DNA from: an uncultured Gammaproteobacteria bacterium
GTDB taxonomy: Bacteria; Patescibacteriota; Microgenomatia; UBA12405
Length of the DNA: 64,000 nt
NCBI GenBank assembly: GCA_964448705.1
Contig: CAYUZS010000004.1
Location: forward strand, 20,105 to 84,104
Direction: 5' to 3'
In this document: positions 1 to 64,000 of the stretch, piece by piece
How positions within the stretch are numbered: the stretch's first letter is position 1
How the letters are laid out: each line of letters starts with the position of its first letter
The notes under the pieces: generated by a model
Seen by the model: only the letters and a program-made list of their open reading frames with translations
What the model was told of the DNA's origin: nothing
Database searches by the model: none
Position numbers and translations under genes: made by a program

Positions 1-495
1 GTCCTCGGCAAAGCTGCTGTCCTCAACTCCGAACTTGGGGATATCGAAACTCCTCGAGTAGTCTTCGACGAGCACACTCAAAACACCTACCTTTTTAATA
101 ATTGTTTTAATTCTTTTTTTCCTTTCCAAAACCATCAGGGTTCTATACTCACTAATCAAAAAGCCGTCACCGTTCTTGGTACTTTTTTGGAAAACGAATC
201 CCTTTTCCAGAAATATTTTCAAAATAATCTTACCGTGATTGAAATGGAATCCGGTCCGTACCTCTCTGCCATCACCGAGGCCACCTACGATCAACAGCTC
301 CCCCGCCACACTCTTGTCGACCTTCACACTGCTCCCTTTGATGTTGGAATCATTAACTATACCTCAGATACCCCCTATTCTCAGGCCAAAAATCTTGGCA
401 CTGGTTCACTGGAATTAAACGGTGCCGAACCTGTTTATCTCGGCACCCTCGCTATATTGCAGCGCATCATCAGTCTCGAAGAGTCTCGGAAATAA
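1..495 (+). CDS. 5'-partial CDS; C-terminal ~165 aa of an unidentified protein
   Basis: Frame 1 is open from nt 1 to the TAA at 493-495. Track ORF 187..495 is its tail. 'VIEMESGPY' weakly recalls the phosphorylase-superfamily motif; this is not decisive. Confidence 0.35.
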   Translation, partial: VLGKAAVLNSELGDIETPRVVFDEHTQNTYLFNNCFNSFFPFQNHQGSILTNQKAVTVLGTFLENESLFQKYFQNNLTVIEMESGPYLSAITEATYDQQLPRHTLVDLHTAPFDVGIINYTSDTPYSQAKNLGTGSLELNGAEPVYLGTLAILQRIISLEESRK

Positions 496-508
496 AATTA
501 GAATTTAC

Positions 509-2446
509 CTAATTTTTCATCAACTCCTCAAATTCTTTTCCTTCAATTGTTTCCTTCTCCATCAGGATCTTGGCTAATTCATCGAGTTTCTTCCTGTTTT
601 TCTTTAACACCTTTCTCGCTTCATCAATTGCCCAATTAATCGTCTTTTTTATCTCTTCGTCTACTTTTTCCTGCATTCCGTCAGAGATTTTTGAAGGTTC
701 CACCCAGGCTTTTCCAAAATCACTTGAGTCAACTTGTGGCCCCAAATTCACCGGCCCCAAATCGCTCATTCCCCATTCCACCACCATATTTCTGGCAATA
801 TTAGTCGCATGTGAAATATCGCCGCTGGCTCCGCTGGTAATATCTCCGAACACGATTTCCTCAGCCGCTCTTCCTCCCATAGCCATTGCCATTTTTTTCA
901 TCAATCTCGATTTAGTTTGATGAACTTCGTCTCTAGCCGGTGGAGTTAATGTAAATCCCAACGCCATTCCTCTTGAAATAATTGAAATTCTCGAAACCGG
1001 ATCCAAACCTTCTGCAAAATTTACCACTGCATGCCCGGCCTCGTGATAAGCCGTCATCGACCTGTCTTCTTCGCTTTGCTCTCTCTTTTTTTCTGATCCT
1101 AATTGCACCTTCAAAGCCGCATCATTAATATCTGCCATAAATATTTCTTTTTTATTTTCTCTGGCAGCTTTAATGGCTGCCTCATTAAGCATATTTTCCA
1201 AATCAGCTCCGGAAAAACCAACCGTTCTTTTTGCCACGTTTTCCCAATCCACATCTTTTTCAAATGGTTTACCTTTGGCATGAATCGCTAAAATATCTTT
1301 CCTGGCCGGTAAATCAGGCAGTTCCAAGACAACTCTTCGGTCAAATCTTCCCGGTCTCAATAGAGCCGGATCCAACAAATCACCCCTGTTTGTTGCAGCC
1401 AAAACCACTACTGCCGTGTTTGGTTCAAAGCCATCCATTTCCACTAAAATTTGATTCAATGTTTGTTCCCGTTCACCGTGTCCGCCGTCTATTCCTCCTC
1501 TCATTCTTCCGATCGCATCTATTTCATCAATAAAAATTATTGCCTTACCTGCTTTTTTGGCTGTACCAAACAAATCTCTTACTCTGGATGCTCCCACTCC
1601 CACCAACATTTCCATGAATTCTGAACCGGCCATGGAATAAAAAGGCACATTCGCTTCACCAGCCACTGCTTTTGCCAATAATGTTTTTCCTACTCCGCTT
1701 GGTCCTACCAACAGAACTCCTTTTGGTGCTCTGGCTCCCATTTTTATATATTTGTCCGGATTCTTCAAGAAATCCACTACTTCCACTAAATCATTCTTTG
1801 CCTCTTCTACTCCGGCTACATCTTTAAAACTTAAGTTCTGTTTTCCTTTCACAAAAAGTTTTGCTGTCGATTTTCCAAAACCAAACATTCCGCCGGTTCC
1901 TCCGGAGGATTGTTTTCCAAAAAACCAGATAATAAACAAAATTGGCACTCCGATTGTCAGTAAAAGTGTCAGGATTTCTCCTGCCATTTTCCATCCTTGT
2001 CGGTTGTTAACCGAAAATTTAACTCCATCCAGATTTATTCCTTCTTTTTGTAACACTTCGGTCATCGACACTGTCGGTTCTTTTGAAGAAACCAAAATTT
2101 TTCCACCATCTTTCATCGTCGCCATCACTTCATCGTCAGACACTACAATTTCTTCGGTTTGCCCATTTTTTATTGATCCGATTAATTCCGACAACGACAC
2201 GCTTACAATTTCCTGTGGTATTAGCAATTGTCTTAAAACCGACAAACCCCAGAACAACAATATAATGTACATTAATCCCTTTAAAATCTGTTTCGGGCCG
2301 ATTTCAATTTTCTTTATTTTTACTCCTGGAGGTAATTTATCCAGAACTTCTTTTGGAATTTCATTATTTTTTTTATTATCCCCTTTCTTTTCAACCTTAC
2401 TCATCATTTTTTTAATCTTTTCACCAAAATTCATCTTATTTTTCAT
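509..2446 (-). CDS. ftsH: ATP-dependent zinc metalloprotease FtsH
   Basis: N-terminal TM segments; AAA Walker A 'GPSGVGKT'; second region of homology; zinc-binding 'HEAGHAVV' (HEXXH); 645 aa, typical for FtsH. Confidence 0.95.
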   Translation of the reverse strand: MKNKMNFGEKIKKMMSKVEKKGDNKKNNEIPKEVLDKLPPGVKIKKIEIGPKQILKGLMYIILLFWGLSVLRQLLIPQEIVSVSLSELIGSIKNGQTEEIVVSDDEVMATMKDGGKILVSSKEPTVSMTEVLQKEGINLDGVKFSVNNRQGWKMAGEILTLLLTIGVPILFIIWFFGKQSSGGTGGMFGFGKSTAKLFVKGKQNLSFKDVAGVEEAKNDLVEVVDFLKNPDKYIKMGARAPKGVLLVGPSGVGKTLLAKAVAGEANVPFYSMAGSEFMEMLVGVGASRVRDLFGTAKKAGKAIIFIDEIDAIGRMRGGIDGGHGEREQTLNQILVEMDGFEPNTAVVVLAATNRGDLLDPALLRPGRFDRRVVLELPDLPARKDILAIHAKGKPFEKDVDWENVAKRTVGFSGADLENMLNEAAIKAARENKKEIFMADINDAALKVQLGSEKKREQSEEDRSMTAYHEAGHAVVNFAEGLDPVSRISIISRGMALGFTLTPPARDEVHQTKSRLMKKMAMAMGGRAAEEIVFGDITSGASGDISHATNIARNMVVEWGMSDLGPVNLGPQVDSSDFGKAWVEPSKISDGMQEKVDEEIKKTINWAIDEARKVLKKNRKKLDELAKILMEKETIEGKEFEELMKN

Positions 2447-2497
2447 CTGCCCATTATACCATTCCGATTCAAATTAAACCTTTATTTTTCCTCTTTA

Positions 2498-2740
2498 TTA
2501 ATCTCCGCATTTTCTCTGATTATTCCCCGCAGACCCCTCATGTATCTTCTCGGCATACTCTGTCAACACCTTATCCAATCCTTTTTTTGAAACATTTTGA
2601 CTAGACGATTTGGCAATATCACTTAATTCATTATATAAAATTCTCTTTGGCGTTCCTTGCGTCACTCCTCTATCAATATCCCCCAAAGTTGGTTTTATAC
2701 TCATCTTATCTGCTCCTGCCACAATTAATTCTACTCTCAA
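2498..2740 (-). CDS. hypothetical small protein (80 aa)
   Basis: ORF only. 4-nt overlap with the upstream RNHCP gene suggests co-translation. No recognisable motif. Confidence 0.3.
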   Translation of the reverse strand: MRVELIVAGADKMSIKPTLGDIDRGVTQGTPKRILYNELSDIAKSSSQNVSKKGLDKVLTEYAEKIHEGSAGNNQRKCGD

Positions 2741-3075
2741 TTATTAATTAATTTCAACAATTCTTCTCTATCATCATTTTTATCGGCCTTAACCGTAAAT
2801 TGATGTTGGCACCCCAAACATTTATATTGAATTTTATAATCTCCTTTTTCATATAATACTCTCAGTGGTTCCATCATTTTTCGACAAGTACTTGCTCTGT
2901 CGCCGGGGATTTTTTCATCCACATGTCTTCCCCATAAACATTTTGGACAATGATCCGTATATCCGTTTCCTTTTATTTCCATTCCGCATCTGCCGCACTT
3001 AAAGTCCTCCACTTTTCGAACGAAGTTTCTTCTTTCTTCTTTATCAAAATATCGGTCCGAAATTAATTTCTTCAT
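2737..3075 (-). CDS. RNHCP-domain zinc-ribbon protein
   Basis: Cys pairs 'CGRCG', 'DHCPKC', 'CLGCQ'. The 'YTDHCPKCLWGRHVD' block matches my recollection of the RNHCP (PF12647) signature. Confidence 0.5.
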   Translation of the reverse strand: MKKLISDRYFDKEERRNFVRKVEDFKCGRCGMEIKGNGYTDHCPKCLWGRHVDEKIPGDRASTCRKMMEPLRVLYEKGDYKIQYKCLGCQHQFTVKADKNDDREELLKLINN

Positions 3076-6047
3076 TTGCTGATTTCTACTCCCATTTTAA
3101 TATCTCCGCTTAGTTTTTGATTAAACAACAGCTTACCGTTAACTAAAGATGCCGATGGTTCCACTTGAACTGGTTGCCATTCATTTGGTATAGATACCAG
3201 CGACACCAGTGCCGTATCTCCAAATCCCGATTGTTTTTGTATGTAATCCAGATACGAAAAAGATTTTTGTTTGCTCAAATTAAGCGAGTCTGCATACCGG
3301 ATTTCAACTACTCTCTTACTCCCGGTCGGTACTGTCACCAGAAATCCGATTTCCTTTTTACCTTTAATTGTATTAATCGTTAAATCATTGCTTTGTAATA
3401 TTTTTTTAGCTCCTTCATTTGTTTCAGATACACTAACTTCAGCCAAATTCGAGCTCTCCGGAATATAAACTCTTAGATAGTTTTTATAGTCACCTCCAGG
3501 CCAACTTTTGCTGGTTGAAGTATTTTCATAGGTAATTTTCACCACTCTTCCTAAAGTGTTTTCAGTAATATCCACTGTCTGATCAATACTTCGATAAATA
3601 AAATAGTTTGCCTTGTTTACCCCAAAATTAGATTCCACCACATACAGATAATCTGCAAAACATTGATCGGTTGCGCATTTTCCGTTATATATCGCCCCAT
3701 TCCAACCCAGGTTTGCCACTATCGCTGCCGTCTTACTGTCGTTCAAAGCTATTTGAATTTCATTATTTTCCAGCATTCGTATCATCGCCTTCGCCAACAG
3801 TAACTTTTTTTCCGGTTTTAATGTTTTTATCGATTCAAACAATTGTTTACCCACCGCTCCCAGAAAACTTGCCTTTTGTGTCGAGCCGGGAAAAGAATTG
3901 GTCTCCGAATAAAACTCCGCCTGTTCATATAAATTATCCTTATTAATTTTTTCCTTAAAATCGGGTACATAAATTTCACCCACCACTTCTAGTAATGCTT
4001 TTGCCACAGCCAAATTAACTCCGATCACTCCATCAACTTTTCTTCCGGTTTCTTTTTCCAAAAACCATTGGATATCTTTCGCTGCTGTCGGGAAATCTGC
4101 TTGCCAATTAGCATCCCTCATAAACCAATTCGCCTCTCCGAGATGATTTTTTATCGGCAAAGGTGGTTCTACATGACCTTTCAATTGGCCGTCTGCTTCA
4201 TAAATATCTTCAACTTCAAAATTCAACAGCTTTCCTCCTTCAAAATTCAAAGCTGCCCACGAACCTATAAATCCCCCACCGGCCCTAAGTTCACTTTCAT
4301 TTTGTAAAAGCACCATATAATCTTTTCTTTTCCCCTCAACCCCAATAATTTGTGGAATAAAATCCATCGATTTTTCGGCTAAAGATACCAGTTTTGTTGC
4401 CTCATCGAGTTGGTTTTTAATTATATTAAGATTGTTTTTCCATCTGCCCGGAAGCCAGTTCCAATCACCCGATAATCTTGCCTGCAATATACCTAGATCA
4501 CTTTCTCCATTTCTCAAATCATCCTTTAATGCCGTTAATTCTTCATTCCACTTAATATCTTTATCAGTAAAAATGGCTTCACTAATCTTTTCTGCTCTCT
4601 CACTCAAACTTATTACCTTCTCGCTTAAAACCAAAGACTGCTCCGCTATTTTTAGTCCTTCCTGATATCTTCTCCCCCACAACCATTTATTTCCTCCCCA
4701 ATTATCTATTGTAATTTCTTCTTTTCTTACCGTGTTTATTGTCTTCTCTGCCAGATTACTGGCTTTCTTAAAATCTCTGTTTTCAACTAATTGTCGAACT
4801 TCTAATATATTCCTGACTATTTGATAATTTTTCAAAATAAATCCCATTCCTAAAATCACAATTAAACCTAAAATACCGGCTGCTATCAAAAGACCGTATT
4901 TTTTGGCTCCGGTTTTAATACCTCCCAACTTTATTTTTGGTTTTTCTTCCGGCTTTTTTTCTTCATTAATTATTATTTGCGGCTTCAACTCCAACACCGG
5001 TTTTTCTATCTCTTCTTTTTTCATTATCAGCGGTTTAATTTCTTCATACTCTTCTTCAATAATCTTGTCATCTTCGGCATAATTTTCTTTTACATTTACC
5101 TCTTCAACCTCATATTTCACTGTCTCTTTTTCTTTAGGTTCCTCTTCAACCATCACTTCAAACCTTTTATCGGGTTTCTTCACTTCTACTTCTTCTTCTT
5201 TAAAATCTTGATAAACCGGATAATCGTTCACCGTTTCTTGTTTCAGAACTTTCACTGTTTCTTTATTATTTTTCTTCCGGCTCTCTTCGTCAATTTTGCT
5301 GAAAAAATACTGTAAAGTTTCTTCTATACCTTCATCAAATTCTACTGTTGGTTGCCATCTTAATTTTTTCCAGTTTGCAAACACCTCCTCACTCTCGGCT
5401 GACGTTAAATTGAATTTCTTTTCTTCAACCTTAAATCTTGTCATTTTCCCTTTATCAATCAATACCTTCGCTATTTCTTCTGAATTCGTTTCTTTTCCCC
5501 AAACACTAAAAGTTTCATATTCTGTCCCCGACAAAAAAGTAGCCCGTGAAATAGCTTCCTTTATATCCTCTATTGCCAGCAATCTTAAACTAACGTTTTT
5601 TTCCGGTAGCCTTAAGTTCTTATTAGCCACGGTTAATTTAATCGCTTCGATTAAATAATCTACTTCTCTGGTATTTTCTTTCTCTTGATCAATCCCTGCT
5701 CCGTAAACACCGTGTATATTCACAACTCTCCAATTAGTTTTAACTCCTTTTAGTGCCATTCCCGGAACTATTGTTCGGTTAACCCCTACAACTGTCAATT
5801 TCGCTTTATCGTTCTCTGCTCTGGCCCAAGCTTCCTTACTTTCTTCAAAATCAAACCAGTAATTTGTCGATTCGTCAATTTCTCCTAAACTATTTCGAAA
5901 TTCTAAACCTGATATATACCCTATATTTCCGTTGTATTCACCTACACCATAGACCTTTATATCGTTCTGTATCAGTAATTTTGCCAGCTGAATCGCTCCA
6001 AATCTATCGATTCCGTTAATTACTGCTACTGGCAGTTGATTAGACAT
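3072..6047 (-). CDS. fusion protein: NAD-dependent epimerase/dehydratase-like Rossmann domain + K/E-rich linker + single TM + DUF4012-like C-terminal domain
   Basis: N-terminal ~250 aa resemble SDR/epimerase ('VNIHGVYGAG', C-terminal 'WQPTVEFDEGIEETL'). TM 'YGLLIAAGILGLIVILGMGFIL'. C-terminal region with 'LRAGGGFIGSWAALNFEGGKL' recalled as DUF4012. Confidence 0.5.
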   Translation of the reverse strand: MSNQLPVAVINGIDRFGAIQLAKLLIQNDIKVYGVGEYNGNIGYISGLEFRNSLGEIDESTNYWFDFEESKEAWARAENDKAKLTVVGVNRTIVPGMALKGVKTNWRVVNIHGVYGAGIDQEKENTREVDYLIEAIKLTVANKNLRLPEKNVSLRLLAIEDIKEAISRATFLSGTEYETFSVWGKETNSEEIAKVLIDKGKMTRFKVEEKKFNLTSAESEEVFANWKKLRWQPTVEFDEGIEETLQYFFSKIDEESRKKNNKETVKVLKQETVNDYPVYQDFKEEEVEVKKPDKRFEVMVEEEPKEKETVKYEVEEVNVKENYAEDDKIIEEEYEEIKPLIMKKEEIEKPVLELKPQIIINEEKKPEEKPKIKLGGIKTGAKKYGLLIAAGILGLIVILGMGFILKNYQIVRNILEVRQLVENRDFKKASNLAEKTINTVRKEEITIDNWGGNKWLWGRRYQEGLKIAEQSLVLSEKVISLSERAEKISEAIFTDKDIKWNEELTALKDDLRNGESDLGILQARLSGDWNWLPGRWKNNLNIIKNQLDEATKLVSLAEKSMDFIPQIIGVEGKRKDYMVLLQNESELRAGGGFIGSWAALNFEGGKLLNFEVEDIYEADGQLKGHVEPPLPIKNHLGEANWFMRDANWQADFPTAAKDIQWFLEKETGRKVDGVIGVNLAVAKALLEVVGEIYVPDFKEKINKDNLYEQAEFYSETNSFPGSTQKASFLGAVGKQLFESIKTLKPEKKLLLAKAMIRMLENNEIQIALNDSKTAAIVANLGWNGAIYNGKCATDQCFADYLYVVESNFGVNKANYFIYRSIDQTVDITENTLGRVVKITYENTSTSKSWPGGDYKNYLRVYIPESSNLAEVSVSETNEGAKKILQSNDLTINTIKGKKEIGFLVTVPTGSKRVVEIRYADSLNLSKQKSFSYLDYIQKQSGFGDTALVSLVSIPNEWQPVQVEPSASLVNGKLLFNQKLSGDIKMGVEISK

Positions 6048-6256
6048 ACGTTAATTCTAAATCATTTCACTTTCTTAAGCCTAGCGGTAAAAGTTCGGAT
6101 ATTATGCGGTTATTATCAATAATTTTGTTGTTAAATGTAAGCACGTGAAAAAACGTCATAACAGGTGTTGTTATATATATAAGTTTTGTTAGTACCGGGT
6201 AATTAAATAGTTATCGATTCGTAGCTATGAACTCAATCTATTTTTGAATTTTTTAC

Positions 6257-6291
6257 GTGTCAAAAATGTACTGACTGGACATTTTTGACAC
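6257..6291. promoter_or_regulatory. perfect 13-bp inverted repeat GTGTCAAAAATGT-N9-ACATTTTTGACAC
   Basis: Read directly in the intergenic region between the flippase gene end (6343) and the DUF4012-fusion gene start (6047), both on the minus strand. No U-tract follows on either strand. Confidence 0.4.
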
Positions 6292-6342
6292 TAAAAAACT
6301 GTCATTATTATTAAGGGAAAACTATCTCAAAAAAAAATGCTT

Positions 6343-7581
6343 TTACTCAGTTGCCAACGTCTTTGTTTTTTCTTGTTTCCACAAAAAATAGCTCATTGCC
6401 AATAAATCAATTGCTTCCGTAGCCACGGTCACTTTCGCCGCTCCGTACATTCCTTGATGGGGGATTATCAACCAATTTGCGATTACATTAAACAGTAATC
6501 CTATTACCCCCACCAACAACATCTTCTTTTGTCCGCCTCTGGCAATTAAAGTAAATCCCACTAAATGGCCAAAATAAGTAAAAGCACATCCCCATACCAA
6601 AATTCTTAATATTGTTGCTGCCGGCGCATATTCCGCTCCTGCCAACACCCAAACCATCCATGGAGCTAATACAGTCACTGCACAAACAATTATTATTACT
6701 CCCAATAAAATCAACAATAACGATGACATAAAAAGATTCTTTTTACCTTTCATTGTTGAAGACATCATTGGAAAAATGCTGTTTACATAAAAATAAGCCG
6801 GTTGAATCAACACTCCGTATATTTTGTAGGCCAATCCATAAAAAGCTACTTCAGTCGCACCCATAAAGTTTTGGATCATCATACTATCAACCATTCTGTC
6901 GTAAGCCGCAAACAACACTAAAAAAACTCCCATCGGCCATGTTTGTTGCCACAGACCTTTTATTTTTTCAAAATTCCACCTTTGTTGAAAATCGGTTTTT
7001 ACTTCTATTATTTCTTTGTAATTCTTCACCATCAGCCACCCTGAAATCATTGACAACACTCTGGCACCTAAATAAACCGCAAATACCCACATTAAATTTA
7101 CATGGCCTTTCCAAATTACCAACGCGCTCAAAAAGAGTAGGGGAAACAATACATCCACAATTACCTTTTTGTGCATTTTCAACTTACTTTGGAAAATAAT
7201 TTCTCCGACTCCGAATATTGACGTCAACCACACCATCACCAATGCCACTGCCGCCTCCACCCTTATTCCTTCAAATCCATTCCAAAAACAGACCACCAAC
7301 ATTCCCAAAAGCCAGGAAAAACCTGTCGTTAAAAATTTCAATTGCAATAAATTTGCTAATACTCTTTTTCCCTTAGAAACTTCTCTTATTCCAATCGTTT
7401 TTTCTCCAAAATCGGAAATCGCGTCCAAAAATACAAAAGTTGAGGTTATTAAAATAAAATACCCATAATTAGAAACTCCCAGTTTTCTGGTCACTATTCC
7501 TGTTGTCACTAAACTGATCAAAACGGTAATTGCCTTGCCTCCGATCTGTACCAGCGTATTCCAAATTGATTTTTTCAACAT
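6343..7581 (-). CDS. polysaccharide/oligosaccharide flippase (MOP/Wzx-type, Polysacc_synt family)
   Basis: 412 aa with about 12 predicted TM helices; N-terminal 'LVQIGGKAITVLISLVTTGIVTRKLG' is typical of Wzx/MurJ-like exporters. Confidence 0.55.
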   Translation of the reverse strand: MLKKSIWNTLVQIGGKAITVLISLVTTGIVTRKLGVSNYGYFILITSTFVFLDAISDFGEKTIGIREVSKGKRVLANLLQLKFLTTGFSWLLGMLVVCFWNGFEGIRVEAAVALVMVWLTSIFGVGEIIFQSKLKMHKKVIVDVLFPLLFLSALVIWKGHVNLMWVFAVYLGARVLSMISGWLMVKNYKEIIEVKTDFQQRWNFEKIKGLWQQTWPMGVFLVLFAAYDRMVDSMMIQNFMGATEVAFYGLAYKIYGVLIQPAYFYVNSIFPMMSSTMKGKKNLFMSSLLLILLGVIIIVCAVTVLAPWMVWVLAGAEYAPAATILRILVWGCAFTYFGHLVGFTLIARGGQKKMLLVGVIGLLFNVIANWLIIPHQGMYGAAKVTVATEAIDLLAMSYFLWKQEKTKTLATE

Positions 7582-7624
7582 ATTCCCATTTTACCCTTTA
7601 TTTTACTGACTGTTTTCGTTTATT

Positions 7625-8911
7625 TTACAATATTCCCAACATTATCGCCAAAAGCCATGTATTTTGTGGCAAAGTCAACCAGTAATGGTCTGTCATTCCG
7701 CTGATAATTACCAATCCCAGCCACCACCAGTTGTTATTATTTCTTTTTCTTTTTAAATTTACGATTAGTTTCCAGCTCACTGCTAATAGTCCCAAAACTC
7801 CGATTTCCGATCCTATTAACAGGAAAACATTATGAACCGGTTGAAGCCAGTTAAAATATCCACCCGAATTGTATTTATCTAAATTAGGGATAAAATTCCC
7901 CGCTCCGACTCCCACCATTAAATTACTCTTCCACATTCTGATTGCCGCCAGGTTCAATTCCATTCTTTTATTCCATCCGTCAATATCCCATCCTCCCACA
8001 AAATCACTTATTCTATAATTCACATTTACTATGCTTGCTGTTAAAATCATTACCCCGACTATCACTATCAAATATCCCCATTTAGTTTTTAAGGAATCTT
8101 TCTCTTTAAAAAATTTCGTATAAATCAACACTAATAAAATCAAAGTTAACAACCAAACTGTCCTGCTTCCGGAAAGAACAATCGCCAATACACCACACCA
8201 CACCACTACCCACCACCAAATTTTTTTTAAAGTATTTTTTTGTGGTCGGATTTTATCGTCAGTAGGGGAGTATTTGTTTACCCACCAACTCAAACTTATT
8301 AAAATAAATCCCGCCAAACTGTTTGGATGGGAAAACGTTCCATAAGCTCTCACTAAACCCTCTCCCCACACTGATATCTGAGCAATTCCGATTGTTGTGA
8401 AGTCAAATCGTCTTTCTCCCAACCACCACCAAAAACCTTGTAGACTTCCTCCCTTTATCACTTGAGACAGTCCTAATATACTTTCCGTTACTATCCAAAC
8501 TGGAATAACTAATTTCAAAAATTGATTTACACTTTTTCTGTTATTCCAGACATATTTAAACATCCACCACCACTGACCTAATCTTAACCACCGATAAACT
8601 GCTGTTGGTTTATTTACCGCTACCAAAATATTTATCACTATAAACAAAAACCAAACTAGATTTTCAAAATTCAATACTTTTTTAATTAACCCCCTTATAT
8701 TCGTTCTTCTTAGCCGCCCCAAAAACAAAATAATCCACCCAATGTCGATTAAATATAAAGTCGGGGACAAATAATCAATTCTTATTCCTTTCACCAAACT
8801 CCAATTCGGCCAAAAATGTTTTCCCAACTGTGTGGGTATCAGCAGCATTACCAAAAATAAGCTCCATTTCTCCGCTTTTACCCAAAATCTTTCCACGCCC
8901 CATCTTAACAC
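7625..8911 (-). CDS. O-antigen ligase/polymerase-like (Wzy_C-type) polytopic membrane protein
   Basis: 428 aa, Trp-rich polytopic protein. 'GSRTVWLLTLILLVLIY' block resembles the Wzy_C region. Sits next to the flippase. Confidence 0.45.
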   Translation of the reverse strand: MLRWGVERFWVKAEKWSLFLVMLLIPTQLGKHFWPNWSLVKGIRIDYLSPTLYLIDIGWIILFLGRLRRTNIRGLIKKVLNFENLVWFLFIVINILVAVNKPTAVYRWLRLGQWWWMFKYVWNNRKSVNQFLKLVIPVWIVTESILGLSQVIKGGSLQGFWWWLGERRFDFTTIGIAQISVWGEGLVRAYGTFSHPNSLAGFILISLSWWVNKYSPTDDKIRPQKNTLKKIWWWVVVWCGVLAIVLSGSRTVWLLTLILLVLIYTKFFKEKDSLKTKWGYLIVIVGVMILTASIVNVNYRISDFVGGWDIDGWNKRMELNLAAIRMWKSNLMVGVGAGNFIPNLDKYNSGGYFNWLQPVHNVFLLIGSEIGVLGLLAVSWKLIVNLKRKRNNNNWWWLGLVIISGMTDHYWLTLPQNTWLLAIMLGIL

Positions 8912-8948
8912 AAAAGATAATTTCTTATAATCTGAATATCAGATTAGT

Positions 8949-9419
8949 TTATTCCTTGACTCGGATCACTACATGACGGTTTTCACCTTCACCTTCTGAT
9001 TCTGTCGTGATTCCTTCCATATCAGCCACCGCCATATGACAAATCCTTCTCTCGTAAGAACTCATGTTTGTCATCACTGCCGGATTACCGGTTGCTAATA
9101 CTTTTTTAGCCAAACCTTGTACCATATTTATTAGTCTATCCTTTTGCTCTTGACGATAATTATTTACATCCAATAATATTCGTACCCACTCACCAATTTT
9201 GTTTTTAACTGCCAATGACAACACTAATTGTATCGCTGCCAGATTTCTACCTCTAAAACCAATCAAACCGGCAGGGTTGGCTACTGTCAAACCAACTAAC
9301 ACCTGGTTTTCTTCACCCTCCATGTCTTCCACAAAAGCTTTATCGATTTCAAAATTCATTTTTTCCAGCATTTCACAGGTCAGCTGTAGGATTTTTTCGT
9401 TTCTCTCTTTATTATTCAT
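8949..9419 (-). CDS. jag: RNA-binding protein Jag/KhpB (KH + R3H)
   Basis: KH-like 'GLIGFRGRNLAAIQLV'; R3H-like 'MSSYERRICHMAVADMEGITTESEGEGENRHVVI'; lies immediately downstream of yidC as in Gram-positive-type origin regions. Confidence 0.8.
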   Translation of the reverse strand: MNNKERNEKILQLTCEMLEKMNFEIDKAFVEDMEGEENQVLVGLTVANPAGLIGFRGRNLAAIQLVLSLAVKNKIGEWVRILLDVNNYRQEQKDRLINMVQGLAKKVLATGNPAVMTNMSSYERRICHMAVADMEGITTESEGEGENRHVVIRVKE

Positions 9420-9461
9420 GTGCCTATTGTATCATGGCTTTAGCTTCAGATTTAACTTCAA

Positions 9462-10244
9462 CTAATTGCTGTTTTTATTAAATTTTCCCACTATTAATTG
9501 CTGTATCAGCATCACTCCGCTGTTTACAAACCAATACAGTAAAATTCCCAACGAAAAACTCCATCCGATAATGATCGTCATTATTGGCATCATGTATGTC
9601 GACTGCGTTCTCATCATCTCCATCATGTCATCTTCTTTTTCTTTTGTTTGTTTCACTGCTTTTTCATCTAATTTTGGATTAGGCATCATTAGTTTTGAAC
9701 TCCAATACTGTAAAGCTCCGGATCCGAGTAATAATAACAATGGCAATACTAAATTTAATCCTATTCCTTCACTAAAAGTCTTAGCCGGAGTATCGGATAA
9801 ATTGCTTCCCATAAAACTTGTATCAAATTTAAATTCCTGATTAATCTGAAAAGACGGTATTAAATTCCTATTTATTTCTTCAATTGTTCCTTTACCTATT
9901 GAATAATTTGTCACAATATTAAAAGCCGAAAAAAACAAAATTAACACTGCTACCTGTAAAAGTTGAGGTAAACACCCGGATAGGGGATTTATACCCTCTC
10001 TCTTATATAACTCCATTTGTTCCTTTGCTAATTTTTCTTTATCGTTGCCGAATTTTTCTTTTAGTTTATTAAGCTTTGGCTGCATCTCGCTCATTTTTTT
10101 GGCCGACTTCAAACTAGGTAAAACCAAAGGAATCAAAATTAACCTAATAATAATTGTCACCAATACTACTGACCAGCCTAAATTTCCTACCAAATAGTAA
10201 AAGCCGAATAAAGCATTGATAAACGGAGCCATTAGAATGTTCAT
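9462..10244 (-). CDS. yidC: membrane protein insertase YidC/Oxa1 (short form)
   Basis: 'GWSVVLVTIIIRLILIPL', 'GINPLSGCLPQLLQVAVLILFF'; conserved position after rnpA/yidD. Confidence 0.9.
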   Translation of the reverse strand: MNILMAPFINALFGFYYLVGNLGWSVVLVTIIIRLILIPLVLPSLKSAKKMSEMQPKLNKLKEKFGNDKEKLAKEQMELYKREGINPLSGCLPQLLQVAVLILFFSAFNIVTNYSIGKGTIEEINRNLIPSFQINQEFKFDTSFMGSNLSDTPAKTFSEGIGLNLVLPLLLLLGSGALQYWSSKLMMPNPKLDEKAVKQTKEKEDDMMEMMRTQSTYMMPIMTIIIGWSFSLGILLYWFVNSGVMLIQQLIVGKFNKNSN

Positions 10245-10284
10245 TATTTTTTAAAAATATTAAAAACTACCTTCAACAAGTTTC

Positions 10285-10488
10285 CTATTTTAACAAATCC
10301 ACTCCACTTTTACCCCACGTATGACATTTTAACGTTCTTTTAAAACCCAACCATAAACCTTTAACTGTTCCGTATTTTTCTACTGCCTCGTAAGTATATT
10401 CACTGCATGTCGGTATCATACGGCAATAATATCCCCGTGAAAAATATCTTTTATAAAATTTCAATAATTGTAAAACCGCTTTTTTCAT
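10285..10488 (-). CDS. yidD: membrane protein insertion efficiency factor YidD
   Basis: 'YYCRMIPTCSEYTYEAVEKYG' matches the YidD 'CRF.PSCSEY' signature; 67 aa. Confidence 0.85.
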   Translation of the reverse strand: MKKAVLQLLKFYKRYFSRGYYCRMIPTCSEYTYEAVEKYGTVKGLWLGFKRTLKCHTWGKSGVDLLK

Positions 10489-10820
10489 TTAATTTTTTGT
10501 AAACTTATCTCCATTTCTCTTTCCACCTTGTCAAATTCTATTCCTACTAGATTTTTTTTAGCCAAAAATACAATTTTCCATCCTTTTCCTTCTAAATACT
10601 TCTGTTTTTTCCTTATCGCTTCCGTCAACAATCTCTTTATTCGATTCCGGTCTACAGCCTTTTTAGATATTTTTTTTGATATTACAAACCCAAATTGATT
10701 ATTCTCATCTTCAGTTTTTAAAAAAGATATTCCCCATAAATCACCATAGACAAATTTACCTTCATTTTTAAGAAGCTCAAATTCACTCCTTTTCGTAATT
10801 CGGTTAATTCTTTTTAGCAC
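10485..10820 (-). CDS. rnpA: ribonuclease P protein component
   Basis: GTG start confirmed in the sequence. 'AVDRNRIKRLLTEAIR' RnpA motif. Located between rpmH and yidD. Confidence 0.9.
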   Translation of the reverse strand: MLKRINRITKRSEFELLKNEGKFVYGDLWGISFLKTEDENNQFGFVISKKISKKAVDRNRIKRLLTEAIRKKQKYLEGKGWKIVFLAKKNLVGIEFDKVEREMEISLQKIK

Positions 10821-10835
10821 TTAAGTAAGAGTATC

Positions 10836-10976
10836 CTATTTTTCACTTGAAACTGTCAACTTTCTTCGTCCTTTATTCATCCTGCGTTTAATCACATTTC
10901 TGCCGTCTTGTGTTGACATTCTTTTCAGAAATCCGTGAACTTTAGTTCTTTTTCCTTTTTTAGGTTGGAAAGGCAT
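10836..10976 (-). CDS. rpmH: 50S ribosomal protein L34 (46 aa; absent from the ORF track because it is under 60 aa)
   Basis: Hand translation of the reverse complement gives [46 protein letters not shown], matching the L34 consensus (..HGF..RM.T..GR.V...RR.KGR..LTV). Confidence 0.85.
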
Positions 10977-11073
10977 CTTATTTTTCATAAGCACTATTCT
11001 ATCAAATTATTCCCTATTTTTATTAAGAAACTTTCCCTAAAAAACAATTTTTAATTTTTGATCTATTGTTAAT

Positions 11074-11104
11074 TGTGGAAAACTCATCTATAGTCATGTG
11101 GATA
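11074..11104. promoter_or_regulatory. two DnaA boxes (TGTGGAAAA, TGTGGATAA) in the rpmH-dnaA intergenic region
   Basis: TGTGGATAA at 11096-11104 is the exact reverse complement of the consensus TTATCCACA; a 1-mismatch copy sits at 11074-11082. Confidence 0.55.
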
Positions 11105-11203
11105 AACTAAAAAATCATTTTAGCCCCGAATCGATTTTCTGCCTAATTTATCTTATTTTTTAATTAACCATTTAAAGTTAGTCATTAGACATTTCTTTAT
11201 TTT

Positions 11204-12559
11204 ATGGATCTAGATCGTCTTTGGAAAAATACCCAGGAAGAATTAAAAGTCATTCTGGCTTCTTCGGTTTATCAGACTTTTGTCTCTAAGTCACAATTGA
11301 TAGCTTATGACAACAACACGGCCACTATTGCTTGTTCCAGTTCTTATTTTGCTGACATGAATCAAAAGAGATATTATTCCTTTTTTAAAAGTGCCCTTGA
11401 TAATCAAACAAAAACCGATAATTCTCTCTTATTCATCGTTCAGGAACCTCTTAAAAACGAAGAAGATCTGGACAACAACACACCTTTATTTTCCTACAAT
11501 CCCTCCAAAAACATATCTTCGTCTTCTCATCTTCATCCGAAATACACCTTTGATAAATTAATTGTCGGCAATAGTAATAATTTTGCTTTTGCCGCCGCTC
11601 AGGGAATTGTTAAAAATCCAGGTCTTTCTTATAACCCTTTTTTCATTTGGGGTGGGGTAGGGGTTGGAAAAACTCATTTAATGCAGGCTATTGGTCATGA
11701 GCTTATAAAAAACAATTCCTCTTTAAAAATTAAATATTTTCCTGCCGAAACTTTTGGTAACGAATTAATTTCATCCTTAAAATCAAAAACTATCAATCAA
11801 TTCAAAGAAAGATATCGTAATTTAGATTGTATTCTGGTTGACGATATTCAATTTATTGCTGGTAAAGAATATATCCAGGAGGAGTTTTTCCACACATTTA
11901 ATGCTCTGCATATGGCTGGTAAACAGGTAGTTTTAACTTCTGATCGCAAACCTTCTGAAATTAAAGGTTTAGAAGATCGTTTAGTTTCCCGTTTTATGGG
12001 TGGTCTCACTGTCGACATCCAACCTCCGGATTTTGAAATGCGGTCTGCTATTATTTCCCAAAAAGCACAGGAAAAGGGGATTAATATTACTCCGGAAGCT
12101 ATCCAATATTTAGCCGACCATCTTCAATCAAACACCCGGGATATTGAAGGTAAAGTACAGGAAGTTGCTGTTCTCTCTCTTTCTCAACACTATCCGGAAG
12201 TCACTTTGGAATTGGTTGAAAATTATTTTCAACCAAACTCAAATTCATCTTCAGTTTCTACTTTTAATCTTTCAGATAAAATTTCTCCTCGTCATATTAT
12301 TTCGGTTTGTGCCAAACAATTTAATATTAAAACAGGGGATTTATGTGGCAATAGTCGTAAAAAAGAATTGGTTTTTGCCAGACATGTTACTGCCTACCTT
12401 CTTCTTAATGAAATCCGTCTTCCGCTTTCTGAGGTTGGACATTTACTTGGCGGTCGCGATCACACCAGTATTATGCATGCCAGGGATAAAATATCCCAAA
12501 GTATTTCCACTAATCCACAATTACGCTCTCTTATCAACCAAATTAAAACTTCTCTTTAA
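11204..12559 (+). CDS. dnaA: chromosomal replication initiator DnaA
   Basis: Walker A 'GGVGVGKTHLMQAIG'; sensor/box VII region; C-terminal DNA-binding helix 'RHVTAYLLLNEIRLPLSEVGHLLGGRDHTSIMHA'. Confidence 0.95.
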   Translation: MDLDRLWKNTQEELKVILASSVYQTFVSKSQLIAYDNNTATIACSSSYFADMNQKRYYSFFKSALDNQTKTDNSLLFIVQEPLKNEEDLDNNTPLFSYNPSKNISSSSHLHPKYTFDKLIVGNSNNFAFAAAQGIVKNPGLSYNPFFIWGGVGVGKTHLMQAIGHELIKNNSSLKIKYFPAETFGNELISSLKSKTINQFKERYRNLDCILVDDIQFIAGKEYIQEEFFHTFNALHMAGKQVVLTSDRKPSEIKGLEDRLVSRFMGGLTVDIQPPDFEMRSAIISQKAQEKGINITPEAIQYLADHLQSNTRDIEGKVQEVAVLSLSQHYPEVTLELVENYFQPNSNSSSVSTFNLSDKISPRHIISVCAKQFNIKTGDLCGNSRKKELVFARHVTAYLLLNEIRLPLSEVGHLLGGRDHTSIMHARDKISQSISTNPQLRSLINQIKTSL

Positions 12560-12909
12560 CCCTCATAAAGACTTATCCACCGTTTTGATTAAGTTATTCA
12601 CCAACTTATCCACCGCACTTTTTCTTTTTTTCCACCGAAGTAAACCCCAACCTCAGACAAGGTTATAAGACATAAACCATCGTTTCTTCACGCTTTTCAA
12701 CATATTATTTATTTTTCACATCAAAATTATTGCTTTCTCGTTACTAAATACCATCTTTTTTGTATTTTCTCCACTTATCCCCGACGCCTATAAACATAAC
12801 TACTGTTCTGTATATACCCTTTTTATTTATCAACGCATTTTTTCCTTAATCCTTATTTTTAATTTTGTTTATAAACTTTATAAACCTCATAAACTTGTTA
12901 AACTTCAAT
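12560..12909. promoter_or_regulatory. oriC-type region: DnaA box cluster followed by an AT-rich DUE-like tract with 9-bp tandem ATAAACYTN repeats
   Basis: TTATCCACC at 12574-12582 and 12607-12615, TTATTCACC at 12594-12602, then an AT-rich tract from about 12680 to 12905 that includes ATAAACTTT/ATAAACCTC/ATAAACTTG at 12871-12897. Confidence 0.6.
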
Positions 12910-14034
12910 ATGAAACTTTCCTTATTACAGGAGAACCTTAGTTCTGCTTTATCATCAGTTTCTCGTTTTGTTTCTTCTAAAGCCCAACTTCCTATCTTAA
13001 ACAATATTCTTTTTATAACTGATTCTGGAAGACTTAAATTATCAGCCACTAATTTAGAATTAGGAATAAATTATTGGTTGGGAGCCAAGATAGATCAGGA
13101 AGGGAGTTTCACAATTCCTGCCAAAGAAATCACTGAGTTTGTTTCATATCTCCCTTCAGGTAAAATCGATCTCCAATTAAATCCTCAATCTCTTTTGGAA
13201 ATTAACTCCGTAAAAGCTCAATCTTCTTTTACCACTGCTGCCGCCGTTGATTTTCCGACATTACCGGTTTTAGATGATAAAACTTCATTGGAAATAGACT
13301 TAAATATTCTCACTCAGGCAATTTCTCAAATTGCTTTTTCCGCCGCCTCTGATGATTCCCGTCCCATTCTTACCGCTATTTTATGTCGATTCACTAAAGA
13401 TTCATTAAGGTTGGTTGCTACTGATGGTGTCCGGCTTTCTTTAAAAGAAATAAAATTAGTTAACCCTATTGTTATCCCGGAAGGTAAAGATGAATTAACT
13501 TTTTTAGTCCCTTCACGAAGTTTAGTTGAAATTCCTAAACTTGCTAAATCTGTTTCTAAACTAAAGTTTGGTTTAAGTACTGATAGTCACCAACTAATTT
13601 TTGTTATGGAAGATTTGGAATTAGTGTCCCGTCTAATTGAAGGTGAATTTCCAAACTATCAAAGAATTATTCCCGAAACCTTTTCCACTGTCATAAGTTT
13701 AGATAAGAATGAATTTATGCAGGCTGTAAAAATTGCCTCTGTTTTTGCCCGTGAATCAGCTAATGTTGTTAAGTTATCAATCAAAAAAACTAATATCGAG
13801 GTTTCGGCTAATGCTTCTCAAATTGGTCAAAATAAAGTTTCTGTTGATGCCAAAATTGAAGGTGATGGTTTAGAAGTTGCTTTTAACTACAAATATATTT
13901 CCGATTTTCTTTCTGTTTGTCAGAGTAATGAAATTATAATCAGGCTAAATGAACCTTTAACCCCCGGTCTTTTTCAGGACAGTGCCGATCCTCATTTCAC
14001 TCACATCATCATGCCTGTCAGAATCCAGGATTAA
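12910..14034 (+). CDS. dnaN: DNA polymerase III beta sliding clamp
   Basis: 'MKLSLLQENL...LPILNNILF' is a typical DnaN N-terminus. Track ORF 12865 is an upstream extension; M16 at 12910 is the likely start. 374 aa. Confidence 0.9.
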   Translation: MKLSLLQENLSSALSSVSRFVSSKAQLPILNNILFITDSGRLKLSATNLELGINYWLGAKIDQEGSFTIPAKEITEFVSYLPSGKIDLQLNPQSLLEINSVKAQSSFTTAAAVDFPTLPVLDDKTSLEIDLNILTQAISQIAFSAASDDSRPILTAILCRFTKDSLRLVATDGVRLSLKEIKLVNPIVIPEGKDELTFLVPSRSLVEIPKLAKSVSKLKFGLSTDSHQLIFVMEDLELVSRLIEGEFPNYQRIIPETFSTVISLDKNEFMQAVKIASVFARESANVVKLSIKKTNIEVSANASQIGQNKVSVDAKIEGDGLEVAFNYKYISDFLSVCQSNEIIIRLNEPLTPGLFQDSADPHFTHIIMPVRIQD

Positions 14035-14075
14035 TTCTTTCCTATTACTCTCTTCTTAAAATCAATTTCAATATC

Positions 14076-14480
14076 TTATTCGCTTTCTAAAGTTTCAAAC
14101 TCTAATTTATGTCCTTCTCCTAGCTCACCAAAACCGCTGAGCCAAACATTAATCTCTTTTGTTGCAGATGGTGTTGATGTTCCATCAAGTGTCACGTATA
14201 ACACTTTTGGTGCACTGTATCTTCTTACCACAAAACCATTTCCCGGATAAGGTAATCTGTCCCATAAAGGATATTTCTCTTCATTCACTTGCAGTACTGC
14301 CGGTTCAGTTGCTGTTTTTGTTGGCTCTATTGTCACGGTAGGAATTACATTTTCAACAGTTGGTGTGTATGTTTCAGTATTGTTGTTTTTCCATCCATAT
14401 TTCACTTTAACTACACTTAAAACCACAACTATCAGTGCTAAAAAAAATATAACTCTTAATCTGTATATTTCTTTAATCAT
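14076..14480 (-). CDS. membrane-anchored hypothetical protein (last gene of T4SS-like operon)
   Basis: N-terminal TM 'VIFFLALIVVVLSVV'; 4-nt overlap with the upstream gene. Confidence 0.35.
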   Translation of the reverse strand: MIKEIYRLRVIFFLALIVVVLSVVKVKYGWKNNNTETYTPTVENVIPTVTIEPTKTATEPAVLQVNEEKYPLWDRLPYPGNGFVVRRYSAPKVLYVTLDGTSTPSATKEINVWLSGFGELGEGHKLEFETLESE

Positions 14481-14884
14481 TGTACTTTCCAGTATTGACT
14501 GGTAATTAAGCCATAACCGCTATCATTTACCCATTTTTCCCAAATTACTTTATTTTCCTGGCTGTTGTTTACAATTTTCACCACGAATTTGTTAGTTTGA
14601 TAATCAAAATCTATCGAAAAATAATCATTTTTAATTGGCACCTTACTTCTTAAAATCTTTATTAATTCAATTTCATTGTATTCATTATCTGTTGGGGATA
14701 TGTAAACAGCACCGGTATCAGAAAAATAACTTTCTGATGTTTTTGTTGGGATTAAAACTTTTTCTGTTTCAATTTCTGCTGTTTTTGTTTTATTACTGCC
14801 GCCATTTAACAATAATGCCCAAACAGCAAATAAAATCACTGTTATACAGACAATAATAAGTATTATATTTTTTTTCGACATCAT
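14477..14884 (-). CDS. membrane-anchored hypothetical protein (T4SS-like operon)
   Basis: N-terminal TM 'IILIIVCITVILFAVWALLL'; 2-nt gap to the upstream 1215-aa gene. Confidence 0.35.
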   Translation of the reverse strand: MMSKKNIILIIVCITVILFAVWALLLNGGSNKTKTAEIETEKVLIPTKTSESYFSDTGAVYISPTDNEYNEIELIKILRSKVPIKNDYFSIDFDYQTNKFVVKIVNNSQENKVIWEKWVNDSGYGLITSQYWKVQ

Positions 14885-14885
14885 C

Positions 14886-17800
14886 TTATTTTATAGCGCT
14901 GGCCTCCACCGTCAAACATCCTCTTATATTATGGGCATAGCCGTAAGCTTGTGTTCCATCAAAAGGTGTTCTGATTGGATAATAAGGATCATAAGTTACT
15001 ATTTTTCCATTATTCACTGCTACACCGAGCACAAAATGTCCTCCTAAAGCTAAATTTGAATTTCTGTAATAGTCAGCTAATATCATCACTACTTTTCCTT
15101 CACAAATCCATTTCGCAATCGCTTTTTCATCACAGCCCTGAGTCACTGCGTCATACGCCACTGCTGATGATCCGAACATTTTTGCTAATTCCTGTTTGGC
15201 TTGAAGTAATGAGGATCCTTCTCCGCCCATACTGCTGTAAGCTGACCCTTGCGAGAAAATTATCACCGGTGGTTTCATTTGTCCGTTTTTAATTCTGGCC
15301 ATCATCGAAACACTGGTTGGTCCGCATCCGGCAGAACAGATTGTTCCTCCTCCGTTAAGTGGAGTGCTTCCCCATTCCGGATCACATTGTTTTGTTTCAT
15401 AAGCTTTATCTGAGACGCTGCATTCACCTTCCACTACTACTCCTGTTAATCCCGGAGCATTTGGATCAAAACTAATATTTTGATCTGTTTCTCCGTTTTC
15501 ACAAAGCCAACTATCACCATTTTCATCTACATAAGTATATGTATTATCTCCGCCTGAACTCGAAGAATTACCTATATCTCCACAATTTTGACCACCAGGT
15601 GTCACTTGAATTGAGTCTGGTAATGGTGCGCTGCTAATCCAACTCCATTGCTCTTCAATAAATCCCTTATATTGTCTTGGTGTTACTCCGGCCGGATTCA
15701 ATTTATCAGGATCACAATCTCCGTTTAAGAAATTTGCTGAAAATGCCAACCAATAATCGCCTCCGATTCTTGGATCGTTAATACAGGCACTGGCTGGATT
15801 TAGTTTTAAGAAGGCATTAATCTGTTCGTTGTAATCATTTGGTTTATTAATCGAACTCACTCCGAAGTCATCAACTTCACCGGTGGAATAATTGCTAGCT
15901 CCGGATTCATGTATCCACACCCATAGTGCGTATGTCGGATTTATCCCGGCACACAAAGCTCTGTTAACTGTATCGTTATAGCATTCTTGAGAATAATTTT
16001 TCCCGGTTTTCCATGCATTAGCTTTGCTAATAAAATTTGCTTTATCTACTCCGGCCACTGCATTTTCTGGAGCATTTTGATTACAGTTAATTTGTCCTCC
16101 ATTACTTGTCCCGGTTATTTTGACACAGCTGCCTGTTGTCCCTTTTGGAGCTACTAACGGTGACACTGTCGTCGCCGTTATCATATTTAAACCGATTATT
16201 GCTCCTAATACTGCCGGTACTACCCAGGCAACTATCAATATTGATCCTGCTCCTAAAATTGCCGGTAAACCCAAAAATACCCCAGCCAGTGTTCCTGCCC
16301 AGTGTAAAAATCCGCCAAATCCTTTTCCAAAATTATCCTGGAGCCATACTTTTGTTTTTACTGAACTTAACCCTATACTTTCTGAGAACTTTTCAAAACC
16401 TTTTTTAATTAAACTTCCAGCTTTTTTAATTACCGAAAAACCGAGCATTATTAAAGCCGTTGGTAATCCTCCGACTACTCCTGCCGCCGATAATCCTGCA
16501 GTTGCCGCTCCTTTTGCCGCCGTTGCCGCACCGGCTTTTACCGCCGTCACTGTTCCTTTTGTCGCCAGTTGTCCGATAATGTTTTTGATCCCTCCTTCAA
16601 GTCCCAAGCTGGCGATTTGTGTCGCCATTGCTCCTACCGTTTCTCCGCCAAATTTGGTTGCTAATCGTATTCCAAAATCCTTTAAAGCTTCTATGTGTAA
16701 AATATTGCCTATTTGTGTCGATATTCCTCCGATTGCTGTCGAAATCCTGTCTTGAAATTGAACAATGTTTTGCAATCTTTCCAGAGATTTAACTAATTTT
16801 GGATTTTTACTTAGGATTTTAGCTACAGAACCAAGTTGTCCTAAACTTTTTGATCCTTCAAGTTTTTCCGATATTTTATTGATTCTTTCAATATTTTCAC
16901 TGATTTTAATCGGACTTCTGACCAGATTTTTAATAATTCTTGCTTGCTCTGATACTATTTTGCTTTCAGGATATCCGTTTCTTTTTAAAACACTTTTTTC
17001 TTTATATTGGGATAAGGTTGTAGATTCTTCTTTTTCCGGAAACTGTATTTTTCTTACCAGTGCTGCCATATCTTTGGCTTCTTCTTTTATTACTCCTTTT
17101 TCAATCAATTCATCGTATATTTTTTCTTCTACCTTTTCTGCTCTATACCTATCAATGGCAATAACTTTATTTGTTCTCTCACTGGGAGATCTTTCTTTTT
17201 GTGTGTTTCCTTGAAATTCAACCTCCTTAATCATGGTGTTTTCCACCATAACTTCCCCTTTTTCTATAATTTTCTCAATAGTTGTTTTCTTGTTGTCATC
17301 AATCCCGACTATTTTTTGGATTTTTTGAACTAAACTATCCTCTTTTTCCAGTTCTACTTTTTCACTACTTTTTTCGATTTTTACAGTTGAATCATTGAGT
17401 TTAGTCTCCGGATCATCAAATTTCGCTACTACTCTTTCTTTCACCAATTCACCGATCTGTTTTGTTTTTGTTTCACTGATATTGGTTTCTGTTTTTATTT
17501 GCAGGACAATTTCTTCAGTTATTTGGGAAATTTTTTCCTCTGTATCTACTCTTGACCAGGTGTCATTAGCAATTTTGATTATCTCTTCAGAAGTATTTCT
17601 GTCATTTATTTTTTCTGATTCAATTATTTTTGAAATTTTTACACTGTTTTCTTCGATGGAGTTTTCGGTAAAGGATGTTTCTTTTATTTTTTCAGCTATT
17701 TTTTCAATTGATTCTTTGTTGATTTTGTCTCCGACATTTTGTTGTATTTTTGCCTCTGCAATCAATAGAGTATTAACTCTTTCCGATGCTTCCTTATTGA

Positions 17801-18533
17801 TTGGTTTTTCATTAAGAATCGTTTCTGTTGCAAAAGTAATTTCCTTTATTAAATCGTTGTCTTCGATTTGTGAATTCTTTAATAGCTTATTAACTTTTTC
17901 TCTTTTTGTATTTTTTTCGCCGCCTTCATCCTCAATCTCAACAATTTTTTTAAATATTTTTTCTACCTCTTTCTTGTCAGCTTCTTTGGGTTCTATTTTT
18001 TTAAACCGTTCTTTCAAAACTTCTTCCTTTTTTATCGGTGTTTTGTTTGTTTCTAGTTTTGCTTTTTCTAGTTTTTCCAGCTCAATTTTCCTTTCAATAA
18101 TTCTTTGGATATCTTCAATCCTTACCCGTCTTAAGAGTAGATTATTTTTGATTAATTCCTCCGCTTTAATAATTTCCTTTTCTAAATCATGTTTATCTAA
18201 TTCTTCAAGGAGTGTTTTTAAGTCTTGTTGGTTTAATGCCCGGCTTTCTAATTTTTGACCTTTTATCTCTGCCTCATCAATCTTCTCTTTTATCTCCAAG
18301 TCTTCAATAATTGAACTCAGTTTTACAGATTCTGATTCTAATAATCGGTTATAGATTTCGTTTACATTAAGTGGATTAAATTCATTTACAATTCCTTGTT
18401 CTTCGTACCATTTTCTTATTATTCTGGAGAGATTAGGGTTATCGTTTAAGGTTTTTCCATTCTTTATCAGTTCCTTAAGACTTCCAAACAGCCTTACGTT
18501 TAATTTTTCTAATTCGGCATCTGTTATTTCCAT
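14886..18533 (-). CDS. 1215-aa T4SS-associated multidomain protein: K/E-rich coiled-coil N-region, Gly/Ala-rich polytopic TM core (VirB6/TrbL-like by architecture), Cys-rich ectodomain, C-terminal C39_2-like papain-fold peptidase/cell-wall hydrolase domain
   Basis: 'GCGPTSVSMMAR' aligns to the 'GCEVTSLAM' catalytic-Cys region of C39_2/YvpB-type peptidases; 'GGHFVLGVAVNNGKIVTYDPY' aligns to the His block. Multiple hydrophobic Gly/Ala helices in the centre. Confidence 0.5.
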   Translation of the reverse strand: MEITDAELEKLNVRLFGSLKELIKNGKTLNDNPNLSRIIRKWYEEQGIVNEFNPLNVNEIYNRLLESESVKLSSIIEDLEIKEKIDEAEIKGQKLESRALNQQDLKTLLEELDKHDLEKEIIKAEELIKNNLLLRRVRIEDIQRIIERKIELEKLEKAKLETNKTPIKKEEVLKERFKKIEPKEADKKEVEKIFKKIVEIEDEGGEKNTKREKVNKLLKNSQIEDNDLIKEITFATETILNEKPINKEASERVNTLLIAEAKIQQNVGDKINKESIEKIAEKIKETSFTENSIEENSVKISKIIESEKINDRNTSEEIIKIANDTWSRVDTEEKISQITEEIVLQIKTETNISETKTKQIGELVKERVVAKFDDPETKLNDSTVKIEKSSEKVELEKEDSLVQKIQKIVGIDDNKKTTIEKIIEKGEVMVENTMIKEVEFQGNTQKERSPSERTNKVIAIDRYRAEKVEEKIYDELIEKGVIKEEAKDMAALVRKIQFPEKEESTTLSQYKEKSVLKRNGYPESKIVSEQARIIKNLVRSPIKISENIERINKISEKLEGSKSLGQLGSVAKILSKNPKLVKSLERLQNIVQFQDRISTAIGGISTQIGNILHIEALKDFGIRLATKFGGETVGAMATQIASLGLEGGIKNIIGQLATKGTVTAVKAGAATAAKGAATAGLSAAGVVGGLPTALIMLGFSVIKKAGSLIKKGFEKFSESIGLSSVKTKVWLQDNFGKGFGGFLHWAGTLAGVFLGLPAILGAGSILIVAWVVPAVLGAIIGLNMITATTVSPLVAPKGTTGSCVKITGTSNGGQINCNQNAPENAVAGVDKANFISKANAWKTGKNYSQECYNDTVNRALCAGINPTYALWVWIHESGASNYSTGEVDDFGVSSINKPNDYNEQINAFLKLNPASACINDPRIGGDYWLAFSANFLNGDCDPDKLNPAGVTPRQYKGFIEEQWSWISSAPLPDSIQVTPGGQNCGDIGNSSSSGGDNTYTYVDENGDSWLCENGETDQNISFDPNAPGLTGVVVEGECSVSDKAYETKQCDPEWGSTPLNGGGTICSAGCGPTSVSMMARIKNGQMKPPVIIFSQGSAYSSMGGEGSSLLQAKQELAKMFGSSAVAYDAVTQGCDEKAIAKWICEGKVVMILADYYRNSNLALGGHFVLGVAVNNGKIVTYDPYYPIRTPFDGTQAYGYAHNIRGCLTVEASAIK

Positions 18534-18555
18534 TTGATTGATTATACCAATCTTA

Positions 18556-21009
18556 CTAGACTATTCCGTTACCGAAAAGCTTGTCGTAATCCATTTTTGT
18601 TTTTTGATTTTCCTCACTTTTATCGGGAACATTTTCAGTTGTCGGTTGAGGACTTTGTGTTTTTTCAAAGACCGGGTTAGTTTTTTTTGATAACTGCGGT
18701 GGCTGTGGTATTTTAACTTCCTCGGTTTTGTTTATAAACAAAGGTTTATTGTTTTGATTATTATTGGACACTGTTTCCACTTTTAATGGTTCAAATTTCG
18801 GTAATGGGGGCAGCTTTCCGCTGTTATTAATAAACAAATCTTTATACTTCGGTAATCCTCCTTGTGGATTGCTGTTTACTTCTGGAATCTTTTGTTTTTC
18901 TAATTCCTCTTTTTGCTGACGTTCGTGTTCCATAATCTTTGCTTTCTCCATTTCTTCCATTTCCGCTATTCGTTTTTGAATATTTGCTTCAGGGCTGGGT
19001 GCCGCTTTCTCTTCCACAATTTCCTCACTTAATTTTAATTCATTTTTAATATTTTCTTCTTCTACCACCTTCTCTTTTTCCGGTGGTTTTGTCTCGATTA
19101 ATGGGGTTTCTTTTATTACTTCCGTTGGTATTTTTTCCTGAGTTTCCTCAATTTTTGGAACATTTACCACCGCTGCCGTTTCAAAAACTTTTTTCTGTTG
19201 TTTCATTTTTAATATTTCTTCCGGATTAGAAGTGATCAGTTTATGTTCATCTTCAGATGCAACTACCCGAATAGCCACGTGATTTTGTCCTGCAAAAAAT
19301 ATTCCCTCACCTTTATCTGCTGCCAATAACAATTGTTTTTCTCCTTCTGATAGATAAAACACTTGTCCGACCTGATCTATGGCTGCACTATGTTGTTTCA
19401 GTAATATTTGAATTGCGCTGTTAGTCACAATTTCTTTTCCGTATGGAGTCTGTAGAAAATCATCTACATCCTGAGTGATTGTTGTTACTCCCAAATAATA
19501 TTTTCTTCCTCTTTTTACAATTCCTCTTAAAAAGGCTGCCGAGTCATCGTATTGCATTAAATACCAAGCTTCATCGACTACCAATATTCTCTTTTTTAAT
19601 TCTTTTTTAACTACTGTCCAAATGTAGTCCAGGATAATATGCATTGCCACAGGTCTCAATGTCTCTTCCAAATTTCTGATTCCGAAAACCACAAATTGAT
19701 TGTTTAAATTCACCGTTGTTTTTTGGTTAAATATTCCCGCAAAAGATCCTTTAATATATTTCTCCAACCTTGCTGCAATTCCGGCTGCTTTTTGATCTTC
19801 CATTCCTATCAATGATTTATATAAATCTTCAATAAGTGGTGGTTCTTTGTTTTGTGTCTCCGGATCGGGAGTTATCCCTTTCATTTTGTAAGCATCAACA
19901 ATCGCTCTGTCTAAAATAGATTCTTCGATTGGATCCATTTCGCCCAGCATTACTTTAAAAAGTTTGTGTAAAGTTAATACTTTGGAATTTAAAGCATTTT
20001 CTCCCTCATCGACCACCAACGATAAATCGAAAGGATTAATTTTCGATTCCTCTCCGTAGCCAAAAGCAATATATTGTCCGCCTACTGCTTCAGCCAAGTC
20101 TTTATATTCGTTTTCCGGATCAATAACTATAATTTCCGTTCCCATCATCAACGATCGTAAAACTTCCAGTTTAATCAAGTATGACTTTCCTGCACCCGCA
20201 GTGGCAAACACCACAGAATTGTAGTTTTGCATGGAAAATCGGTCAAAAATAATCAATGAACCGTTATGTTCATTTATTCCGTACATAATTCCTTTATCAT
20301 CGGATAGGTCAGAGGATACAAATGGGAAAGTCGTCGCTAAAGAAGTTGTGTCCATGTTCCTGGTCAGATTCAACTTGTCTAAACATAAAGGAAGAGTGGT
20401 AATAAAAGCATCTTCTGATTGATAGTTGGTTCTTTTTGTTAACACCATCAACGCCCCCATCGCCGACTCCAGGTTTTTAGTTATTTTGTCAAGATCGTCT
20501 TTTGTATCTGCCGACAAAGTCATATACAGTCCCATTTGAAAAAATCTTTCCTCACCTTTTACTAAATCTGCCTGTAAGTTCAAAGCATCCTCAAGCTTAG
20601 CCTGAGTTGCCGGATTCACAATTCTTCCTCGTTGAATATCAGTTGTTAATTCTGCCTCCATTTCGGTAATTTTTCTTCTTAAATCGTCTAGAATTTCTTT
20701 CCCGTCGGAAGGGTAAATGTACATGGATATAGTTTGAGAAGCATCAAAATTAATCAATGAAGACAGCCAGTTTATTTCCACAAAACGTCTGTTGATCACC
20801 GTAAACATTGTTCTGTAATACTTATTACCGATTTTTATAAAATCTGTATCTACCTCCAAAGCTCCTGGTGCAATAATGTCTTTTGTTGAAACTAAACCTT
20901 CCACAAAATTTCTTTCATTACTTTTTTTATTCTCTTGTGTCGTTGTTGGTGTTTGGTTTTCTGTTTCGACTTTCTTGCCTTGTCCAAACAGCTTTTTAAA
21001 ATCCATCAT
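18556..21009 (-). CDS. VirB4/TraC/CagE-family type IV secretion ATPase (Gram-positive type)
   Basis: N-terminal 'YYRTMFTVINRRFVEINWLSSL' (YPR..GWL-type block); Walker A-like 'ATAGAGKSY'; Walker B 'ILVVDEAWYLM'. The C-terminal roughly 200 aa are a P/K/E-rich low-complexity extension. Confidence 0.85.
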   Translation of the reverse strand: MMDFKKLFGQGKKVETENQTPTTTQENKKSNERNFVEGLVSTKDIIAPGALEVDTDFIKIGNKYYRTMFTVINRRFVEINWLSSLINFDASQTISMYIYPSDGKEILDDLRRKITEMEAELTTDIQRGRIVNPATQAKLEDALNLQADLVKGEERFFQMGLYMTLSADTKDDLDKITKNLESAMGALMVLTKRTNYQSEDAFITTLPLCLDKLNLTRNMDTTSLATTFPFVSSDLSDDKGIMYGINEHNGSLIIFDRFSMQNYNSVVFATAGAGKSYLIKLEVLRSLMMGTEIIVIDPENEYKDLAEAVGGQYIAFGYGEESKINPFDLSLVVDEGENALNSKVLTLHKLFKVMLGEMDPIEESILDRAIVDAYKMKGITPDPETQNKEPPLIEDLYKSLIGMEDQKAAGIAARLEKYIKGSFAGIFNQKTTVNLNNQFVVFGIRNLEETLRPVAMHIILDYIWTVVKKELKKRILVVDEAWYLMQYDDSAAFLRGIVKRGRKYYLGVTTITQDVDDFLQTPYGKEIVTNSAIQILLKQHSAAIDQVGQVFYLSEGEKQLLLAADKGEGIFFAGQNHVAIRVVASEDEHKLITSNPEEILKMKQQKKVFETAAVVNVPKIEETQEKIPTEVIKETPLIETKPPEKEKVVEEENIKNELKLSEEIVEEKAAPSPEANIQKRIAEMEEMEKAKIMEHERQQKEELEKQKIPEVNSNPQGGLPKYKDLFINNSGKLPPLPKFEPLKVETVSNNNQNNKPLFINKTEEVKIPQPPQLSKKTNPVFEKTQSPQPTTENVPDKSEENQKTKMDYDKLFGNGIV

Positions 21010-21734
21010 AGTTTTGCTGTTGAACTTGTATCTTTGGTAGTCACCATTGGAGAGTCATAGTTAAGAGTTTGTATCTTTTGATTAGGTTCAGTATCTTCGT
21101 TGTATATTTTGTAGAACAATTCGATTAATTCTTTAGTGTTTAAAGCTCTGATCTCCAAACCTAGTCTCGAGAATAACCGGCTTAGATGATCTTTTTTGGG
21201 TTCCAAACTGGCTTTTGCTTTTTCCAATATATAATCTTTGGAAAAGGGTAGTTCTTTTACTGTTTTTTGTGGCATAAAAGGTAATCCCCCCAATACTTGT
21301 GAAGACATACTTTTTATTCCAAGTTCTAATACTGAAAACGGAATCACCATATAAAAAGATTTTGAAAGGACATCGTTTCTCTTGACGGTTTCTTCTATAA
21401 ATTTACGATAGAAAGATATTCTGTCTTTAAGCAGGGGATTGCTTTGGTTTTCTTCAAGCTTTCTTAAATTATTTAGATAAATGCTTACATCTTTTGTACT
21501 TGAAGATATTACAATTTGGATAGGAAAATTAAGAGAATTTAATATTCCTCCATAGGCAAAAACTAAAGCACTTTGCTCCCTTTCTGAAAGTAAGTCGAAA
21601 TTTACCGAAGAAATTTGTAAAACAGCCGCACACGATCCGTCTTTTAATATCACTGTTCCGTCGATAATGTCCTCAATCGGCAGATGCTCTTGAGTACTTC
21701 CTTTAATTGCTATTTTTAATGGATCAATTGCCAT
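21006..21734 (-). CDS. hypothetical T4SS-operon protein, translationally coupled to virB4-like gene
   Basis: 4-nt overlap with the virB4-like start; no motif assignable with confidence. Confidence 0.3.
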   Translation of the reverse strand: MAIDPLKIAIKGSTQEHLPIEDIIDGTVILKDGSCAAVLQISSVNFDLLSEREQSALVFAYGGILNSLNFPIQIVISSSTKDVSIYLNNLRKLEENQSNPLLKDRISFYRKFIEETVKRNDVLSKSFYMVIPFSVLELGIKSMSSQVLGGLPFMPQKTVKELPFSKDYILEKAKASLEPKKDHLSRLFSRLGLEIRALNTKELIELFYKIYNEDTEPNQKIQTLNYDSPMVTTKDTSSTAKL

Positions 21735-21756
21735 ACTAATTTAATAATAACCTACT

Positions 21757-22677
21757 TTAAGTAATCGCTTTAATTTTAATTGGTTCTACTATTTTACCGG
21801 TTAAATTAACATTAATTCTATCGAATTTATACTGTTCTTTTTCTGTAATCACCAAATAGTTTCCATCAGCCATCGGAGTAGTAGTTTTAAATTGCCCTAA
21901 AGAATTGGTTTTTAACACTCTGCTTGGGTTTCCTTTTTCATCTTGAATTTCAATTATTGCTCCCTCAACGATTTTTCCTTCACTGTCTGTTACCATTCCT
22001 ACTACAATGTTTGGAATATCCGGTTTGTCAGGCATTGGTATTTGTCCAAAAACAGTTTTTCCCGTCGCACTCAATTTTTCTGTTTTCAAGTTTAAGTTAA
22101 CCGCTTTATCTTGCCAATTTTCACTGTCGCTCTTTTCATTTAACAATGGTGTTTTTTCTTTTATCGGTTCATCCTGTTGGCTTATTTTAGTCTCTTTAAT
22201 AACCTGCAATTCCTCTTTTTTCTTCTCGGCCAATTCTGTTTCCCGACTCATTTTTACACTCGGTAAAGATTCGATGAACTCTTTTACTTTTTCCTTGTTT
22301 TTAATTGGCAGCGATTCAGTTTCTTCATCTAAAATAACATCATTTACTTTGCTTTTGCTCATGATTAAGTTAATCCAGTCGCTGTCGGGCATTTTCTTGT
22401 AGGTATAGATTGTTGGTGAATAGATCGATTTAATAAAAGACCTTATCCATAAATCTAATGGTCTGTCCTGAAAGGGGACAAAGGCTAACAATAGTCCGCC
22501 GCCGCCGCAAATAATCATTAATGGCCATTTTAAAAAGAAAATTAAATGAGAAGCATTAATTAATAACGCCAGCACAATACCCACCGCCGCTTTCAAAAAT
22601 TGTTTTAATGTCATGTCTCCCACCAGCTTAAACTCATACGAGCTTATCTGTTGAGGAATTGCATGTTGTTCCATCAC
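21757..22677 (-). CDS. membrane protein with C-terminal CarboxypepD_reg-like beta-sandwich domain (first gene of T4SS-like operon)
   Basis: Two N-terminal TM helices. C-terminal 'VGMVTDSEGKIVEGAIIEIQDEKGNPSRVLKTNSLGQFKTTTPMADGNYLVITEKEQY' fits the CarboxypepD_reg/PEGA-type pattern (G.V.D..G.P..gA.V.....G.....Td.nG.F.....p.G.Y). Confidence 0.4.
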   Translation of the reverse strand: MMEQHAIPQQISSYEFKLVGDMTLKQFLKAAVGIVLALLINASHLIFFLKWPLMIICGGGGLLLAFVPFQDRPLDLWIRSFIKSIYSPTIYTYKKMPDSDWINLIMSKSKVNDVILDEETESLPIKNKEKVKEFIESLPSVKMSRETELAEKKKEELQVIKETKISQQDEPIKEKTPLLNEKSDSENWQDKAVNLNLKTEKLSATGKTVFGQIPMPDKPDIPNIVVGMVTDSEGKIVEGAIIEIQDEKGNPSRVLKTNSLGQFKTTTPMADGNYLVITEKEQYKFDRINVNLTGKIVEPIKIKAIT

Positions 22678-22757
22678 TAAATTCTATCTTAACCTTCCTT
22701 TTTTATAAACTTTCAACTTTACGAACTTTCAACTTTATAAACTTGATAAACTACTCT

Positions 22758-23699
22758 ATGTCTCACCTTGTTATTGTCGATGGCCATGCTATTGCTCATC
22801 GTGCCTACCATTCTATTCCTCCGCTTTCCAAAGACGGTCAGCCGGTCAACGCTCTTTATGGTTTCTATTCTATGCTTCTATCGTCTCTTGAAATCCTCAA
22901 ACCTGATTATTTAATAGTTTGTCTCGACTCTCCCGGTCCTACCTTTCGCCAGTCTGAGTTTATTGGCTACCGCGCCCAAAGAAAGCCTGCCGATCACGAT
23001 TTGATTTCTCAGTTGCCTATAATTCCAAAAACACTGGAAACTGCCGGTATAAATAATTTTTCTCTCGGTGGTTTTGAAGCTGACGATCTCATTGGTACTC
23101 TAGCTCGTCGTAGTTTGTTAAAAAAATTCTCAAAATCAAAAAAACCTCTCATTTCCAAAATCACCATTATTACTGGTGATAAAGACTTGATGCAGTTGGT
23201 TAATCCTCAAGTTTCGCTTTTTGTCCCTATTCGTGGTTTATCAGAAACAAAAATTTTTGGTCCCGCTGAAGTTAAAGAAAAATTAGGTGTTACCGCAGAC
23301 CAGGTCGTCGATCTTAAAGCTTTAATGGGAGATATGTCCGACAATTATCCTGGTGTTGCCGGTATTGGTCCGAAAAATGCTGTCGAACTCCTTGATAAAT
23401 ATCAAAATTTGGACAGTATTTATTCTCATCTAGACGATATTAAACCAATCATCCGTGAAAAATTAATAAAAGATCGTGATAACGCTTATCTTTCGCAAAA
23501 ACTGGCTACTATCATCACCAATATTCCCATAAAATTTAACCTAAGATCTGCCAAAGTAGGTAAATCAACTTATTTTGGTTTAAACAATCTTTTTATGGAA
23601 TACAATTTCAAGTCTCTCCTAAATCGTCTCAACAGTCGTCACCCTCAAGTTACAAAATCAAAAAATAAACCAGACTCAAATCAGGCTTCATTGTTTTAA
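22758..23699 (+). CDS. stand-alone 5'-3' exonuclease / flap endonuclease (Pol I N-terminal domain homologue)
   Basis: 'LVIVDGHAIAHRAYHS', 'GFEADDLIGTLA', H3TH region 'DNYPGVAGIGPKNAVELL'. Track start 22659 is a TTG extension; ATG at 22758. Confidence 0.8.
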   Translation: MSHLVIVDGHAIAHRAYHSIPPLSKDGQPVNALYGFYSMLLSSLEILKPDYLIVCLDSPGPTFRQSEFIGYRAQRKPADHDLISQLPIIPKTLETAGINNFSLGGFEADDLIGTLARRSLLKKFSKSKKPLISKITIITGDKDLMQLVNPQVSLFVPIRGLSETKIFGPAEVKEKLGVTADQVVDLKALMGDMSDNYPGVAGIGPKNAVELLDKYQNLDSIYSHLDDIKPIIREKLIKDRDNAYLSQKLATIITNIPIKFNLRSAKVGKSTYFGLNNLFMEYNFKSLLNRLNSRHPQVTKSKNKPDSNQASLF

Positions 23700-23730
23700 T
23701 CTGTTCTTCTTAATTTTGTTATCATAAGGC

Positions 23731-24855
23731 ATGAAGATTGCCCTAGTCCATGACTACCTTAAAGATTACGGTGGAGCCGAATCAGTTCTGGAAACTTTAA
23801 GTGATATTTTCCCGGAAGCTCATATTTTTACTTCTGTTTACGCCCCAAAATATTTTGGTCCTCATCGTGCTCGTCTTGAAAAAAAATGGCATGGCCGTAT
23901 CCATCAAAGTTTTATCGGTTATTTTCCTTTATCTCCTAAGCTTCTCAGCCCTCTGCGCTTTTTATCTCCTCTTCTCTTCAAATCCTTTGACTTTTCCGGC
24001 TACGATCTGATTATTACTTCCGCTACCGGTGCTTTTTTTCCCAATTCTTTGAATAAAAAATCGGCTCGTCTAATCTGTTATTGCCACACCCCTCCGCGAT
24101 ATCTTTATGGTTTGGTAACCGCCCGTTCTCTCGATTGTTGGTTCTATCGTTTAATAAATATTCCTTTGCAGTTTGTCCTTCATTTTTACCGTCTTTTTGA
24201 TTTCAAATTTGCTCAAAATGTTGATCAGTTTATTGCCAATTCTGCCACAACCGCCGCCCGCATCAAAAAATTTTATCGTCGCTCTGCTGTCATTATTAAT
24301 CCTCCTGTCAGTATTCCTAATCTGCCTGCCCTGTCAAGGGAAGGTAGCCGTAGGTCGGAAGGGTTATTTTATCTTACCGGTGGTCGCCTTGCCCGTGCCA
24401 AACGTTACGATATCGCCATCTCTGCTTGTAAAAAACTAAATCTTCCTCTTAAAATTTTTGGTCGTGATTTTGCTGGTTACGAGGCAGAGTTAAAAAAACT
24501 TGCCGGTTCAAAAGTTGAGTTTTTAGGTGAAATTACCAATGAACAAAAATTTCAACTTTTAAGTCAAGCCCAAGCTTTCATTTTTCCCTCCGACAATGAA
24601 GATTTTGGCATTGCTCCGGTTGAAGCTATGGCTTGTGGCACCCCTGTTGTTGGTTATCGCAGTGGTGGAACAGCTGAAACTGTTTTAGATGGTAAAACCG
24701 GAGTTTTGTTCGATAAACTTACTCCTGAATCCTGTGCTCAGGCTATTCAAAAACTTTCTCGGATCAAAATCAGTTCCGACAATTGCCGTTCCCGTGCCAA
24801 GGCTTTCTCTAAAGATGAATTCGTAAGAAAAATTACTAAAATCATTAAATCTTAA
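23731..24855 (+). CDS. glycosyltransferase family 4 (GT-B, group 1)
   Basis: '[45 protein letters not shown]' is the canonical GT4 EX7E block. Confidence 0.8.
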
Positions 24856-25811
24856 TTTTTTAACCATCTCTCGGCATCCAGTCCCGCCTTCGCCCCGTCT
24901 CCGGCTGCCACAATTGCCTGTCGATAAACATCATCCACACAATCTCCGGCTGCAAAAATGCCTTCCTTTGAAGTCATTGTTAAAAATTCAGGATTTTTTC
25001 CGGTTAAAATTTGTCCGGTTTCTTTGGTTTCTACCATACCCTTCACAAATTCAGTTTCCGGGGTATGTCCTATTGCCACAAACATTCCATCAATTATTAA
25101 TTCTCTTTCCTCACCGGTTTTATTATTTTTAATCTTTATGGACTCTAATTTTTCTTCCCCATGAATTTCACTTACTTCGTTATTCCATAGAAATTCAATT
25201 TTTTTGTTTTCCGTTACCCGTTTTTTTTGCGGCACTTGCGCCCGAAGTTCATCTCTCCGGTGGATTATATAAACCTTCGATGCAAATTTAGTCAAAAAAT
25301 CCGCATCCTCACAGGCCACATCTCCACCGCCGATCACTGCCACTGTTTTATCTCTAAAAAACATTCCGTCACAGGTTGCGCACCCGGAAATTCCATGGCC
25401 GATTAATTCTCTTTCTTTTGGTATTCCCAACCATTTTGCCTTAGCTCCGGTAGTTATTATCACTGCCTTACTTTTTAAAATTTCACCGTCTTCTAAAGTA
25501 ATTATGAAAATTTTTCTATTGGAGTTTCCTTCAGAGGCGATTGTTTCATCCGAAATGTTTTTAACCAATCCCTGCTTTATTTCTCCGCCCAAATTTTTAA
25601 CCTGTTGCTGCATATCCATCATCAATTTCACTCCACCGGTTCCGTTTGTAAATCCTGGCCAATTATCCACCGTAGTTGTAATTGTCAGTTGACCTCCCGG
25701 AGTATTTCCCGAGATTACGATAGTCTTTAAATTTGCTCTGATATTATAAATAGCTGCTGTCAGTCCGGCCGGTCCCGAACCGATGATAATTGTGTCATAA
25801 ATTTCTTGCAT
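24852..25811 (-). CDS. trxB: thioredoxin-disulfide reductase
   Basis: FAD site '[15 protein letters not shown]'; redox-active 'GCATCDG'; NADPH site '[14 protein letters not shown]'; 319 aa. Confidence 0.9.
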
Positions 25812-25894
25812 AATACTAATTTTACAGTAACCGTCAATTTTTTAAGTTTCTAAATTATCTTGCTAATTTCTCTTTATTCATTAATAATTAAACG

Positions 25895-26815
25895 ATGTCC
25901 CGTGATAGCCGTAAAGTTTTTTCCTTTGTCCTTAAAATAATTTCTGATCGTTGGGGTTTGTTTTTTTGGTTGTTTGTTCGTTTTGTTTCTGCCATTCTCC
26001 CTTTAGTTACTATTTATCTTTATTCCTTAGTTGTCGGTCAGTTGGAAAAAAAACTTTCTCTCTCTCTTCTTACGCTTACTATTCTGGCTACCTTTATTGT
26101 CCGTATTGTTGATAATTATCTCCGTTTGCTTTCCATTTCCAAATTAGAAATAGTCATCAGCAACATCAGTTTTGATATCCACAATTATTTTCTTTCTGAT
26201 TTAGATTCCAAGAGTAAAGAGGATCGTCATGCTGCTGTTCAGGCCGTTCGTAATTTTTCTGATGCCTCATCCGTCACTTTGAATTTAATCAAACAACCTG
26301 GTGTCGATAGTATTGTCTCTTTCATTTTCATCCCTTTTATTCTTCTCTTCCAGGATTTTCCTTCTTTTGTCATCACCGTAGCTTATATTGCAGTTTATTT
26401 CAGTATCGATACCTACACCACTCAACGTTATTCAGAATTAAAAGATATTCAGAATACTAAAACTGAAGCTTATTATGCCAAACTTCAGGATAGTAATGAT
26501 TTTGATTTGGAACAAACTGCTTATACCCGCCATTTTGACCGTTTAAGTCGTTGGGGTACTACTGAATGGTTTTCTTTGCAAAATTCTGCAGTTTTTTTCT
26601 ATTGTTTAAATCTTTTTTACTTGGTTTACCAAGTCTCTCTTGGTCAACAAAGTTTATCCGGTTTAGTTTTGGTTATGGGATATGTTTCTCAGACTCAAAC
26701 CTTTCTCAATTCCTTTTCCCAAATACTTGATAGCTTAACGGACATGAGTGTTGGTCTAAAACATTTGGCTAAAAATCCGGTTGTTTCTGTTATCGATCTT
26801 GATGATTTGATTTAA
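25895..26815 (+). CDS. membrane protein with ABC-exporter transmembrane-domain-like fold, no nucleotide-binding domain
   Basis: Six predicted TM helices with spacing and motifs like a type-I ABC exporter TMD. The ORF ends before mutM with no Walker motifs. Confidence 0.35.
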   Translation: MSRDSRKVFSFVLKIISDRWGLFFWLFVRFVSAILPLVTIYLYSLVVGQLEKKLSLSLLTLTILATFIVRIVDNYLRLLSISKLEIVISNISFDIHNYFLSDLDSKSKEDRHAAVQAVRNFSDASSVTLNLIKQPGVDSIVSFIFIPFILLFQDFPSFVITVAYIAVYFSIDTYTTQRYSELKDIQNTKTEAYYAKLQDSNDFDLEQTAYTRHFDRLSRWGTTEWFSLQNSAVFFYCLNLFYLVYQVSLGQQSLSGLVLVMGYVSQTQTFLNSFSQILDSLTDMSVGLKHLAKNPVVSVIDLDDLI

Positions 26816-26847
26816 TCACTCTTTTTTTATAAACTTTAAGACAATTT

Positions 26848-27696
26848 ATGCCTGAACTTCCCGAAGTTGAAGTAGTTAAACTTTTTTTAGAGGATAAACT
26901 TCTTCATCACACCATCACTAATCTGGAAATTTTAAATAAAAAATCTTTTTCCGGTGATTTTCAAAAAGTTATTAATCAAAAAATAACTGGTTTTTCCCGT
27001 ATAGGAAAACAGCTTTCCATTCATCTTTCCAATCATCTTATCCTTTTAGTTCATCTAAAAATGACCGGTCAGCTCATCTATGATGGTTATGTTCTTGGTC
27101 ACCCCACTAAAGATTCTTTTGATCCTATGCCCAACAGGTCTACCCGGCTTTACTTTGTTTTTAATGATAATTCCCGGCTTTATTTTAATGACCAACGTAA
27201 ATTTGGTTGGATCAGACTTTTTACTCTACCCGATCTTCAGGAATTTCAAAAAAATCTTGGTTTCGATATTTTCGACCCCAAATTCACTCATGATTATTTT
27301 TTTAATCAACTTCAAAAGACCAGTCGACCTGTCAAAACTGTCCTTTTGGATCAACATTTTTTTGCCGGTATTGGCAATATCTATGCCAACGATGCTTTGT
27401 TTTTGTCCGGTATTCACCCTAAAACTTCATCCAAAAAAATCACCCGTCATGAAGCTTTGAAACTTTATCGTTCCCTTTTATCCATTATGAAACAGTCTAT
27501 TTTAGCCGGTGGTTCTACTGCCAAAGATAATAAATATCTTCGTCCGGATGGTACTTCCGGTAAAAATCAATTTTTCTTTCGTGTTTATGAAAGAAAAGGG
27601 GAGCCTTGTCTTAAATGCCGCTCTCTTATAGGGTATTTTAAACTCGGTGGTCGTGGTACTTTTTACTGTCCTAAATGTCAAAAAATCAAGATATAA
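26848..27696 (+). CDS. mutM: formamidopyrimidine-DNA glycosylase (Fpg/MutM; Nei not excluded)
   Basis: N-terminal 'MPELPEVE'; H2TH region; C-terminal zinc finger 'CLKCRSLIGYFKLGGRGTFYCPKCQ'. Confidence 0.85.
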   Translation: MPELPEVEVVKLFLEDKLLHHTITNLEILNKKSFSGDFQKVINQKITGFSRIGKQLSIHLSNHLILLVHLKMTGQLIYDGYVLGHPTKDSFDPMPNRSTRLYFVFNDNSRLYFNDQRKFGWIRLFTLPDLQEFQKNLGFDIFDPKFTHDYFFNQLQKTSRPVKTVLLDQHFFAGIGNIYANDALFLSGIHPKTSSKKITRHEALKLYRSLLSIMKQSILAGGSTAKDNKYLRPDGTSGKNQFFFRVYERKGEPCLKCRSLIGYFKLGGRGTFYCPKCQKIKI

Positions 27697-27753
27697 TTAC
27701 ACCGTAATTGTTCTCTCCGCTTTTTTTATTTTAAACTTTAAAAGTTATATTTT

Positions 27754-28380
27754 ATGATAAAGACGGTTGTTTTTGATATCGGCAACGTTGTTTGGCGGTA
27801 CCGTCCTTTACAGACTGTTCTCTTTCGTCGTTGGGGAAAAATCTTAAATATTTCTGTCTCTGATTTCAGAAAAAATTTTTTTGAAAAAGATAATCTCTAT
27901 CGCTCTTTCGAAGTTGATTCGCTTAATCTGTCTTCCTGGTTTAAAACCATTGCCCCGCAAACTAATCCTCGGTTACTTTTAAGTGTTCTTGATGACGTTT
28001 ATGGCGATTCTCAAATTTTTTCCAAATATTTAAATTATTCCGTAATTTCATTAATCAAAAATATTCGTCGTCAGGGGATTACTGTCGGCTGTCTTTCTAA
28101 TACCGAAAACTATTTTTATCCTTACTTAAAGAAAAATATTATTTCCTATTTTGATTACAGTATTCTTTCCTGGCAGTCAAAATCCCGAAAACCAGATCCT
28201 GATATTTATCAACAGATTTTTAAATACGTTTCCTGTAATCCTTCGGAAGTTTTATTTATCGACGATGTTCCAAACAACACTTTGGGTGCTCAAAAAGTAG
28301 GCCTCAATACCATTCTTTTCCAAAACTATACTCAACTTAAAAAAGAATTAGTTCCTTACTTAATCAAACCTAACGGGTAA
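27754..28380 (+). CDS. HAD-superfamily hydrolase
   Basis: Motif I 'VVFDIGNVV' (DxG variant, as in YihX-type enzymes); C-terminal 'LFIDDVPNN' motif IV-like. Confidence 0.55.
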   Translation: MIKTVVFDIGNVVWRYRPLQTVLFRRWGKILNISVSDFRKNFFEKDNLYRSFEVDSLNLSSWFKTIAPQTNPRLLLSVLDDVYGDSQIFSKYLNYSVISLIKNIRRQGITVGCLSNTENYFYPYLKKNIISYFDYSILSWQSKSRKPDPDIYQQIFKYVSCNPSEVLFIDDVPNNTLGAQKVGLNTILFQNYTQLKKELVPYLIKPNG

Positions 28381-28913
28381 TACCAGGTAAAAGGTTTCTT
28401 ACATACCGGACAAGTGGTTGGGGGTTGTTTTCCGACATGAATATTTCCACAATTCACACATTTCCAGCTCCACTCTGTTTCACTGCTGAACAAGGTATTA
28501 CTATCCATTTTATTCGCGATAATAATATATCTTTCCTCATGTTCTTTTTCTACATTTTTCAAATTTCCAAAAAGTCGTGTTGGTTCTGCGGCTCCGTCTT
28601 GTTTAGCTTGTTCCTCAAAATCGGGATACATGGTTGTCCATTCATATTTTTCTCCTTCTGCCGCCATTTTTAAATTGTCAATGGTTTTTGCAAAAGTTTT
28701 AATATTTACATCAGTTTGAATTTCAATCGGTCCTTCGATCATCTCAAATAGCTCCTCAGCATGGGCTTTTTCGTTGTCAGCAGTTTCTTCAAAAATCCTG
28801 GCGACCCACTCTTGGCCTTCTTTTCTGGCTATTTTTGCAAACGTCGTATATTTATTTCTGGCAATACTTTCACCGGTAAATGCTCTAAGTAGATTTTCTT
28901 GTGTTTTAGTCAT
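28356..28913 (-). CDS. rbr: rubrerythrin
   Basis: Ferritin-like diiron domain ('ENLLRAFTGESIARNKYT', 'EKAHAEE') plus C-terminal rubredoxin-like 'CVNCG...CPVC'. Track ORF extends to 29042; internal Met at 28913 is the likely true start. Confidence 0.8.
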   Translation of the reverse strand: MTKTQENLLRAFTGESIARNKYTTFAKIARKEGQEWVARIFEETADNEKAHAEELFEMIEGPIEIQTDVNIKTFAKTIDNLKMAAEGEKYEWTTMYPDFEEQAKQDGAAEPTRLFGNLKNVEKEHEERYIIIANKMDSNTLFSSETEWSWKCVNCGNIHVGKQPPTTCPVCKKPFTWYYPLGLIK

Positions 28914-28935
28914 AAAAAGATAATACCATAAGCGT

Positions 28936-28945
28936 AGTATACTAA
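28936..28945. promoter_or_regulatory. 10-bp perfect palindrome TAGTATACTA in the divergent rbr / copY-like intergenic region
   Basis: Read directly; candidate operator. Confidence 0.3.
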
Positions 28946-29017
28946 GGCATGGATTGCGATCGTCACTGCCATTGTCATGGTAAATGCCAACTCCTTGGTG
29001 GTTTGGAGCAAAAAATA

Positions 29018-29311
29018 ATGAATGTTCTTTGGGAATCTTCAAAACCCCTTAAACCTTCCGCTGTTTTAAAAAAAATGGCGGGGGATTATGCCTATACCAC
29101 TATTATGACTGTTCTTAAACGAATGTCAGATAAGAAATTTGTTTCTCGTCATTTAGTTGGAAATGCCTATGTTTATTCTCCGATGAAAGACAAAGAATCA
29201 TTTTCCCGGGAAACTCTTGATGATCTTTTCCTTCGTCTTTTTGAAAGTTATGGTTCCGCCGTCACCGATTCTTATCAACATGTCTCCAAAAAGTTAGGTT
29301 TTCGCAAATAA
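29018..29311 (+). CDS. BlaI/MecI/CopY-family winged-helix transcriptional repressor
   Basis: 'MNVLWESSKPLKPSAVLKKMAGDYAYTTIMTVLKRMSDKKFVSRHLVGNAYVYSP' matches the Penicillinase_R family pattern. Track start 28949 adds a Cys/His-rich 23-aa extension. Confidence 0.7.
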   Translation: MNVLWESSKPLKPSAVLKKMAGDYAYTTIMTVLKRMSDKKFVSRHLVGNAYVYSPMKDKESFSRETLDDLFLRLFESYGSAVTDSYQHVSKKLGFRK

Positions 29312-29361
29312 TTCTTTCCCCAGCTTTGTATTTTTTCTTTTTAATCTCTGTCATATTATAA

Positions 29362-29973
29362 TTGTTCATGATTAAGGCTGTAACTTTTGATCTTGATGGT
29401 GTTTATTTTACTTCCGACAGTTATTCGCGTTTCAAACATGCTTTGCCAAAAAACATTTCCAATGACTCCGTTGTCGACTTAGTTCTTTCCTCATCTCAAC
29501 AGATGATGGCCTTCAAAAAAGGGGAATTGTCGGAATCTGATTATTGGGAATATGTTAACCGTAACCTTGGTGCCGATCTCGACATTCCTCGGATTTCCCA
29601 ACTTTTATCAGACAGTTATCGCCTTAATGATCTGGTTGTCGATACTGTCAGAAAAGTCCGTTCCTTAGGTATAAAAACTTGTATCTGTACCAACAACTTT
29701 CCCACACGGATTGATGCTCTTAATTCCAAATTTGGTTTTCTTTCAGATTTTGACGTCAAAGTTATCTCTTACCAGCTTCATTCACTCAAACCTGATCCGC
29801 TTATCTTTGAAACTCTCATTAAGCAGTCCCGCTGTCTGCCGGAAGAAATAATTTTTGCTGATGATAAGCTTGCTAATGTTGCTGCTGCAAAAAATTTGGG
29901 TATCAACGCTTTTCTTTATCAGGGTTTCGATGGTTTTGTCAAAAACCTCCAGCTTTCCGGCATCTCTATCTAG
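29362..29973 (+). CDS. HAD-superfamily hydrolase (subfamily IA-like)
   Basis: Motif I 'VTFDLDGVYF'; C-terminal 'IIFADDKLANVAAAKNLGINA'. Confidence 0.7.
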   Translation: MFMIKAVTFDLDGVYFTSDSYSRFKHALPKNISNDSVVDLVLSSSQQMMAFKKGELSESDYWEYVNRNLGADLDIPRISQLLSDSYRLNDLVVDTVRKVRSLGIKTCICTNNFPTRIDALNSKFGFLSDFDVKVISYQLHSLKPDPLIFETLIKQSRCLPEEIIFADDKLANVAAAKNLGINAFLYQGFDGFVKNLQLSGISI

Positions 29974-29976
29974 ATG

Positions 29977-30011
29977 TTGACAATTTTTTGTACACTACTA
30001 CAATTGTAGTA
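29977..30011 (+). promoter_or_regulatory. promoter TTGACA-N16-TACAAT with overlapping 16-bp palindromic cop-box operator TACTACAATTGTAGTA (contains TACAnnTGTA); near-leaderless start for the HMA-permease/copA operon
   Basis: TTGACA at 29977-29982. The palindrome at 29996-30011 ends 2 nt before the ATG at 30014. Confidence 0.6.
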
Positions 30012-30013
30012 CA

Positions 30014-31369
30014 ATGTCTTCCTCCATCAAGTCCTGCAGTTTTTATGTTTCGGGTACCCACTGTCGTTCCTGTGAACTGCTCATTGAAAAAGAAATCTCC
30101 CACCTTCCGGGTATAATTTCCGTCTCCGCTTCCACTAAAAATAAAAAAGTTGTTATTAAATATCAAAAACAACAGCCGAGTCTTACTCTTTTAAATAAAT
30201 TATTCAAAGATAACCAATATGTTTTTAGTCATGATGGCACTGTATCTGAAGTTAAAATCAATCCCTTTTACAGTTTTTTAATTGCTTTTGGTTTTATTGC
30301 TATATTCTATTTTTTACAAAAAGAAAATTTTTTATCTTCTTTCCAGATTAGTAAATCTTCTTTTTCTCCCGCCTTTTTTATTTTCGGTCTTTTAGCCGGT
30401 TTTTCTACCTGCGCCGCTCTGGTAGGTGGTCTCGTTTTGTCGCTTTCCCGTCAATGGAACCGTCTCTCTTCTTCTTCTGATTCTCTTTTTCATCGGCTTC
30501 AGCCGGTTTTAGCATTTAATTTGGGCCGTTTATTTTCTTTTACGGTTTTGGGTGCTCTTTTAGGCTATTTTGGTAGTTTTTTTCAACTTTCCCTTACTAC
30601 CGGAGCAGTTATCACGATTTTAGTTTCAGTTTTAATGTTGGTTTTAGGATTACAGATGATTGGTGTTAAAGCTTTAGACTCTTTTCAATTAGCCCTCCCA
30701 AAATCTTTTACCGGTAAACTGGTTGATGAAACCCGTTTTCATGGCCGTTTTGTCCCTTTTATTCTTGGCGGTTTAACGTTCTTTCTGCCTTGCGGTTTCA
30801 CCCTAACCTCTCAGTCACTGGCTCTGGCTTCAAGTAATCCCATTCAGGGAGCACTGATTATGTTTTTCTTTTCTCTGGGTACTTTTCTACCTTTATTGTT
30901 AATTGGTCTTGGCAGTGTCAAGTTCTTTTCTAATCAGGTTTCTTCTAAATATTTTTCTCAGGTTGCCGGGATCTTGGTCATTTTTTTTGCTTTGTTTAAT
31001 TTCAAATCTCAGCTGATTGTTTTAGGATTCTTTGATACTCAAAAACCTCTAACTGTAAATTCTCAATCAGCTGTTTCCTTGGCTCCTGTTGTCAATGGTA
31101 AATATGTTTTGAAAATGGAAGCCTCTTCTACCGGGTATACCCCAAACACTTTTAAAGTAAAGGCTAATCAACCGATTCGTTGGGAAATTACTGATCGTGG
31201 CACCTCTGGTTGCACTAACGCGGTCATTTCCCGTTCTCTTTTTACCGGATCAATTCAATTAACTCCCGGAATTGTTTCGGTTAAAGAATTTATTTCTCCG
31301 GCAGATCCTGGAATTTATCGCTTTTCATGTTGGATGGGGATGATTTCCGGCACTATTGAGGTTATTTAA
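30014..31369 (+). CDS. heavy-metal-associated (HMA) domain + polytopic permease + C-terminal cupredoxin-like domain; putative Cu/Zn efflux/handling membrane protein
   Basis: N-terminal 'GTHCRSCELL' CxxC HMA motif; about 8 TM helices with Cys-containing helices; C-terminal beta domain 'IYRFSCWMGMISGTIEV'. Overlaps the copA start (TAAATG). Confidence 0.45.
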   Translation: MSSSIKSCSFYVSGTHCRSCELLIEKEISHLPGIISVSASTKNKKVVIKYQKQQPSLTLLNKLFKDNQYVFSHDGTVSEVKINPFYSFLIAFGFIAIFYFLQKENFLSSFQISKSSFSPAFFIFGLLAGFSTCAALVGGLVLSLSRQWNRLSSSSDSLFHRLQPVLAFNLGRLFSFTVLGALLGYFGSFFQLSLTTGAVITILVSVLMLVLGLQMIGVKALDSFQLALPKSFTGKLVDETRFHGRFVPFILGGLTFFLPCGFTLTSQSLALASSNPIQGALIMFFFSLGTFLPLLLIGLGSVKFFSNQVSSKYFSQVAGILVIFFALFNFKSQLIVLGFFDTQKPLTVNSQSAVSLAPVVNGKYVLKMEASSTGYTPNTFKVKANQPIRWEITDRGTSGCTNAVISRSLFTGSIQLTPGIVSVKEFISPADPGIYRFSCWMGMISGTIEVI

Positions 31370-33451
31370 ATGGCTATCCAAGTTGAAAAAATAAATATTT
31401 CGGGCATGCATTGCACTTCGTGTGCTCTTCTTGTTAAGAAATCATTGTCATCAGTCCCCGGTGTTATCGATGTTTCGGTTAACTATGCCGCTAAAAAAGC
31501 TGTCGTTAAATTCGACTCTTCTTTTTCCGCTCTTGATGATCTCCAGTCTGCTGTTGTTTCTGCCGGTTATCGTATTAATTATAAAAAAATAGATGACGCA
31601 GCTGAAAGCTTAGTTTGGCGTCAAAAGTTTTTCCTCTCGTTAATTCTCACTTTACCTCTCTTTATTTCCATGGTTATCCCTTTTTCTAATATTTTTTGGA
31701 TTGCCTTAATTCTTACTACTCTCAATTTGATTTTTGTCGGTCGGAACTTTTTTCTGGGTTTTATTTCTGCTCTTAGGTTAAGAACTTTTACTATGGATAA
31801 CCTTATTGCTATTGGCACATCGTCTGCTTTTGTTTTTAGTCTTCTTATGAACTCATATCACTATTTTGAAGTCGCTTCTTCTTTGATTACTTTTGTCACT
31901 TTAGGTAAGTGGTTAGAAAGTTTAGCTAAAGCAAAAACTTCACAGGCTGTCAGTAAATTAATTGATCTGAGTCCTAAAACTGTTCATTTAAAAACATCGT
32001 CAGGTTTTTCTGATGTATCTCTGGAATCAATCAAATCAGGCGATATTCTTTTAGTTAAGCCAGGTGAAACCATTCCTCTCGATGGTTTAATCATCAAAGG
32101 CCGGTCGTCTGTCGACCAATCATCTCTTACTGGTGAAAGTATGCCTATCGATAAAGTATTCGGTGACAAAGTTTTTGCCGGTACTCAAAATACTACCGGT
32201 TCCTTTGAGTTTAGAACTACCGTAGATAGCCAGAACACTCTTCTTTCTCAAATTGTTAAATTAGTAGAAGAAGCTCAATCAACCCAATCACCTTTACAAA
32301 ATTTGGCCGACAAAATATCTGCCGTTTTTGTCCCCCTTGTTCTGCTTATTGCTGTCATCACTTTCATTGTTTGGCGTTTTGGTTTTGCTGCCTCATGGGA
32401 GAATACTATAACCCATTTCTTGGCTGTTATTGTTATCGCTTGTCCTTGTGCACTTGGTTTGGCTACTCCAACTGTAATCATGGTCGCGACTGGTTTGGCA
32501 GCTAAACTGGGAATTTTAGTAAAAGGCGGTGATGCACTCCAGATGGCAGCCGCTGTTGATACCTTTGTTTTTGATAAAACCGGAACTTTAACGATTGGTC
32601 GTCCGACGATTACTGCTTTTAAGAATCTAAGTAGTTTTCCCGACTCAAAAATATTCTCACTAATTTATTCTTTAGAAATAACTTCCGAGCATCCCATCGC
32701 CAAAGCGTTTGTTGATTTTGTCGCTTCTAAAAAACCCAAAAAAATAAAACTTACAGATTTTAAATCGATAACCGGGTTTGGTGTTCAAGCCAGGGGAGGC
32801 AAATCTCTGTATTTTTTGGGCAAGTCACAAGATGGTCTTATAGAATTACGTCAGGATAAAAAAACTTTAGCTTCATTCATTGCCAAAGATATTCTTAAAC
32901 CGGAGAGTGTTTCTGTAATCAAATCTCTTACGGATTCTGGTTTGGGAGTTTATTTAGTAACCGGTGATCATTCTTCAAATGCTCTTGCTGTTGCCGCCAA
33001 ATTAGGTATTCCTTCAAAACACGTCTTTTCGGACACTCTTCCGGACCAAAAAACTACTATTATTAAACAGCTTCAATCACAAAAACACTTAGTTTCTTTT
33101 GTTGGTGATGGCATTAACGATTCTCCGTCCCTGGCTCAGTCTGATCTTGGTATTGCTATGGGTAATGGTACGGATATAGCCATTGAATCCGGTAATGTCG
33201 TCATAATGAACAATAATTTAAACAGTCTATTAGCTTTGCGTCAATTAAGTCAAAAAACTTACAGTAAGATTAACCAGAATTTCTTTTACGCTTTAATTTA
33301 TAATCTGGTCTTTATTCCTGTGGCTGCAGGTCTTCTTGCTCCTTTTAATATCACTCTCCGTCCGGAATTTGCGGCCTTAGCCATGAGTCTCTCATCCGTT
33401 TCTGTTGTTCTGAATTCTTTATCCCTTAATCGTTTTAGGTCCTCACGTTAA
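31370..33451 (+). CDS. copA: copper-translocating P1B-type ATPase
   Basis: HMA 'GMHCTSCAL'; TM 'ACPCALGLATP' (CPC); phosphorylation site 'DKTGTLT'; hinge 'VGDGINDSP'; 693 aa. Confidence 0.9.
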   Translation: MAIQVEKINISGMHCTSCALLVKKSLSSVPGVIDVSVNYAAKKAVVKFDSSFSALDDLQSAVVSAGYRINYKKIDDAAESLVWRQKFFLSLILTLPLFISMVIPFSNIFWIALILTTLNLIFVGRNFFLGFISALRLRTFTMDNLIAIGTSSAFVFSLLMNSYHYFEVASSLITFVTLGKWLESLAKAKTSQAVSKLIDLSPKTVHLKTSSGFSDVSLESIKSGDILLVKPGETIPLDGLIIKGRSSVDQSSLTGESMPIDKVFGDKVFAGTQNTTGSFEFRTTVDSQNTLLSQIVKLVEEAQSTQSPLQNLADKISAVFVPLVLLIAVITFIVWRFGFAASWENTITHFLAVIVIACPCALGLATPTVIMVATGLAAKLGILVKGGDALQMAAAVDTFVFDKTGTLTIGRPTITAFKNLSSFPDSKIFSLIYSLEITSEHPIAKAFVDFVASKKPKKIKLTDFKSITGFGVQARGGKSLYFLGKSQDGLIELRQDKKTLASFIAKDILKPESVSVIKSLTDSGLGVYLVTGDHSSNALAVAAKLGIPSKHVFSDTLPDQKTTIIKQLQSQKHLVSFVGDGINDSPSLAQSDLGIAMGNGTDIAIESGNVVIMNNNLNSLLALRQLSQKTYSKINQNFFYALIYNLVFIPVAAGLLAPFNITLRPEFAALAMSLSSVSVVLNSLSLNRFRSSR

Positions 33452-33468
33452 TAATTAATAATCTAATT

Positions 33469-33552
33469 ATGGCTAATAAAAAGAAACCGGACCATATCTG
33501 CAATTGCGGTAATGATTGTCGTTGTGGAGACGACAAGTCTTGCGGCTGTTAA
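33469..33552 (+). CDS. unannotated 27-aa Cys-rich peptide MANKKKPDHICNCGNDCRCGDDKSCGC (7 Cys); metallothionein-like candidate
   Basis: ATG-to-TAA ORF 18 nt downstream of the copA stop, followed at 33585 by a strong intrinsic terminator. Under 60 aa, so absent from the track. Confidence 0.4.
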   Translation: MANKKKPDHICNCGNDCRCGDDKSCGC

Positions 33553-33584
33553 TCACCTCGTTTCTCAAATAGACGAATCAAACA

Positions 33585-33611
33585 AAAACCCCGTCTCTCA
33601 ACGGGGTTTTT
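33585..33611. terminator. bidirectional rho-independent terminator (AAAAACCCCGTCTCTCAACGGGGTTTTT)
   Basis: Perfect GC-rich stem CCCCGT/ACGGGG flanked by A-run and T-run; placed between the cop operon end and the convergent dsbA-like gene end. Confidence 0.7.
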
Positions 33612-33626
33612 CTGTTCTTCCTTATT

Positions 33627-34436
33627 TTATTTCAGTGCTAAATCAACTGTTGATTGCATGTCGGTGAAACTGTACGCTCCGGCGAATGGGGTAGTGTTGA
33701 CGATGAAATATGGTGTCCCTTGGAAACCCATTTTTTGGGCGATTGCCATATCTTCACTCATTCTGCTGGCATATTTACCGCCTTCTAAACATCCTTTCAT
33801 CTTTTGATAGTCAACTACACCTTTCAGGAAATCAGCTAAAACTCCGGCTTTAGTCGCATCATTTTTAACTGTGTCATTTATCAGGTCATAACCCTCAGCA
33901 CTCATTAATCTGTTGTGTACTTCCCAGAATTTTCCCATTTCATTGCCGCAATAAAATGCTTGTGTGGCTAGTTCTCCGTTTCCGTGTCCGTTGGCATACA
34001 TCCAAACCATACCCGCTTTACCCTCTTCAACTAGTTTTCTCATTTCTATTTCCGGAGGGACATAAGTGCCTCCTTGTTTAGCTGTCAGGAATTGTTGTCC
34101 CATTTCTGCTCCGATAGTCTCGTTCTCTCCGGAAGCCACGTGACAAAAAGGACAGCTCGGATCACTGAATTCCACAAACAATAGTTTGCTGTTTTTGTTA
34201 CCCAGCACAATATTTTTGTTGTCGTTGAATAATGATTTCACATCATCAATATTCACCTCAGCAGCTGTTTGTGCTGTTGCTGTTTGTTGTATAGTTGTTG
34301 TAGTTGAGGTAGCAACATTACCTGATTTTGCCAGAAAATAACCATTACTGAATATCGATAACATCATTAGTCCGACGGCAAAAATCAACAGATTTTTATT
34401 TATAAGTATGCTTTTGTTTTCATTATTGTTTGTCAT
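33627..34436 (-). CDS. membrane-anchored DsbA/BdbD-like thiol:disulfide oxidoreductase
   Basis: N-terminal TM; thioredoxin fold with 'CPFC' active site preceded by 'LLFVEFSDPS'. Confidence 0.75.
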   Translation of the reverse strand: MTNNNENKSILINKNLLIFAVGLMMLSIFSNGYFLAKSGNVATSTTTTIQQTATAQTAAEVNIDDVKSLFNDNKNIVLGNKNSKLLFVEFSDPSCPFCHVASGENETIGAEMGQQFLTAKQGGTYVPPEIEMRKLVEEGKAGMVWMYANGHGNGELATQAFYCGNEMGKFWEVHNRLMSAEGYDLINDTVKNDATKAGVLADFLKGVVDYQKMKGCLEGGKYASRMSEDMAIAQKMGFQGTPYFIVNTTPFAGAYSFTDMQSTVDLALK

Positions 34437-34451
34437 ACTACAACTGTAGTA
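34436..34451. promoter_or_regulatory. second copy of cop-box-like operator TACTACAACTGTAGTA (15/16 identical to the 29996 site)
   Basis: Overlaps the start codon of the dsbA-like gene and lies 66 nt upstream of the 34517 gene. Confidence 0.5.
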
Positions 34452-34516
34452 GAATAAGTTGTTGCTGTCAACTATTAATTTATTATTTATTATAATTTTG
34501 CAGTAAACTATTACTT

Positions 34517-34975
34517 ATGTTTTTAGTAAAACCTGTTCTTGCCCAATGTCCGGTATGTATCGTTACTATTGGTGGGGGAATGTTTATTGCTCAAAAATTG
34601 GGAATTGATGATTTTTTAGTCTCGATTTGGATCTCTGCTCTTAACACCGCCATTTCTTTCTGGTTAGCTACCAAATTCAAGATAAAACTTCTTAATAATC
34701 CTTGGTTTTTATCTATACTCATGTTCGGTTTAGCTTTATTCTATTTCGACACCACCGGACAAATCAATGATTCCGCTAATAAACTTTTAGGTTTAGATAA
34801 GATCGTCCTTGGCCATATTGTCGGCTTATTATCTGTCTTCTTGGGAAATTTTATTTATGGTTTTTCAAAATACAAAAATAACCATCGTGCTCTTTTCCCA
34901 TACTCAAAAGTAGTTTTTCCGGTCAGTGTTACTCTCATTGTCACTTTCGTTCTTAAGATGGTTTTTGCTCTTTAG
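34517..34975 (+). CDS. small polytopic membrane protein with N-terminal CPVC motif
   Basis: 'VLAQCPVCIVTIGGG' followed by about 4 TM helices; divergent from the dsbA-like gene. Confidence 0.3.
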   Translation: MFLVKPVLAQCPVCIVTIGGGMFIAQKLGIDDFLVSIWISALNTAISFWLATKFKIKLLNNPWFLSILMFGLALFYFDTTGQINDSANKLLGLDKIVLGHIVGLLSVFLGNFIYGFSKYKNNHRALFPYSKVVFPVSVTLIVTFVLKMVFAL

Positions 34976-35003
34976 GTTCTCTCTTGAGTTAAAATAACAC
35001 CAT

Positions 35004-35507
35004 ATGAAAAGTTGGCTCCCGGTTATTGTTTCCTTCATCATTATTGCTGCTTCAATTTATATTCTCAAGTTTCAACCTTCTCCGCTTCCTACTTTATCAA
35101 TTCCTGTATTAACTCCCACCCCGACTGTGGTTGCATCTTCTAATCAAAATAATGATTATGCCTATACATATGCAAAATGTGGGGAAATACCCAATCTTTC
35201 AGAATATTCACTGCTTCGTTTTCCCGGAGAGTATTCCTTAAAAATGTGGTCTCCTAATTGTCGTTTCATTGCCTGGTCGGCCACAATTAAATACTCTTTT
35301 GGTCAATGGTCCGCTTCTAAATACGAAGGTCTTTTTCTCTATGATCCGAAGACTAAAAAAACAACCCGTCTCTATACGCCTACTTCGGAAAATGACGTCG
35401 TGTCTCTTCAAAACTGGCAGGATGATGTCCATTTAATTTTTCATAAAAATCTTGAAAACGCGGATTTTATCTACAATCTCTCTGGTAAAACCATTGAAAA
35501 AATATAA
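35004..35507 (+). CDS. membrane-anchored/secreted hypothetical protein
   Basis: N-terminal TM 'LPVIVSFIIIAASIYIL'; Pro/Thr linker. Confidence 0.3.
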   Translation: MKSWLPVIVSFIIIAASIYILKFQPSPLPTLSIPVLTPTPTVVASSNQNNDYAYTYAKCGEIPNLSEYSLLRFPGEYSLKMWSPNCRFIAWSATIKYSFGQWSASKYEGLFLYDPKTKKTTRLYTPTSENDVVSLQNWQDDVHLIFHKNLENADFIYNLSGKTIEKI

Positions 35508-35548
35508 AAGCTATCCGCAAACTCATACAAGTTTAGTATAATATCCAC

Positions 35549-36076
35549 ATGAACAATAATCATGACCTCCAAAAATTTATGGATAGAATTAAAAAAGCCG
35601 AAGCTGGCAACCAGCTCGATCTTAGTTCCGATGAAGATCTATCCATTGCCATAATGAATCTTATTTCCATTGAGGAACATTTATTTTTCACCGGCAATAA
35701 AACCGGAAAGATAAAATACTTCAATCTTCTCAATGAAGTTCGGGAAATGCGCAAAGAGCTTCTTAAAATGATTGTAAAAAGTCCGGAGGGTGAAGTTTGG
35801 TGCACCAGTAAGCATCTCCTGGCTGCCTCTATGCGTCTTTTTGAAGTTGGTACTAAAGCTCAAACAAAAGGTGATAACGATCAGGCCTATGATCTTTTTA
35901 AAAAGTCTTACGATCTATACAATTTGTTCTGGGGTATCAATCTTGGTTTGGTAAAAAATCTAGAAAAGAAAAGTGTTGATGATTCAAAAGAAAAATCTCT
36001 CAATTACCAAAATTCGGATTTCTTAGGAAAAGTTTCCGGAGTAATTGGAAAGATTTTGGATTGTTGTCGGGAATAA
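35549..36076 (+). CDS. hypothetical protein
   Basis: ORF with a TATAAT-like element upstream (35533); no motif recognised. Confidence 0.3.
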   Translation: MNNNHDLQKFMDRIKKAEAGNQLDLSSDEDLSIAIMNLISIEEHLFFTGNKTGKIKYFNLLNEVREMRKELLKMIVKSPEGEVWCTSKHLLAASMRLFEVGTKAQTKGDNDQAYDLFKKSYDLYNLFWGINLGLVKNLEKKSVDDSKEKSLNYQNSDFLGKVSGVIGKILDCCRE

Positions 36077-36080
36077 TTAT

Positions 36081-36392
36081 TTACTGATTATTTTTCTTCG
36101 ACTTCTCAATTATTTTCTTGGTTTTTCTGCCTACATCGTTGATAAAATCTTCTGCCCTTTTTTCTTTAGATTTACTTCTGTGTCTGATAACATACTCAGG
36201 ATTTTTCGGGACAATAATTGCCATTATGATGTAAATAATCAGCCCTGGACCTTGAAAAAAAGTCAACGCAATAAAAACCAACCTTACTATTGTCGAATCG
36301 ATATCCAAAAATTCAGCCAAACCTCCGCAAACTCCGGCCAAAATGAAATTTTCTCTGGATCGATAAATCCTTTTTTTATTTCTTTGTTGCAT
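36081..36392 (-). CDS. PspC-domain membrane protein
   Basis: 'ILAGVCGGLAEFLDIDSTIVRLVFIALTFF' is the PspC signature. Confidence 0.7.
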   Translation of the reverse strand: MQQRNKKRIYRSRENFILAGVCGGLAEFLDIDSTIVRLVFIALTFFQGPGLIIYIIMAIIVPKNPEYVIRHRSKSKEKRAEDFINDVGRKTKKIIEKSKKNNQ

Positions 36393-37023
36393 TAGCTAGT
36401 TTTTCCTGATCAACCACAATTACTTTTTTATTTTTGTTAATTATCAAACCTTCCTTTTCCAATTTTAACATTTGTAAGGTCACTGTTTCTCTTGTTAATC
36501 CGGTCAAAGATGCGATCAGTTTATGTGTTATTCCGAAATCAATGTGTTCATAGTGTCCGATTGTTTCGACTGTCCTATTCGCCAGAGAGGAAACCATTGT
36601 TGCCACTTTGTTGTAAGCGCTTCCTGAAAGTAAAACCCCCATCTGTTCAACTAAATCAACGAATGATAACAGGATGTTATTCACCACTTGGTCTTTAAGT
36701 TCAGGATTTTTTACAAATAATTCTTCAACTTCATTGACTGAAGCGGTATACATTTCCACCGGAGTTATTGCTTCAAAATAAAAACGATTTTCTATTCCTG
36801 TCAATGCATAAATCGACGTAAAGTACAAAATCGGTTTAAAAAACTGCATGGTTATTTCTTGTCCGTTTTCGCTTAAGGTATACACCCTCACATATCCGGA
36901 TTTTATATAACCCACATAACCAGGTTTTTCACCTGGCCTTAAAATAACTTCTCCTTTTTTGTACTTAACTAAATTATGGTCGGAGAAATAATTCTCCATT
37001 TTTTTCTTTAGGTTTTTGTCCAT
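36376..37023 (-). CDS. Crp/Fnr-family transcriptional regulator
   Basis: cNMP-binding beta-roll in the N-terminal half; C-terminal HTH 'HKLIASLTGLTRETVTLQMLKLEKEGLI'. Confidence 0.75.
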   Translation of the reverse strand: MDKNLKKKMENYFSDHNLVKYKKGEVILRPGEKPGYVGYIKSGYVRVYTLSENGQEITMQFFKPILYFTSIYALTGIENRFYFEAITPVEMYTASVNEVEELFVKNPELKDQVVNNILLSFVDLVEQMGVLLSGSAYNKVATMVSSLANRTVETIGHYEHIDFGITHKLIASLTGLTRETVTLQMLKLEKEGLIINKNKKVIVVDQEKLANATKK

Positions 37024-37087
37024 AACAAAAAATAACTTCCAATAATTGCTATCGTATCACCTCTTACACAAAAGCCGCTGTAATATA

Positions 37088-38839
37088 TTATACATTGCCC
37101 AATCCTTCAATCCAATATTCAATTATCTTAAAACCGTTTTTCCAAAAATTTTCAGATTCAATATTTACTCCAATTCCGGCCAAAACTTCAGTTGGATCTT
37201 TTGATCCACCGGTTTTTAAAACCTCTTTTATTTTATCAATAAAATCCTTTCCTCTTTTTTTATATTCTGCATATAAAGACAATGACAATAATTCACCAAA
37301 ATTATATGCATAACAATAAAAAGGGGATTCGTAGATATGACTGATGTATAACCATTCATATTTAAATATTGGATCAATTTTTACTGCTCTGCCGAATTGT
37401 TCTTTTAAATTGTTTAAATATAATTTGCAAATATCTTCTGCTGTAGCCCCTGTTGTCATTAGTTTATGAGCATCAATTTCAAATTTGACAAAATAATTCT
37501 GTCTCATTATTGTTGCGTATGAATCGGCTATTTTCTCCGACAACATTTTATTTTTTATGTCTTTATCTTTTTCTTCATTCATCATTTTTTCAAACAAAAT
37601 CATTTCTCCAAAAGTCGACGCTGTCTCCGAGAGTGGTAAATTAGCGTGTTGTGAATCCGGAAAATGTTTGTTTGCCAATAAACTATGTATGGCATGCCCC
37701 AATTCATGAGCCATCGTCGATACATCTCTAACACTTCCGGTGTGATTCAGTAAAACATAAGGCGATATTTCCGGTCCGACTGTAGCGCAAAATGCTCCGC
37801 TGATTTTATTTTTTTTCGGTAACGGATCAATATGATTTTCATTAAATAATTTTTCCGCCAATTCTCCCATCTCTTGGTCAAATTCGTAGTAAGCCTCAAG
37901 AACCATTTTTTTGCTCTCTTCAAAACTGTACTTATTTTGGCGGCTTTTTCCTATCGGTGCATACAAGTCATATCTTTCAAGTTTTTTCTTTCTCAACATC
38001 TTTGCTTTATATTCAAAATACTTCCAAAATATTTTTCTTTCTTCACTGCAAACTTTCAGTAAAGTTTCTACTGTTTTATCGGAAACATGATTGGAAAAAT
38101 TTCTCACTGCAATCGGTGAATCATAGCCTCTTATTTTTGCTTCGTAATCCCAGTTTTTTACTACAGATTGATAAATAATTGAAAGTTTATCGATATTTTT
38201 CTTATGTTCGTCGAAAAATGAATTATAAGCCTCTCTTCTTGTTTTTGAATTTTTCGAATGTGTATGTTTCAGTATTTCCGCCTGAGTTTTTATTTTCTTT
38301 TTCCCCATTTTATAAACCATTTCTGCTTCTATTATTCCTCTTAGATCGGAAATCACCGAGTTTCCGTAAATGTCCTTATTATCAATAATTTCTTCTTCCC
38401 GTTGTTTTAATGAATACTTAACTGCTTTTCTGTTGTATTCCAGCACGTATTTCAAGTCTTCTACTGACGAGAATAATCTACCGGCATTTTTGTCATCCAG
38501 TATTTTTTTACCTTTAACTTCCAAACCTTTTAGCCAGTGATCAAATTTCCTGCTCATTGTCCCCAGTTTAAGCCATGTCTCTTGGGCCTTGCTTTTCATC
38601 ATTCTTATTTTTTGGTTTTTCTGGTTCGTCGCTTCCATTAATTCCGGCAGATAAAGGGCTCTTCTCATTTTTTGACCCAAAGTTTGTTCTTCTTTTATAA
38701 ACTTCGCAAATTCTTTTTGGCTCATTTCCGGTTCTAGTTTTGGCCACCACTTTTCCAATTTACCCATATCCTTACTTATCTCTTCCAACAAATCTTCGAA
38801 TTTTTCTACTTGGCAGATATCATCCAGATTCCAATTCAT
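37088..38839 (-). CDS. pepF: oligoendopeptidase F (M3B metallopeptidase)
   Basis: 'TMAHELGHAIHS' HEXXH; 583 aa; M3 family architecture. Confidence 0.85.
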   Translation of the reverse strand: MNWNLDDICQVEKFEDLLEEISKDMGKLEKWWPKLEPEMSQKEFAKFIKEEQTLGQKMRRALYLPELMEATNQKNQKIRMMKSKAQETWLKLGTMSRKFDHWLKGLEVKGKKILDDKNAGRLFSSVEDLKYVLEYNRKAVKYSLKQREEEIIDNKDIYGNSVISDLRGIIEAEMVYKMGKKKIKTQAEILKHTHSKNSKTRREAYNSFFDEHKKNIDKLSIIYQSVVKNWDYEAKIRGYDSPIAVRNFSNHVSDKTVETLLKVCSEERKIFWKYFEYKAKMLRKKKLERYDLYAPIGKSRQNKYSFEESKKMVLEAYYEFDQEMGELAEKLFNENHIDPLPKKNKISGAFCATVGPEISPYVLLNHTGSVRDVSTMAHELGHAIHSLLANKHFPDSQHANLPLSETASTFGEMILFEKMMNEEKDKDIKNKMLSEKIADSYATIMRQNYFVKFEIDAHKLMTTGATAEDICKLYLNNLKEQFGRAVKIDPIFKYEWLYISHIYESPFYCYAYNFGELLSLSLYAEYKKRGKDFIDKIKEVLKTGGSKDPTEVLAGIGVNIESENFWKNGFKIIEYWIEGLGNV

Positions 38840-38848
38840 TTTTTCATT

Positions 38849-39424
38849 TTACTCCAATAAATATTTTTTTCTTAATGATTTACTTTCTTCATTGGTTATT
38901 TTTCCCAAACCCTTTCTTTGTCTGTCAATTTCGTACAAAATGATTGCCGCTGTCACCGACAAATTTAGGCTTTGCACCATTCCTTTCATTGGTATGTATA
39001 TTTTTTCATCAGCCATTTCTATGGCTGTTTTGGATAATCCACTATGTTCATTGCCAAACATTATTGCTGTTTTATTATTTTTGAATTTTATCTGATTTAT
39101 TTTTTTAGCTGTCTTGTCTAAAACTGTTGCATAAATCGTAAAATTTTTTTCTTTAAGCTCTTTTATACATTCTTTTGTTGATTTATATGTTTCAAAACTT
39201 AACCATTTGTTGGCGCTTCCTGAACTTGTTTTACCTGTAATCTTAGGATTAAAACTTTTTTCTTTCTCGAAAATCAGGCTCACTTTTTGAAATCCAAAAG
39301 CATCACAGGTTCTCCATATTGCTGCCGCATTATGCGGATCGTGAATATCCTCCAACACCACCATTCCTTCTTGTCTTTTAGAGATTACGGCTTTGATTTT
39401 TTTAATTCTTATGTCGGATGCCAT
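38849..39424 (-). CDS. SpoU/TrmH-family RNA 2'-O-methyltransferase
   Basis: 'LEDIHDPHNAAAIWRTCDAFG', 'IMFGNEHSGLS', 'IPMKGMVQSLNLSVTAAIILYE' SPOUT motifs. Confidence 0.8.
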   Translation of the reverse strand: MASDIRIKKIKAVISKRQEGMVVLEDIHDPHNAAAIWRTCDAFGFQKVSLIFEKEKSFNPKITGKTSSGSANKWLSFETYKSTKECIKELKEKNFTIYATVLDKTAKKINQIKFKNNKTAIMFGNEHSGLSKTAIEMADEKIYIPMKGMVQSLNLSVTAAIILYEIDRQRKGLGKITNEESKSLRKKYLLE

Positions 39425-39428
39425 TTAT

Positions 39429-40043
39429 TTAATTGTCGTTTTCTTCTGTTGGAATATCCAATGCTCCGCCCGGTTGTTTCTGAATTTTTTGCATTTGATT
39501 CATAATTTCCTGCAAATCCTGAAAGCTGACACCATCCGGCAATGTCCATTCATCGGTGTTGGCCGACCAAGACTCACAATTGTAATCGTATTCAGTGTTT
39601 AAGTCTTTTGTTTGCTCATTTTCTGTTTCTGCTGCCTTATCATCGACGTTTTCTGTTTCTGGTTCTGTGTTTTCTTGCTTCATCAGAACTTTATACCCTT
39701 TACCCGGCATTAATGATCCCCAGGTGTACAGATATTCGCCATCGCTTAAGGAATACATTTTATCTTCAGTTGCTGTGGTGCTGTTATTTACTGTCATCTC
39801 CTGTTTAAACTTGTTGCCGGAAATATAAACCGTTCCATTTACTTGTCCTTCTTCAGAGCTCGCTGTCCAGGTGCATTTTTGGTCTTTACCATTTTTTAAC
39901 AAATCTTTTAAAGATACTTGAGACACTTCGGCCTTATTAGCCGGTTGTTCGGTATTTTTTGTTTGGCTATTATCATCAATCTTTGGACCACAGCTGCTTA
40001 GTAAACACACACTTAATCCCAATATCAACCAATATTTTTTCAT
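39429..40043 (-). CDS. lipoprotein, function unknown
   Basis: Signal peptide with lipobox 'LLSSCGP'. Confidence 0.5.
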   Translation of the reverse strand: MKKYWLILGLSVCLLSSCGPKIDDNSQTKNTEQPANKAEVSQVSLKDLLKNGKDQKCTWTASSEEGQVNGTVYISGNKFKQEMTVNNSTTATEDKMYSLSDGEYLYTWGSLMPGKGYKVLMKQENTEPETENVDDKAAETENEQTKDLNTEYDYNCESWSANTDEWTLPDGVSFQDLQEIMNQMQKIQKQPGGALDIPTEENDN

Positions 40044-40263
40044 ATTCTTTAAACTTGTAATTTCAATTCAATTTTAACATTTCTTTCTCTCTTAGTTTCC
40101 ACCAATCTTAGTTATCGTGTTCATTATGTCTTTAAATACCATCCAGTCCACTAAGAATACTGCTGTGATTAAACCATACTTCCAATATCTATGTATTGTC
40201 TGCATTCTTATTTATAGACCGAATAATACCCGAAAACAATTAGTTAAAACTATAACAAGTTGA

Positions 40264-42033
40264 TTATTCGGTTATCGCCGTCTTTTCCTCACCGATTCCG
40301 CCTTCAGGCTTTAACTTTCCTTTTGCTTGTAATGTCCACAACATACTGTAAAGTCCATTCTTTTTTATTAATTCGTTGTGTTTTCCTATTTCAGCAACAG
40401 TTCCGTTGCTCAACACTACAATTTTATCTACCCCTCGGATCGTTGAAAATCTGTGAGCGATCAATATCACTGTTCTGTCTTTCGATACTTCCTCTAAAGC
40501 TGTTTGTATTTTCTTTTCTGATTCTGAATCCAGGTTGGATGTTGCTTCGTCAAAAATCAAAATTTTAGGATTGGCTAAAATACATCTCGCAATTGCCAGT
40601 CTTTGTTTTTGACCTCCAGAAAGTTTAATTCCTCTTTCTCCGACTTCAGTTTTCCATTTTTTTGGTAGTTTCTCAATAAACTCAAGAATATTGGCTCTTT
40701 CTGCAGCTGTTCTGATTTCATTCATCGAGGCCTTTTCTTTGCCGTATGCCAGATTATATTTAATTGTATTGTTAAACATTATTGGTTCTTGCGGTACCAC
40801 GCTGACCATAGATCTTAACAGACTTTTTTTGATTTTTTTAATATCTATTCCGTCAACTTTAATTACTCCCTGGCTTGGATCATAAAATCTCAGTAATAGT
40901 TTCACTAACGTGGTTTTTCCCGCTCCCGATCTTCCCACAAAGGCTACTCTCTCTCCCGGATTTATTGTCAGATTTATATCATCGACCACTTTTTGTTTGT
41001 TTTTTGGATAAACAAAACCAACTTTAATCAGTTCTATTTTTCCTCTGGGTGTCTCGATTTTTTTTGGCTCTGCCGGATCTTTAACTTTAATTTCATTGTC
41101 AAGTATTCCAAGATATTTTTCTAAATCTGTTACCGCCTTGGCTATATCTCTAATCCTAAAAAATAGGTTAAAAAACTGATAGTAAAAATTAGTCACAAAT
41201 CCTGAAACCATCACTAAATCTCCTAAAGAAAAGGTGTTTCCTAATTGCTTAACAGTCATGTACATAATGACTAATATTCCGCTTCCGGACACTGTTCCGA
41301 TGCTGATATCCATTAATCTGAAAGAGTTAGCGTAGCCCCAAAAAGCTTTAGACCATTCCTGGAATTTATTTGATAAACGTTTCTTTTCCTTATTTTCTGC
41401 CGCAAAAAATTTTACCGTTTCGTAATTGATCATAGTGTCAGAAATTATTCCTGCCACTTCATCATCTTTTTTGTTGAATTCTTTTCGGTATTTAAGATTT
41501 TTACTGATCAGCCACCAGATTAGTATTAAATTCGCAAAAAATAATCCTAATAAGGCTATTCCGATTGGTACAGATGCTCGGAAAAGAAAATATAGAGTCA
41601 CTGCCAATGCAATCACCACTCTAAATAATTCCTGAAATACACTTTGAAAAATAGTGAATACAGCACCGTCTCCTCGACGAAAAGCAGAGATTAAAGAACC
41701 GGTATTTTTGTTGACATGGTAGGCAAAGTCCAGCTCTAACACCTTATGAAACACTTTTTCTCTTATTTCCTTGGATAGGGGAATAATCACTTTGTCGCCC
41801 AGATAATAGCTAAGTGCTTCCACCATGTTCCCACCAACCAGCGATATCCCGAATATTACTAAATAAAACCAAACACTATCAAAGTTTCCGATCTGAGCAT
41901 TTTCTAGGATTCTTTTCATCCAATAAGGAGAAATTGTTGACATTACTACCGACACTGTACTTACCGCCAAAAATATCGCCATTTTCAGCTTGTATTTCTT
42001 TATGAATTTCAGAAACTTGGTAATCTCTTTCAT
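40264..42033 (-). CDS. ABC exporter, fused permease/ATP-binding (MsbA-like type I)
   Basis: Six-TM TMD; Walker A 'GRSGAGKTT'; signature 'LSGGQKQR'; Walker B 'ILIFDEATSNLD'. Confidence 0.9.
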   Translation of the reverse strand: MKEITKFLKFIKKYKLKMAIFLAVSTVSVVMSTISPYWMKRILENAQIGNFDSVWFYLVIFGISLVGGNMVEALSYYLGDKVIIPLSKEIREKVFHKVLELDFAYHVNKNTGSLISAFRRGDGAVFTIFQSVFQELFRVVIALAVTLYFLFRASVPIGIALLGLFFANLILIWWLISKNLKYRKEFNKKDDEVAGIISDTMINYETVKFFAAENKEKKRLSNKFQEWSKAFWGYANSFRLMDISIGTVSGSGILVIMYMTVKQLGNTFSLGDLVMVSGFVTNFYYQFFNLFFRIRDIAKAVTDLEKYLGILDNEIKVKDPAEPKKIETPRGKIELIKVGFVYPKNKQKVVDDINLTINPGERVAFVGRSGAGKTTLVKLLLRFYDPSQGVIKVDGIDIKKIKKSLLRSMVSVVPQEPIMFNNTIKYNLAYGKEKASMNEIRTAAERANILEFIEKLPKKWKTEVGERGIKLSGGQKQRLAIARCILANPKILIFDEATSNLDSESEKKIQTALEEVSKDRTVILIAHRFSTIRGVDKIVVLSNGTVAEIGKHNELIKKNGLYSMLWTLQAKGKLKPEGGIGEEKTAITE

Positions 42034-42138
42034 TAGGGCTTAATTTTATCTTATTTTTTGAACTATTTGTGCACATAAATTCCTTATCTTCAGCCAATAG
42101 TTACCTTTTAATTTTTCCTCTCTCTGTTTTTATAAATA

Positions 42139-42993
42139 TTATTTATCTAAACCTTTTCTCAGCATCAAGTAAATCCGACCGTGATTCCTGGAAATTGTCA
42201 GTGTTGTTTCAAACTCTCCATTTTTCCATTTCATAATTCCGGTTTTTTCATCATAGGAATATTCCGGTTTATCTTTATATTCATTTTTATATTCTTCCTC
42301 AAGTGCCAAAAATTCATCAACATCATCTTTTCCGTCATCATTTTTATCCCCGCTATCTATTACAGAAAAATATTTAGTATATTCGACCTCACCATTCCTT
42401 TGGCTTAGCAAACCATATGATATTTCATGTTCAACTAAACTGGAATTAGTTTTGAAAAAATCAGGAAATTGACTAAAATATTTCTTTAAACTTTCGTCAC
42501 TGTAATTTGGTAGATAAACCTGTAAATATCCTGTATTTCCCGATTCATAATAGGAAGCAGTAACCTTATATTCTCCTATAGTTCCTTTAACCATTTCCGG
42601 ATTATCATATTCTTCTTTAATTTCGCTATCAAATAAATTCTTATAATAATTTAGGAAATTTTCTTGACTAGCGTTTGAATCAAAAACAATGTTGTAATAA
42701 GCAAAGTTTTTATCTCCAAAAGGTGAAGTATTTTTAGGATCGGTGTTTACAAAAATTTTACTCGAACTAATTTTTTTAAGTTCATACAAAGGAATCTTTT
42801 CTATCGGAAATCCTTCTAATAAATAAGTTGATTCTGTGTTTTTATCTAATGAATCAGATAGTTGTCCATTTTTTGATTTATCACCGGTAACTTTATTTAA
42901 TCCTTCCTTTAAAGGAACAGCAAAAATAATAGCCAGAACTAAAATCACAATAATAACCATCACTCTCTTTTTATTCATAAGAAATTTTATCAA
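42139..42993 (-). CDS. membrane-anchored/secreted hypothetical protein
   Basis: N-terminal TM 'VMVIIVILVLAIIFAV'; no motif. Confidence 0.3.
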   Translation of the reverse strand: MIKFLMNKKRVMVIIVILVLAIIFAVPLKEGLNKVTGDKSKNGQLSDSLDKNTESTYLLEGFPIEKIPLYELKKISSSKIFVNTDPKNTSPFGDKNFAYYNIVFDSNASQENFLNYYKNLFDSEIKEEYDNPEMVKGTIGEYKVTASYYESGNTGYLQVYLPNYSDESLKKYFSQFPDFFKTNSSLVEHEISYGLLSQRNGEVEYTKYFSVIDSGDKNDDGKDDVDEFLALEEEYKNEYKDKPEYSYDEKTGIMKWKNGEFETTLTISRNHGRIYLMLRKGLDK

Positions 42994-43042
42994 ATCATTC
43001 AGGTATCACGTGAAGTACTCTATATACGAATCAGTAGAAAAT

Positions 43043-43094
43043 TAGCGGCGAACCATTGATTTGTAGTGAGTTCATCAAACTATGCAGTTAGAAC
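43043..43094 (+). repeat. repeat family C, copy 1 (TAGCGGCGAACCATTGATTTGTAGTGAGTTCATCAAACTATGCAGTTAGAAC)
   Basis: About 85% identical to copy 2 at 51290-51341. A short form lacking the central roughly 24 nt is at 52341-52372. Confidence 0.7.
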
Positions 43095-43140
43095 TTATTA
43101 TATGAATCAAAGTTATAATCTCGCTGCAACAAATTAAATT

Positions 43141-43863
43141 TTATTTGTTGGCGACAACTTCTATAACATGATCCTCCCGGGGAGAAATTTCTCTCCGCAT
43201 AAAATCCTTGTATAGTCTTTCTTGATATTCAGTAATTTCATCCACTTTCAAGCCTGCTTTTTTTAGATGTTCACGTATCGTAAATGGTGTGTGGAAATAT
43301 CTTGAACCAGTTCCTTCAATTGTACCGTCGGCTCTTCTATAAGAAACAGTTGTCAACCTTGTTTCAGGATCGTAGCTATTATTTGGGTCGTTCTTATTAA
43401 TATTTTTTTCTGACCTGACCACAATAAAAATTTTGCCATTTGGTTTGAGTGATTTATTAAACCCTGCTAAAACCACATCCAAATCTTTGGCTGATAAATA
43501 ATGAAGCACAAGTCTAGCGTAAATAAAATCAAAATAATTAGCAGGATAATTCCATTCACTCTTCAGATCTTCATCTTTTGTTTCAATTTGATTTTCAAGC
43601 CCTACTTGTCGGATTACTTCTCTAGCAAACTCCAACCCTTTTTTATCAATCGTGGTGGCAATTATTTTTCTATTTGGATTTGCTCTTGCCATTCTAATTT
43701 CAGCAAAGCCAGCAGTACTAATTCCTGGACTAAAAACCATCAAATCAGTATCTCTTATCCGTGCTAATCCTCGTTCCTCGCTGGTTGAAGGTTTTGCGCC
43801 TAATTCGTCAAGAATTTCGATTTTCACATGACAATTATACTTCACTTTATTTGACAGAATCAA
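43141..43863 (-). CDS. class I SAM-dependent methyltransferase
   Basis: 'DLMVFSPGISTAGFAEI' motif-I-like, 'KPNGKIFIV' motif; 240 aa. Confidence 0.6.
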   Translation of the reverse strand: MILSNKVKYNCHVKIEILDELGAKPSTSEERGLARIRDTDLMVFSPGISTAGFAEIRMARANPNRKIIATTIDKKGLEFAREVIRQVGLENQIETKDEDLKSEWNYPANYFDFIYARLVLHYLSAKDLDVVLAGFNKSLKPNGKIFIVVRSEKNINKNDPNNSYDPETRLTTVSYRRADGTIEGTGSRYFHTPFTIREHLKKAGLKVDEITEYQERLYKDFMRREISPREDHVIEVVANK

Positions 43864-43873
43864 GAAAAACTAA

Positions 43874-43912
43874 ATTGTCACGTTAACGAGCGAAGCAGGT
43901 AAGTCAGGAACC
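43874..43912 (+). repeat. repeat family A, copy 1 (ATTGTCACGTTAACGAGCGAAGCAGGTAAGTCAGGAACC)
   Basis: 35/39 identical to copy 2 at 51765-51803; shares the core AGCAGG..GTC(T/A)GGAACC with family B. Confidence 0.7.
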
Positions 43913-43944
43913 TTTTGTCCGGACAACGTTATCGATTTACTGTT

Positions 43945-44442
43945 TTAGTTAACCACTTCAAGTTTCTTGGGAATTATGTCAAGTTTGTCGACATTAGGAA
44001 CTGTTTTTGTTCTCATCATTTCTACAATTAACTCCCGATATTCGGTTAACAGGATTCTTGTACCTGGAGTAAGGTTAAGTTTTACTGCCTCATCGATGGT
44101 AAACCAACCAATTTCTTGGCCTTCACCTGGTCCTAAAACAAATTTTGATTCCTCATTCTTATCGACAAAAACTACATATATCCAAACATTTTCGCCTAGT
44201 GAACCCTTAGTTTTTGTTATTAATTTAAAATCCTTTAGTTCGTAACTTACTTCTTCTTTAACTTCTCTAATCAAACCTTGTTCCGGAGTCTCACCTTCCT
44301 CAATACCACCCCCAACTAATTGCCAACAGTCCGGTGAACGAATAATTGGAATATTATCCCGGTGAAATAACAACGTTTTATTGGGACTCAGGATAATGAT
44401 TTTGGCACCGTCTTTAGATTTCATATTTCTTCCTCTTAACAA
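43945..44442 (-). CDS. Nudix hydrolase
   Basis: Nudix box 'GGGIEEGETPEQGLIREVKEEVS'. Confidence 0.8.
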   Translation of the reverse strand: MLRGRNMKSKDGAKIIILSPNKTLLFHRDNIPIIRSPDCWQLVGGGIEEGETPEQGLIREVKEEVSYELKDFKLITKTKGSLGENVWIYVVFVDKNEESKFVLGPGEGQEIGWFTIDEAVKLNLTPGTRILLTEYRELIVEMMRTKTVPNVDKLDIIPKKLEVVN

Positions 44443-44517
44443 TTAATTCATCCCACAAGCATTCGTTCACCTTCAATTTTAACATTACTATAGACTATTA
44501 TTTCATTAACACCACCC

Positions 44518-44619
44518 GAGTGGAGTAGGTGAGTCTGGAACTTTTATATCTTTATAGCCCTATATCTTATTATACCTTCCTTTGTAGCTAAATTAGACAA
44601 ATAAGACATTATAAAAAAG
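44518..44619 (+). repeat. repeat family B, copy 1 (diverged, about 75% to B2/B3)
   Basis: GAGTGGAGTAGGTGAGTCTGGAAC...TAGCTAAATTAGACAAATAAGACATTATAAAAAAG; collinear with B2/B3. Confidence 0.6.
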
Positions 44620-44670
44620 AGTCTCTAAGATAACGATATTGAGTGAACAATATGATATCTCAATAATTTT

Positions 44671-45141
44671 CTATATTATTTCAAACTCTTCCAATAACTT
44701 CTTCATCTTCTCTATCTGTTTGGGAAATATAAGATAAGTAGGGAGGTCTTTTGGATAAACCCATTTAATTGCTCTAATTTCATCTTCTTGGATACCTAAT
44801 TCACTTTCTTTGCCTGTAAATTTAACAAAAAATTGTTTTCTCTCTTGTCCTCGAAATACCGGCTTGTTGTCTTTAATCTTTTGATTTATTAATTCATCCG
44901 ACCATTCATAGCAGTCTCTTAATTCACTGGCTTTGATCACTTCAAATTTATCAATTCCCAACTCTTCACTTAATTCTCTGATAACTGCTACCTCCGGTTT
45001 TTCACCTTCTTCAATCCCTCCACCGGGAATATCCCATTCATTATCTTTATAGCTACATTTTTGGACTATCAAAATCCGCCCAGGCTTATCCATTATTACA
45101 GCACTAGTACTTTGTCTGTAAGTTAAGTTATCACGGTTCAT
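44671..45141 (-). CDS. Nudix hydrolase
   Basis: Nudix box 'GGGIEEGEKPEVAVIRELSEELGI'. Confidence 0.8.
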   Translation of the reverse strand: MNRDNLTYRQSTSAVIMDKPGRILIVQKCSYKDNEWDIPGGGIEEGEKPEVAVIRELSEELGIDKFEVIKASELRDCYEWSDELINQKIKDNKPVFRGQERKQFFVKFTGKESELGIQEDEIRAIKWVYPKDLPTYLIFPKQIEKMKKLLEEFEII

Positions 45142-45614
45142 TTTGATTTCAAACTATTGTCAAAAGTCTGTATCCAACCATCCCATTTTTCATTATTCAT
45201 CTCTACTTCTTCAAAATTGTTGTCAGTAAACTTTGAAATGAAATTCAACCAAAACATATGAGCATTCGGATTTTCTCTAATCTGCCTATTCTCCCATTTT
45301 CCAGGGAATTGGTTAAATACTAATTTGGCTGCCTCTGACCCGATTCCGTTATTCCGAAATTCTTTTTTAACATAAAACTCGGAAATGGTATTTCCTTCCG
45401 TTAAAATCAGTAGGTATGAGTTTATTAAGGCAAACCCAGCAATCTTCCCATCGACTTTTATAAAATATGGATACCTATTTGGTTTTTCCCAATAAGAATC
45501 TAGGTACTTATACTCTTCCGCTTTGTCACCAATAATCTCTCTTTCATAGTCCCAAAGCATATCCCTTAGAATATTTTTATCTTTAATATCAATTTGTTCT
45601 AAATTGACTTCCAT
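45138..45614 (-). CDS. GNAT-family N-acetyltransferase
   Basis: 'ISEFYVKKEFRNNGIGSEAAKLVF' is GNAT motif A; 4-nt overlap with the downstream Nudix gene. Confidence 0.6.
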   Translation of the reverse strand: MEVNLEQIDIKDKNILRDMLWDYEREIIGDKAEEYKYLDSYWEKPNRYPYFIKVDGKIAGFALINSYLLILTEGNTISEFYVKKEFRNNGIGSEAAKLVFNQFPGKWENRQIRENPNAHMFWLNFISKFTDNNFEEVEMNNEKWDGWIQTFDNSLKSK

Positions 45615-45634
45615 AAATAATTATAGCCCAAATA

Positions 45635-46192
45635 TTGGTATATAATTATTCAGAATTATCCGAAGAATACTTCATGATCAACCAATCTATTTTAACCACC
45701 ATAAACTGGCATGGCAATAAAGTCACCTACACCTGGATCCCTACTACTAAAATTAAAAAGTACCAACCCATCCGAAACGTGATTGGTCTTTGTCTAAACG
45801 ATAATCAAGAAGTTCTAATTTGCCGTGAAACTGAAGAAGAAGGTTGGAAGTTACCCGGAGGTCGCCCTGAAGATAATGAAACTCCAATTGAGACATTAAA
45901 ACGGGAGTTAATGGAGGAAGCTGATATTGAAGTAAACAATATAAAAGCTATCGGAACCCAACGTGTCGATTTTCCTAATAATCCAAAACAATCAGAAGGT
46001 GATTTGTTCTACCAAGTACGATATTTTTGTAAAATAGAAAAGATGTTTCCTCAAACTGTAGATCCTGATACTGGAGTGCTTTACGATCGAAAATTTGTGC
46101 CTCTTAGACAGTTGAACAACTACCTAAAGTGGGGAAAAATCGGAGATGCCATAATCAATAAAGTATTAGTAATTGAAAATATAAATGACTAA
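45635..46192 (+). CDS. Nudix hydrolase
   Basis: Nudix box 'GGRPEDNETPIETLKRELMEEADI'. Confidence 0.75.
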   Translation: MVYNYSELSEEYFMINQSILTTINWHGNKVTYTWIPTTKIKKYQPIRNVIGLCLNDNQEVLICRETEEEGWKLPGGRPEDNETPIETLKRELMEEADIEVNNIKAIGTQRVDFPNNPKQSEGDLFYQVRYFCKIEKMFPQTVDPDTGVLYDRKFVPLRQLNNYLKWGKIGDAIINKVLVIENIND

Positions 46193-46721
46193 TAAAACCC
46201 GAGACTGGCAAGAACTCTCCCGGGAAGAAGCTTTTAGAAAATATTCCCGTAAAATTGAGAAAGTAATTTTCAAACTACCCAACGGTAAAGAAACAGATTT
46301 TTACATTAAAAAAGAAGGTCCAACTGCTAGTGTTTTAGCCTTAACATCCGATAATCAAATAATTATTGCCAAGCAATATCGCCCTGGACCAAAAAAAATC
46401 CTGATGGAACTCCCGGGTGGTTTTGTTGACCCAAACGAAGCACCTGAAGTAACCATAAAACGTGAGTTACTGGAAGAAACTGGTTATGAAGGTGATATAA
46501 AGCTAGTTACCACCTGTCTTGATGATGCCTACTCTACGATGGAAAGATATTGTTTTGTTGCTACTAATTGTAAAAAAGTCAAAGAAATTGAGAATGGAGA
46601 GGACGAATTTACCGAGTTAGTTTTAGTTTCACTTAAAGAGTTTAAACAAATTCTTCGAAGTGGCCAAATGACCGATGTGGAAGTCGGATTCTTAGGGTTA
46701 GATTATTTAGGACTACTTTAA
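46185..46721 (+). CDS. Nudix hydrolase (ADP-ribose pyrophosphatase-like)
   Basis: Nudix box 'ELPGGFVDPNEAPEVTIKRELLEETGYEG'. Confidence 0.8.
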   Translation: MTNKTRDWQELSREEAFRKYSRKIEKVIFKLPNGKETDFYIKKEGPTASVLALTSDNQIIIAKQYRPGPKKILMELPGGFVDPNEAPEVTIKRELLEETGYEGDIKLVTTCLDDAYSTMERYCFVATNCKKVKEIENGEDEFTELVLVSLKEFKQILRSGQMTDVEVGFLGLDYLGLL

Positions 46722-47207
46722 ATGAGTCACCAAAGATTAATTATTCTCATGGGCTTGCCGGGTTCGGGCAAATCATACGTCGCGTCACATCTCCAACAAA
46801 AATATGGTTTTATTACATTGTCCGGTGAGGACATTGCTACCAAGTTATTTGGAACTGAAAAACTGTCTGGTCAACAATATGCTCAAGTTTATAAAACAGT
46901 CCGGCAAAAAGCTTCTGAACTACTACAACAGGGATCTTCTGTGATAATTGATGGTACAAATCTCAAGAAACAATTTCGTCAACAAATTTATGACGAAGTT
47001 AAATGCGACCAAACAATTTTGATATATCTCAAAACCGACGATAATGTCGCTATGGATCGAATTTCAAAAAGAAAAAATTCTTGTTCCTCTGAAACATATC
47101 AAGCATTTAAGAACCAGATAGAGGAACCATTTCCGAAAGAAAATGCATTTATTTTGATCTCAGACAACCAGTTATTAGACAACATTGACAAAATAATAAA
47201 TGGATAA
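46722..47207 (+). CDS. P-loop nucleotide/nucleoside kinase-like protein (AAA_33-like)
   Basis: Walker A 'LMGLPGSGKSYVA'; 161 aa. Start abuts the Nudix stop. Confidence 0.55.
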   Translation: MSHQRLIILMGLPGSGKSYVASHLQQKYGFITLSGEDIATKLFGTEKLSGQQYAQVYKTVRQKASELLQQGSSVIIDGTNLKKQFRQQIYDEVKCDQTILIYLKTDDNVAMDRISKRKNSCSSETYQAFKNQIEEPFPKENAFILISDNQLLDNIDKIING

Positions 47208-47523
47208 GAATTTATTAGATAAATTAATTACCGAGTACAAACAACTCTTCGAAAACGTTTGGGAATTTGGAGGTGGTTATGGTTTTCGCTTTCATCATGG
47301 GGTTCGGGTTATGAAATATTGTCAAAAAATTGCTATGCTTCCCAGATTTAAAGACGAAAACATAAGTATTGAGGCTTTGCTAATTGCTGCCCTTTTCCAC
47401 GATATTGGTAAAATCGAAGCAATCGATAAAAATGGTCAATTAGTTTATGGTAATTATGGTGGTATTAGTCATGATGCTTTGGGAGCCAAAATCGCACCTA
47501 AATATTTTTGTTTAAAATACTAG
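47200..47523 (+). CDS. short HD-domain protein (possibly truncated)
   Basis: 'RFHHGVRV' and 'LFHDIGKI' His/Asp motifs of the HD phosphohydrolase fold; only 107 aa. Confidence 0.45.
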   Translation: MDKNLLDKLITEYKQLFENVWEFGGGYGFRFHHGVRVMKYCQKIAMLPRFKDENISIEALLIAALFHDIGKIEAIDKNGQLVYGNYGGISHDALGAKIAPKYFCLKY

Positions 47524-47626
47524 TTGACTTCGTGTTTTCTTCGGTTATTATTATAAATAATAAAGCAAATAAAATAAATATCTCCTTGACCCATCAAGAT
47601 ATTAACAATATACTGACTATATTAAT

Positions 47627-48400
47627 ATGAAATTAAATATTATTTATAATAAATCTTCTGAAAAAATGACTGAAATAGAAGATAAAACTATCCAACTTGT
47701 GGTTACTTCTCCACCATATAACATAGACATCAAATATGGAAACAAATGGAAGGGGAGAAAAATAATTTCGTCTAAAGGTGATAAATATAAAGATAATATT
47801 TCTGAGGAGAACTATAGGAAAATGTTGAAAAAGGTTTTTGAAGAATCAAAGAGAGTTCTTAAAGATAATGGTTCAATCTTTCTGAATATGAAAACCAGAT
47901 ATGATGGAGACCAATTAATACCACCATTTTGGGTATTAGATTATTTTAAAGATATGTTTTTAAAAAATATCATCATTTGGAATTTTGACTGGGGTGGCTC
48001 AACTGAAAAAAGGTTTTCCTCAAGATACGAGTTTGTTTTTTTCTTTACAAAAAACAAAAAAAACTGGACCTTTAATTTGAATGATATTAAAATTCCTAGT
48101 TTAAATTATCGTCCAGACAGATATAAAACCCAACTAAAAAACCCAACTGATGTTTGGAAAATTCCACTAGTTAGTGGTAACTCTCTAGAGAGAACATCAC
48201 ACCCAGCACAATATCCAGAAAAACTAATTGAGAGAATTATTAAAGTATCAACAAACGCAGGTGATATTGTCTTAGATCCCTTTATTGGAAGTGGCACTAC
48301 AGCCGTGGTTGCTAAAAAATTGAAAAGACATTATTTAGGCTATGATACATCTTTAGATTACATTAATATTGCAAAAAATAGATTAAAGAATGAGTTTTAA
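47627..48400 (+). CDS. DNA amino-methyltransferase (N4C/N6A, beta class)
   Basis: Motif IV 'VVTSPPYN' is N-terminal; motif I 'LDPFIGSGTTAVVA' is C-terminal. Confidence 0.8.
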   Translation: MKLNIIYNKSSEKMTEIEDKTIQLVVTSPPYNIDIKYGNKWKGRKIISSKGDKYKDNISEENYRKMLKKVFEESKRVLKDNGSIFLNMKTRYDGDQLIPPFWVLDYFKDMFLKNIIIWNFDWGGSTEKRFSSRYEFVFFFTKNKKNWTFNLNDIKIPSLNYRPDRYKTQLKNPTDVWKIPLVSGNSLERTSHPAQYPEKLIERIIKVSTNAGDIVLDPFIGSGTTAVVAKKLKRHYLGYDTSLDYINIAKNRLKNEF

Positions 48401-48424
48401 TATAAAGTTATATAAATAATTAAT

Positions 48425-49204
48425 ATGCAAAAATATTACTTTGGCGATTGTAGAGATTTGATAAAAAATATTAAAGATAATTCTATAAATTTAGTGGTTA
48501 CATCTCCTCCTTATAATCTTCGTAAAAAATATGGTAAATATAGCGATGATGTAACTATAGAAGAATGGAAAAAATTAATATTTGAGACTACCAAGGAAGT
48601 AGTCAGAGTTTTGGCTCCAAATGGTAGTTTTTTTATAAATATATCCCCCATCCCTCAAAAAAAAACAAAAGAAATTATTCCATTAGACGCCCTTGCTTAT
48701 TCTATTGGGAAAGAGTGTGGATTATATCTTAGAAATTCTATTATATGGACTTTTAATAATATGCAAAATTGTTCAAACAGACTGAGTGGCAGATGGGAAA
48801 GTATTCTTTGGTTTGTTAAAGATATTAATAATTATGTTTTTAATTTAGATAAAGTGAGAGTTCCTTATATAACAAAAGGAGATAAAAGACTTGATCCAAA
48901 TGGAGGTAGAAACCCAACAGATGTTTGGTATTTTGATCGTGTAAATAATATGACTAAGAAAAAATTGGGGATAACGGATGCACCTTGTGTTTATCCAGTA
49001 CCAATGATAGAAAGAATATTAAAAATGTCTACAAAAGAAGGGGATAAAGTGTTAGATCCATTTTTAGGTAGCGGAACTACATTGGTGGCATGTTCTCGAT
49101 TAAAAAGAAATGGAATTGGTTTTGAATTAGATGAAAAATTCAAAACCATTATAGAAAAAAGGCTTAAAACCGAAACTGTTGTTCAATCTAGAATTGATTA
49201 TTAA
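48425..49204 (+). CDS. DNA amino-methyltransferase (N4C/N6A, beta class), second of tandem pair
   Basis: 'VVTSPPYNL' and 'LDPFLGSGTTLVAC'. Confidence 0.8.
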   Translation: MQKYYFGDCRDLIKNIKDNSINLVVTSPPYNLRKKYGKYSDDVTIEEWKKLIFETTKEVVRVLAPNGSFFINISPIPQKKTKEIIPLDALAYSIGKECGLYLRNSIIWTFNNMQNCSNRLSGRWESILWFVKDINNYVFNLDKVRVPYITKGDKRLDPNGGRNPTDVWYFDRVNNMTKKKLGITDAPCVYPVPMIERILKMSTKEGDKVLDPFLGSGTTLVACSRLKRNGIGFELDEKFKTIIEKRLKTETVVQSRIDY

Positions 49205-50310
49205 ATAGCATTAACACGAAAAACGTCATGGTTATGAAAAGATAATTGTGCCCTTGCGTTATAGGTTTCCTTACTAGAATTACCACTTTGGTGCAAAAGA
49301 ATATTATTAAGAATAATTTCCATTTCAGAAACTGAAAATATTGGTGTCGAATATTTTTTATGTAAATTAAGTATTTGAATAATTGTGTCTGGTTTAATTC
49401 GGTGAAGTTTTTTTTCAATATAATCAAAATAGCCGGATTGTGCGGTACCTTTTGTATTTCCGTCTATAGATCTGTTCATTGGTGTTGAATTGTCAACAGA
49501 AATATTTTCTCCGTTGTATATTTTTTTAATAAAATTACTATTTTTAATACCACCACATCCTAAGAAATGTATAAAATCGAGAGATTTAAATGGTATTGAA
49601 TTGTTTAACTGTTTAACTGTTTGTTCAATAGATTTGCCTTCTCTAGTTAATCCACCGACTGCAATTTTATTTGGAATATATTTTAATAAACCAAGAAATT
49701 TTTTAATCTGTTGAGGTGACCATGATCCATTTATTGTTGTTGCTATGTGTCTTTGGTCATTACTTAAAAGTAAATAAAGTTTATTTGCATATATCGCATT
49801 GCGTTCAATTAAAACATCTTGATGTGTACCATTAAAAATACCTGTTTCAGTTTTTTCTGATTGTGTTCTTATTTTGAATGGATTAGGAATGTCAAAAGAA
49901 ACTGCTATATCAATTTTTGATGTTATTATGACTTTTGCATATTTTTCTAAAATTTTTTCACTATCTACAAGATTATTAAACTCATTAATAATCCCTCCTG
50001 GATCAGATGTTTTGTTATGTACTATGTAGTTTACTATTTTAGAAGTTCCAGAATCCAAAAATAATTTTGTCTCTGATAAAACAGAATCATCAGAAACATT
50101 ATTTGCTAGCCATGATCTCATATTAGTTGTGTTTGACCATATTGATGTTTTAATTAAACTATTGATTGATGCGTGATTAAAAAATAAATCCCCAAATTTT
50201 AGTAAAACTTTATTTTTTAAGACCATTGGCATTTTGTTTTTCCAAATTCTTTTTACCCCATTCCAATCCCCGGCTCCACCACCAGCACTGTAAATATAAT
50301 AATAATTCAT
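49201..50310 (-). CDS. TGT-fold protein (queuine/archaeosine tRNA-ribosyltransferase / DpdA-like base-exchange enzyme) lacking the C-terminal zinc cluster
   Basis: 'LFLDSGTS' matches the TGT 'LTDSGGFQ' Asp block; 'IAVGGLTREG' matches 'YAVGGLAVGE'; 'HFLGCGG' matches 'LMGVGKP'. The two latter motifs are 32 residues apart here versus 33 in E. coli Tgt. No CxCxxC...H motif. Confidence 0.5.
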   Translation of the reverse strand: MNYYYIYSAGGGAGDWNGVKRIWKNKMPMVLKNKVLLKFGDLFFNHASINSLIKTSIWSNTTNMRSWLANNVSDDSVLSETKLFLDSGTSKIVNYIVHNKTSDPGGIINEFNNLVDSEKILEKYAKVIITSKIDIAVSFDIPNPFKIRTQSEKTETGIFNGTHQDVLIERNAIYANKLYLLLSNDQRHIATTINGSWSPQQIKKFLGLLKYIPNKIAVGGLTREGKSIEQTVKQLNNSIPFKSLDFIHFLGCGGIKNSNFIKKIYNGENISVDNSTPMNRSIDGNTKGTAQSGYFDYIEKKLHRIKPDTIIQILNLHKKYSTPIFSVSEMEIILNNILLHQSGNSSKETYNARAQLSFHNHDVFRVNAI

Positions 50311-51104
50311 GATTTTAATTTATTTATTAATTCTTCAAAATTACCCATTTCGTGCAATGGTGGATAGAATTTTTCTGAATAACCAACCTTTGCAATTATT
50401 TTATAATTAGACATTTTAAAATCTCCATCTCTTTTTTTTCTTATAAATTCAATTGGATTATTATTTAAATAATCTGATATTTGCTCATTAGTATTAAAAA
50501 ATATCCCTTTTAGGTCAGGGAAATCGACCCAATGAACATAATAGACAGGTCTTTCTAATTCTGCATCTATTTCTATAAGCTGTTTTTTTATTTTTTCTGT
50601 ATCTAGTGTAATAGATCCTTCATAAGGTTCTCTATTTAAAAGTTTCCAAGATAGCATAAATGGAGCATTATGATATTTTAATTCTATATAAGCTTTTATA
50701 TTTCTCGTTTTGTCTAAAACTTGTATATCTGGTAACCTTCTGTTTTTAATATCAGCTCTCATCGCAAATATTTTTTTTGAATTTAGATAATCAATGAAGG
50801 ATTCTTCAAATTGTTTTCCTAATTGAACATCTAGACCTTTTATGGATTTGTTTCGTGGAGTCAAATAAAATTTTCTCGCTCTTTTATATAAATCTTCTAG
50901 GTCTGGAACCTCTTTATACAATTGAGGTGTATTTTTTATTAAAGATCTATCAGCAATATCTTCGTACATTTTTTTATAACATAGCTGATTAATATCTTCG
51001 AATTTTAGTTGATTTTCAAAAACAGGAACATTTTTTAAATATTCGATTTTAATTTTTTCAGTAAACTTAAGTAATTCTCTGTAACTATCTATGCTTTTAT
51101 CCAT
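50307..51104 (-). CDS. PD-(D/E)xK-fold nuclease; putative restriction endonuclease
   Basis: 'RLPDIQVLD...IKAYIELKYH' gives a PD...ExK arrangement. Convergent with the two MTases; 4-nt overlap with the TGT-like gene. Confidence 0.45.
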   Translation of the reverse strand: MDKSIDSYRELLKFTEKIKIEYLKNVPVFENQLKFEDINQLCYKKMYEDIADRSLIKNTPQLYKEVPDLEDLYKRARKFYLTPRNKSIKGLDVQLGKQFEESFIDYLNSKKIFAMRADIKNRRLPDIQVLDKTRNIKAYIELKYHNAPFMLSWKLLNREPYEGSITLDTEKIKKQLIEIDAELERPVYYVHWVDFPDLKGIFFNTNEQISDYLNNNPIEFIRKKRDGDFKMSNYKIIAKVGYSEKFYPPLHEMGNFEELINKLKS

Positions 51105-51289
51105 AATACTAACTTCTTTAATTAGAATAAATTAGGCAATTATACCTCTCTTAAGATCAAAAAATGTTTTTTTAAAAGTAAACTATCAATTTATTTATTA
51201 CCTAAGTACGTGAGTTTGGAACAAATCAAAATTAATTTATGGAGTATTACCGCATATATTACATGAAAAGATACGGAAAAAATGAAATT

Positions 51290-51341
51290 TAGCGGCGTAC
51301 CATTGATTTATTGTGAGTTCATCGAACTACCCAGTTAGAAA
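51290..51341 (+). repeat. repeat family C, copy 2
   Basis: TAGCGGCGTACCATTGATTTATTGTGAGTTCATCGAACTACCCAGTTAGAAAC. Confidence 0.7.
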
Positions 51342-51373
51342 CTGTTTTATGACTTTAAACTATAATTTACTTA

Positions 51374-51754
51374 ATGAGCATTTCGAAAAAAGTTTTTGAA
51401 TTAGCTAAATCACCAATTGGTGATTTAATTGTTGGTTTAGCTTTTGGAAAATTTAGCAAATTATTGCCTGTCGCCAGAATTAAAGAAACCGACAAAGTTA
51501 TCGCTTTTTGGCACCCCAAACCTTTTTGGGAAAAGCATATTGTCTTAGTTCCAAAAAAAGCTATTAAATCTATAGCTGCTTTAACCAAAGAAGACAGTGA
51601 TTTTATCGGTGAAATTTATTTAATAGCTAAAGAAATTGTTGAAGATTTGGGCTGGGAAAATAATGGCTACACTATTTTAGTCAACGGTGGTGAACGCCAG
51701 GAAATTGGTCAAATCCATTTTCACTTACAGTCAGGAAAACAGCTGAAACAATAG
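51374..51754 (+). CDS. HIT-family (histidine triad) nucleotide hydrolase
   Basis: 'GGERQEIGQIHFHLQSG' is the HxHxHxx triad. Confidence 0.75.
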   Translation: MSISKKVFELAKSPIGDLIVGLAFGKFSKLLPVARIKETDKVIAFWHPKPFWEKHIVLVPKKAIKSIAALTKEDSDFIGEIYLIAKEIVEDLGWENNGYTILVNGGERQEIGQIHFHLQSGKQLKQ

Positions 51755-51764
51755 ACAATAATTA

Positions 51765-51803
51765 ATTGTCACGACAACGAGCGAAGCAGGCAAGTCTGGA
51801 ACC
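51765..51803 (+). repeat. repeat family A, copy 2 (ATTGTCACGACAACGAGCGAAGCAGGCAAGTCTGGAACC)
   Basis: See copy 1. Confidence 0.7.
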
Positions 51804-52339
51804 TAGTAATTTTTTCCTTTACTACTATGATTTTTTTGACTTTCAAAATACGCTTGGCTAATTGATAAAGCAACTGTCATTTCGTTTGACCTAGGTTTAA
51901 TTTGGTTCCAATCAACCTTTATTACTGGATTAAATCCAGCTAAGTATTTTATTGCCCCAGTTTGGCTTTGGTCATGAGGATTTTCGTAAAAAATCCAAAA
52001 ACCAAAATCTTTCGACAGTTCATCTCCATAATAACCTGATGTAAGGTTTGTTCCACACTCTAAAAATTTATTACCATTCACATTAAGTCTCTTTATTTCA
52101 ATATATATAGTTTCTTTGCCCGGTGAATCGGATTCAATCCTTCCCAATTCTATATACCCTCCATTAGCCAAAGGAATTATCATCGACTTTGTCCCGTCAA
52201 TCTCTCTACCATCATTATCAATTGTTACCGGAAGCAAGGCTCTTTCTTTCCAAATACCACTAGCAACCATATAAGCTCTACTCTGAGTAGATCTTTTGAC
52301 TGGATCAAGATCAACTATATTGGTATTATTTTCTTTCAT
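51803..52339 (-). CDS. hypothetical protein
   Basis: ORF only; bounded by repeat A2 and the short C repeat. Confidence 0.3.
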   Translation of the reverse strand: MKENNTNIVDLDPVKRSTQSRAYMVASGIWKERALLPVTIDNDGREIDGTKSMIIPLANGGYIELGRIESDSPGKETIYIEIKRLNVNGNKFLECGTNLTSGYYGDELSKDFGFWIFYENPHDQSQTGAIKYLAGFNPVIKVDWNQIKPRSNEMTVALSISQAYFESQKNHSSKGKNY

Positions 52340-52340
52340 T

Positions 52341-52372
52341 TTGGCGGCGAACCATTGACGCAGTTAGAACCT
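52341..52372 (+). repeat. repeat family C, short form (TTGGCGGCGAACCATTGACGCAGTTAGAACC)
   Basis: Equals the long C form with the central 'TTTGTAGTGAGTTCATCAAACTAT' removed. Confidence 0.6.
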
Positions 52373-52375
52373 ATC

Positions 52376-52702
52376 TTATTCAACATCAATTAATTTCACA
52401 AAATCAATTTCAGGTTCCTCATATGGGTGAATTGCTTTGATTGTTTCTTTTACTGCTTTAGATCTTTCTTCAGGACAGATCATTTCAATTCTAACTTCTG
52501 GCTCATGAGAAAATTCTCCAACTTTTCCAATAGTCGGATTTGAGCCTTCTTCTGATTTCCAATTACCAATCCCTTTAGTAAAAAAACATGTGTGAGTGTA
52601 ATTTCCCAAAACACCAGCCCCAGCATCTGCAGCCGCATTTATGATTGAAAAAATTATTTTTTCATCATCTGGGCAAAAGACAAAAAGTTTATACACAATC
52701 AA
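52376..52702 (-). CDS. small ferredoxin-like-fold protein, possibly CutA-like
   Basis: C-terminal 'HPYEEPEIDFVKL' resembles the CutA 'HPYEVPEI' motif; weak. Confidence 0.3.
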   Translation of the reverse strand: MIVYKLFVFCPDDEKIIFSIINAAADAGAGVLGNYTHTCFFTKGIGNWKSEEGSNPTIGKVGEFSHEPEVRIEMICPEERSKAVKETIKAIHPYEEPEIDFVKLIDVE

Positions 52703-52746
52703 TTATAACAACAAAAAACATCAGTAGAATAGGGTAATTATATCTT

Positions 52747-52860
52747 GGCGGAGCAGGTGGGTCTGGAACCTTTCTATCCTTATAACTCTGTTCCCAAACC
52801 TCTGTCTTATTCTACCCCTTCTCTGAAGCTAAATGAGACAAATGAGACAGTATAAAAAAG
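52747..52860 (+). repeat. repeat family B, copy 2 (114 nt)
   Basis: GGCGGAGCAGGTGGGTCTGGAACCTTTCTATCC...GAAGCTAAATGAGACAAATGAGACAGTATAAAAAAG. About 95% identical to B3 apart from a 12-14 nt insertion. Confidence 0.75.
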
Positions 52861-52954
52861 GGAATGGTCGATTTTAACAGGTTCTCGATTTGTAAGCCTA
52901 TAAGATGTATAATTGTTACCGATATTGTGGTAAATCACATGAAATAAAAAAATA

Positions 52955-54085
52955 ATGAGTAATGAAAGACAGTTTACTAGGATCAAACAAGAAACTTGGA
53001 GTATGGCTTCAGGAATACAAACGCGTAGTCAAGTGGTTTCTGAAATTTTTCCTGCAGGAATGGATGCTAAACAAGATCAAAACATAAGATTCTTTAGAAG
53101 TTTAGCAGGCAGCGAAACAGACATATTTCTAAAACTTTTCACTGGAAGCAAATGGCAAGCGGACGCTGAGGTGGTAAACACCAGAGTCTTAACATCCGCA
53201 AAAGTAGAAGGGGTTGTTCCGATACTAGATAGTGAATCAACGGGAAACAATTCGTTAATCATTTACCCATATGTAGAAGGAAAGTCTTTTCATTCAGATG
53301 TCAGGTCTCCATCATATACTTCAAGAGTTATAGAAAGTACGAGTAATGTCTTGAGAAGATCGATAGCTTTGGAAGGTTTTAAAATCTTTAGAATTCCAGA
53401 AACTTTTTTAAAACAATATCCATTTCCAGAGACAGTATTTGCTGAACCTATATTCAAGCAGATTAACCAAGCTTATAGCCCTTTTTGGAAGTTGCGACAA
53501 ACAATCTGTACTCAAAACCCAGGTCTCTCGATGGATAGAACACCTCGAAATGTATTAATAACAAATAGGGGTGAAATCAATCAAATTGATTTCGAGCTGG
53601 TTTATCCCGATTCACCATTATTCGATCTATCAAAACTGCTTAGAAATGGTCCGGAATCTGGAGTGGCGAATGGAATAACAATTTTAGATGCAATAAAGTC
53701 CCCAGAATTAATTTTTGGAAAGTCAAATCCTTTTTCAAAAAGTGAAGAAAGTAAATTAGTTGATCAATTTATCAAAACCACATTACCGGGACAGGATAAA
53801 TCAAAGGCCGTACAAAATTACTGGCAAGTTTCTGCTCATACGCACATTTTTTACATTTCTAAATATTTGAGAAGATATAAAGAAGTTGCCGATATTGATG
53901 TAAAAGAGAATGCTTATAGAAGACTTGTATTTCATTTTGCTGGATTATTTTCCCTTAAAGATAAATTAATGGAACCGTATTTAGGCAACAAAACACCAAA
54001 TGTTGAAACTTTAACAGGAGGAGTCGAGAAAAAAGATGTTATAAGATTATTTGATTTATATAAAACATTAGCCCAACAAATATAA
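52955..54085 (+). CDS. protein-kinase-like-fold phosphotransferase (APH/choline-kinase-like)
   Basis: 'MDRTPRNVLITNRGEINQIDFELV' corresponds to the catalytic-loop Asp and Asn plus the IDFE block of APH/ChoK enzymes. Confidence 0.5.
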   Translation: MSNERQFTRIKQETWSMASGIQTRSQVVSEIFPAGMDAKQDQNIRFFRSLAGSETDIFLKLFTGSKWQADAEVVNTRVLTSAKVEGVVPILDSESTGNNSLIIYPYVEGKSFHSDVRSPSYTSRVIESTSNVLRRSIALEGFKIFRIPETFLKQYPFPETVFAEPIFKQINQAYSPFWKLRQTICTQNPGLSMDRTPRNVLITNRGEINQIDFELVYPDSPLFDLSKLLRNGPESGVANGITILDAIKSPELIFGKSNPFSKSEESKLVDQFIKTTLPGQDKSKAVQNYWQVSAHTHIFYISKYLRRYKEVADIDVKENAYRRLVFHFAGLFSLKDKLMEPYLGNKTPNVETLTGGVEKKDVIRLFDLYKTLAQQI

Positions 54086-54089
54086 TAAT

Positions 54090-55301
54090 ATGAAAAATAA
54101 GTGCGATATTTTTATCGTAATACCCTTCTTTAATGAACAAGCCAGACTTCCAGAAATTTTAGACAGTATCCTTGAATCCGCCAAAGATAAGTTTAAGGTT
54201 CATGTAGTCCTCGTAAATCACCAAAGTACAGACAATTCTGTTGAAATAGCCAAGCGCTATTCAAGTAATTTTTTTAAGTTCCAGATAATTGAGGAGACTA
54301 TTCCTATTCCTTGTGGTGGTCAGCCAAGAAATACCGGATTGAAAGAAGCTATAAAACAAGCAGAAGAGTTTTACGACGATAATTCCATTCCCATTGCTAC
54401 CCTCGACGCCGATGTCATTGTTTCTATAAATTTCATTCCAGAAATTATTGAAAAATTAAATACTGGTTTTGACATAGTTTCTTTTAGTGAAAGATACAAT
54501 CCAAAAGAACTGGTTGATTTTGTTGATAGTCAATTACAAAAGGACCTAAGCATCAGATACTTTATTGGTTTGAATTGGATTAGGTACCAAGTATTATGGG
54601 GATTAATTGATGCTGGTGTAAAAGAAACCCGTGGACCTGGTGGTTACGCCATGAGAGCAAGTACCCTAAAAGATTTAGGTCACAAGCAACCATTTGATGC
54701 TAATGGACAACCTGTCACTGGAGAAAACAATCGTCTTGGAATAATTGCTAACAGAAAAAAGCTAAAAGTATATTGCAGTAATTATTACTCCCAAGTCCAT
54801 CCTCGCCGAGAAATTGTTTCCTGCACTAATATCACTCAAAAAGGTTATTCAAAGAACAAAGACAATGCAGAAGTATTTAAACTCGCCCGGGAAGTTGAAA
54901 GCTATCCGATTCTATCTGAAGAGCAATTAAGCAATTATTTAATAAACGGAATCAAGCGGACTATAAGGATGGTCTTAATAAGAGCCGTCGCCTACGATAA
55001 ATTAGATGATATTAACCACTGGTTTACTCATCCAATTTGGCATCAACTCATTGCTCAATCAAAAGAATTTGTAAAACAAAACCACCCCACTGAAGAGACC
55101 TTGGAGGTCATCGGGAATGGGTTTTATAACGACTTGTTCAGTTCCGTGGTTTCACAAATTGGAGACAGTGAGTTTGAAGGCTTTGTTGATTTCATTATCC
55201 ATAAAATTCCCAATAACCAAGTACTTATTAATTGGATTAAAGACAATTCACTAATAATTGATCCAGATCCAGAATTTATTAACAATGAAAAAAGAAATTG
55301 A
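54090..55301 (+). CDS. glycosyltransferase family 2 (GT-A)
   Basis: 'IFIVIPFFNEQARL', 'VVLVNHQSTDNS', DxD 'TLDADVIVS'. Confidence 0.7.
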   Translation: MKNKCDIFIVIPFFNEQARLPEILDSILESAKDKFKVHVVLVNHQSTDNSVEIAKRYSSNFFKFQIIEETIPIPCGGQPRNTGLKEAIKQAEEFYDDNSIPIATLDADVIVSINFIPEIIEKLNTGFDIVSFSERYNPKELVDFVDSQLQKDLSIRYFIGLNWIRYQVLWGLIDAGVKETRGPGGYAMRASTLKDLGHKQPFDANGQPVTGENNRLGIIANRKKLKVYCSNYYSQVHPRREIVSCTNITQKGYSKNKDNAEVFKLAREVESYPILSEEQLSNYLINGIKRTIRMVLIRAVAYDKLDDINHWFTHPIWHQLIAQSKEFVKQNHPTEETLEVIGNGFYNDLFSSVVSQIGDSEFEGFVDFIIHKIPNNQVLINWIKDNSLIIDPDPEFINNEKRN

Positions 55302-56271
55302 AAAATATATAGTTGATCCCGAAGCTTATTACCGAGATTTATATATAAATCTTGGAATCAGAGACAAGGCTGATCAATTAATTCAGTCACTCGGTTCAAT
55401 GGCAGAACCAATTAGGTATACCCATGATTTGTGGTATTCCAAAACGAAACCTGTTTTACCTGCAATTATGGCTCTAGAAGCTGGGGTTCCTCAAGATAAG
55501 GTCGCCAAAGTAGGTGCAGTAGTTGATGTCTTATGGACTTTGTCTGTAGTTGTTGATGATATTCAAGATAAAGATGAAACTCGAAGATCAAAACCTGCTG
55601 CTTGGCGAGTCTATGGTGCTGATAACACCTACCATTCCGCAGAAGCTGGTTTAGCTGCCACGGTCAAGTATTTATCAAAAGAAATTGGACCATATGCAGG
55701 GCAATCTTGTGTAGACAGTGTCAATCTAGGTATGGCATCAATTAAAAAGCATCAAGCCTTTGACTTGGCTGTCAGACCTAGTACATTGCATCAAAATTAT
55801 TGGGAACGCGACGCCTTTTTTTCATCCCTGCCAATTGAAGTATTGCTACCTGATCCAAAAGACCCTCGAAGAATTGCCTCCCTTGCATGCCTGGAGAATT
55901 ACTATATTGGCGGGCAATTAGGTAATGATATTCAAGATCTTACTAGACCTGAACCTAATGGATTATTACGGCTCAGCGATATCAAAAACGGTTTAGTAAC
56001 CATACCGATACAAAAGCTATGGAGTCAACTAGATGAGAGCGAAAAACAAACTTTTGAGAAAGTCTTTGGTCGAAAGGAGCTTGATGATTCTGGATATAGA
56101 GCAATTAAGTTAATGGTTGAAAAGTATAATCTAGCAGAACAAATTGTTATGGATATATCTGAAAGTTATAATAAAGCCATAAATCAGGCTGCTGGGGCAA
56201 TGAATCCTGATGATCAGCAAGTGTTCAAGTCACTTTGTGAAAGCCAAAAAGCAAAGTTCTTAGCAAGATAA
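55258..56271 (+). CDS. class I isoprenoid synthase-fold protein (terpene synthase / polyprenyl synthetase-like)
   Basis: First Asp-rich motif 'VVDDIQDKDETRR' (DDxxD...RR). Second motif degenerate to 'NDIQDL', closer to terpene-synthase NSE/DTE than to prenyltransferase DDxxD. Likely start at Met 55285. Confidence 0.45.
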   Translation: MIQIQNLLTMKKEIEKYIVDPEAYYRDLYINLGIRDKADQLIQSLGSMAEPIRYTHDLWYSKTKPVLPAIMALEAGVPQDKVAKVGAVVDVLWTLSVVVDDIQDKDETRRSKPAAWRVYGADNTYHSAEAGLAATVKYLSKEIGPYAGQSCVDSVNLGMASIKKHQAFDLAVRPSTLHQNYWERDAFFSSLPIEVLLPDPKDPRRIASLACLENYYIGGQLGNDIQDLTRPEPNGLLRLSDIKNGLVTIPIQKLWSQLDESEKQTFEKVFGRKELDDSGYRAIKLMVEKYNLAEQIVMDISESYNKAINQAAGAMNPDDQQVFKSLCESQKAKFLAR

Positions 56272-57147
56272 CTAAAGCCAAATTTCATGGATTCCTTCAA
56301 GTTTCCCCAATCTTCCATGGGAAACTGAAGCTTTTGATCTAACATATCCGGTTTGGGTACCATCGGGGAGCAACGCAAGTTTCTTCTCACTCAAAATTCC
56401 AGTCAGATGTACTGATGAATCAATATCTAAGTTAGTCAAGTCAAATCTAGTTGGAAATGTTGTTCCCATCTTCTCTGATCTAGAAAACTCAGAAGTGGCA
56501 AATCGTCTTACATGATCAGCCTTGATTAATCTATCTTTCTCCCATAATAGAATATGCGATTCTGTTTGTGAAAAACCATATACCATTGTCAATTCTTCGC
56601 TAAACAATCTTCCAAATTGCCAACCTCTTAAAAAGTAGGGTAATATCTCTCGATTATTCATTTTGTCCGCAGGATCTTCATAGATAAACCAATTATGATC
56701 ATGATATCCTCTCCCAGAAAAATCCAAACTAACTCCGTCTTTTATAAGTTGCCCGCTAACTCGTGCACGGGGAATCTCTATTTGCCACCTCATGTTACCT
56801 TGGTTAATTGTAACCAGTTGAGGTTTGATTTCCGGGGTAAATTGTAGCTGACAGTTTACGTCGGAAGTGTTCAATCTCAAGTTTACTCCTGATGTATCAG
56901 CCCTTAATTCCTGACCAGAAATTACAATATTTCCTTCTTTTAGGTCAGCCACACCCTGTTGGTGAATTGACGACTCTACTCCATCGGGTGAGTTAATATA
57001 AGTTGAAACTGTTGAAGGATTTATGCCAATTCTTGGGTAAAATATACTTATTATCTTCCATCCATTCTGATCTTGAGCATCCACATATTTCCACTCTGTG
57101 TGAGCAATTGGGTGAAGGGAGGAATCTTTGTTAATCTCGTAATTCAT
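56272..57147 (-). CDS. CrtC/AttH-like (hydroxyneurosporene synthase family) putative hydratase/hydrolase
   Basis: 'FSGRGYHDHNWF' resembles the recalled AttH/CrtC family block 'G.GY.DH.WG'; beta-rich, 291 aa. Confidence 0.4.
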   Translation of the reverse strand: MNYEINKDSSLHPIAHTEWKYVDAQDQNGWKIISIFYPRIGINPSTVSTYINSPDGVESSIHQQGVADLKEGNIVISGQELRADTSGVNLRLNTSDVNCQLQFTPEIKPQLVTINQGNMRWQIEIPRARVSGQLIKDGVSLDFSGRGYHDHNWFIYEDPADKMNNREILPYFLRGWQFGRLFSEELTMVYGFSQTESHILLWEKDRLIKADHVRRFATSEFSRSEKMGTTFPTRFDLTNLDIDSSVHLTGILSEKKLALLPDGTQTGYVRSKASVSHGRLGKLEGIHEIWL

Positions 57148-57201
57148 AGGTGTTTATAAATTGTGTGCAATTATACGATATTTCGCGCTATAATTCATAC
57201 T

Positions 57202-57891
57202 ATGAACTCATTTCAAGAATTTAACCGATTGTGGACTCAAAAGAAGGTCAAAACTCCACTTTTTATCTTTATCGGTGGTTATTGCGGGACAGGGAAATCA
57301 ACTTTAGCCAAGGCTCTTCAGGAAAAAATTGTTGAATCTACTATTGTTCCTACTGGAATTGTCCGTGCTACTTGTAAACCATTTTTGAAAAATATGGGAG
57401 AGATTTACGGATGCCACACCTATCGACTAGGGCAATTCAGTCAAAACGATATTGAATTATTTGCAAATTATAAAAAGCAGTCATCAATATTAAATGAGCC
57501 TATTAAAGAATTATGTAATTTTGCCACTTCAGAAATGCAAAACTTAATTATTGACGGTAACCACATTTTTCCTGAGTTGGTAAATTCTATCGAAACAAGT
57601 CTGAAAATTGATGTTTATATGAAAACTTCTGATGAACTACAGTTAATAAAAAACATGACCGACATTACCCATCCTCGTATTATGAATGAAGTCGAGATGG
57701 AAACAGCAAAGAAATTGCACCAAATGACAGCGACAGAAATTAGTCAATCAAAAACAATGTTTGAATATAACCAATCTAGTCTGGCAGTTGAATATGTTGA
57801 AAAAGAGTTAGGTGTTTTACTCGAAAATATCGTGGGTGTCAGAACCACCAGTAGAATAGGTGTTTCTGCTACTTCGTCTCTGGTTTTCTAA
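57202..57891 (+). CDS. P-loop kinase-like protein
   Basis: Walker A 'IGGYCGTGKSTLAKAL'. Track start 57163 is probably an extension; Met 57202 precedes the conserved block. Confidence 0.5.
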   Translation: MNSFQEFNRLWTQKKVKTPLFIFIGGYCGTGKSTLAKALQEKIVESTIVPTGIVRATCKPFLKNMGEIYGCHTYRLGQFSQNDIELFANYKKQSSILNEPIKELCNFATSEMQNLIIDGNHIFPELVNSIETSLKIDVYMKTSDELQLIKNMTDITHPRIMNEVEMETAKKLHQMTATEISQSKTMFEYNQSSLAVEYVEKELGVLLENIVGVRTTSRIGVSATSSLVF

Positions 57892-58827
57892 TAAAACCTT
57901 TTTAGTTAATTGATTGTATTCAAGCTTCGGTTTTTTATATCTCCGGTAATCACCTTCAGCACCATCCAATCCTTTTTCCAGATAGCTGTTTAAAAAGTCA
58001 ATAAAGTTAGCCTCATTTATTTGGTTTTCTTCAAACCTGTCTTCAAAAGTTTTACCAGGGTGAGCCATTATTTTTACGAAGGGAAGCTCGATTACTTTCT
58101 TAACTATCTCCTCATTGATTGGCAAGGTGTCAAGAGGCCATGGTACAACCTTGTCAAAAATATATCCAAGCGCGTATTTGGGAGCTTGTTCAAGAGGAAT
58201 ACTAAACTTAGTTGCAAAAGCTTCGAGATTTATTAGGTTAAAAGGTGCCAACAACATACCCAAATGCGGTTTGCTAACATAATCTCTTCTTATTTCGAGA
58301 ATTTTTCCAGTTCTTAGGTCAACTCGTGAAGCGTTTTCAAGAGTTATATATTTTAGGATTTTGTCTTTCTCATCCTCGGTCTTATTCTTCCAATTCATCC
58401 ATTCTATCTGGTCACTTTTCTGCAAAAACTCAATAATCTTATTGATTGAGTCAGATACATAACCACTTCTAGTCTTGTTTAATTCGTTTACTAAAGTGCT
58501 AATTTTCTCTCGGTATTCTTCACTAATACTATTTTCGACGTTGTCGTACACCAGAACATCAAGACCACCGCCACATTCAATTTCAACTCCCGGTATTAAT
58601 GAAATGCCACTTTGTATCGCCAACTGGAAGTTTTCTTCTGTATAAGCAGCAATAGAATTATGATCAGTAATCGAAACCAACTTAAGTCCTTTAACTACTG
58701 CGGAATTTATTAAATCAGTAGGAGTATTCTTTCCGTCCGAAAAAATGGTATGGCTTTGAAGATCAAAGTCACTAGAATTTACTTCTTCGGGAGCGTTTAT
58801 AAGAAACTTATTCAGTACGTTAGTCAT
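57817..58827 (-). CDS. PHP-domain (polymerase/histidinol-phosphatase-like) metal-dependent phosphoesterase
   Basis: 'LQSHTIFSDG', 'VSITDHNSI', and C-terminal 'GGSDTHD' His/Asp ligands. Confidence 0.7.
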   Translation of the reverse strand: MTNVLNKFLINAPEEVNSSDFDLQSHTIFSDGKNTPTDLINSAVVKGLKLVSITDHNSIAAYTEENFQLAIQSGISLIPGVEIECGGGLDVLVYDNVENSISEEYREKISTLVNELNKTRSGYVSDSINKIIEFLQKSDQIEWMNWKNKTEDEKDKILKYITLENASRVDLRTGKILEIRRDYVSKPHLGMLLAPFNLINLEAFATKFSIPLEQAPKYALGYIFDKVVPWPLDTLPINEEIVKKVIELPFVKIMAHPGKTFEDRFEENQINEANFIDFLNSYLEKGLDGAEGDYRRYKKPKLEYNQLTKKVLLENQRRSSRNTYSTGGSDTHDIFE

Positions 58828-58930
58828 GGCTATATGTTATCACCCTAAAGAATCTTTCAAAATATCCAGACATGAAAAAAGATGAATTGCATTTCGGTAA
58901 AAAGTTTTTCTACGGATTCCTTCGGATTCA

Positions 58931-59030
58931 GCGGAGCAGGTGGGTCTGGAACCTTTCTATCCCTATAACCCTATGTCTTATCCTACCCCTTCTTTGAAGC
59001 TAAATGAGACAAATAAGACACTATAAAAAG
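58931..59030 (+). repeat. repeat family B, copy 3 (100 nt)
   Basis: GCGGAGCAGGTGGGTCTGGAACCTTTCTATCCCTATAACC...GAAGCTAAATGAGACAAATAAGACACTATAAAAAG. Confidence 0.75.
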
Positions 59031-59093
59031 ATACGTGGTAAAACAATGATATGGTTTGACACTCAAATTTAATATAGACAACAGTTGGAATAT

Positions 59094-61232
59094 TTATGCT
59101 GTAACCTTGGGTTTGTTGATAAAATCCATAAATTTAGTCATTTCAAGTTCCTTATTCTGAAACCAGTTTGTTGACCAAATTCTATATACAACATAACCCA
59201 TATGTTCCAGTTCTTTTTGTCTGTACATATCATACGCATAGGCTTCTTCTGATTGGTGGTACGACTTCCCGTCACACTCTAAAACATAGTTATGCCCATT
59301 GTACTTTATAACAAAGTCTAATCTGAATCCTCCTACTTTATGTTGCTGTACAACATCTTCCTTTTTGAATTTGTCCAACAATAATTCATATACTTCCTCC
59401 TCAAAAGGAGATTCTGAAAGACCATCATCATCAAATATAAGCTTCGGCTTTTCAAAACTTTGGAGTTTCAGTTCTGACAAAATACCTTCTGCTAGTACAC
59501 TATCTTTGTTTGAAATCGCTTCTGCGTAAGCCAAGTAAGCATACAATATTCCTCTTTTATTATTTCCACCTTCGCCTTTGATTAGTTCGGGATAAGACAC
59601 ATACTTTTCTTTTGGTATTGATGTACAAACATACACTTTATTCTTAGCCCTAGTAATTAAAACATTTAGTAGTTTATATCCCTCAATTCTATTTATTCTT
59701 GCAAAATTCTGAGAAAACTTACCATCAACACCATAACCATAAGTAGTGGAAATGATAATTATGTCCTTTTCGTCACCTTGTATGTTTTCAAGGTTTTTTA
59801 TGAAGAGTCCACTCTCTTTAAGGGCCAAATATTTTGTCAAAAAGTCAGAATCTGACTCTGCTACTTTATTCAAAGACTCGATGATTAAATTTCTTTGGTT
59901 GATATTAAAAGTAGCAATACCGACAGAAGGATACTTATTATTTGTGTTTAGTTGTATTTCATCTTTAATAATTCTGATAATCTCAGCAACCTCTGTAGGG
60001 TTGGTATTAGATTCATATCTGCCGTTCACAGGAATAAATTTTATTGGCGTATATTCTGATAACGCAGGAAAAGAAACTAAGTTTCCACCATAAAAAGCAG
60101 CATTTGAAAATTCAATAAGTGCCGGATGATTAGATCTATAATGATAATCCAAAGATGATTTATTAATATCTCTAAGATTTGAAGCATACTGAAGTAATGA
60201 TTCACTATCTGCTAACTCATCTTGTTCATTGTCATATTCTTCAAACTCATCATGAGCTTCTTCAAAGGTATTATTCGAACTTAAAAAGTAGTTAGAAGGG
60301 GGCATTTGATGCTCATCTCCGGCAATTATTTTATATTGACCTCTAATCAGACATGCGAACGTATCGGATATTCTTAATTGACTAGCTTCATCGAAAATTA
60401 TGACATTAAACAATCCCTGCTTTAGGGGTAATATGGCATTTGCAGCACTTGGATTTGTTAAGATTATCGGGAAAAGAGAAGTAAATAAGTCGAAATCTTT
60501 TTCGATTATCTTCCTTAACGAGTTCTTTGGACCAGAATTATTTTTTCTTAAGTTATAAAGGGTATTAAAGTTACCAGGGTATGAACTTAGTCTCAACCTT
60601 CTTTTAGTGTTCCACTTTGACTTAATCTGTTGGATCTGTTTTTCTTTAAGTTTGTTATATACAACGGATAACTCGACCAACTTCGCATCTGATTTATTGA
60701 AACCCACAGTCGATTTACTGTCGAAGTTTAGGAGTGACTTTTTAAAATACCATGCCATAAACACATTTTTCCAGTTCTCTGTAGGTATTTCTTTTAAAGC
60801 ATTAATGATATTTATTTCTGTTTCTGTTTTATTGTCTGAAAGATAATGCCTCCAATGGTGAAAATTTTCATATGAATCAAAGTTATTAATTACGTTTGTA
60901 ATGTTGTCATATATCGATAAATAATATTTATTTAAAGAATCAAAATCCTTAAAATCAGTATATTTTTTGTATGTGAAGCTATAAATTTTAGTATCAAGCA
61001 AAGTAACTAATTTTGAATCATTAGTGTTCAATTCTTTTTCAATTTTTTCTATTTCTTTAATTTTTTGATATTTTTTATTTAAATTCTCAAGAACACTTAC
61101 TGCATGTTCGTTCAGATCTTTAAAAGATACAAACGTATTTTTTTCAGGAAGTAATTCGATTGATAAGTATTTCTTTATTAAAGGCGCATCTTCCTTAAGC
61201 GATTTTAATGTGTCTACAATTTCTTGTCTCAA
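59094..61232 (-). CDS. SF1 (Upf1/DNA2-like) helicase C-terminal region fused to DUF559/Vsr-like endonuclease-fold domain; Walker A absent, probably a 5'-truncated gene remnant
   Basis: Motif II 'VIIFDEASQ'; 'LNVLITRAKNKVYV' motif VI; C-terminal 'DGKSYHQSEEAYAYDMYRQKELEHMGYVVYRIWSTNW'. No GxxxxGK[ST] anywhere in the 270 aa before motif II. The ORF starts 15 bp from the IS end. Confidence 0.5.
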   Translation of the reverse strand: MRQEIVDTLKSLKEDAPLIKKYLSIELLPEKNTFVSFKDLNEHAVSVLENLNKKYQKIKEIEKIEKELNTNDSKLVTLLDTKIYSFTYKKYTDFKDFDSLNKYYLSIYDNITNVINNFDSYENFHHWRHYLSDNKTETEINIINALKEIPTENWKNVFMAWYFKKSLLNFDSKSTVGFNKSDAKLVELSVVYNKLKEKQIQQIKSKWNTKRRLRLSSYPGNFNTLYNLRKNNSGPKNSLRKIIEKDFDLFTSLFPIILTNPSAANAILPLKQGLFNVIIFDEASQLRISDTFACLIRGQYKIIAGDEHQMPPSNYFLSSNNTFEEAHDEFEEYDNEQDELADSESLLQYASNLRDINKSSLDYHYRSNHPALIEFSNAAFYGGNLVSFPALSEYTPIKFIPVNGRYESNTNPTEVAEIIRIIKDEIQLNTNNKYPSVGIATFNINQRNLIIESLNKVAESDSDFLTKYLALKESGLFIKNLENIQGDEKDIIIISTTYGYGVDGKFSQNFARINRIEGYKLLNVLITRAKNKVYVCTSIPKEKYVSYPELIKGEGGNNKRGILYAYLAYAEAISNKDSVLAEGILSELKLQSFEKPKLIFDDDGLSESPFEEEVYELLLDKFKKEDVVQQHKVGGFRLDFVIKYNGHNYVLECDGKSYHQSEEAYAYDMYRQKELEHMGYVVYRIWSTNWFQNKELEMTKFMDFINKPKVTA

Positions 61233-61310
61233 CTTGTAAGAATCTTTGACCAGTACCCCTTAAACTAGACCAGTTAGCGCACATGGTTTAATAGTTAAGG
61301 AGGTACTTTT

Positions 61311-61559
61311 ATGCCAACAATTAATAAAGAAGTCAAACAAGAAATTTTAGATAAAGTTAAATCAGGTAAAACAGTTAAAGAAATAGCTACCCAATACGGT
61401 GTTTCTGATCGAACCATTTACGCTTGGTTGAAAAAAGGAGTCAGTGATAATGTTTCTATCCTGGAATTAGGAAAATTCAAAAAAGAAAATCAAATCCTTA
61501 AAGAAATCGTTGGTGCTTTAAGTGTGGAATTGGAGAGATTAAAAAAAAAGACCAGATGA
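61311..61559 (+). CDS. IS3-family transposase OrfA (HTH)
   Basis: AAGGAGG Shine-Dalgarno 7 nt upstream; 'TVKEIATQYGVSDRTIYAWLKK' HTH; leucine-zipper-like C-terminus; A9 run at 61541-61549 just before the stop. Confidence 0.8.
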   Translation: MPTINKEVKQEILDKVKSGKTVKEIATQYGVSDRTIYAWLKKGVSDNVSILELGKFKKENQILKEIVGALSVELERLKKKTR

Positions 61560-61650
61560 GCCATCTTTTTGTCACTGGTTACTAAATGTTGTCAAAACCA
61601 GATTAGATTCTAAATTAATTAGTTTTAGTAAAAACCAAATCATTAAATTA

Positions 61651-62436
61651 TTGGGTGTTTCTAAAGCCAATTACTTTTACAAATCAATTCAGCCATCAAA
61701 AGACGAGATATTAAAAGAACAGATTTTATCAGTTCTGGAATCAAATCCTAGTTATGGTCACAGAAGGATTGCTCTAGCTCTGAGTATCAACAAAAAGAGA
61801 GCTAAAAGAGTCATGAAGCTTTATGGGATTAAACCTTACAAGCGGAAAGCCAGATGGAGAAAGCGAAGAGATGAAAGACGGCCGGAGGCCGTCTTCTCCA
61901 ATCAAATTAAAGGTTCTTTCCCAATTGTCCCCAATCTTACTTGGGTGTCTGATTTTACTTATCTTCGATTTAATTCAAAATTCATTTATCTGGCTACCTT
62001 TATGGATTTGTACACCCGAGAGATTGTAGGCTGGAGTTTAAGTGCTCGCCACACCAAAGATCTAATCATTAACGCTTTCTTTGATGCTTTTGAAAACAAA
62101 GGTGTTCTGCCTAAATTTGTTCATTCGGATCAGGGATCGGAATACAACTGTTTTGAATACACCAAACTAATCAGTGATTTAGGAGTCACTGTATCCATGA
62201 GTAAAAAAGCTTCTCCCTGGGAAAACGGTTATCAGGAATCATTTTATGATAATTTCAAAACTGATTTAGGATTGGAGTTTGACCGATTTAATTCTGTTGG
62301 TGAATTTGTCGAAGCCATTCATCAACAAATTAATTACTACAATCAAAGAAGAATCCACACCACTCTGAAGATGTCCCCGGTACAGTTTAAACAGCAATAC
62401 CTTTTACGCCAAATTCAATTTCACAAATCGGTCTAA
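61651..62436 (+). CDS. IS3-family transposase OrfB (rve/DDE integrase core)
   Basis: 'WVSDFTY', 'HSDQGSEY', 'ENGYQESF' DDE-region blocks. Its frame is open back to 61543, overlapping the orfA tail. Confidence 0.8.
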   Translation: MGVSKANYFYKSIQPSKDEILKEQILSVLESNPSYGHRRIALALSINKKRAKRVMKLYGIKPYKRKARWRKRRDERRPEAVFSNQIKGSFPIVPNLTWVSDFTYLRFNSKFIYLATFMDLYTREIVGWSLSARHTKDLIINAFFDAFENKGVLPKFVHSDQGSEYNCFEYTKLISDLGVTVSMSKKASPWENGYQESFYDNFKTDLGLEFDRFNSVGEFVEAIHQQINYYNQRRIHTTLKMSPVQFKQQYLLRQIQFHKSV

Positions 62437-62454
62437 CAAAAGGGGTACTTGACA

Positions 62455-63359
62455 GAATCAACGTCAAAAGAGGTCTTCGAGCCAAATGCGAAGCCGGATG
62501 GCGCCCAGGATCAGCTCCTGTGGGCTATATCAATCGGCTCACTGAAAATCGAATTGCCTATATTGATCTAGACCCAGAACGTGCCCCGATCGTTAAAGAA
62601 ATCTTTGAAAAAGTAGCCTATCAAGGTCATAGTGGCAGAACTATAAAATATTGGCTAGATAAAAGTGGATTCATAACTAGAGCTGGCAAAAGAATGGCTA
62701 TTAGTGAGGTTTATCGGGTATTAAGAAAACACTTCTACTACGGAGAGTTTGAATTTCCCGAAGACAGTGGGCATTGGTATCACGGCAAACATCCACCGAT
62801 AATAACCAAAGAACTTTATGATTTAGCTCAAAAACAAATTGCAGTTCCACCCAAAGAATGGAACAAAAAGTCTTTCCCGTTTAAGGGATTATTCAAATGC
62901 GGTCATTGCGGAGGTTCGATTACAGCCGAGGACAAATACAAGAAATTAATAAGCGGTAAATTCCGCCGTCATGTATATTATCACTGCGCTAGAACCATCG
63001 ATTATGATTGCGACCAACCCTACATTACCGAAGATGATTTGGTCCGGCAATTATTAGCAAAAATTAACGAAATTGAATTTAATCAAAAAGCCGTTGATGA
63101 AAAAATGAAACATGAGATTGAGCGATATCATCGCCTTCGATCCGATGTACTGCACCAAGAAATGTTTGAAAGGCAACTTGAAGTAATGGATTATCCAATC
63201 ATTAAAGAAAAATCACCAGAAGAGCGCATTAGAGGATATGTGATCCATGTTTTGAAAACTGGATTCTCAGAAGAAAAACAGGAAATACTGGCATTATTTA
63301 AGACCAGATTCATTTTAAAAGATAAGCAAATAATTAAAACCGAAGAAAACCCGATTTGA
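62455..63359 (+). pseudogene. large serine recombinase, 5'-truncated (recombinase domain + zinc ribbon + coiled-coil retained; resolvase catalytic domain missing)
   Basis: Frame is open from the IS boundary: '...INVKRGLRAKCEAGWRPGSAPVGYINRL' is the resolvase-to-recombinase linker. The zinc ribbon is 'CGHCGGS...YYHCAR'. No resolvase domain lies on either side of the IS. Confidence 0.6.
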
Positions 63360-63516
63360 TATCTATTGATGTCTTTTAAATTGGAAAAACCGGTATAAAA
63401 TGTCTGCCAAGGGGTAAAAACTCTGTTGTCACTAATTTTTACTTAACTAAAAGTGTTTGAAGGAAGCAATTCCCTGGTGTCGCTTATTAGTTAATGTAAG
63501 AGGAGGTGAATAGTAA

Positions 63517-63687
63517 ATGAAACAGTTTACTGTCAAGACCGGTCAAAAAGCTCCTGAGTCTGGTATATACCGGGCAAAAGGTAGTTACGTTGAAATCGCT
63601 CTTTCTAAAGACGATCGAGTCCCACCAAATAACTTTGGTAAGACTCCGAAATTCGTCTTTATGCATGGAACGAAAGGTGGTCGATAA
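63517..63687 (+). CDS. YjzC-like small protein (56 aa)
   Basis: Strong RBS AGAGGAGGTGA; 'KTGQKAPESGIY' resembles the YjzC-family 'GEKAP..GVY' motif; terminator follows. Confidence 0.4.
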   Translation: MKQFTVKTGQKAPESGIYRAKGSYVEIALSKDDRVPPNNFGKTPKFVFMHGTKGGR

Positions 63688-63692
63688 TCTAC

Positions 63693-63713
63693 AGCAGGGG
63701 TTTTACCCCTGCT
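63693..63713 (+). terminator. intrinsic terminator (AGCAGGGGTTTTACCCCTGCT + T-rich)
   Basis: 8-bp GC-rich stem, 5-nt loop, followed by CTTATATTC. Confidence 0.45.
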
Positions 63714-63858
63714 CTTATATTCATAATACACCAAAGAAAACATCCCCTCGAGGACATGGGTCTGGAACGAAATCAAAGCTAAACAGGAACAAATGAATTA
63801 TTGGTCAGGGGAGTAGCACCACCTATATTACATGGAATGATAGGGAAAAAACGATAAT

Positions 63859-63945
63859 TGGCGGAGGGAGGGGGATTCGAACCCCCGAGCCTTTTACAGC
63901 GCACGCTTTCCAAGCGTGTGGAATGAACCACTATCCGATCCCTCC
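63859..63945 (-). tRNA. tRNA-Ser (anticodon GGA), class II with long variable arm, CCA encoded
   Basis: Reverse complement folds by hand: acceptor GGAGGGA/TCCCTCC, anticodon stem CACGC/GCGTG with loop TTGGAAA, variable arm about 15 nt, T-arm GGGGG-TTCGAAT-CCCCC, then GCCA. Confidence 0.8.
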
Positions 63946-64000
63946 AATACTTTTTTTTTAATTTGCTGGTATTCTAAATATCCTTTGTTGGATTTTAGAT

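Follow-up and report, generated by a model that had tools for sequence, protein, structure and literature searches.

A Microgenomatia locus beside dnaN carrying a probable half of a Patescibacteria-type type IV secretion system

[quoted passage not shown] The VirB4 ATPases of Patescibacteria form a clade that is related to monoderm systems, comes without a relaxase and is often found beside dnaA and dnaN (Quinonero-Coronel et al. 2025, PMC12102498), and further published work is in agreement (PMC10633639, PMC12857230). In Southlakia epibionticum, the system is essential for epibiotic growth, including its pilin array, and the essential set extends to peptidase and lysozyme homologues encoded downstream of virB4 (PMC10633639; PMC12102498). 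A cultured member of the phylum has been seen joined to its host by tubular structures (bioRxiv 10.64898/2026.06.21.733656).

The window analysed here, a 64,000-nucleotide stretch of Microgenomatia DNA, offers a clean example of such a system and brings no new kind. Six of its genes are the ATPase and wall-cutting half of a chromosomal T4SS already described in these ultra-small bacteria. Taken as a whole, the locus is probably half of a Patescibacteria-type, MPF-FATA-related T4SS that links an epibiont to its host and performs no conjugative DNA export. Essentiality was shown in a cultivated Saccharibacterium, and the workings of the Microgenomatia system are predicted from its genes. The locus indicates that parts called rare by HMM surveys, namely a PrgI-like protein, a wall hydrolase and a candidate VirB6, exist here in divergent form, and that a T4SS can be split around the dnaA region. 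A first-pass annotation had recognised the operon, which we confirm; its interpretation was borne out only in part.

Gene order and chromosomal setting

All six genes lie on the minus strand, from 22674 to 14076, tightly packed and tail-to-tail with dnaN. According to the ORF calls they are g1 (22677/22674..21757; 306/305 aa), g2 (21734..21006; 242 aa), g3 (21009..18556; 817 aa), g4 (18533..14886; 1215 aa), g5 (14884..14477; 135 aa) and g6 (14480..14076; 134 aa), with successive junctions of 22 nt, a 4-nt overlap of the g2 stop with the g3 start, 22 nt, 1 nt and a second 4-nt overlap. A separate gene call on a Logan contig gave six identical products (305, 242, 817, 1215, 135 and 134 aa), in agreement with the earlier description of co-directional, packed or overlapping genes. 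The several membrane-anchored proteins reported around VirB4 were likewise recovered by hydropathy, with two hydrophobic segments in g1, three in g4 and one each in g5 and g6. The operon had also been placed directly downstream of dnaN. It does adjoin that gene, but the two are convergent, with stop codons 41 nt apart, and the operon is therefore adjacent and not transcriptionally downstream.

Among 80 species-level Candidatus Shapirobacteria loci, the order runs fpg-o25895-trxB-GT-exo, then g1-g2-g3 and a variable segment, then dnaN-dnaA-rnpA-yidC. Since the same order and the same housekeeping flanks recur across these loci, the operon is chromosomal and not part of an integrated conjugative element (ICE), in keeping with the earlier reading; its GC content (0.34-0.37) also matches that of its flanks. 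Comparative gene order shows an operon inherited vertically in a fixed chromosomal context.

The reported lack of a relaxase and a coupling protein in the window stands. Pfam scans of all window ORFs of at least 500 aa returned other families or parts of the operon, and no coupling protein (T4CP) or relaxase. Neither was found among ORFs of 300-499 aa, a set that left out dnaA, dnaN and the trxB-labelled ORF (24852-25811), all named from synteny; scanned ORFs without any family match include 25895-26815, 49201-50310 and 52955-54085. No relaxase family occurs in the scanned ORFs or in the 9.5-kb left flank, and no relaxase or coupling protein lies near the left-flank module described below. Around the operon there is no notable intergenic inverted repeat, an oriT being recognisable only given its relaxase family. 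One may be encoded elsewhere in the genome, since Patescibacteria commonly have coupling proteins at sites distant from virB4 (PMC12102498). Both the missing relaxase and the placement beside dnaN, singled out as notable in the first-pass annotation, are already in the literature (PMC12102498).

These observations bear on the idea that the operon is a decayed or domesticated ICE, stripped of relaxase, coupling protein and integrase, that has ceased to work as a machine. Its VirB4 and TrsD are indeed most similar to proteins of monoderm plasmids and ICEs, and an IS3-type transposase, a truncated serine recombinase and a tRNA gene sit at 61-64 kb. However, no integrase lies near the operon, and the nearest recombinase is ~40 kb away, past housekeeping genes, in a restriction-modification/IS island. 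None of the six ORFs is disrupted, VirB4 keeps 62-81% identity and invariant catalytic motifs across many species, the position is identical in 80 loci and the promoter is conserved, all of which makes decay very improbable.

The neighbouring oriC-type region (11074..14034, plus strand) contains dnaA (11204-12559) and dnaN (about 12910-14034), with DnaA-box clusters at 11074-11105 and 12511-12614. A position next to the replication origin, as first annotated, is not supported beyond dnaA and the DnaA boxes: neither GC skew nor GC3 skew changes sign at dnaA. Cumulative GC skew reaches its minimum at ~46 kb, and an origin there was considered, but that point is more likely the edge of the restriction-modification/IS island.

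A consensus scan places the predicted operon promoter at 22681..22709 (minus strand), with a -35-like TTTATA (22709-22704), a 17-nt spacer and a -10 TAGAAT (22686-22681); the g1 ATG follows 6 nt on. In 66 of 71 related loci, TAnAAT precedes the g1 ATG by 5-8 nt (by exactly 6 nt in 52), with a TG extension in 30. This conserved spacing implies a putatively leaderless operon transcript, its start site being deduced from the promoter. Two copies of TAAAGTTGAAAGTT, 16 nt apart, can be read directly at 22708..22737 (minus strand), within the 80-bp spacer between g1 and a divergent 5'-3' exonuclease gene. The pair is a possible regulator site, and the repeat is not conserved as such in related loci.

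The ATPase and its wall-hydrolase partner

The third gene, g3 (18556..21009, minus strand), encodes a VirB4 ATPase (residues 1-599) followed by a tail rich in proline, lysine and glutamate. It scores 388 bits against the CD1110-family VirB4 of NCBIfam, for which the cut-off is 325, and matches Pfam P-loop_TraG at E 2e-29, and it carries Walker A (ATAGAGKS, 269-276) and Walker B (ILVVDE, 475-480) motifs, which bears out the Gram-positive-type VirB4 first proposed. Its best-scoring VirB4 models are monoderm families. VirB4 homologues number in thousands, and among the closest 120 the named ones all belong to Candidatus Shapirobacteria/Patescibacteria; the suggested fit to CPR T4SS-like systems is supported by these relatives and by the monoderm-type operon.

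The match covers just positions 172-734 of the 752-position CD1110 model, and the VirB4 N-terminal domain is thus missing from the g3 polypeptide. A block reported as an N-terminal YxR..GWL motif is present at residues 64-82 (YYRT...INWL), but the N-terminal domain itself is split off as g2 (21006..21734, minus strand), a TrsD/TraD-like protein whose alignments identify it as the predicted equivalent of that domain in full-length VirB4. It aligns to the Mbov_0397 VirB4 model at positions 103-233 and to the CD1110 model at 2-74, matches NCBIfam TrsD (NF041427) at E 8.8e-10 with a bit score under the family cut-off, and is annotated on record as PF26593 TraC-like. Present and adjacent to virB4 in 79 of the 80 loci, g2 has homologues that adjoin VirB4 on Bacillota and haloarchaeal plasmids.

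The tail of g3 (residues 600-817; 18559..19212, minus strand), earlier put at about 200 residues, is 218 aa long and contains 42% P+K+E, against 18% in the g3 body. It has conserved short motifs, with KMDYDKLFGNGIV at the C-terminus, and E688, P720, F758, P768-Q769-P770, Y808 and F812 are invariant in 15 homologues. A 96-nt DNA repeat lies inside its coding region, and the VirB4 orthologue of the distant relative L120, at 615 aa, has no tail.

At the head of the operon, g1 (21757..22674, minus strand) combines its two transmembrane segments with a linker rich in K and E and, at the C-terminus, a beta-sandwich resembling CarboxypepD_reg (E 4e-7 for that Pfam family). It covers 2-88 of the 91 positions of Pfam PrgI at E 1.1e-4, its 23.1 bits falling short of the gathering score (27), and its L120 orthologue reaches 28.3 bits. 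It adjoins g2 in 75 of 80 loci. These matches point to a VirB3/PrgI-like small membrane protein, the window copy being sub-threshold. The profile searches proposed for the non-ATPase proteins of the operon yielded this PrgI-like protein and identified no VirB6 or VirB8.

The largest product, g4, had been described as a giant polytopic protein with a terminal peptidase. The peptidase is there, but a polytopic channel is not supported: with three hydrophobic segments and no TrbL similarity, g4 is more plausibly a putative wall hydrolase of the VirB1 type, anchored in the membrane, than a channel subunit. Its N-terminal 560 residues (16854..18533, minus strand), presumed cytoplasmic, are E/K/I-rich, internally repetitive and free of cysteine, and are not conserved between species, tblastn finding them in 4 of the 80 loci. 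The membrane domain that follows (residues 561-810; 16104..16853, minus strand) comprises a Gly/Ala-rich amphipathic stretch and the three hydrophobic segments, ending in VSSxVPP in most relatives and VSPLVAP in the window copy. This domain forms the conserved core of the large protein encoded after virB4: an iterative search recovers it in 46 of these large proteins, and only 42 cluster representatives match among 1.84 billion proteins. Profile comparison with the TrbL protein of plasmid pOM18 revealed no TrbL/VirB6 similarity.

The middle domain (residues 806-1010; 15504..16118, minus strand) is all-alpha and lysozyme-like in an AlphaFold2 model (pLDDT 85.9), with an invariant W..HES.ASNY..DFG motif, whose Glu876 is invariant in 39 sequences, and six conserved cysteines. 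Its best PDB fold match is the C. difficile endolysin glucosaminidase 8yxk_A (E 2.5e-3, probability 1.00, with a moderate target-normalised TM-score of 0.55); GH23 and GH73 enzymes come next, and phage glucosaminidases and transglycosylases follow weakly. Sequence searches against PDB and Pfam gave nothing credible, including for the SLT and Glucosaminidase families, and profile comparison with the pOM18 lysozyme protein gave no similarity. We regard the domain as a probable peptidoglycan glycosidase, recognised by fold only. The C-terminal domain (residues 1011-1215; 14889..15503, minus strand) is a C39-like (papain-fold) cysteine peptidase by Pfam. Peptidase_C39_2 is matched by all nine orthologous domains (best E 3.4e-8), the window copy at E 9.8e-4 with a sub-threshold 20.1 bits (gathering score 24), and the GCGP(T/S)S Cys, a G-H and a D are invariant. 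All 15 cysteines of g4 fall within residues 803-1206, which counts for extracellular hydrolase heads; a Lys-rich loop between hydrophobic segments 1 and 2 conflicts with a simple N-in/C-out model, and we infer the extracellular topology with that conflict in view. An AlphaFold2 model of residues 561-1215 from a 7-sequence alignment reached pLDDT 43, and a fold search on it found nothing.

The heads differ between species. A CHAP-domain protein occupies the orthologous position of g4 in L120, and an M23 peptidase replaces the C39-like head in three proteins of other relatives; the combinations seen are lysozyme-like with C39-like, lysozyme-like with M23, or CHAP. Domains of the CHAP and M23 types also occur in the VirB1-type hydrolases that belong to T4SSs of monoderms (PMC4027160, PMC12102498). 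The stretch after virB4 is hypervariable, from 163 bp to 9 kb, and virB4 directly adjoins dnaN in two related genomes (L029, L031), so that g4-g6 may be dispensable or encoded elsewhere. The wall-cutting module changes fastest between species, which makes it a natural place to seek host specificity.

The last two genes, g5 (14477..14884) and g6 (14076..14480), both on the minus strand, encode small proteins with an N-terminal transmembrane segment, and cross-hits in an iterative search identify them as paralogues. In g6, a Pro/Thr linker leads to a domain of ~65 aa (YPLW..LPY.G..F.I.RY). Of the roughly 50 loci covering that region, about 40 contain family members, and g6 is by prediction a conserved accessory subunit. 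The g5 subtype and the C39-like domain of g4 share the same eight loci. No Pfam or PDB family matches the g5/g6 family. A ring-building motif, raised by single-member matches to SpoIIIAH (1.7e-5) and GspD N0, was set aside when the family profile found no support in PDB. No VirB8-like (NTF2-fold) protein was identified; the bitopic g5 and g6 each have a folded domain of just ~65 aa.

Such variation could suggest effector or toxin delivery, with the changing g4 heads as a payload against the host wall and the g5 subtype as an immunity protein or chaperone. The hypervariable region after virB4, the exchange of hydrolase heads between species and the occurrence of the g5 subtype in exactly the loci with a C39-like head all favour it, as does one weak fold match of the g4 middle domain to the T6SS glycoside-hydrolase effector 4kt3. 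We nevertheless find delivery unlikely. The heads are held by a membrane domain conserved in 46 orthologous proteins, and a structural or assembly enzyme therefore fits better than a released effector; moreover, g5 is a mere paralogue of the widely conserved g6, and VirB1-type hydrolases of conjugative systems are just as modular. A further proposal, in our view quite unlikely, treats g4-g6 as a host-range cassette. The interchangeable g4 heads, matched to the wall chemistry of each species' host, would breach the host envelope where a VirB2-type tube has its tip or its base. The g5 subtype would guard or regulate the C39-like head, and the Shapirobacteria-specific VirB4 tail, with its conserved terminal motif, would stand in for a coupling protein in recruiting substrates.

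The pilus half and a possible mechanism

The left edge of the window cuts a plus-strand DUF6909 gene, whose 3' end lies at 187..495, and the region beyond was read in locus L083 (window coordinate = 11873 - L083 coordinate); to the right, a 2.9-kb contig was recovered. The plus strand there, between about -3.7 and -9.0 kb in window coordinates, carries a second T4SS module, made up of six VirB2-like pilin genes together with the genes for a secreted protein of 441 aa and a polytopic one of 561 aa. The pilin genes stand in tandem 6.7-9 kb left of the window, with none inside it. Five of the six score 28-42 bits against PF18895 (E 9e-11 to 2e-6), above its gathering cut-off of 26.6, one of the pilins additionally matching TrbC/VirB2, and the sixth, an uncalled ORF, has a sub-threshold NCBIfam match (19.6 bits, cut-off 40) and tblastn orthologues. 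The pilus half of the T4SS is thus just outside the window, across dnaA, and the operon is not the compact one first described: the pilin array, the secreted protein and a protein of ~11 transmembrane segments are found 3.7-9 kb past the left edge.

Besides its roughly 11 hydrophobic segments, the 561-aa protein shows an extracytoplasmic domain at the N-terminus. It could not be tied to TrbL/VirB6 by sequence, profile comparison with TrbL giving a probability of 0.9% and none of its 19 family members matching a Pfam family. In eight distant relatives, L120 among them, both modules form one co-directional cluster. A single inversion of the dnaA-bearing segment, splitting such an ancestral cluster, would fit the orientations, but the gene flanking the pilin array does not confirm it, being unrelated between L083 and L120, and the idea is accordingly conjectural.

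On our preferred reading of an epibiont-host link, g1 and g2 would dock a VirB4 hexamer at the membrane. VirB4 in Gram-negative systems extracts pilins for polymerisation; here, it would spend ATP pulling VirB2-like pilins out of the membrane and polymerising a tube. The extracellular g4 heads would cut a local opening in the cell wall to let the structure through, this wall being maybe the cell's own and possibly the host's. Both g5 and g6 may belong to an envelope-spanning scaffold, and the apparatus would link the epibiont to its host cell and move macromolecules.

Those macromolecules might instead travel inwards, in a ComB-like reverse T4SS that imports host DNA or RNA for a cell unable to make nucleotides. 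The lack of a relaxase or coupling protein near either module agrees with nucleic-acid uptake, which has been raised for Saccharibacteria because their competence system is dispensable and their T4SS essential (PMC11665869), and a 2026 preprint ties VirB4 to host RNA acquisition (10.64898/2026.06.21.733656). However, the sequence gives no sign of transport direction, and neither module encodes a nuclease, a ComEC-like channel or a DNA-binding protein. The sole experimental precedent for T4SS import is, to our knowledge, a diderm one (H. pylori ComB), which also counts against uptake. We regard it as possible, if on the unlikely side.

Comparison with known systems

The Patescibacteria-clade T4SS of Southlakia epibionticum (SEML1_0006-0019; Wang et al. 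2023, PMC10633639) shares with the window system a VirB4 that is probably of the CPR lineage in both, a TrsD adjoining virB4, a PrgI/VirB3-like protein, peptidase/lysozyme-type functions directly downstream of virB4 and a VirB2-like pilin array. Systems of this clade are also chromosomal, carry no relaxase and, in Microgenomatia, lie near dnaA/dnaN. Unlike them, the window system is split into two modules flanking dnaA, its VirB4 carries a 218-aa tail with conserved motifs, and its hydrolase shares one polypeptide with a 3-TM domain and a K/E-rich N-terminus of 560 aa. A published HMM survey found VirB3 and VirB6 only rarely with virB4 in Microgenomatia, whereas here a sub-threshold PrgI-like protein is adjacent in 75 of 80 Shapirobacteria loci. 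Smaller new points are the swapped hydrolase heads and hypervariable stretch after virB4, the unmatched g5/g6 family, the putative leaderless promoter and the lack of a GC skew inversion.

Like the VirB1-type hydrolases TraG of pIP501, PrgK of pCF10 and TcpG of pCW3, g4 is a predicted membrane-anchored glycosidase plus peptidase encoded next to virB4. The second, peptidase domain of known VirB1-type members is CHAP, NlpC/P60 or M23, whereas that of g4 is C39-like. Its glycosidase, of predicted activity, falls outside Pfam families and is recognisable by fold alone, and its anchor is a 250-aa, three-segment domain placed after a long cytoplasmic region.

Set against operons of the pGO1/pSK41/pIP501 type (TrsC-TrsD-TrsE-TrsF-TrsG; MPF-FATA), the window system lacks a relaxase, coupling protein, topoisomerase and adhesin and possesses VirB2-like pilins; its hydrolase domains are not SLT or CHAP, and no TrbL/PrgH-type VirB6 is detectable by sequence. 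The two agree in their sequence of genes, a VirB3-like protein, TrsD and VirB4 followed by a wall hydrolase, and in having the VirB4 N-domain as a separate TrsD protein. The order on the Bacillaceae plasmid pOM18, small-small-TrsD-VirB4-lysozyme-small-TrbL, is collinear with the window operon.

The operon beside dnaN and its ATPase

The six ORFs that the first-pass annotation had read as an operon, g1 to g6 in order of transcription, are present on the minus strand at 22677-14076, and an independent gene call (Logan assembly, run SRR8925806) yields the same six products. Gaps of 22 nt separate g1 from g2 and g3 from g4, one of 1 nt separates g4 from g5, and the pairs g2/g3 and g5/g6 each overlap by 4 nt. 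Because dnaN (ending at 14034) lies on the plus strand, as does dnaA (11204-12559), the operon is convergent with it, leaving 41 nt between the two stop codons. GC content across the operon (0.34-0.37) does not differ from that of the flanks.

The 817-aa product of g3 is a VirB4, with a score of 388 bits for the CD1110-family model, whose cut-off is 325. It also matches P-loop_TraG, AAA_10 and DUF87, and carries a Walker A motif (ATAGAGKS), a Walker B motif (ILVVDE) and a YYRT...INWL block at residues 64-82. Its nearest VirB4 relatives, at 62-81% identity, belong to Candidatus Shapirobacteria and other Patescibacteria. The protein covers only positions 172-734 of the VirB4 model, and the N-terminal part that it lacks is supplied by g2 (242 aa), which matches TrsD/TraD (E 8.8e-10) as well as the N-terminal region of two VirB4 models; the g2 stop overlaps the g3 start. 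A tail of 218 aa (residues 600-817, encoded at 18559-19212) completes g3. Proline, lysine and glutamate make up 42% of this tail, which nevertheless is more than a simple low-complexity stretch. Some of its residues are invariant and short motifs in it are conserved, among them the C-terminal KMDYDKLFGNGIV; the conserved DYDKLFGNG at the C-terminus resembles DFKKLFGQG at the N-terminus of the same protein. A 96-nt repeat lies within the tail region. The tail is missing from the 615-aa VirB4 orthologue of a more distant relative (locus L120).

The first gene, g1, encodes 305 aa counted from its ATG, with two hydrophobic segments and a CarboxypepD_reg-like domain at the C-terminus. Its match to PrgI/VirB3 spans the whole profile at a sub-threshold 23.1 bits (threshold 27), which the L120 orthologue passes. 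In 66 of 71 loci the g1 ATG is preceded, at a distance of 5-8 nt, by a TAnAAT box, often with a TG extension; the distance is exactly 6 nt in 52, and the window copy is TAGAAT (22686-22681, minus strand). A box 6 nt before the ATG supports 22674 as the start and predicts that the operon mRNA is leaderless. Two exact copies of TAAAGTTGAAAGTT, 16 nt apart at 22708-22737 (minus strand), sit in the spacer of 80 bp that divides the operon from a divergent 5'-3' exonuclease gene, and this sequence is not kept in related loci.

Large proteins of the variable region

The 1215-aa product of g4 is divided into four regions. Its N-terminal 560 residues are rich in glutamate, lysine and isoleucine and contain no cysteine, and the membrane domain that follows (561-810) has three hydrophobic segments. 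The middle domain (806-1010) finds no sequence match in PDB and Pfam searches, and its structural model, built on a 39-sequence alignment, is confident (pLDDT 85.9). The closest PDB neighbour of that model is the glucosaminidase domain of a Clostridioides difficile endolysin (8yxk_A; probability 1.00, E 2.5e-3, target-normalised TM-score 0.55), followed by a GH23 chitinase, g-type lysozyme and the GH73 autolysins Auto and AtlA, and more weakly by phage glucosaminidases and transglycosylases. An invariant motif, HES.ASNY...DFG, runs through the domain, and we take it to resemble the GH73 motif ESGWG...N(L)FGIK. The C-terminal domain (1011-1215) is a C39-like cysteine peptidase, with invariant Cys, His and Asp. 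Peptidase_C39_2 is matched by all nine orthologous domains, at best with E 3.4e-8; the window copy stays below the gathering score. The 15 cysteines of g4 all fall within residues 803-1206, which fits an extracellular location for both of these hydrolase heads. The paralogues g5 and g6, which match no known family, share a build of N-terminal anchor, Pro/Thr linker and a domain of about 65 aa.

Across loci, the region between virB4 and dnaN ranges up to 9 kb. In almost every locus it holds a single large membrane protein of 580-1156 aa and, after it, between one and three small single-TM proteins. At the lower extreme stand loci L029 and L031, from two related genomes, with a gap of 163 bp (12280-12443) and no g4 or g6 homologue anywhere in the 21-kb locus. 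By iterative search, 46 of the large proteins contain the membrane domain of g4. Its lysozyme-like middle domain is present in 15-21 loci. The C39-like head occurs in eight, and the g5 subtype is restricted to the same eight; the g6 family is found in about 40. In other homologues a Peptidase_M23 head replaces the C39-like one, and the L120 orthologue has CHAP. The membrane domain is a small, fast-diverging family: 1.84 billion proteins include 42 cluster representatives that match it.

A partner module beyond the left edge

A look-up with FtsH (509-2446) retrieved a 22.6-kb contig (L083) that reaches 9.5 kb past the left window edge. Outward from the window come, in order, genes for DUF6909, for proteins of 764 aa and 561 aa (the latter with about 11 hydrophobic segments), for a secreted 441-aa protein that has eight cysteines, and for VirB2-like pilins, six in tandem (18546-20872 of that contig, or about -9.0 to -6.7 kb in window coordinates). 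Five pilins pass the PF18895 threshold, one of them also matching TrbC/VirB2; the sixth, an uncalled ORF, is indicated by a sub-threshold NCBIfam match and by orthologues in relatives. The first-pass annotation had called the system compact, a description that fails with this module included; both modules together span about 32 kb. The pilin module (about -9.0 to -3.7 kb) lies on the plus strand and the operon on the minus strand, and the two therefore converge on the dnaA region. A surface-polysaccharide cluster at 3072-8911, comprising, in this order, a 991-aa DUF4012 protein, a Polysacc_synt flippase-like protein and a Wzy_C (O-antigen ligase-like) protein, sits between them. Elsewhere in the window, a metal and redox cluster (30014-34436) encodes a DsbD-like membrane protein with HMA and cupredoxin domains, a P-type heavy-metal ATPase and a DsbA-like thioredoxin-fold protein; such disulphide-forming capacity is relevant to cysteine-rich secreted parts of the T4SS.

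The order pilin, 441-aa, 561-aa, DUF6909 and FtsH recurs in Shapirobacteria-like metagenome contigs. In eight metagenome contigs with less similar proteins, the pilins, the 561-aa homologue, g1, g2 and g3 form one co-directional cluster, which in L120 continues with the CHAP protein, a g6-like protein and dnaN. We infer that the two layouts would be interconverted by one inversion of the dnaA-bearing segment if one of its breakpoints fell between g1 and the gene for the 561-aa protein; one flank comparison gave this idea no support. Topology and position make the 561-aa protein the best VirB6 candidate, and sequence methods show no link to TrbL. The pilins also have sub-threshold NCBIfam matches to the 'Mbov_0395 family pilin-like conjugal transfer protein' of mycoplasma ICEs. 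These matches suggest that monoderm MPF-FATA systems may have pilin-like proteins of their own and need not have borrowed them from diderm systems.

By analogy with VirB3 and VirB4 elsewhere, g1 and g2 would hold a VirB4 hexamer at the membrane, and this ATPase, as with VirB4 and VirB2 in other systems, would drive pilin extraction and tube assembly. The g4 protein could open the peptidoglycan locally, as VirB1 does, while g5 and g6 may be parts of an envelope scaffold. Such an apparatus might possibly import host nucleic acid, or it might possibly export effectors.

Chromosomal setting and comparison with known systems

A Pfam scan of the window found no coupling protein, relaxase or integrase. 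It covered every ORF of at least 500 aa and those of 300-499 aa except dnaA, dnaN and the ORF labelled trxB, which are named from synteny only; a few scanned ORFs matched no family. Intergenic DNA around the operon contains no striking inverted repeat. The only mobile-element genes lie at 61-64 kb: an IS3-type transposase (61311-62436), a truncated serine recombinase (62520-63359) and a tRNA gene (63862-63945). They fall in a low-GC stretch (46000-64000), beginning near 46 kb, that behaves as a defence and mobile island and also holds two N6/N4 DNA methyltransferases (47627-49204), two unassigned ORFs (49201-51104) and a helicase fused to an MTES_1575-type nuclease domain (59094-61232).

Scanning one genome per species gave 80 loci with the order fpg-o25895-trxB-GT-exo, g1-g2-g3, variable region, dnaN-dnaA, rnpA-yidC (flank names are labels assigned here, with Pfam checks for exo and the glycosyltransferase). 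Of the 80, 79 have g2 and 75 have g1. Because this order is kept, the locus is a vertically inherited chromosomal feature and not an ICE. For placement by the replication origin, which the first-pass annotation had stressed, the basis is dnaA with its DnaA boxes. DnaA boxes do cluster beside dnaA (11074-11105 and 12511-12614), but no change in the sign of GC skew occurs there: over 1-46000, GC skew and third-codon-position skew (plus strand) are negative to the left and right of dnaA alike, irrespective of the direction in which genes run, and approach zero only beyond about 46 kb. The position of a functional origin is therefore unconfirmed in the window.

The Peribacillus plasmid pOM18 (NZ_CP026096.1, 9728-16166), typed as non-mobilizable, has genes in the same order as the operon: small-small-TrsD-VirB4-lysozyme-small-TrbL. 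Its surroundings include a type IA topoisomerase, and the stretch viewed has no annotated relaxase. Among Patescibacteria, the T4SS of Southlakia epibionticum is essential and has pilins and no recognisable coupling protein or relaxase (PMC10633639). One review gives the function as unknown (PMC11665869), another calls the system unique among monoderms (PMC12857230), and a 2026 preprint reports tubes between a cultured relative and its host (bioRxiv 10.64898/2026.06.21.733656). A survey of 3,035 genomes placed a monophyletic Patescibacteria VirB4 clade within MPF-FATA, with TrsD, PrgI-type VirB3 and VirB2 arrays frequent, especially in Microgenomatia, relaxases near-absent, and dnaA/dnaN proximity in Microgenomatia and Paceibacteria (PMC12102498). 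The T4SS-like reading of the first-pass annotation agrees with this published work, down to the missing relaxase and the dnaA/dnaN placement; it is largely right and already published, and the present analysis adds a few incremental leads to it.

What the first reader, a model, noticed from the sequence alone, without database searches (positions are those of the whole stretch)
14886..18533. 1215-aa protein fusing coiled-coil, polytopic Gly/Ala-rich core, Cys-rich ectodomain and C39_2-like peptidase
The N-terminal roughly 550 aa are K/E/I-rich coiled-coil. The centre carries several very hydrophobic Gly/Ala helices in a VirB6/TrbL-like organisation. Beyond that lies a region with more than 15 Cys, then a domain whose catalytic dyad blocks match C39_2/YvpB-type papain-fold enzymes: 'GCGPTSVSMM' ~ 'GCEVTSLAM' and 'GGHFVLGVAV..YDPY'. 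One polypeptide carrying both a T4SS channel component and a cell-wall hydrolase is an unusual architecture; it is reminiscent of PrgK/TcpG-type hydrolases but fused to the membrane core.
Basis: partly seen in the sequence, partly recalled or inferred. Interest (0 to 1): 0.55.

Follow-up and report, generated by a model that had tools for sequence, protein, structure and literature searches.

The report
Membrane-anchored cell-wall cutter of a type IV secretion system
This 1215-residue protein, from an ultra-small "candidate phyla radiation" bacterium, most likely cuts a hole in a cell wall for the type IV secretion machine encoded next to it, and its last enzyme module is swapped between species together with the neighbouring gene.

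Summary
The ORF is real: 14886-18533, minus strand, 1215 aa. It lies in a conserved, origin-proximal type IV secretion (T4SS) operon of a Candidatus Shapirobacteria-type genome. Gene order is PrgI/VirB3-like, TrsD-like, VirB4, this gene, then small membrane-anchored proteins, then dnaN and dnaA.

**C-terminal peptidase.** The fold is C39_2/papain-like, C1070, H1166 and D1182 are invariant, and the closest orthologue passes Pfam's threshold.

**VirB6/TrbL idea.** This is not supported. There are three transmembrane helices, no TrbL signal in 46 homologues, and no profile similarity to PrgH, TrsL or Orf15. The N-terminal "coiled-coil" was also not shown.

- The "Cys-rich region" is a conserved, unannotated helical domain with a lysozyme-like predicted fold. 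Its Glu876 is near-invariant (99% of 201 copies). The domain recurs in other T4SS loci of this bacterial group.
- Among orthologues the C-terminal peptidase is replaced by CHAP or M23 modules. The first downstream gene changes with it in 20 of 22 loci, across at least three switches.

**Best reading:** a PrgK/TraG-type (VirB1-class) two-enzyme peptidoglycan hydrolase, anchored N-in/C-out. It is a new variant of a known kind, of moderate interest. The cassette behaviour leaves open a host-wall-attacking enzyme with a cognate inhibitor.

The parts
14886..18533 (-). Whole ORF, 1215 aa plus stop: the membrane-anchored T4SS-associated hydrolase.
   Evidence: ORF listing. There are 66 homologues of about 1000-1130 aa, mostly Candidatus Shapirobacteria. 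The protein is a singleton cluster with no public name.
16734..18533 (-). Residues 1-600: K/E/I-rich N-terminal region with no Cys and no signal peptide. Inferred to be cytoplasmic.
   Evidence: Composition. No Pfam, NCBIfam, PHROGs or PDB hit. No heptad signal above shuffles. Only islands of conservation.
16143..16733 (-). Residues 601-797: Gly/Ala-rich amphipathic stretch plus three transmembrane helices. TM1 is 679-703 (nt 16425-16499), TM2 is 741-763 (nt 16245-16313), TM3 is 766-790 (nt 16164-16238).
   Evidence: Hydropathy. AF2 helices H151-181, H198-224 and H227-248 of the 540-830 fragment, mean pLDDT only 60.5. No TrbL match.
15582..16094 (-). Residues 814-984: conserved all-helical 'CEN' domain with a predicted lysozyme-like fold. 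Candidate catalytic Glu876 (nt 15906-15908) and Asp889 (nt 15867-15869).
   Evidence: AF2 pLDDT is mostly 85-93. Foldseek hits 8yxk_A, a GH73 glucosaminidase domain (E 6e-3, target TM-score 0.55), and a g-type lysozyme more weakly. Phage lysozymes and endolysins appear in BFVD. E876, S880, D889, G891 and Q904 are each 99% conserved over 201 domain copies. 369 representatives at E<=1e-3.
15435..15581 (-). Residues 985-1033: low-confidence linker ending in the conserved DPNAPGLTG junction, where the orthologues' C-terminal modules diverge.
   Evidence: pLDDT below 50 for fragment residues 191-234. Shared homology with M23- and CHAP-type orthologues ends at fragment residues about 218-247. Nearly invariant D229, P230, N231, P233, G234, L235 and G237.
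14889..15434 (-). Residues 1034-1215: C39_2-like papain-fold cysteine peptidase. Cys1070 is nt 15324-15326, His1166 is nt 15036-15038, Asp1182 is nt 14988-14990.
   Evidence: Pfam PF13529 at E 0.007; the orthologue P0001 scores 30.9 bits, above the cut-off of 24. Invariant C, H and D. Foldseek hits 3erv (E 8e-4), staphopains, PCAT1 and Pei endoisopeptidases.
14477..14884 (-). d1: a 135-aa membrane-anchored protein whose family co-varies with the C39-type hydrolase module. Candidate cognate partner or inhibitor.
   Evidence: BLASTP against the d1 of other C39-type loci gives E 1e-24 to 1e-27. It is present in 8 of 10 C39-type loci and in none of 12 M23-type loci. No Pfam or PDB hit.
14076..14480 (-). 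d2: a 134-aa membrane-anchored protein conserved in all locus types.
   Evidence: Homologous to the d2 of C39-, M23- and CHAP-type loci, E 1e-13 to 1e-21. Found in 23 loci.
18556..21009 (-). VirB4-like ATPase, CD1110 family, directly upstream.
   Evidence: NCBIfam NF045971 at 388 bits against a cut-off of 325. Pfam P-loop_TraG at 2.2e-29.
21006..21734 (-). TrsD/TraD-like protein, 242 aa.
   Evidence: BLASTP against pSK41 TrsD gives E 1.4e-9 over 208 aa. Orthologues carry PF26593.
21757..22677 (-). PrgI/VirB3-like membrane protein with a C-terminal CarboxypepD_reg domain.
   Evidence: Pfam PrgI at E 1.1e-4 (below cut-off) and CarboxypepD_reg at 4.4e-7. Two hydrophobic helices at 22-70.

Best explanation
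The protein is the cell-wall hydrolase subunit (VirB1 class, PrgK/TraG/TrsG type) of a chromosomal, origin-proximal, Gram-positive-like T4SS in a Candidatus Shapirobacteria-type bacterium (Microgenomatia, Patescibacteria/CPR).

**Proposed layout.**
- A Cys-free, highly charged N-terminal region of about 600-680 residues stays in the cytoplasm, next to the VirB4 ATPase.
- Three transmembrane helices anchor the protein in the membrane.
- The last roughly 410 residues are displayed outside the cell.

**Proposed action.** The external part carries two enzymes. The first is a previously unannotated lysozyme-like domain with a near-invariant Glu876 at the end of a helix; it would cut the glycan strands. 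The second is a C39_2-like cysteine peptidase (Cys1070/His1166/Asp1182); it would cut the peptide stems or cross-links. The 14 non-catalytic cysteines could form about seven disulfides that stabilise this part. Together the two enzymes would open a local gap in peptidoglycan so that the secretion apparatus can span a wall. That wall may be the cell's own or that of a host cell.

**Cassette.** The peptidase module is exchangeable. Across species it is replaced by CHAP or M23 modules together with the next gene (d1). That gene probably encodes a module-specific binding partner, either an inhibitor or a docking factor.

**Shown here:** gene context, domain boundaries, predicted folds, conserved residues, module swapping and co-variation.
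**Inferred:** topology, enzymatic activities, substrates and the role of d1.
For: **Context.**
- The gene sits in a PrgI-like / TrsD-like / VirB4 (CD1110 family) / this gene / small bitopic proteins / dnaN-dnaA arrangement.
- The same order occurs in the complete Shapirobacteria loci examined.
- pCF10 has prgI-prgJ(VirB4)-prgK(hydrolase)-prgL. pSK41 has trsC-trsD-trsE(VirB4)-trsF-trsG(hydrolase)-trsH.
- PrgK has a 245-aa N-terminus, one TM, then lysozyme and CHAP domains.

**Peptidase.**
- AF2 model with good confidence for residues 1034-1215.
- Foldseek top hits are a C39-like peptidase (3erv), staphopains, the PCAT1 C39 domain and Pei endoisopeptidases.
- C1070, H1166 and D1182 are invariant.
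- 23 of 46 homologues match PF13529, with a best E-value of 8e-8.
- In the other orthologues the same position holds M23 (15) or CHAP (7), both established peptidoglycan-hydrolase families.
- Peptidase_C39_2 is catalogued as a catalytic domain of phage lysins (10.1101/2021.02.23.432618; PMC10541714).

**Central domain.**
- Confident helical model with GH73-like and lysozyme-like fold hits.
- Glu876 ends helix 866-877 and is 99% conserved over 201 copies.

**Outside location.**
- All 15 Cys lie after residue 802.
- Across 60 homologues there are on average 1.5 Cys before the ectodomain and 13.7 after it.
- The same domain follows N-terminal signal anchors in many other Cys-rich proteins.
- A DsbA-like and a DsbD-like gene are in the window.

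**T4SS link of the domain.** In other Microgenomates it is encoded beside arrays of T4SS pilin genes.

**Literature.** Patescibacterial T4SSs are MPF-FATA-like, lie near dnaA and lack a relaxase. VirB1 and VirB6 homologues were hard to find near virB4 in Microgenomatia (PMC12102498).
Against: - No sequence-level homology links the central domain to any lysozyme, SLT or GH73 family. Pfam and PDB profile searches were empty. hhalign against PrgK, goose lysozyme, FlgJ and TrsG gave probabilities of 3% or less.
- The glycosidase assignment therefore rests on one Foldseek hit at E 6e-3, weaker hits, and a conserved Glu.
- The window protein's own C39_2 score is below Pfam's cut-off.
- Topology was not predicted with a dedicated tool. 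The TM1-TM2 loop of this protein has a net charge of +5, which fits an outside position poorly. The family mean is only +0.6.
- Nothing explains why a wall hydrolase needs a 600-residue cytoplasmic region and three TM helices.
- No enzymatic activity has been shown for any member of this family.
Confidence: 0.6

Rival explanations
1. The membrane core is the VirB6-type translocon of this T4SS, fused to its VirB1-type hydrolase. One polypeptide then does the work of Tn916 Orf15 plus Orf14, or ICEBs1 ConG plus CwlT.
For: - It is the only protein with more than two TM helices in the conserved operon.
- In Tn916 the genes after VirB4 are a 725-aa polytopic membrane protein and then a 'bifunctional lysozyme/C40 peptidase'. 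That is the same order as the domains here.
- VirB6 homologues are reported as scarce in Microgenomatia (PMC12102498).
- None of the 120 listed homologues of the Microgenomates polytopic family lies on the known large Shapirobacteria contigs. This is only a weak hint.
Against: - No TrbL/VirB6 Pfam signal in this protein or the 46 homologues, whereas PrgH scores 9.9e-7.
- Three TM helices, against four to six for Gram-positive VirB6 homologues (PMC12857230). Orf15, PrgH and TrsL show 4-5 or more hydrophobic blocks.
- hhalign probability is below 1% against PrgH, TrsL and Orf15.
- No similarity to the conserved ~570-aa polytopic family that accompanies this domain in other Microgenomates.
- In locus L043 a similarly built protein coexists with that polytopic protein.
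Confidence: 0.2
2. The protein is a polymorphic, contact-dependent weapon. The conserved body presents a variable C-terminal wall-degrading module to the host or prey cell. The co-varying downstream gene d1 encodes the cognate immunity or inhibitor protein that protects the producer.
For: - The C-terminal module type is patchy on trees of the conserved part and of VirB4+TrsD, with at least three switches.
- d1 switches with it: C39 with the ~130-aa family in 8 of 10 loci, and M23 with the ~310-aa family in 12 of 12, with no cross-combination.
- d2 and d3 stay constant.
- Both d1 families have N-terminal membrane anchors, so they are exposed on the same side as the enzyme.
- The nearest structural relatives include staphopains, whose inhibitor genes lie directly downstream (for the fold; the gene arrangement is from general knowledge).
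- Cultivated Patescibacteria are epibionts, and their T4SS is essential for growth on hosts (PMC10633639).
Against: - The enzyme is not released by any recognisable mechanism. It is anchored by three TM helices.
- d1 of the C39 and CHAP types is a distant paralogue of the constant component d2. That fits a structural partner, such as a VirB8-like docking factor, as well as an immunity protein.
- VirB8 homologues are known to bind VirB1 homologues (PMC12857230).
- There are no orphan module/immunity cassettes downstream, which polymorphic toxin loci often have.
- No d1 homologue has a known function.
Confidence: 0.15
3. The protein is a C39-family leader-peptide protease, as the public name 'C39 family peptidase' suggests. 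It would process double-glycine bacteriocin or signal peptides, or other secreted proteins, rather than the wall.
For: - Fold similarity to the PCAT1 C39 domain (E 0.07-0.16).
- NCBI names two orthologues 'C39 family peptidase'.
Against: - There is no ABC-transporter domain in the protein and none adjacent to it.
- The module is replaced by M23 or CHAP in orthologues.
- It is preceded by a lysozyme-like domain.
- Closer fold hits are the C39_2-type 3erv and staphopains.
Confidence: 0.03
4. The protein is a prophage tape-measure or tail-tip lysin. Such proteins combine a long helical region, hydrophobic Gly-rich segments and C-terminal lysozyme and peptidase domains.
For: - The general layout resembles tape-measure or tail lysins.
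- PrgK is itself auto-annotated 'phage tail tip lysozyme'.
Against: - No PHROGs hit.
- No phage genes nearby; the neighbours are T4SS and housekeeping genes.
- The locus is fixed next to dnaN and dnaA across many species.
Confidence: 0.02

Closest known systems
PrgK of Enterococcus faecalis plasmid pCF10 (VirB1-class multidomain peptidoglycan hydrolase)
   Same: - The gene lies immediately after a CD1110-family VirB4 and before small bitopic proteins.
- It has a cytoplasmic N-terminal region, then a membrane anchor, then an extracellular glycosidase, then a C-terminal Cys/His peptidase.
   Different: - No detectable sequence similarity.
- PrgK has one TM helix and a 245-aa N-terminus, against three helices and about 680 aa here.
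- PrgK uses Phage_lysozyme2 plus CHAP, and LytM according to the literature. This protein uses an unannotated lysozyme-like domain plus C39_2.
- PrgK has one Cys; this ectodomain has 15.
TraG (pIP501) / TrsG (pSK41): TM anchor + SLT + CHAP
   Same: - The operon has the same backbone: TrsC/PrgI, TrsD, VirB4..., hydrolase, small TrsH-like protein.
- From the last TM helix onward the protein is collinear with TrsG: anchor, a helix ending in Glu-Ser, then a Cys peptidase. This alignment is non-significant.
   Different: - hhalign probability is only 2%.
- TrsG is 358 aa with an N-terminal anchor and no cytoplasmic domain.
- In pSK41 a separate membrane protein, TrsF, lies between VirB4 and the hydrolase.
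Tn916 Orf15 + Orf14 (ICEBs1 ConG + CwlT): VirB6-like membrane protein followed by a bifunctional lysozyme/peptidase
   Same: The gene order after VirB4 (membrane protein, then lysozyme + peptidase) equals the domain order of this single protein.
   Different: - They are two genes, not one.
- Orf15 has five or more hydrophobic blocks starting at its N-terminus.
- The peptidase is C40 (NlpC/P60).
- No sequence similarity.
Peptidase_C39_2 family (PF13529; e.g. B. anthracis 3erv, B. subtilis YvpB) and staphopains
   Same: - Papain-like fold with the catalytic Cys in a G-C-G-P-T-S helix start and the His in a G-H-x-V strand, followed by D-P-Y.
- Orthologues pass the Pfam threshold.
   Different: - This sequence scores 17.4 bits, below the cut-off of 24.
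- It carries five extra conserved Cys.
- It is the terminal module of a 1215-aa membrane protein rather than a small secreted enzyme.
Patescibacterial T4SS as described by Quinonero-Coronel et al. 2025 (PMC12102498) and Wang et al. 2023 (PMC10633639)
   Same: - MPF-FATA-like VirB4 with PrgI and TrsD near dnaA and dnaN.
- No relaxase or coupling protein among the window ORFs scanned.
- In Southlakia, peptidase and lysozyme homologues just downstream of virB4 are essential.
   Different: - Those studies report that VirB1 homologues are mostly not associated with virB4, and that VirB6 is scarce in Microgenomatia.
- In the papers I read, I did not find this protein family, its central domain, or the module/d1 cassette exchange described.

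Membership tests
Peptidase_C39_2 (Pfam PF13529) | Match to the family HMM above the gathering score | tested here: inconclusive
   The window protein scores 17.4 bits, E 0.007, below the cut-off of 24. The orthologue P0001, 70% identical over residues 795-1215, scores 30.9 bits. 23 of 46 homologues match at E<=0.01.
Peptidase_C39_2 (Pfam PF13529) | Papain-like alpha/beta fold closest to solved C39-like enzymes | tested here: met
   AF2 pLDDT is mostly 84-95 for residues 1034-1215. The Foldseek top hit is 3erv (E 8e-4, probability 1.00), followed by staphopains and PCAT1.
Peptidase_C39_2 (Pfam PF13529) | Conserved catalytic Cys and His (plus a third polar residue) | tested here: met
   C1070, H1166, D1182 and Q1049 are invariant in 25 and in 17 aligned orthologues. 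Catalysis itself is not testable here.
VirB6 / TrbL (Pfam PF04610; PrgH, TrsL, Orf15/ConG) | Match to the TrbL/VirB6 profile or to known Gram-positive VirB6 proteins | tested here: not met
   No TrbL hit in this protein at E<=1, nor in 46 homologues at E<=0.01. PrgH scores 9.9e-7 in the same test. hhalign probability is below 1% against PrgH, TrsL and Orf15.
VirB6 / TrbL (Pfam PF04610; PrgH, TrsL, Orf15/ConG) | Polytopic membrane protein with four to six or more TM helices (PMC12857230) | tested here: not met
   Three strongly hydrophobic helices, plus a weakly hydrophobic Gly/Ala helix of low model confidence. No dedicated topology predictor was available.
VirB6 / TrbL (Pfam PF04610; PrgH, TrsL, Orf15/ConG) | Encoded in the T4SS operon next to virB3/virB4 | tested here: met
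   It lies directly downstream of VirB4 in the window and in every related locus that retains the upstream sequence.
VirB1-class Gram-positive T4SS hydrolase (PrgK/TraG/TrsG) | Membrane-anchored with extracellular enzymatic domain(s) (PMC12857230) | tested here: inconclusive
   An odd number of TM helices follows a charged, Cys-free N-terminus. All 15 Cys lie after the last helix. The same domain sits behind signal anchors in other proteins. Topology is inferred, not predicted with a dedicated tool or measured.
VirB1-class Gram-positive T4SS hydrolase (PrgK/TraG/TrsG) | Glycan-cleaving domain (SLT, muramidase or lysozyme-like) | tested here: inconclusive
   Fold-level hits only: 8yxk_A GH73 at E 6e-3 with target TM-score 0.55, and g-type lysozyme at E 0.43. 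The Glu is near-invariant (99% of 201 copies). No sequence-profile support.
VirB1-class Gram-positive T4SS hydrolase (PrgK/TraG/TrsG) | Cys/His or metallo-endopeptidase domain at the C-terminus | tested here: met
   C39_2-like here. CHAP in 7 and M23 in 15 of 46 homologues at the same position.
VirB1-class Gram-positive T4SS hydrolase (PrgK/TraG/TrsG) | Gene position downstream of virB4 in an MPF-FATA-type operon | tested here: met
   Same position as prgK in pCF10. It corresponds to trsF plus trsG in pSK41. TrsD homology gives E 1.4e-9.
VirB1-class Gram-positive T4SS hydrolase (PrgK/TraG/TrsG) | Peptidoglycan-degrading activity required for T4SS function | not testable with these tools
   Needs biochemistry and genetics. 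No cultivated Shapirobacteria are known to me.
GH73 / lysozyme-like superfamily (central domain) | Catalytic Glu at the C-terminal end of a helix, followed by a flexible loop or hairpin lobe | tested here: met
   The helix at 866-877 ends at E876-S877. The next 25 residues drop to pLDDT 51-73. E876 is 99% and D889 is 99% conserved. A non-significant hhalign alignment places HESGAS on FlgJ's LESGWG.
GH73 / lysozyme-like superfamily (central domain) | Sequence-profile match to a curated glycosidase family | tested here: not met
   No Pfam family for this region in 46 homologues or in 10 distant relatives. No PDB profile hit.

The most novel reading that the evidence does not exclude
The T4SS of these ultra-small bacteria may carry a polymorphic wall-breaching head. 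The conserved membrane-anchored body would present an exchangeable peptidoglycan-cutting module (C39_2, CHAP or M23) matched to the wall chemistry of the host cell it attaches to. The co-transferred downstream gene would encode its cognate membrane-anchored inhibitor, which protects the producer. On this reading the protein is less a housekeeping 'VirB1' than a host-range determinant of an episymbiont, built on toxin-immunity logic. Its three-helix membrane core might additionally stand in for the VirB6 that has not been found in this lineage.
Probability: 0.15. Interest if true: 0.8.

Novelty: new variant of a known kind. Interest (0 to 1): 0.55.

Why it matters
Patescibacteria (CPR) make up a large share of uncultivated bacterial diversity. 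In the one genetically tractable member, the T4SS is essential for growth on a host (PMC10633639).

The 2025 survey of their T4SSs could not place VirB1 near virB4 in most classes. It also found VirB6 scarce in Microgenomatia (PMC12102498).

This protein family supplies a concrete VirB1-type candidate. It also defines an unannotated, probably glycan-cleaving domain with 369 cluster representatives. That domain marks T4SS loci across Microgenomates.

The exchange of the peptidase module together with the next gene gives a testable handle on two questions:
- whether the enzyme acts on the cell's own wall or on the host's;
- what determines host range.

If the membrane core proved to be the translocon, it would be a new minimal solution for a T4SS channel.

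Tried and rejected
**Searches that found nothing.**
- Sequence searches of the whole protein and of each domain profile against PDB chains. The hits were only chance or coiled-coil matches.
- NCBIfam and PHROGs on the protein.
- d1 families against Pfam and PDB.

**Profile comparisons (hhalign).**
- The FlgJ and TrsG alignments put the conserved Glu on the known catalytic Glu-Ser motifs. They are not statistically supported, so I use them only as hints.
- The membrane region against PrgH, TrsL, Orf15, TrsF, and the Microgenomates polytopic family showed nothing.

**Structure of the membrane region.** AF2 on residues 540-830 gave pLDDT 60.5 and pTM 0.32. Its Foldseek search returned three meaningless hits.

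**Homologue search with residues 430-800.** It returned nothing. The likely cause is that low-complexity words swamped the candidate list.

**Whether Shapirobacteria carry the ~570-aa polytopic family.** The homologue search gave 450 unnamed hits and no taxonomic resolution, so this stays open.

**My first count of hydrophobic segments across the family** (the counter) double-counted overlapping windows and is not used.

**Rejected readings.**
- Prophage tail lysin, rejected on context.
- Bacteriocin-processing C39 protease, rejected because there is no ABC transporter and the module is replaced by M23 or CHAP.

Full report
**1. What is there**

The ORF exists exactly as stated: window 14886-18533, minus strand, ATG start, 1215 aa. 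It begins 22 nt after the stop of the upstream gene, and the next gene starts 1 nt after its own stop, so it is part of a tight operon.

- Residues 1-560 are E 17.3%, K 15.0% and I 12.7%.
- Residues 640-810 are G 17% and A 14%. They hold three strongly hydrophobic segments, at about 679-703, 741-763 and 766-790.
- There are exactly 15 cysteines, all at or after residue 803.

**2. Where it sits**

The window is a chromosomal origin region with rnpA, yidC, jag, dnaA and dnaN. On the other side of dnaN lies a minus-strand operon:
- a PrgI/VirB3-like membrane protein with a CarboxypepD_reg domain (21757-22677);
- a 242-aa protein homologous to TrsD of pSK41 (BLASTP E 1.4e-9);
- a VirB4 ATPase of the CD1110 family (388 bits against a cut-off of 325);
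- the 1215-aa gene;
- two small proteins with N-terminal membrane anchors.

No relaxase, coupling protein, VirB6 or pilin array turned up among the window ORFs I scanned.

The 66 homologues found are 1000-1130 aa, and those with names are Candidatus Shapirobacteria. The same gene order recurs in the related loci I examined that were not cut by a contig end.

This matches the published picture of Patescibacterial T4SSs. They are derived from the monoderm MPF-FATA class, lie near dnaA and dnaN, and lack a relaxase. That survey also reports VirB6 as 'scarce' in Microgenomatia and VirB1 homologues as mostly not associated with virB4 (PMC12102498).

**3. The C-terminal domain (residues about 1034-1215)**

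- The Pfam match of this sequence to Peptidase_C39_2 is sub-threshold (E 0.007, 17.4 bits against 24).
- The closest orthologue scores 30.9 bits, and 23 of 46 homologues match.
- An AlphaFold2 model of residues 795-1215, built with 25 sequences, has mean pLDDT 77.7. The C-terminal domain is mostly at 84-95.
- Foldseek against the PDB puts a C39-like peptidase from B. anthracis first (3erv, E 8e-4). Staphopains, pseudomurein endoisopeptidases and the PCAT1 C39 domain follow.
- Cys1070, His1166, Asp1182 and Gln1049 are invariant in the C39-type orthologues.

**4. The 'Cys-rich ectodomain' is a domain in its own right (residues about 814-984)**

- It is modelled confidently as an all-helical domain.
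- Its best structural match is the GH73 glucosaminidase domain of a C. difficile endolysin (8yxk_A, E 6e-3, target-normalised TM-score 0.55). A goose-type lysozyme matches more weakly.
- Phage 'lysozyme' and 'endolysin' models appear among the viral hits.
- A profile of the domain finds 369 cluster representatives at E<=1e-3 among 1.84 billion proteins.
- Over 201 domain copies, W873, E876, S880, D889, G891 and Q904 are each 99% conserved.
- Glu876 is the last turn of helix 866-877, and a less confident loop follows it. This is the arrangement typical of lysozyme-like enzymes (general knowledge).
- No Pfam family and no PDB sequence profile recognises the domain. hhalign against PrgK, goose lysozyme, FlgJ and TrsG is not significant.

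I therefore call it lysozyme-like at fold level only.

**5. The domain is tied to T4SS loci beyond this family**

In other Microgenomates (Collierbacteria, Woesebacteria and unnamed MAGs) the domain forms the C-terminus of signal-anchored, Cys-rich proteins. These are encoded directly after arrays of T4SS_pilin genes and before a conserved ~570-aa polytopic membrane protein.

**6. Membrane region and N-terminus**

- The AlphaFold2 model of residues 540-830 is poor (pLDDT 60.5). It shows only helices, and three of them coincide with the hydrophobic segments. Its fold search is empty.
- Neither this protein nor any of 46 homologues matches TrbL/VirB6, whereas PrgH does in the same test.
- Profile comparison with PrgH, TrsL, Tn916 Orf15 and the Microgenomates polytopic family gives nothing.
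- The N-terminal region has no detectable relatives outside the family. It also shows no heptad signal above shuffled controls in a crude test.

The case for N-in/C-out rests on four points:
- There is no signal peptide, and the N-terminus is highly charged and Cys-free.
- There is an odd number of hydrophobic helices.
- Across 60 homologues, a mean of 1.5 Cys precede the ectodomain and 13.7 lie in it.
- The same ectodomain follows signal anchors elsewhere.

A DsbA-like and a DsbD-like gene in the window fit extracytoplasmic disulfide formation. One point counts against: the TM1-TM2 loop has a net charge of +5 in this protein, although the family mean is +0.6.

**7. Module exchange**

Homology between orthologues stops at a conserved DPxxPG junction near residue 1030. 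Beyond it:
- Local typing of 63 tails gave 25 C39, 30 M23 and 8 CHAP.
- Pfam on 46 members gave 23, 15 and 7 respectively.
- The types are interspersed on a neighbour-joining tree of the shared region, and also on an independent VirB4+TrsD tree. This implies at least three switches.

The first downstream gene changes with the module:
- A ~130-aa family accompanies C39 in 8 of 10 species-representative loci, and in the window.
- A ~310-aa family accompanies M23 in 12 of 12 loci.
- A 149-aa paralogue accompanies the single CHAP locus seen.
- There are no cross-combinations.
- The next genes (d2, d3) are constant.

Both d1 families carry N-terminal anchors and have no known relatives. The exchanged unit is therefore the enzyme module plus d1. 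This points to a physical, module-specific partnership, either as inhibitor or immunity protein or as docking factor.

**8. Comparison with known systems**

| System | Gene order | Notes |
|---|---|---|
| pCF10 | prgH (VirB6), prgI, prgJ (VirB4), prgK, prgL | PrgK has a 245-aa N-terminus, one TM helix, then Phage_lysozyme2 and CHAP |
| pSK41 | trsC, trsD, trsE (VirB4), trsF (membrane), trsG (anchor + CHAP), trsH | |
| Tn916 | VirB4, Orf15 (polytopic, 725 aa), Orf14 | Orf14 is a 'bifunctional lysozyme/C40 peptidase' |

By position and by layout, the protein is the counterpart of PrgK/TraG/TrsG, that is the VirB1 class. By domain order it also mirrors Orf15 plus Orf14. Peptidase_C39_2 is listed among the catalytic domains of phage lysins (10.1101/2021.02.23.432618; PMC10541714).

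**9. Most likely mechanism**

Shown:
- operon membership;
- the four-part architecture;
- the predicted folds;
- the conserved catalytic-type residues;
- the module swapping with d1 co-variation.

Inferred:
- The N-terminus is cytoplasmic and may contact VirB4 or TrsD.
- Three helices anchor the protein.
- The external glycosidase-like and peptidase domains cut glycan strands and peptide links. This opens peptidoglycan locally for the T4SS.
- d1 binds the peptidase module.

Whether the wall attacked is the cell's own or a host's cannot be decided here.

**10. Verdict**

The protein is a new variant of a known kind. It includes a previously unannotated T4SS-associated domain family and a cassette-exchange pattern. 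In the papers I read, I did not find either described (PMC12102498, PMC12857230, PMC10633639).

Noticed in passing
L046:2544-9299, L050:2068-9711, L044:4638-9330, L041:424-4055: Other Microgenomates carry a conserved module. It consists of an array of up to 7-8 T4SS_pilin genes, then a signal-anchored Cys-rich protein ending in the same central domain, then a ~560-577-aa polytopic membrane protein. That last protein belongs to a family of 450 homologues with no Pfam match. It is a candidate for the 'missing' divergent VirB6 of Microgenomatia.
   Followed up: partly
window 33627-34436 (-), 30014-31369 (+), 31370-33451 (+): A DsbA-like thioredoxin with an N-terminal anchor lies near a DsbD/CcdA-like membrane protein fused to HMA and cupredoxin domains, and near a copper-type P-type ATPase. 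This fits extracytoplasmic disulfide formation in this organism.
   Followed up: partly
window 21757-22677 (-): The PrgI/VirB3-like protein is about 300 aa rather than about 120 aa. It carries a C-terminal CarboxypepD_reg (Ig-like) domain, and this is conserved in all related loci.
   Followed up: no
window 18556-21009 (-), residues about 590-817 of VirB4: After its ATPase domain, the VirB4 has a roughly 230-residue K/E/P/Q/N-rich low-complexity C-terminal tail. The orthologues vary in length from 763 to 1073 aa.
   Followed up: no
L017, L018, L021, L028, L035, L039 (record titles): Several public MAGs carrying this Shapirobacteria-type locus, with its full synteny, are labelled Gammaproteobacteria or Candidatus Methanoperedens. 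These are probably taxonomic mislabels.
   Followed up: no
window 1-64000; switch near 45614/45635: GC skew is clearly negative from 1 to about 46 kb and near zero or positive afterwards. The switch coincides with a divergent gene pair, not with dnaA at 11.2 kb. It may simply follow coding strand.
   Followed up: no
window 14034-14076 compared with L001:14132-14407: A third small conserved gene (d3, about 91 aa) follows d2 in many related loci. It is absent from the window, where d2 abuts dnaN.
   Followed up: partly
L043:3552-8110: A MAG labelled Saccharibacteria encodes a 1040-aa protein with a long N-terminus, two hydrophobic helices and the same central domain. It lies directly after a member of the polytopic family. 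Its architecture is similar to that of the window protein, but the N-termini show no detectable similarity.
   Followed up: no
window 59094-61232 (-): A 712-aa protein combines AAA_11/AAA_12 helicase domains with a C-terminal REase_MTES_1575/DUF559 endonuclease domain.
   Followed up: no

Follow-up and report, generated by a model that had tools for sequence, protein, structure and literature searches.

Repressors of the BlaI/MecI/CopY superfamily act at an experimentally established site with the core TACAnnTGTA, the CopY operator measuring 16 bp; the CopR regulon of Lactococcus lactis extends past the transporter genes (PMC7253601). CopY is defined by a C-terminal CxCx4CxC or CxC motif (PMC11672702, section 3.2.5). 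The locus described here lies in a 64-kb stretch of DNA (the window), and it resembles the CopY/CopR systems of Enterococcus hirae, L. lactis and Streptococcus pneumoniae in having a repressor of the same superfamily (REP) with a winged helix and a helical dimerisation domain, four thiols in a Cys-rich motif of each chain, what may be partial autoregulation, and a palindromic operator, its TACAnnTGTA core extended to 16 bp, before a P1B-1 copA operon. Unlike those systems, REP carries its cysteine cluster at the N-terminus (CxCxCx3C) rather than the C-terminus, the outermost bases of the window box are T...A where RNYKACANNTGTMRNY requires R...Y (a 14/16 fit), the host belongs to the CPR/Microgenomates and not to the Firmicutes, the promoters are leaderless, and a DsbA-like enzyme is among the targets. 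The gene order, repressor, membrane cupredoxin-type Cu(I) protein, copA, is that of the S. pneumoniae copY-cupA-copA operon. In our locus, however, the cupredoxin is predicted to face outward and is fused to an N-terminal HMA domain and to a DsbD_2 domain whose 7 TM helices include two cysteines within the membrane, and a HAD gene stands between repressor and operon.

Judged by sequence, the locus is probably a CopY-like repressor regulon released by Cu(I). The fuller reading, a copper-stress regulon under the single repressor REP with Cu(I) signalled through the N-terminal cysteine cluster, is the one we favour, with reasonable though far from full confidence. Its features are:

28356-28913, minus strand: rubrerythrin gene (Pfam Rubrerythrin, 89 bits)
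28924-28939, no strand: degenerate box, TACCATAAGCGTAGTA, with 3 mismatches among 14 specified bases (11 matched)
28938-28943, plus strand: -10-like TATACT for REP, its end 5 nt upstream of the start codon (28949), leaderless type
28949-29311, plus strand: REP gene, 120 aa, BlaI/MecI/CopY superfamily (Pfam Penicillinase_R, 71 bits; cut-off 22.6)
28955-28987, plus strand: N-terminal Cys cluster of REP (C3, C7, C9, C13), MDCDRHCHCHGKC
29368-29973, plus strand: HAD-family hydrolase gene, 201 aa, between REP and Box 1
29977-30004, plus strand: promoter of the HMA-permease/copA operon, TTGACA-N16-TACAAT, 11/12 match
29996-30011, no strand: Box 1, TACTACAATTGTAGTA, a perfect palindrome over the -10 element and predicted start site
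30014-31369, plus strand: HMA/7-TM/cupredoxin protein gene, 451 aa (Pfam HMA, DsbD_2, Cupredoxin_1)
31370-33451, plus strand: copA, P1B-1 Cu(I)-exporting ATPase (TIGR01511, 577 bits against a cut-off of 397)
33584-33611, no strand: terminator-like bidirectional hairpin, where copA and the DsbA-like gene converge
33627-34436, minus strand: DsbA-like thiol-disulfide oxidoreductase gene, 269 aa, CPFC (Pfam Thioredoxin_4, 54.6 bits; DSBA, 29.3 bits)
34436-34451, no strand: Box 2, TACTACAACTGTAGTA, its last base on the minus strand being the A of the DsbA-like ATG
34443-34471, minus strand: DsbA-like promoter, TTGACA-N17-TACAGT, 10/12 match
34517-34975, plus strand: CPVC membrane protein gene, 152 aa, with 5 predicted helices and an invariant AQCPxC

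The earlier note had placed the repressor gene at 29018-29311, directly upstream of Box 1. That start is too late, since the Penicillinase_R match begins at residue 16 of the 120-aa frame and REP homologues keep the extra N-terminal residues encoded from 28949; nor is the gene directly upstream, as the HAD hydrolase gene intervenes. Synteny of this HAD gene with the cluster extends to many relatives, and the gene has its own TATAAT (29357-29362), 5 nt 5' of its ATG. The claim that REP is the sole BlaI-family gene in the 64-kb window was borne out by tblastn. Assignment to the superfamily also stands, by the Pfam match and by fold: in the AF2 model (pLDDT 87.5) REP is a BlaI/MecI protein, a winged helix followed by a helical dimerisation domain, with 2g9w, MecI and BlaI as its best Foldseek matches. 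The closest solved structure by sequence is again 2g9w (E=2e-6), Mycobacterium tuberculosis BlaI (Rv1846c). CopY in the strict sense was rejected, because the C-terminal CxCx4CxC motif is absent from REP and the protein scores 30.9 bits against TIGR02698, the curated CopY/TcrY model, whose cut-off is 122.

The wrong start codon had hidden the N-terminal cysteine cluster from the earlier note. The four cysteines are kept in 27-30 of 31 full-length REP homologues, where the conserved form is MNCxCHCNGKC; the spacing is C-x3-C-x-C-x3-C in the REP of the window and CxCxCx3C in its relatives. From its sequence, the cluster is likely to be the metal sensor of REP. The tail has a pLDDT of only 42 in the AF2 model, a low-confidence region, and the model therefore lends the metal site no support.

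REP shares its closest structures and its type of operator core with the BlaI/MecI-BlaR1/MecR1 systems, and paralogues in related genomes have an HExxH membrane partner at the position of BlaR1. REP might be a classical BlaI-type repressor, proteolysed by a BlaR1-like protease encoded elsewhere in the genome, with structural N-terminal cysteines. In five loci (L006, L015, L021, L023, L026) paralogues with nearly the same recognition helix, together with the HExxH membrane protein, lie directly upstream of the HMA-permease/copA genes, and three of these (L006, L015, L021) carry both repressor types. We consider this improbable. An HExxH membrane gene follows 17 cluster-less paralogues but adjoins 0/32 N-Cys repressors. 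The partner-coupled type has a longer C-terminal helix region (..AISQFVD..LLK.YL) that is missing from the N-Cys repressors, and many loci, among them L001, L003, L014 and L018, have good boxes and the N-Cys type only. No BlaR1-like HExxH membrane gene was found in the 64-kb window, which, unlike the BlaI/MecI systems, has neither a sensor-protease partner nor beta-lactam genes; the input to REP is probably a metal and not proteolysis. The 64 kb are the part of the genome covered here, and an unlinked protease or a second regulator may be encoded beyond them.

Both palindromes with the TACAnnTGTA core lie where the earlier note had located them. They are the only sites in the 64-kb window with two or fewer mismatches to the 16-bp box (2 observed against 0.07 expected, with 0/100 shuffles reaching the observed count), and the core itself is confined to them. 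At Box 1 the TTGACA (29977-29982) and TACAAT (29999-30004) form the best promoter match of the region, and the ATG at 30014 follows the box after 2 nt, as had been proposed. At Box 2 the minus-strand TTGACA (34471-34466) and TACAGT (34448-34443) direct transcription towards the DsbA-like gene, and the box overlaps this promoter. At both targets the box spans the -10 hexamer, which takes up its positions 4-9, and also the predicted transcription start, which falls on the ATG or 2-3 nt before it; bound REP would therefore block RNA polymerase. The predicted leaderless arrangement is supported in relatives, where the distance from box end to ATG is -1 to +4 nt in 26/28 HMA-permease and 8/8 copA genes. 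Leaderless promoters are the genome-wide norm here and not peculiar to box-bearing genes, a point that the earlier note had missed.

With the -10 hexamer inside the box, the palindrome could be no more than a form of the promoter, TACAAT with its mirror image, or the site of another regulator, REP then acting elsewhere; the same 16-mer precedes HTH-nucleotidyltransferase genes whose HTH could bind it. Taken together we regard these as the least probable of the readings considered. The mirror arm (positions 10-16, GTAGTA), which has no promoter role, is conserved like the -10 half, and a palindrome of this type is absent from the other leaderless promoters of the 64-kb window. The box is found together with REP and also at the REP promoter, and an HTH-nucleotidyltransferase homologue was not found in the window.

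The degenerate box sits between the -10 elements of the divergent REP and rubrerythrin genes (the latter a -10-like TATTAT at 28925-28920 on the minus strand), which are separated by a 35-bp spacer. By sequence it could be an operator for autoregulation of REP, weak or in decay. The same slot, 9-10 nt upstream of the REP ATG, holds good boxes in L003, L006, L008, L012, L021 and L145; overall, about half of the loci have a box in REP's own promoter and half do not, and autoregulation in the window is uncertain. The divergent pairing is kept in most related loci, and rubrerythrin may be co-regulated with REP.

The first target gene encodes an HMA domain with CRSC, 7 predicted TM helices with Cys133 and Cys260 within the membrane, and a C-terminal CupA-like cupredoxin with Cys400 and C439-W-M-G-M. 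This last domain aligns with S. pneumoniae CupA (4f2e/2mry, E=0.0055), and the copper-binding Cys and CxMxM residues are in register. Judged from hydropathy and the distribution of K+R (10 in, 2 out), the HMA domain is predicted to lie inside and the cupredoxin outside. The copA gene, with CPC, NX6YNX4P and MxxSS motifs in its translation, starts directly 3' of the stop codon of the HMA/7-TM/cupredoxin gene. The DsbA-like protein is predicted to be membrane-anchored by a single N-terminal TM helix. The CPVC protein has 471 homologues, no Pfam or NCBIfam match, and an AF2 model (pLDDT 80) without a PDB fold match. Its gene starts 65 nt from Box 2, on the strand opposite to the DsbA-like gene. 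The earlier note had rightly seen Box 2 overlap the DsbA-like start and had placed it upstream of CPVC, but control of CPVC from this box is doubtful: there is no good CPVC promoter over Box 2, the one present faces the DsbA-like gene, and control of CPVC in the window is uncertain. In relatives CPVC is a regulon member, with promoter and box facing it in 7 metagenome loci and L020.

The arrangement is conserved in Shapirobacteria/Microgenomates. Across 29 related genome loci (443 kb) there are 37 boxes with one mismatch or fewer, compared with 0.2 in shuffles, and REP orthologues lie within 10 kb of boxes in most loci. A symmetrised box matrix is near-invariant at positions 1-7 and 10-16 and free at 8-9, and TTGACA stands 13-14 nt 5' of the box. 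In dozens of Microgenomates loci the box occurs in promoters of HMA-membrane-cupredoxin, copA, DsbA-like and CPVC orthologues beside a REP orthologue. A metagenome scan for promoter plus box gave 52 matches in these four families. The proposed link of disulfide catalysis to the copper regulon is supported, being kept in 9 metagenome DsbA-like promoters and L027; the box lies +3 nt from the ATG in 4 of those 9 and -1 in the window and L027. Another 18 HTH-nucleotidyltransferase (MNT/HEPN-like) modules and 6 small RHH-like genes have exact copies in their promoters, and the same box is found at a spirochaete BlaI/HExxH operon and an HtrA-like gene. The spirochaete BlaI with the box at its own promoter has a recognition helix, AYTTIMTVL, identical to that of REP. 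Since the box is also present at toxin-antitoxin and spirochaete BlaI promoters, it is not copper-specific by itself.

A four-Cys motif alone would suit a disulfide switch, an Fe-S cluster, Zn(II) or Cu(I) alike. REP and its boxes could serve a general thiol or oxidative-stress regulon to which copA belongs only incidentally. The cluster would then respond to thiol oxidation, or bind a thiophilic metal other than copper or an Fe-S cluster, and copper would be sensed indirectly, if at all. Rubrerythrin as a conserved neighbour and possible co-target, the DsbA-like gene among the targets, and boxes that in relatives adjoin genes for cysteine desulfurase (L019, L088) and for thioredoxin reductase (L029) would all fit. 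We rate this as unlikely, yet as a serious minority reading, because the Cu(I)-ATPase and HMA/CupA-like genes are by far the commonest of the scan matches in the cop families (36/52), and the Cys spacing of REP resembles the CopY CxCx4CxC Cu/Zn site (PMC11672702).

On the favoured copper reading, a dimer of REP would bind the 16-bp palindrome TACTACAnnTGTAGTA, as what is known of the family and the co-occurrence suggest, and, lying over the -10 element and start site, would keep RNA polymerase off the leaderless promoters of the HMA/7-TM/CupA-like cupredoxin and Cu(I)-ATPase operon and of the membrane-anchored DsbA-like oxidoreductase; the degenerate box might add weak autoregulation. The signal would be Cu(I) on the four-Cys cluster, carried on a flexible tail just ahead of winged-helix helix 1. 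If the cluster works like the C-terminal CxCx4CxC motif of CopY, Zn(II) may occupy it while REP represses, and would be displaced by Cu(I), freeing the DNA. On derepression CopA would export cytoplasmic Cu(I), the HMA-TM-cupredoxin protein would handle copper at the membrane or its outer face, and the extracytoplasmic thiol-disulfide enzyme would counter copper-induced cysteine mis-oxidation. Copper stress is tied to extracytoplasmic thioredoxin-fold and DsbD-like membrane proteins in the proteobacterial Scs (suppressor of copper sensitivity) and DsbC/DsbG systems also, where the regulators are CpxR or CueR. The present locus differs from these in regulator, proteins and phylum, and in carrying its DsbD-like domain within one protein with HMA and cupredoxin domains. 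In this uncultivated groundwater-type bacterium (Candidatus Shapirobacteria), REP appears to switch genes for copper export and a disulfide-bond enzyme, with a putative sensing cluster that appears to lie at the end opposite to that of the known copper repressors.

Two 16-bp palindromes in the window are candidate operators: box 1, before the operon of a 451-aa HMA-permease and copA, and box 2, at the gene of a DsbA-like protein. They lie exactly where the earlier note had placed them, TACTACAATTGTAGTA at 29996-30011 and TACTACAACTGTAGTA at 34436-34451, and no other site in the 64-kb window matches at ≤2 mismatches (shuffles gave a mean of 0.07 and never reached the observed count). Their 10-bp core, TACAnnTGTA, occurs nowhere else in the window. 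The genes concerned are arranged as follows.

Features around the repressor gene and the two boxes (coordinates, strand, description)
28356-28913, minus strand, rubrerythrin
28949-29311, plus strand, REP, BlaI-family repressor
29368-29973, plus strand, HAD hydrolase
30014-31369, plus strand, 451-aa protein with HMA, DsbD_2 and Cupredoxin_1 domains (HMA-permease)
31370-33451, plus strand, CopA (TIGR01511 and motifs in the translation)
33584-33611, bidirectional hairpin
33627-34436, minus strand, DsbA-like protein, membrane-anchored, active site CPFC
34517-34975, plus strand, CPVC membrane protein

Both boxes are embedded in promoters. The near-consensus promoter noticed earlier over box 1, TTGACA (29977-29982)-N16-TACAAT (29999-30004), is an 11/12 match, better than any other sigma-70-type match in the region; its -10 hexamer forms positions 4-9 of the box, and the box ends, as had been claimed, 2 nt short of the ATG at 30014. 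Box 2 lies within a minus-strand promoter, TTGACA (34471-34466)-N17-TACAGT (34448-34443), and does overlap the start of the DsbA-like gene, its final base on the minus strand being the A of the start codon. This geometry would give both targets an operator over the -10 hexamer and the predicted start, with essentially no 5' leader. We rejected the idea that the palindrome acts in the RNA, as a hairpin or terminator: it has no loop, and the predicted start sites are downstream of it. The TACA/TGTA half-sites, set as a palindrome over the target promoter, make the boxes predicted operators of the BlaI/MecI/CopY type. The CopY operator is a 16-bp element, RNYKACANNTGTMRNY (PMC7253601). The boxes agree with it at positions 3-14 and have T and A, invariant in this clade, rather than R and Y at positions 1 and 16.

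Box 2 had also been noted upstream of the divergent gene for the CPVC membrane protein. Its position near that gene stands, the start at 34517 lying 65 nt away on the opposite strand; on the CPVC side only poor hexamers (TTTTCA and TACAAC) lie over the box at the correct spacing, and regulation of CPVC by box 2 here is uncertain. Further along, a weak box-like site at 35523-35538 (TCATACAAGTTTAGTA, 3 mismatches, at chance level alone) lies over a TATAAT that precedes the ATG of a conserved 175-aa gene (35549-36076) by 6 nt; in many relatives this gene keeps its synteny with CPVC.

The leaderless transcripts predicted in the earlier note agree with the placement of the -10 hexamers in the window and with the spacing kept in relatives, taking as leaderless-type a -10 hexamer that ends some 5-9 nt from the start codon without a Shine-Dalgarno motif. 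A TANNNT hexamer ends 5-6 nt from the ATG in 21 of the 59 window genes, against a background of 2-3 per offset, commonly as TATAAT, TAGAAT or TAAAAT (examples at 2447-2460, 6048-6061, 9420-9433, 18534-18549 and 29357-29367), and a Shine-Dalgarno-like motif precedes just 8 of the 59. Leaderless-type promoters thus look like the genome-wide norm, not a special feature of the copper genes. A literature search on leaderless transcription in CPR bacteria returned nothing informative.

Comparison across relatives yielded 37 boxes at ≤1 mismatch in the 443 kb of 29 related genome loci, as against 0.2 in shuffles. Counts symmetrised over the palindrome are nearly invariant at positions 1-7 and 10-16 and free at positions 8-9. 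The box stands directly before the start codons of HMA-permease, copA, DsbA-like and REP orthologues and farther upstream of CPVC, and TTGACA lies 13-14 nt from it. A metagenome scan with the exact pattern TTGACA-N13/14-TACTACAnnYGTAGTA returned at least 120 loci. Among the matches listed, about 75 of 120 carry genes of the cluster; the next gene after the box encodes the HMA-permease in 28, the DsbA-like protein in 9, CopA in 8, CPVC in 7 and REP in 1, and in 26 of the 28 HMA-permease genes and all 8 copA genes the ATG falls -1 to +4 nt from the box. This pattern amounts to a phylogenetic footprint of a putative operator on leaderless promoters. The box is directly before copA in L012, L013, L014 and L018 and in at least eight metagenome loci; on these genomic grounds an operon for a Cu(I) P-type ATPase would be under its control, as expected of a CopY-type system. 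The proposed link of disulfide-bond catalysis to the copper regulon likewise gains from relatives, a DsbA-like gene following the box in at least nine metagenome loci.

Other genes are found beside the box in some genomes. A gene for a Crp/Fnr-type regulator is preceded, at 19-30 nt, by a box variant, TRTTACAnnnGTAGTA, at L014:18791, L016:2193 and L027:8383; the homologue in the window (36376-37023, 215 aa, cNMP_binding and HTH_Crp_2) has no box. Boxes adjoin cysteine desulfurase genes (Aminotran_5) at L019:8558 and L088:2545, and a thioredoxin-reductase-like gene (Pyr_redox_2) at L029:4654, a Dojkabacteria locus. There are hints here that Fe-S and thiol maintenance genes may belong to the regulon of some genomes.

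The identity of CopA is clear, with 577 bits against TIGR01511 (cut-off 397) and the P1B-1 motifs CPC, NX6YNX4P and MxxSS present in the translation as IACPCALG, NFFYALIYNLVFIP and AMSLSS. The HMA-permease matches Cupredoxin_1 (30.9 bits, cut-off 27), and its C-terminal domain weakly matches pneumococcal CupA (4f2e/2mry, E=0.0055) with the Cys and CxMxM ligands aligned. Hydropathy gives seven transmembrane helices, and the distribution of Lys and Arg (10 in, 2 out) would place the HMA domain inside and the cupredoxin domain outside. This architecture is widespread: homologues number more than 2,289, of which some carry the label Actinobacteria, and NCBI lists such proteins as 'sulfite exporter TauE/SafE family protein'. 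The DsbA-like protein scores above cut-off for both Thioredoxin_4 (54.6 bits) and DSBA (29.3 bits), has its CPFC at residues 95-98, and is predicted to be extracytoplasmic behind one N-terminal transmembrane helix. The CPVC family has 471 homologues with an invariant AQCPxC, its single conserved CxxC, and five predicted helices. It gave no Pfam or NCBIfam match and no PDB fold match at E<1. Neither a DsbB nor a VKOR is thus recognisable in it, and we rejected the idea that it partners the DsbA-like protein in the manner of those enzymes.

The repressor gene, REP, had been started at 29018 in the earlier note. The start is instead 28949, since the Pfam match begins at residue 16 of the 120-aa ORF, a -10-like TATACT ends 5 nt from the ATG at 28949, and the additional N-terminal residues are kept in homologues. 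Gene calls give 97 aa (Logan, clipped) versus 120 aa (NCBI record), and many database entries of the family, namely P0001, P0303, P0304, P0306, P0309 and P0315 and about 20 of 60 matches listed, begin at an internal Met (95-106 aa). These short entries omit an N-terminal Cys cluster whose codons are present upstream wherever the DNA is readable.

REP belongs to the BlaI/MecI/CopY superfamily, scoring 71 bits against Penicillinase_R (Pfam PF03965; cut-off 22.6, E=1.3e-19). Its AF2 model (pLDDT 87.5) predicts a winged helix and a helical dimerisation domain, with helices at 18-29, 36-42 and 49-61, strands at 65-70 and 73-78, and helices at 82-101 and 104-116. The top Foldseek matches are 2g9w (M. 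tuberculosis BlaI) and 1okr, 1sd4 and 1xsd (MecI, BlaI), at probability 1.0, and 2g9w is also the best PDB sequence match. Homologues come from Candidatus Shapirobacteria and other Microgenomates, and the closest ones point to Shapirobacteria as the probable source of the window. An exhaustive search delimited a narrow clade of 42 cluster representatives at E≤1e-10, which also takes in P0320 and the distant P0427, both described below. The description of REP as a CopY/BlaI-like repressor therefore holds for the superfamily and the operator core and fails for CopY in the strict sense: REP scores 30.9 bits against TIGR02698 (CopY/TcrY; cut-off 121.95), and neither CxCx4CxC nor CxC was found at its C-terminus, the final Cys being residue 13, so that the C-terminal CxCx4CxC that defines CopY (PMC11672702) is missing.

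About half of the genes for N-Cys repressors, REP-type proteins with the N-terminal four-Cys cluster, carry a box within their own promoters, and by spacing these boxes fall into two classes. REP of the window is of the 9-10-nt class, with a box at 28924-28939, TACCATAAGCGTAGTA, that has three mismatches. This box sits exactly between two -10-like hexamers, that of REP and that of the divergent rubrerythrin gene, so that any binding would affect both genes. Autoregulation of REP through this degenerate site is uncertain. A 10-bp palindrome at 28936-28945, TAGTATACTA, is made up of its right arm and the REP -10 hexamer and is probably a by-product of overlapping divergent promoters.

By itself the box is not copper-specific. 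It occurs exactly in the promoters of at least 18 HTH-nucleotidyltransferase genes (L082:3835-4467, L086:4772-5383, L124:5013-5624, L196:2068-2716, L150:508-1137 and at least 13 more metagenome loci), with the same TTGACA-N13/14-TACTACAAYTGTAGTA, on contigs of 32-60% GC. The protein, of about 196 aa (Pfam NTP_transf_2), belongs to an unrelated family, a small HEPN-like gene comes after each gene, and the pair looks like an MNT/HEPN toxin-antitoxin; no BlaI gene is present in the DNA of those loci. A 79-aa ORF, which looks ribbon-helix-helix or ParD-like, also has promoter and box 29 nt upstream of it at no fewer than six loci (L135, L168, L176, L178, L186 and L194) on 65% GC contigs unrelated to CPR. 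At L055:9889-13083, from a Spirochaetota MAG, a BlaI gene whose product shares the recognition helix AYTTIMTVL is accompanied by an HExxH membrane gene; TTGACA-TACTACAAATGTAGTA lies at its own promoter and a second box, TACTACATGCGTAGTA, before a neighbouring HtrA-like protease gene, and no copper genes are near this operon. The spirochaete case supports a pairing of the box with the AYTTIMTVL recognition helix. We also searched near the BlaI homologues of L030-L080, mostly actinobacterial, for what we take to be the M. tuberculosis BlaI site, TAC[GT]AC-N4-GT[CA]GTA; only L055 matched, with its window-type box, and that pattern was set aside.

Operator geometry, its conservation, the regulator fold and the target identities are direct observations in the sequence. 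In the mechanism we propose, REP would bind the box, and the target proteins would have the putative functional roles assigned to them. We consider the link of regulator and operator highly probable, and the rival reading, that another regulator acts here or that the palindrome is purely promoter-derived, very improbable indeed.

The signal would enter at the N-terminus, which reads MDCDRHCHCHGKC in REP and MNCxCHCNGKC in homologues. The four Cys are kept in 27-30 of 31 full-length sequences, on a tail that is disordered in the AF2 model. In CopY/TcrY, Cu(I) frees the repressor from DNA and Zn(II) is a corepressor; by analogy, Cu(I) at the N-terminal Cys cluster would free REP from the box. 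Related genomes also encode a Cys-less paralogue with a longer C-terminus, followed in the BlaR1 position by an HExxH membrane protein of about 305 aa, the two genes lying directly upstream of HMA-permease/copA (with 302-317-aa partners at L006:12909-14197, L015:11199-12541, L021:14430-15745, L023:9998-11261 and L026:9998-11264). The partner ends in a Cys/His-rich tail (C.HL..C...DHC) and could be a BlaR1-like envelope metal sensor. Peptidase_M56 reaches only 21.6 and 15.3 bits (cut-off 31), in the HExxH region alone, and instead of the weakly supported label 'M56/BlaR1' we use 'BlaR1-position HExxH membrane protein'. Over all loci, such a partner lies downstream of none of 32 N-Cys repressors versus 17 Cys-less paralogues, and this mutual exclusivity is the main argument for the Cys tail as signal input. 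An adjacent HExxH (M56-type) sensor-protease gene was sought in the window and no homologue was found, so the two-gene BlaI-BlaR1 arrangement is absent there; that REP is inactivated by proteolysis through an unlinked BlaR1-like protein is quite improbable. An input of redox state, Fe-S or another metal is unlikely. Direct sensing of Cu(I) by the N-terminal Cys tail is moderately likely by analogy, and the combined reading, in which REP binds the box and its tail senses Cu(I), is reasonably likely.

More tentatively, one BlaI-type winged-helix scaffold recognising TACTACAnnTGTAGTA may have been fitted in Microgenomates with interchangeable input modules over the same copper-export genes. An N-terminal CxCxCx3C tail would sense Cu(I) directly and represent a class of sensor not described before; the BlaR1-position HExxH protein with its Cys/His-rich C-terminus would be a protease-coupled envelope metal sensor; and in rarer relatives, such as the REP clade variant P0320, the Cys cluster is C-terminal (tail CFCEGCPHNSGC). 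P0427, a distant BlaI-family protein of high-GC, actinobacterial-looking composition, has a seven-Cys N-terminal extension (CDNPRCHCSPCACGIGCRC), and together with P0320 it suggests that Cys-rich additions at either end may have arisen repeatedly in the superfamily. Frequent clipping of the N-terminal tail by gene callers would explain why it has gone unnoticed so far. Literature searches found nothing relevant on copper-sensing BlaR1-like systems, and no description of CopY-type regulation in Microgenomates/Patescibacteria or of an N-terminal Cys-cluster variant.

By analogy, REP would work in the manner of CopY, although it differs in its TIGR02698 score and in the C-terminal Cys motif, and the locus resembles the Streptococcus pneumoniae copY-cupA-copA operon in make-up. 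To our knowledge, CPR bacteria are not cultivable alone and very few of their regulatory circuits have been worked out; this locus offers a complete testable circuit of repressor, operator, promoters and targets, kept across many Shapirobacteria genomes. It ties copper stress to two uncharacterised widespread families, the HMA-DsbD_2-cupredoxin proteins and the CPVC membrane proteins, and likewise to a DsbA-like enzyme, and its operator and leaderless-promoter rule can be used to fix start-codon calls in these genomes. CopY-type copper sensing has been validated in few Firmicutes (PMC11672702); if our reading is true, it reaches past them, and the metal-binding Cys cluster can lie at the opposite end of the protein, mutually exclusive with a BlaR1-like partner. 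That exclusivity would be a natural experiment in sensor swapping on a fixed DNA-binding domain.
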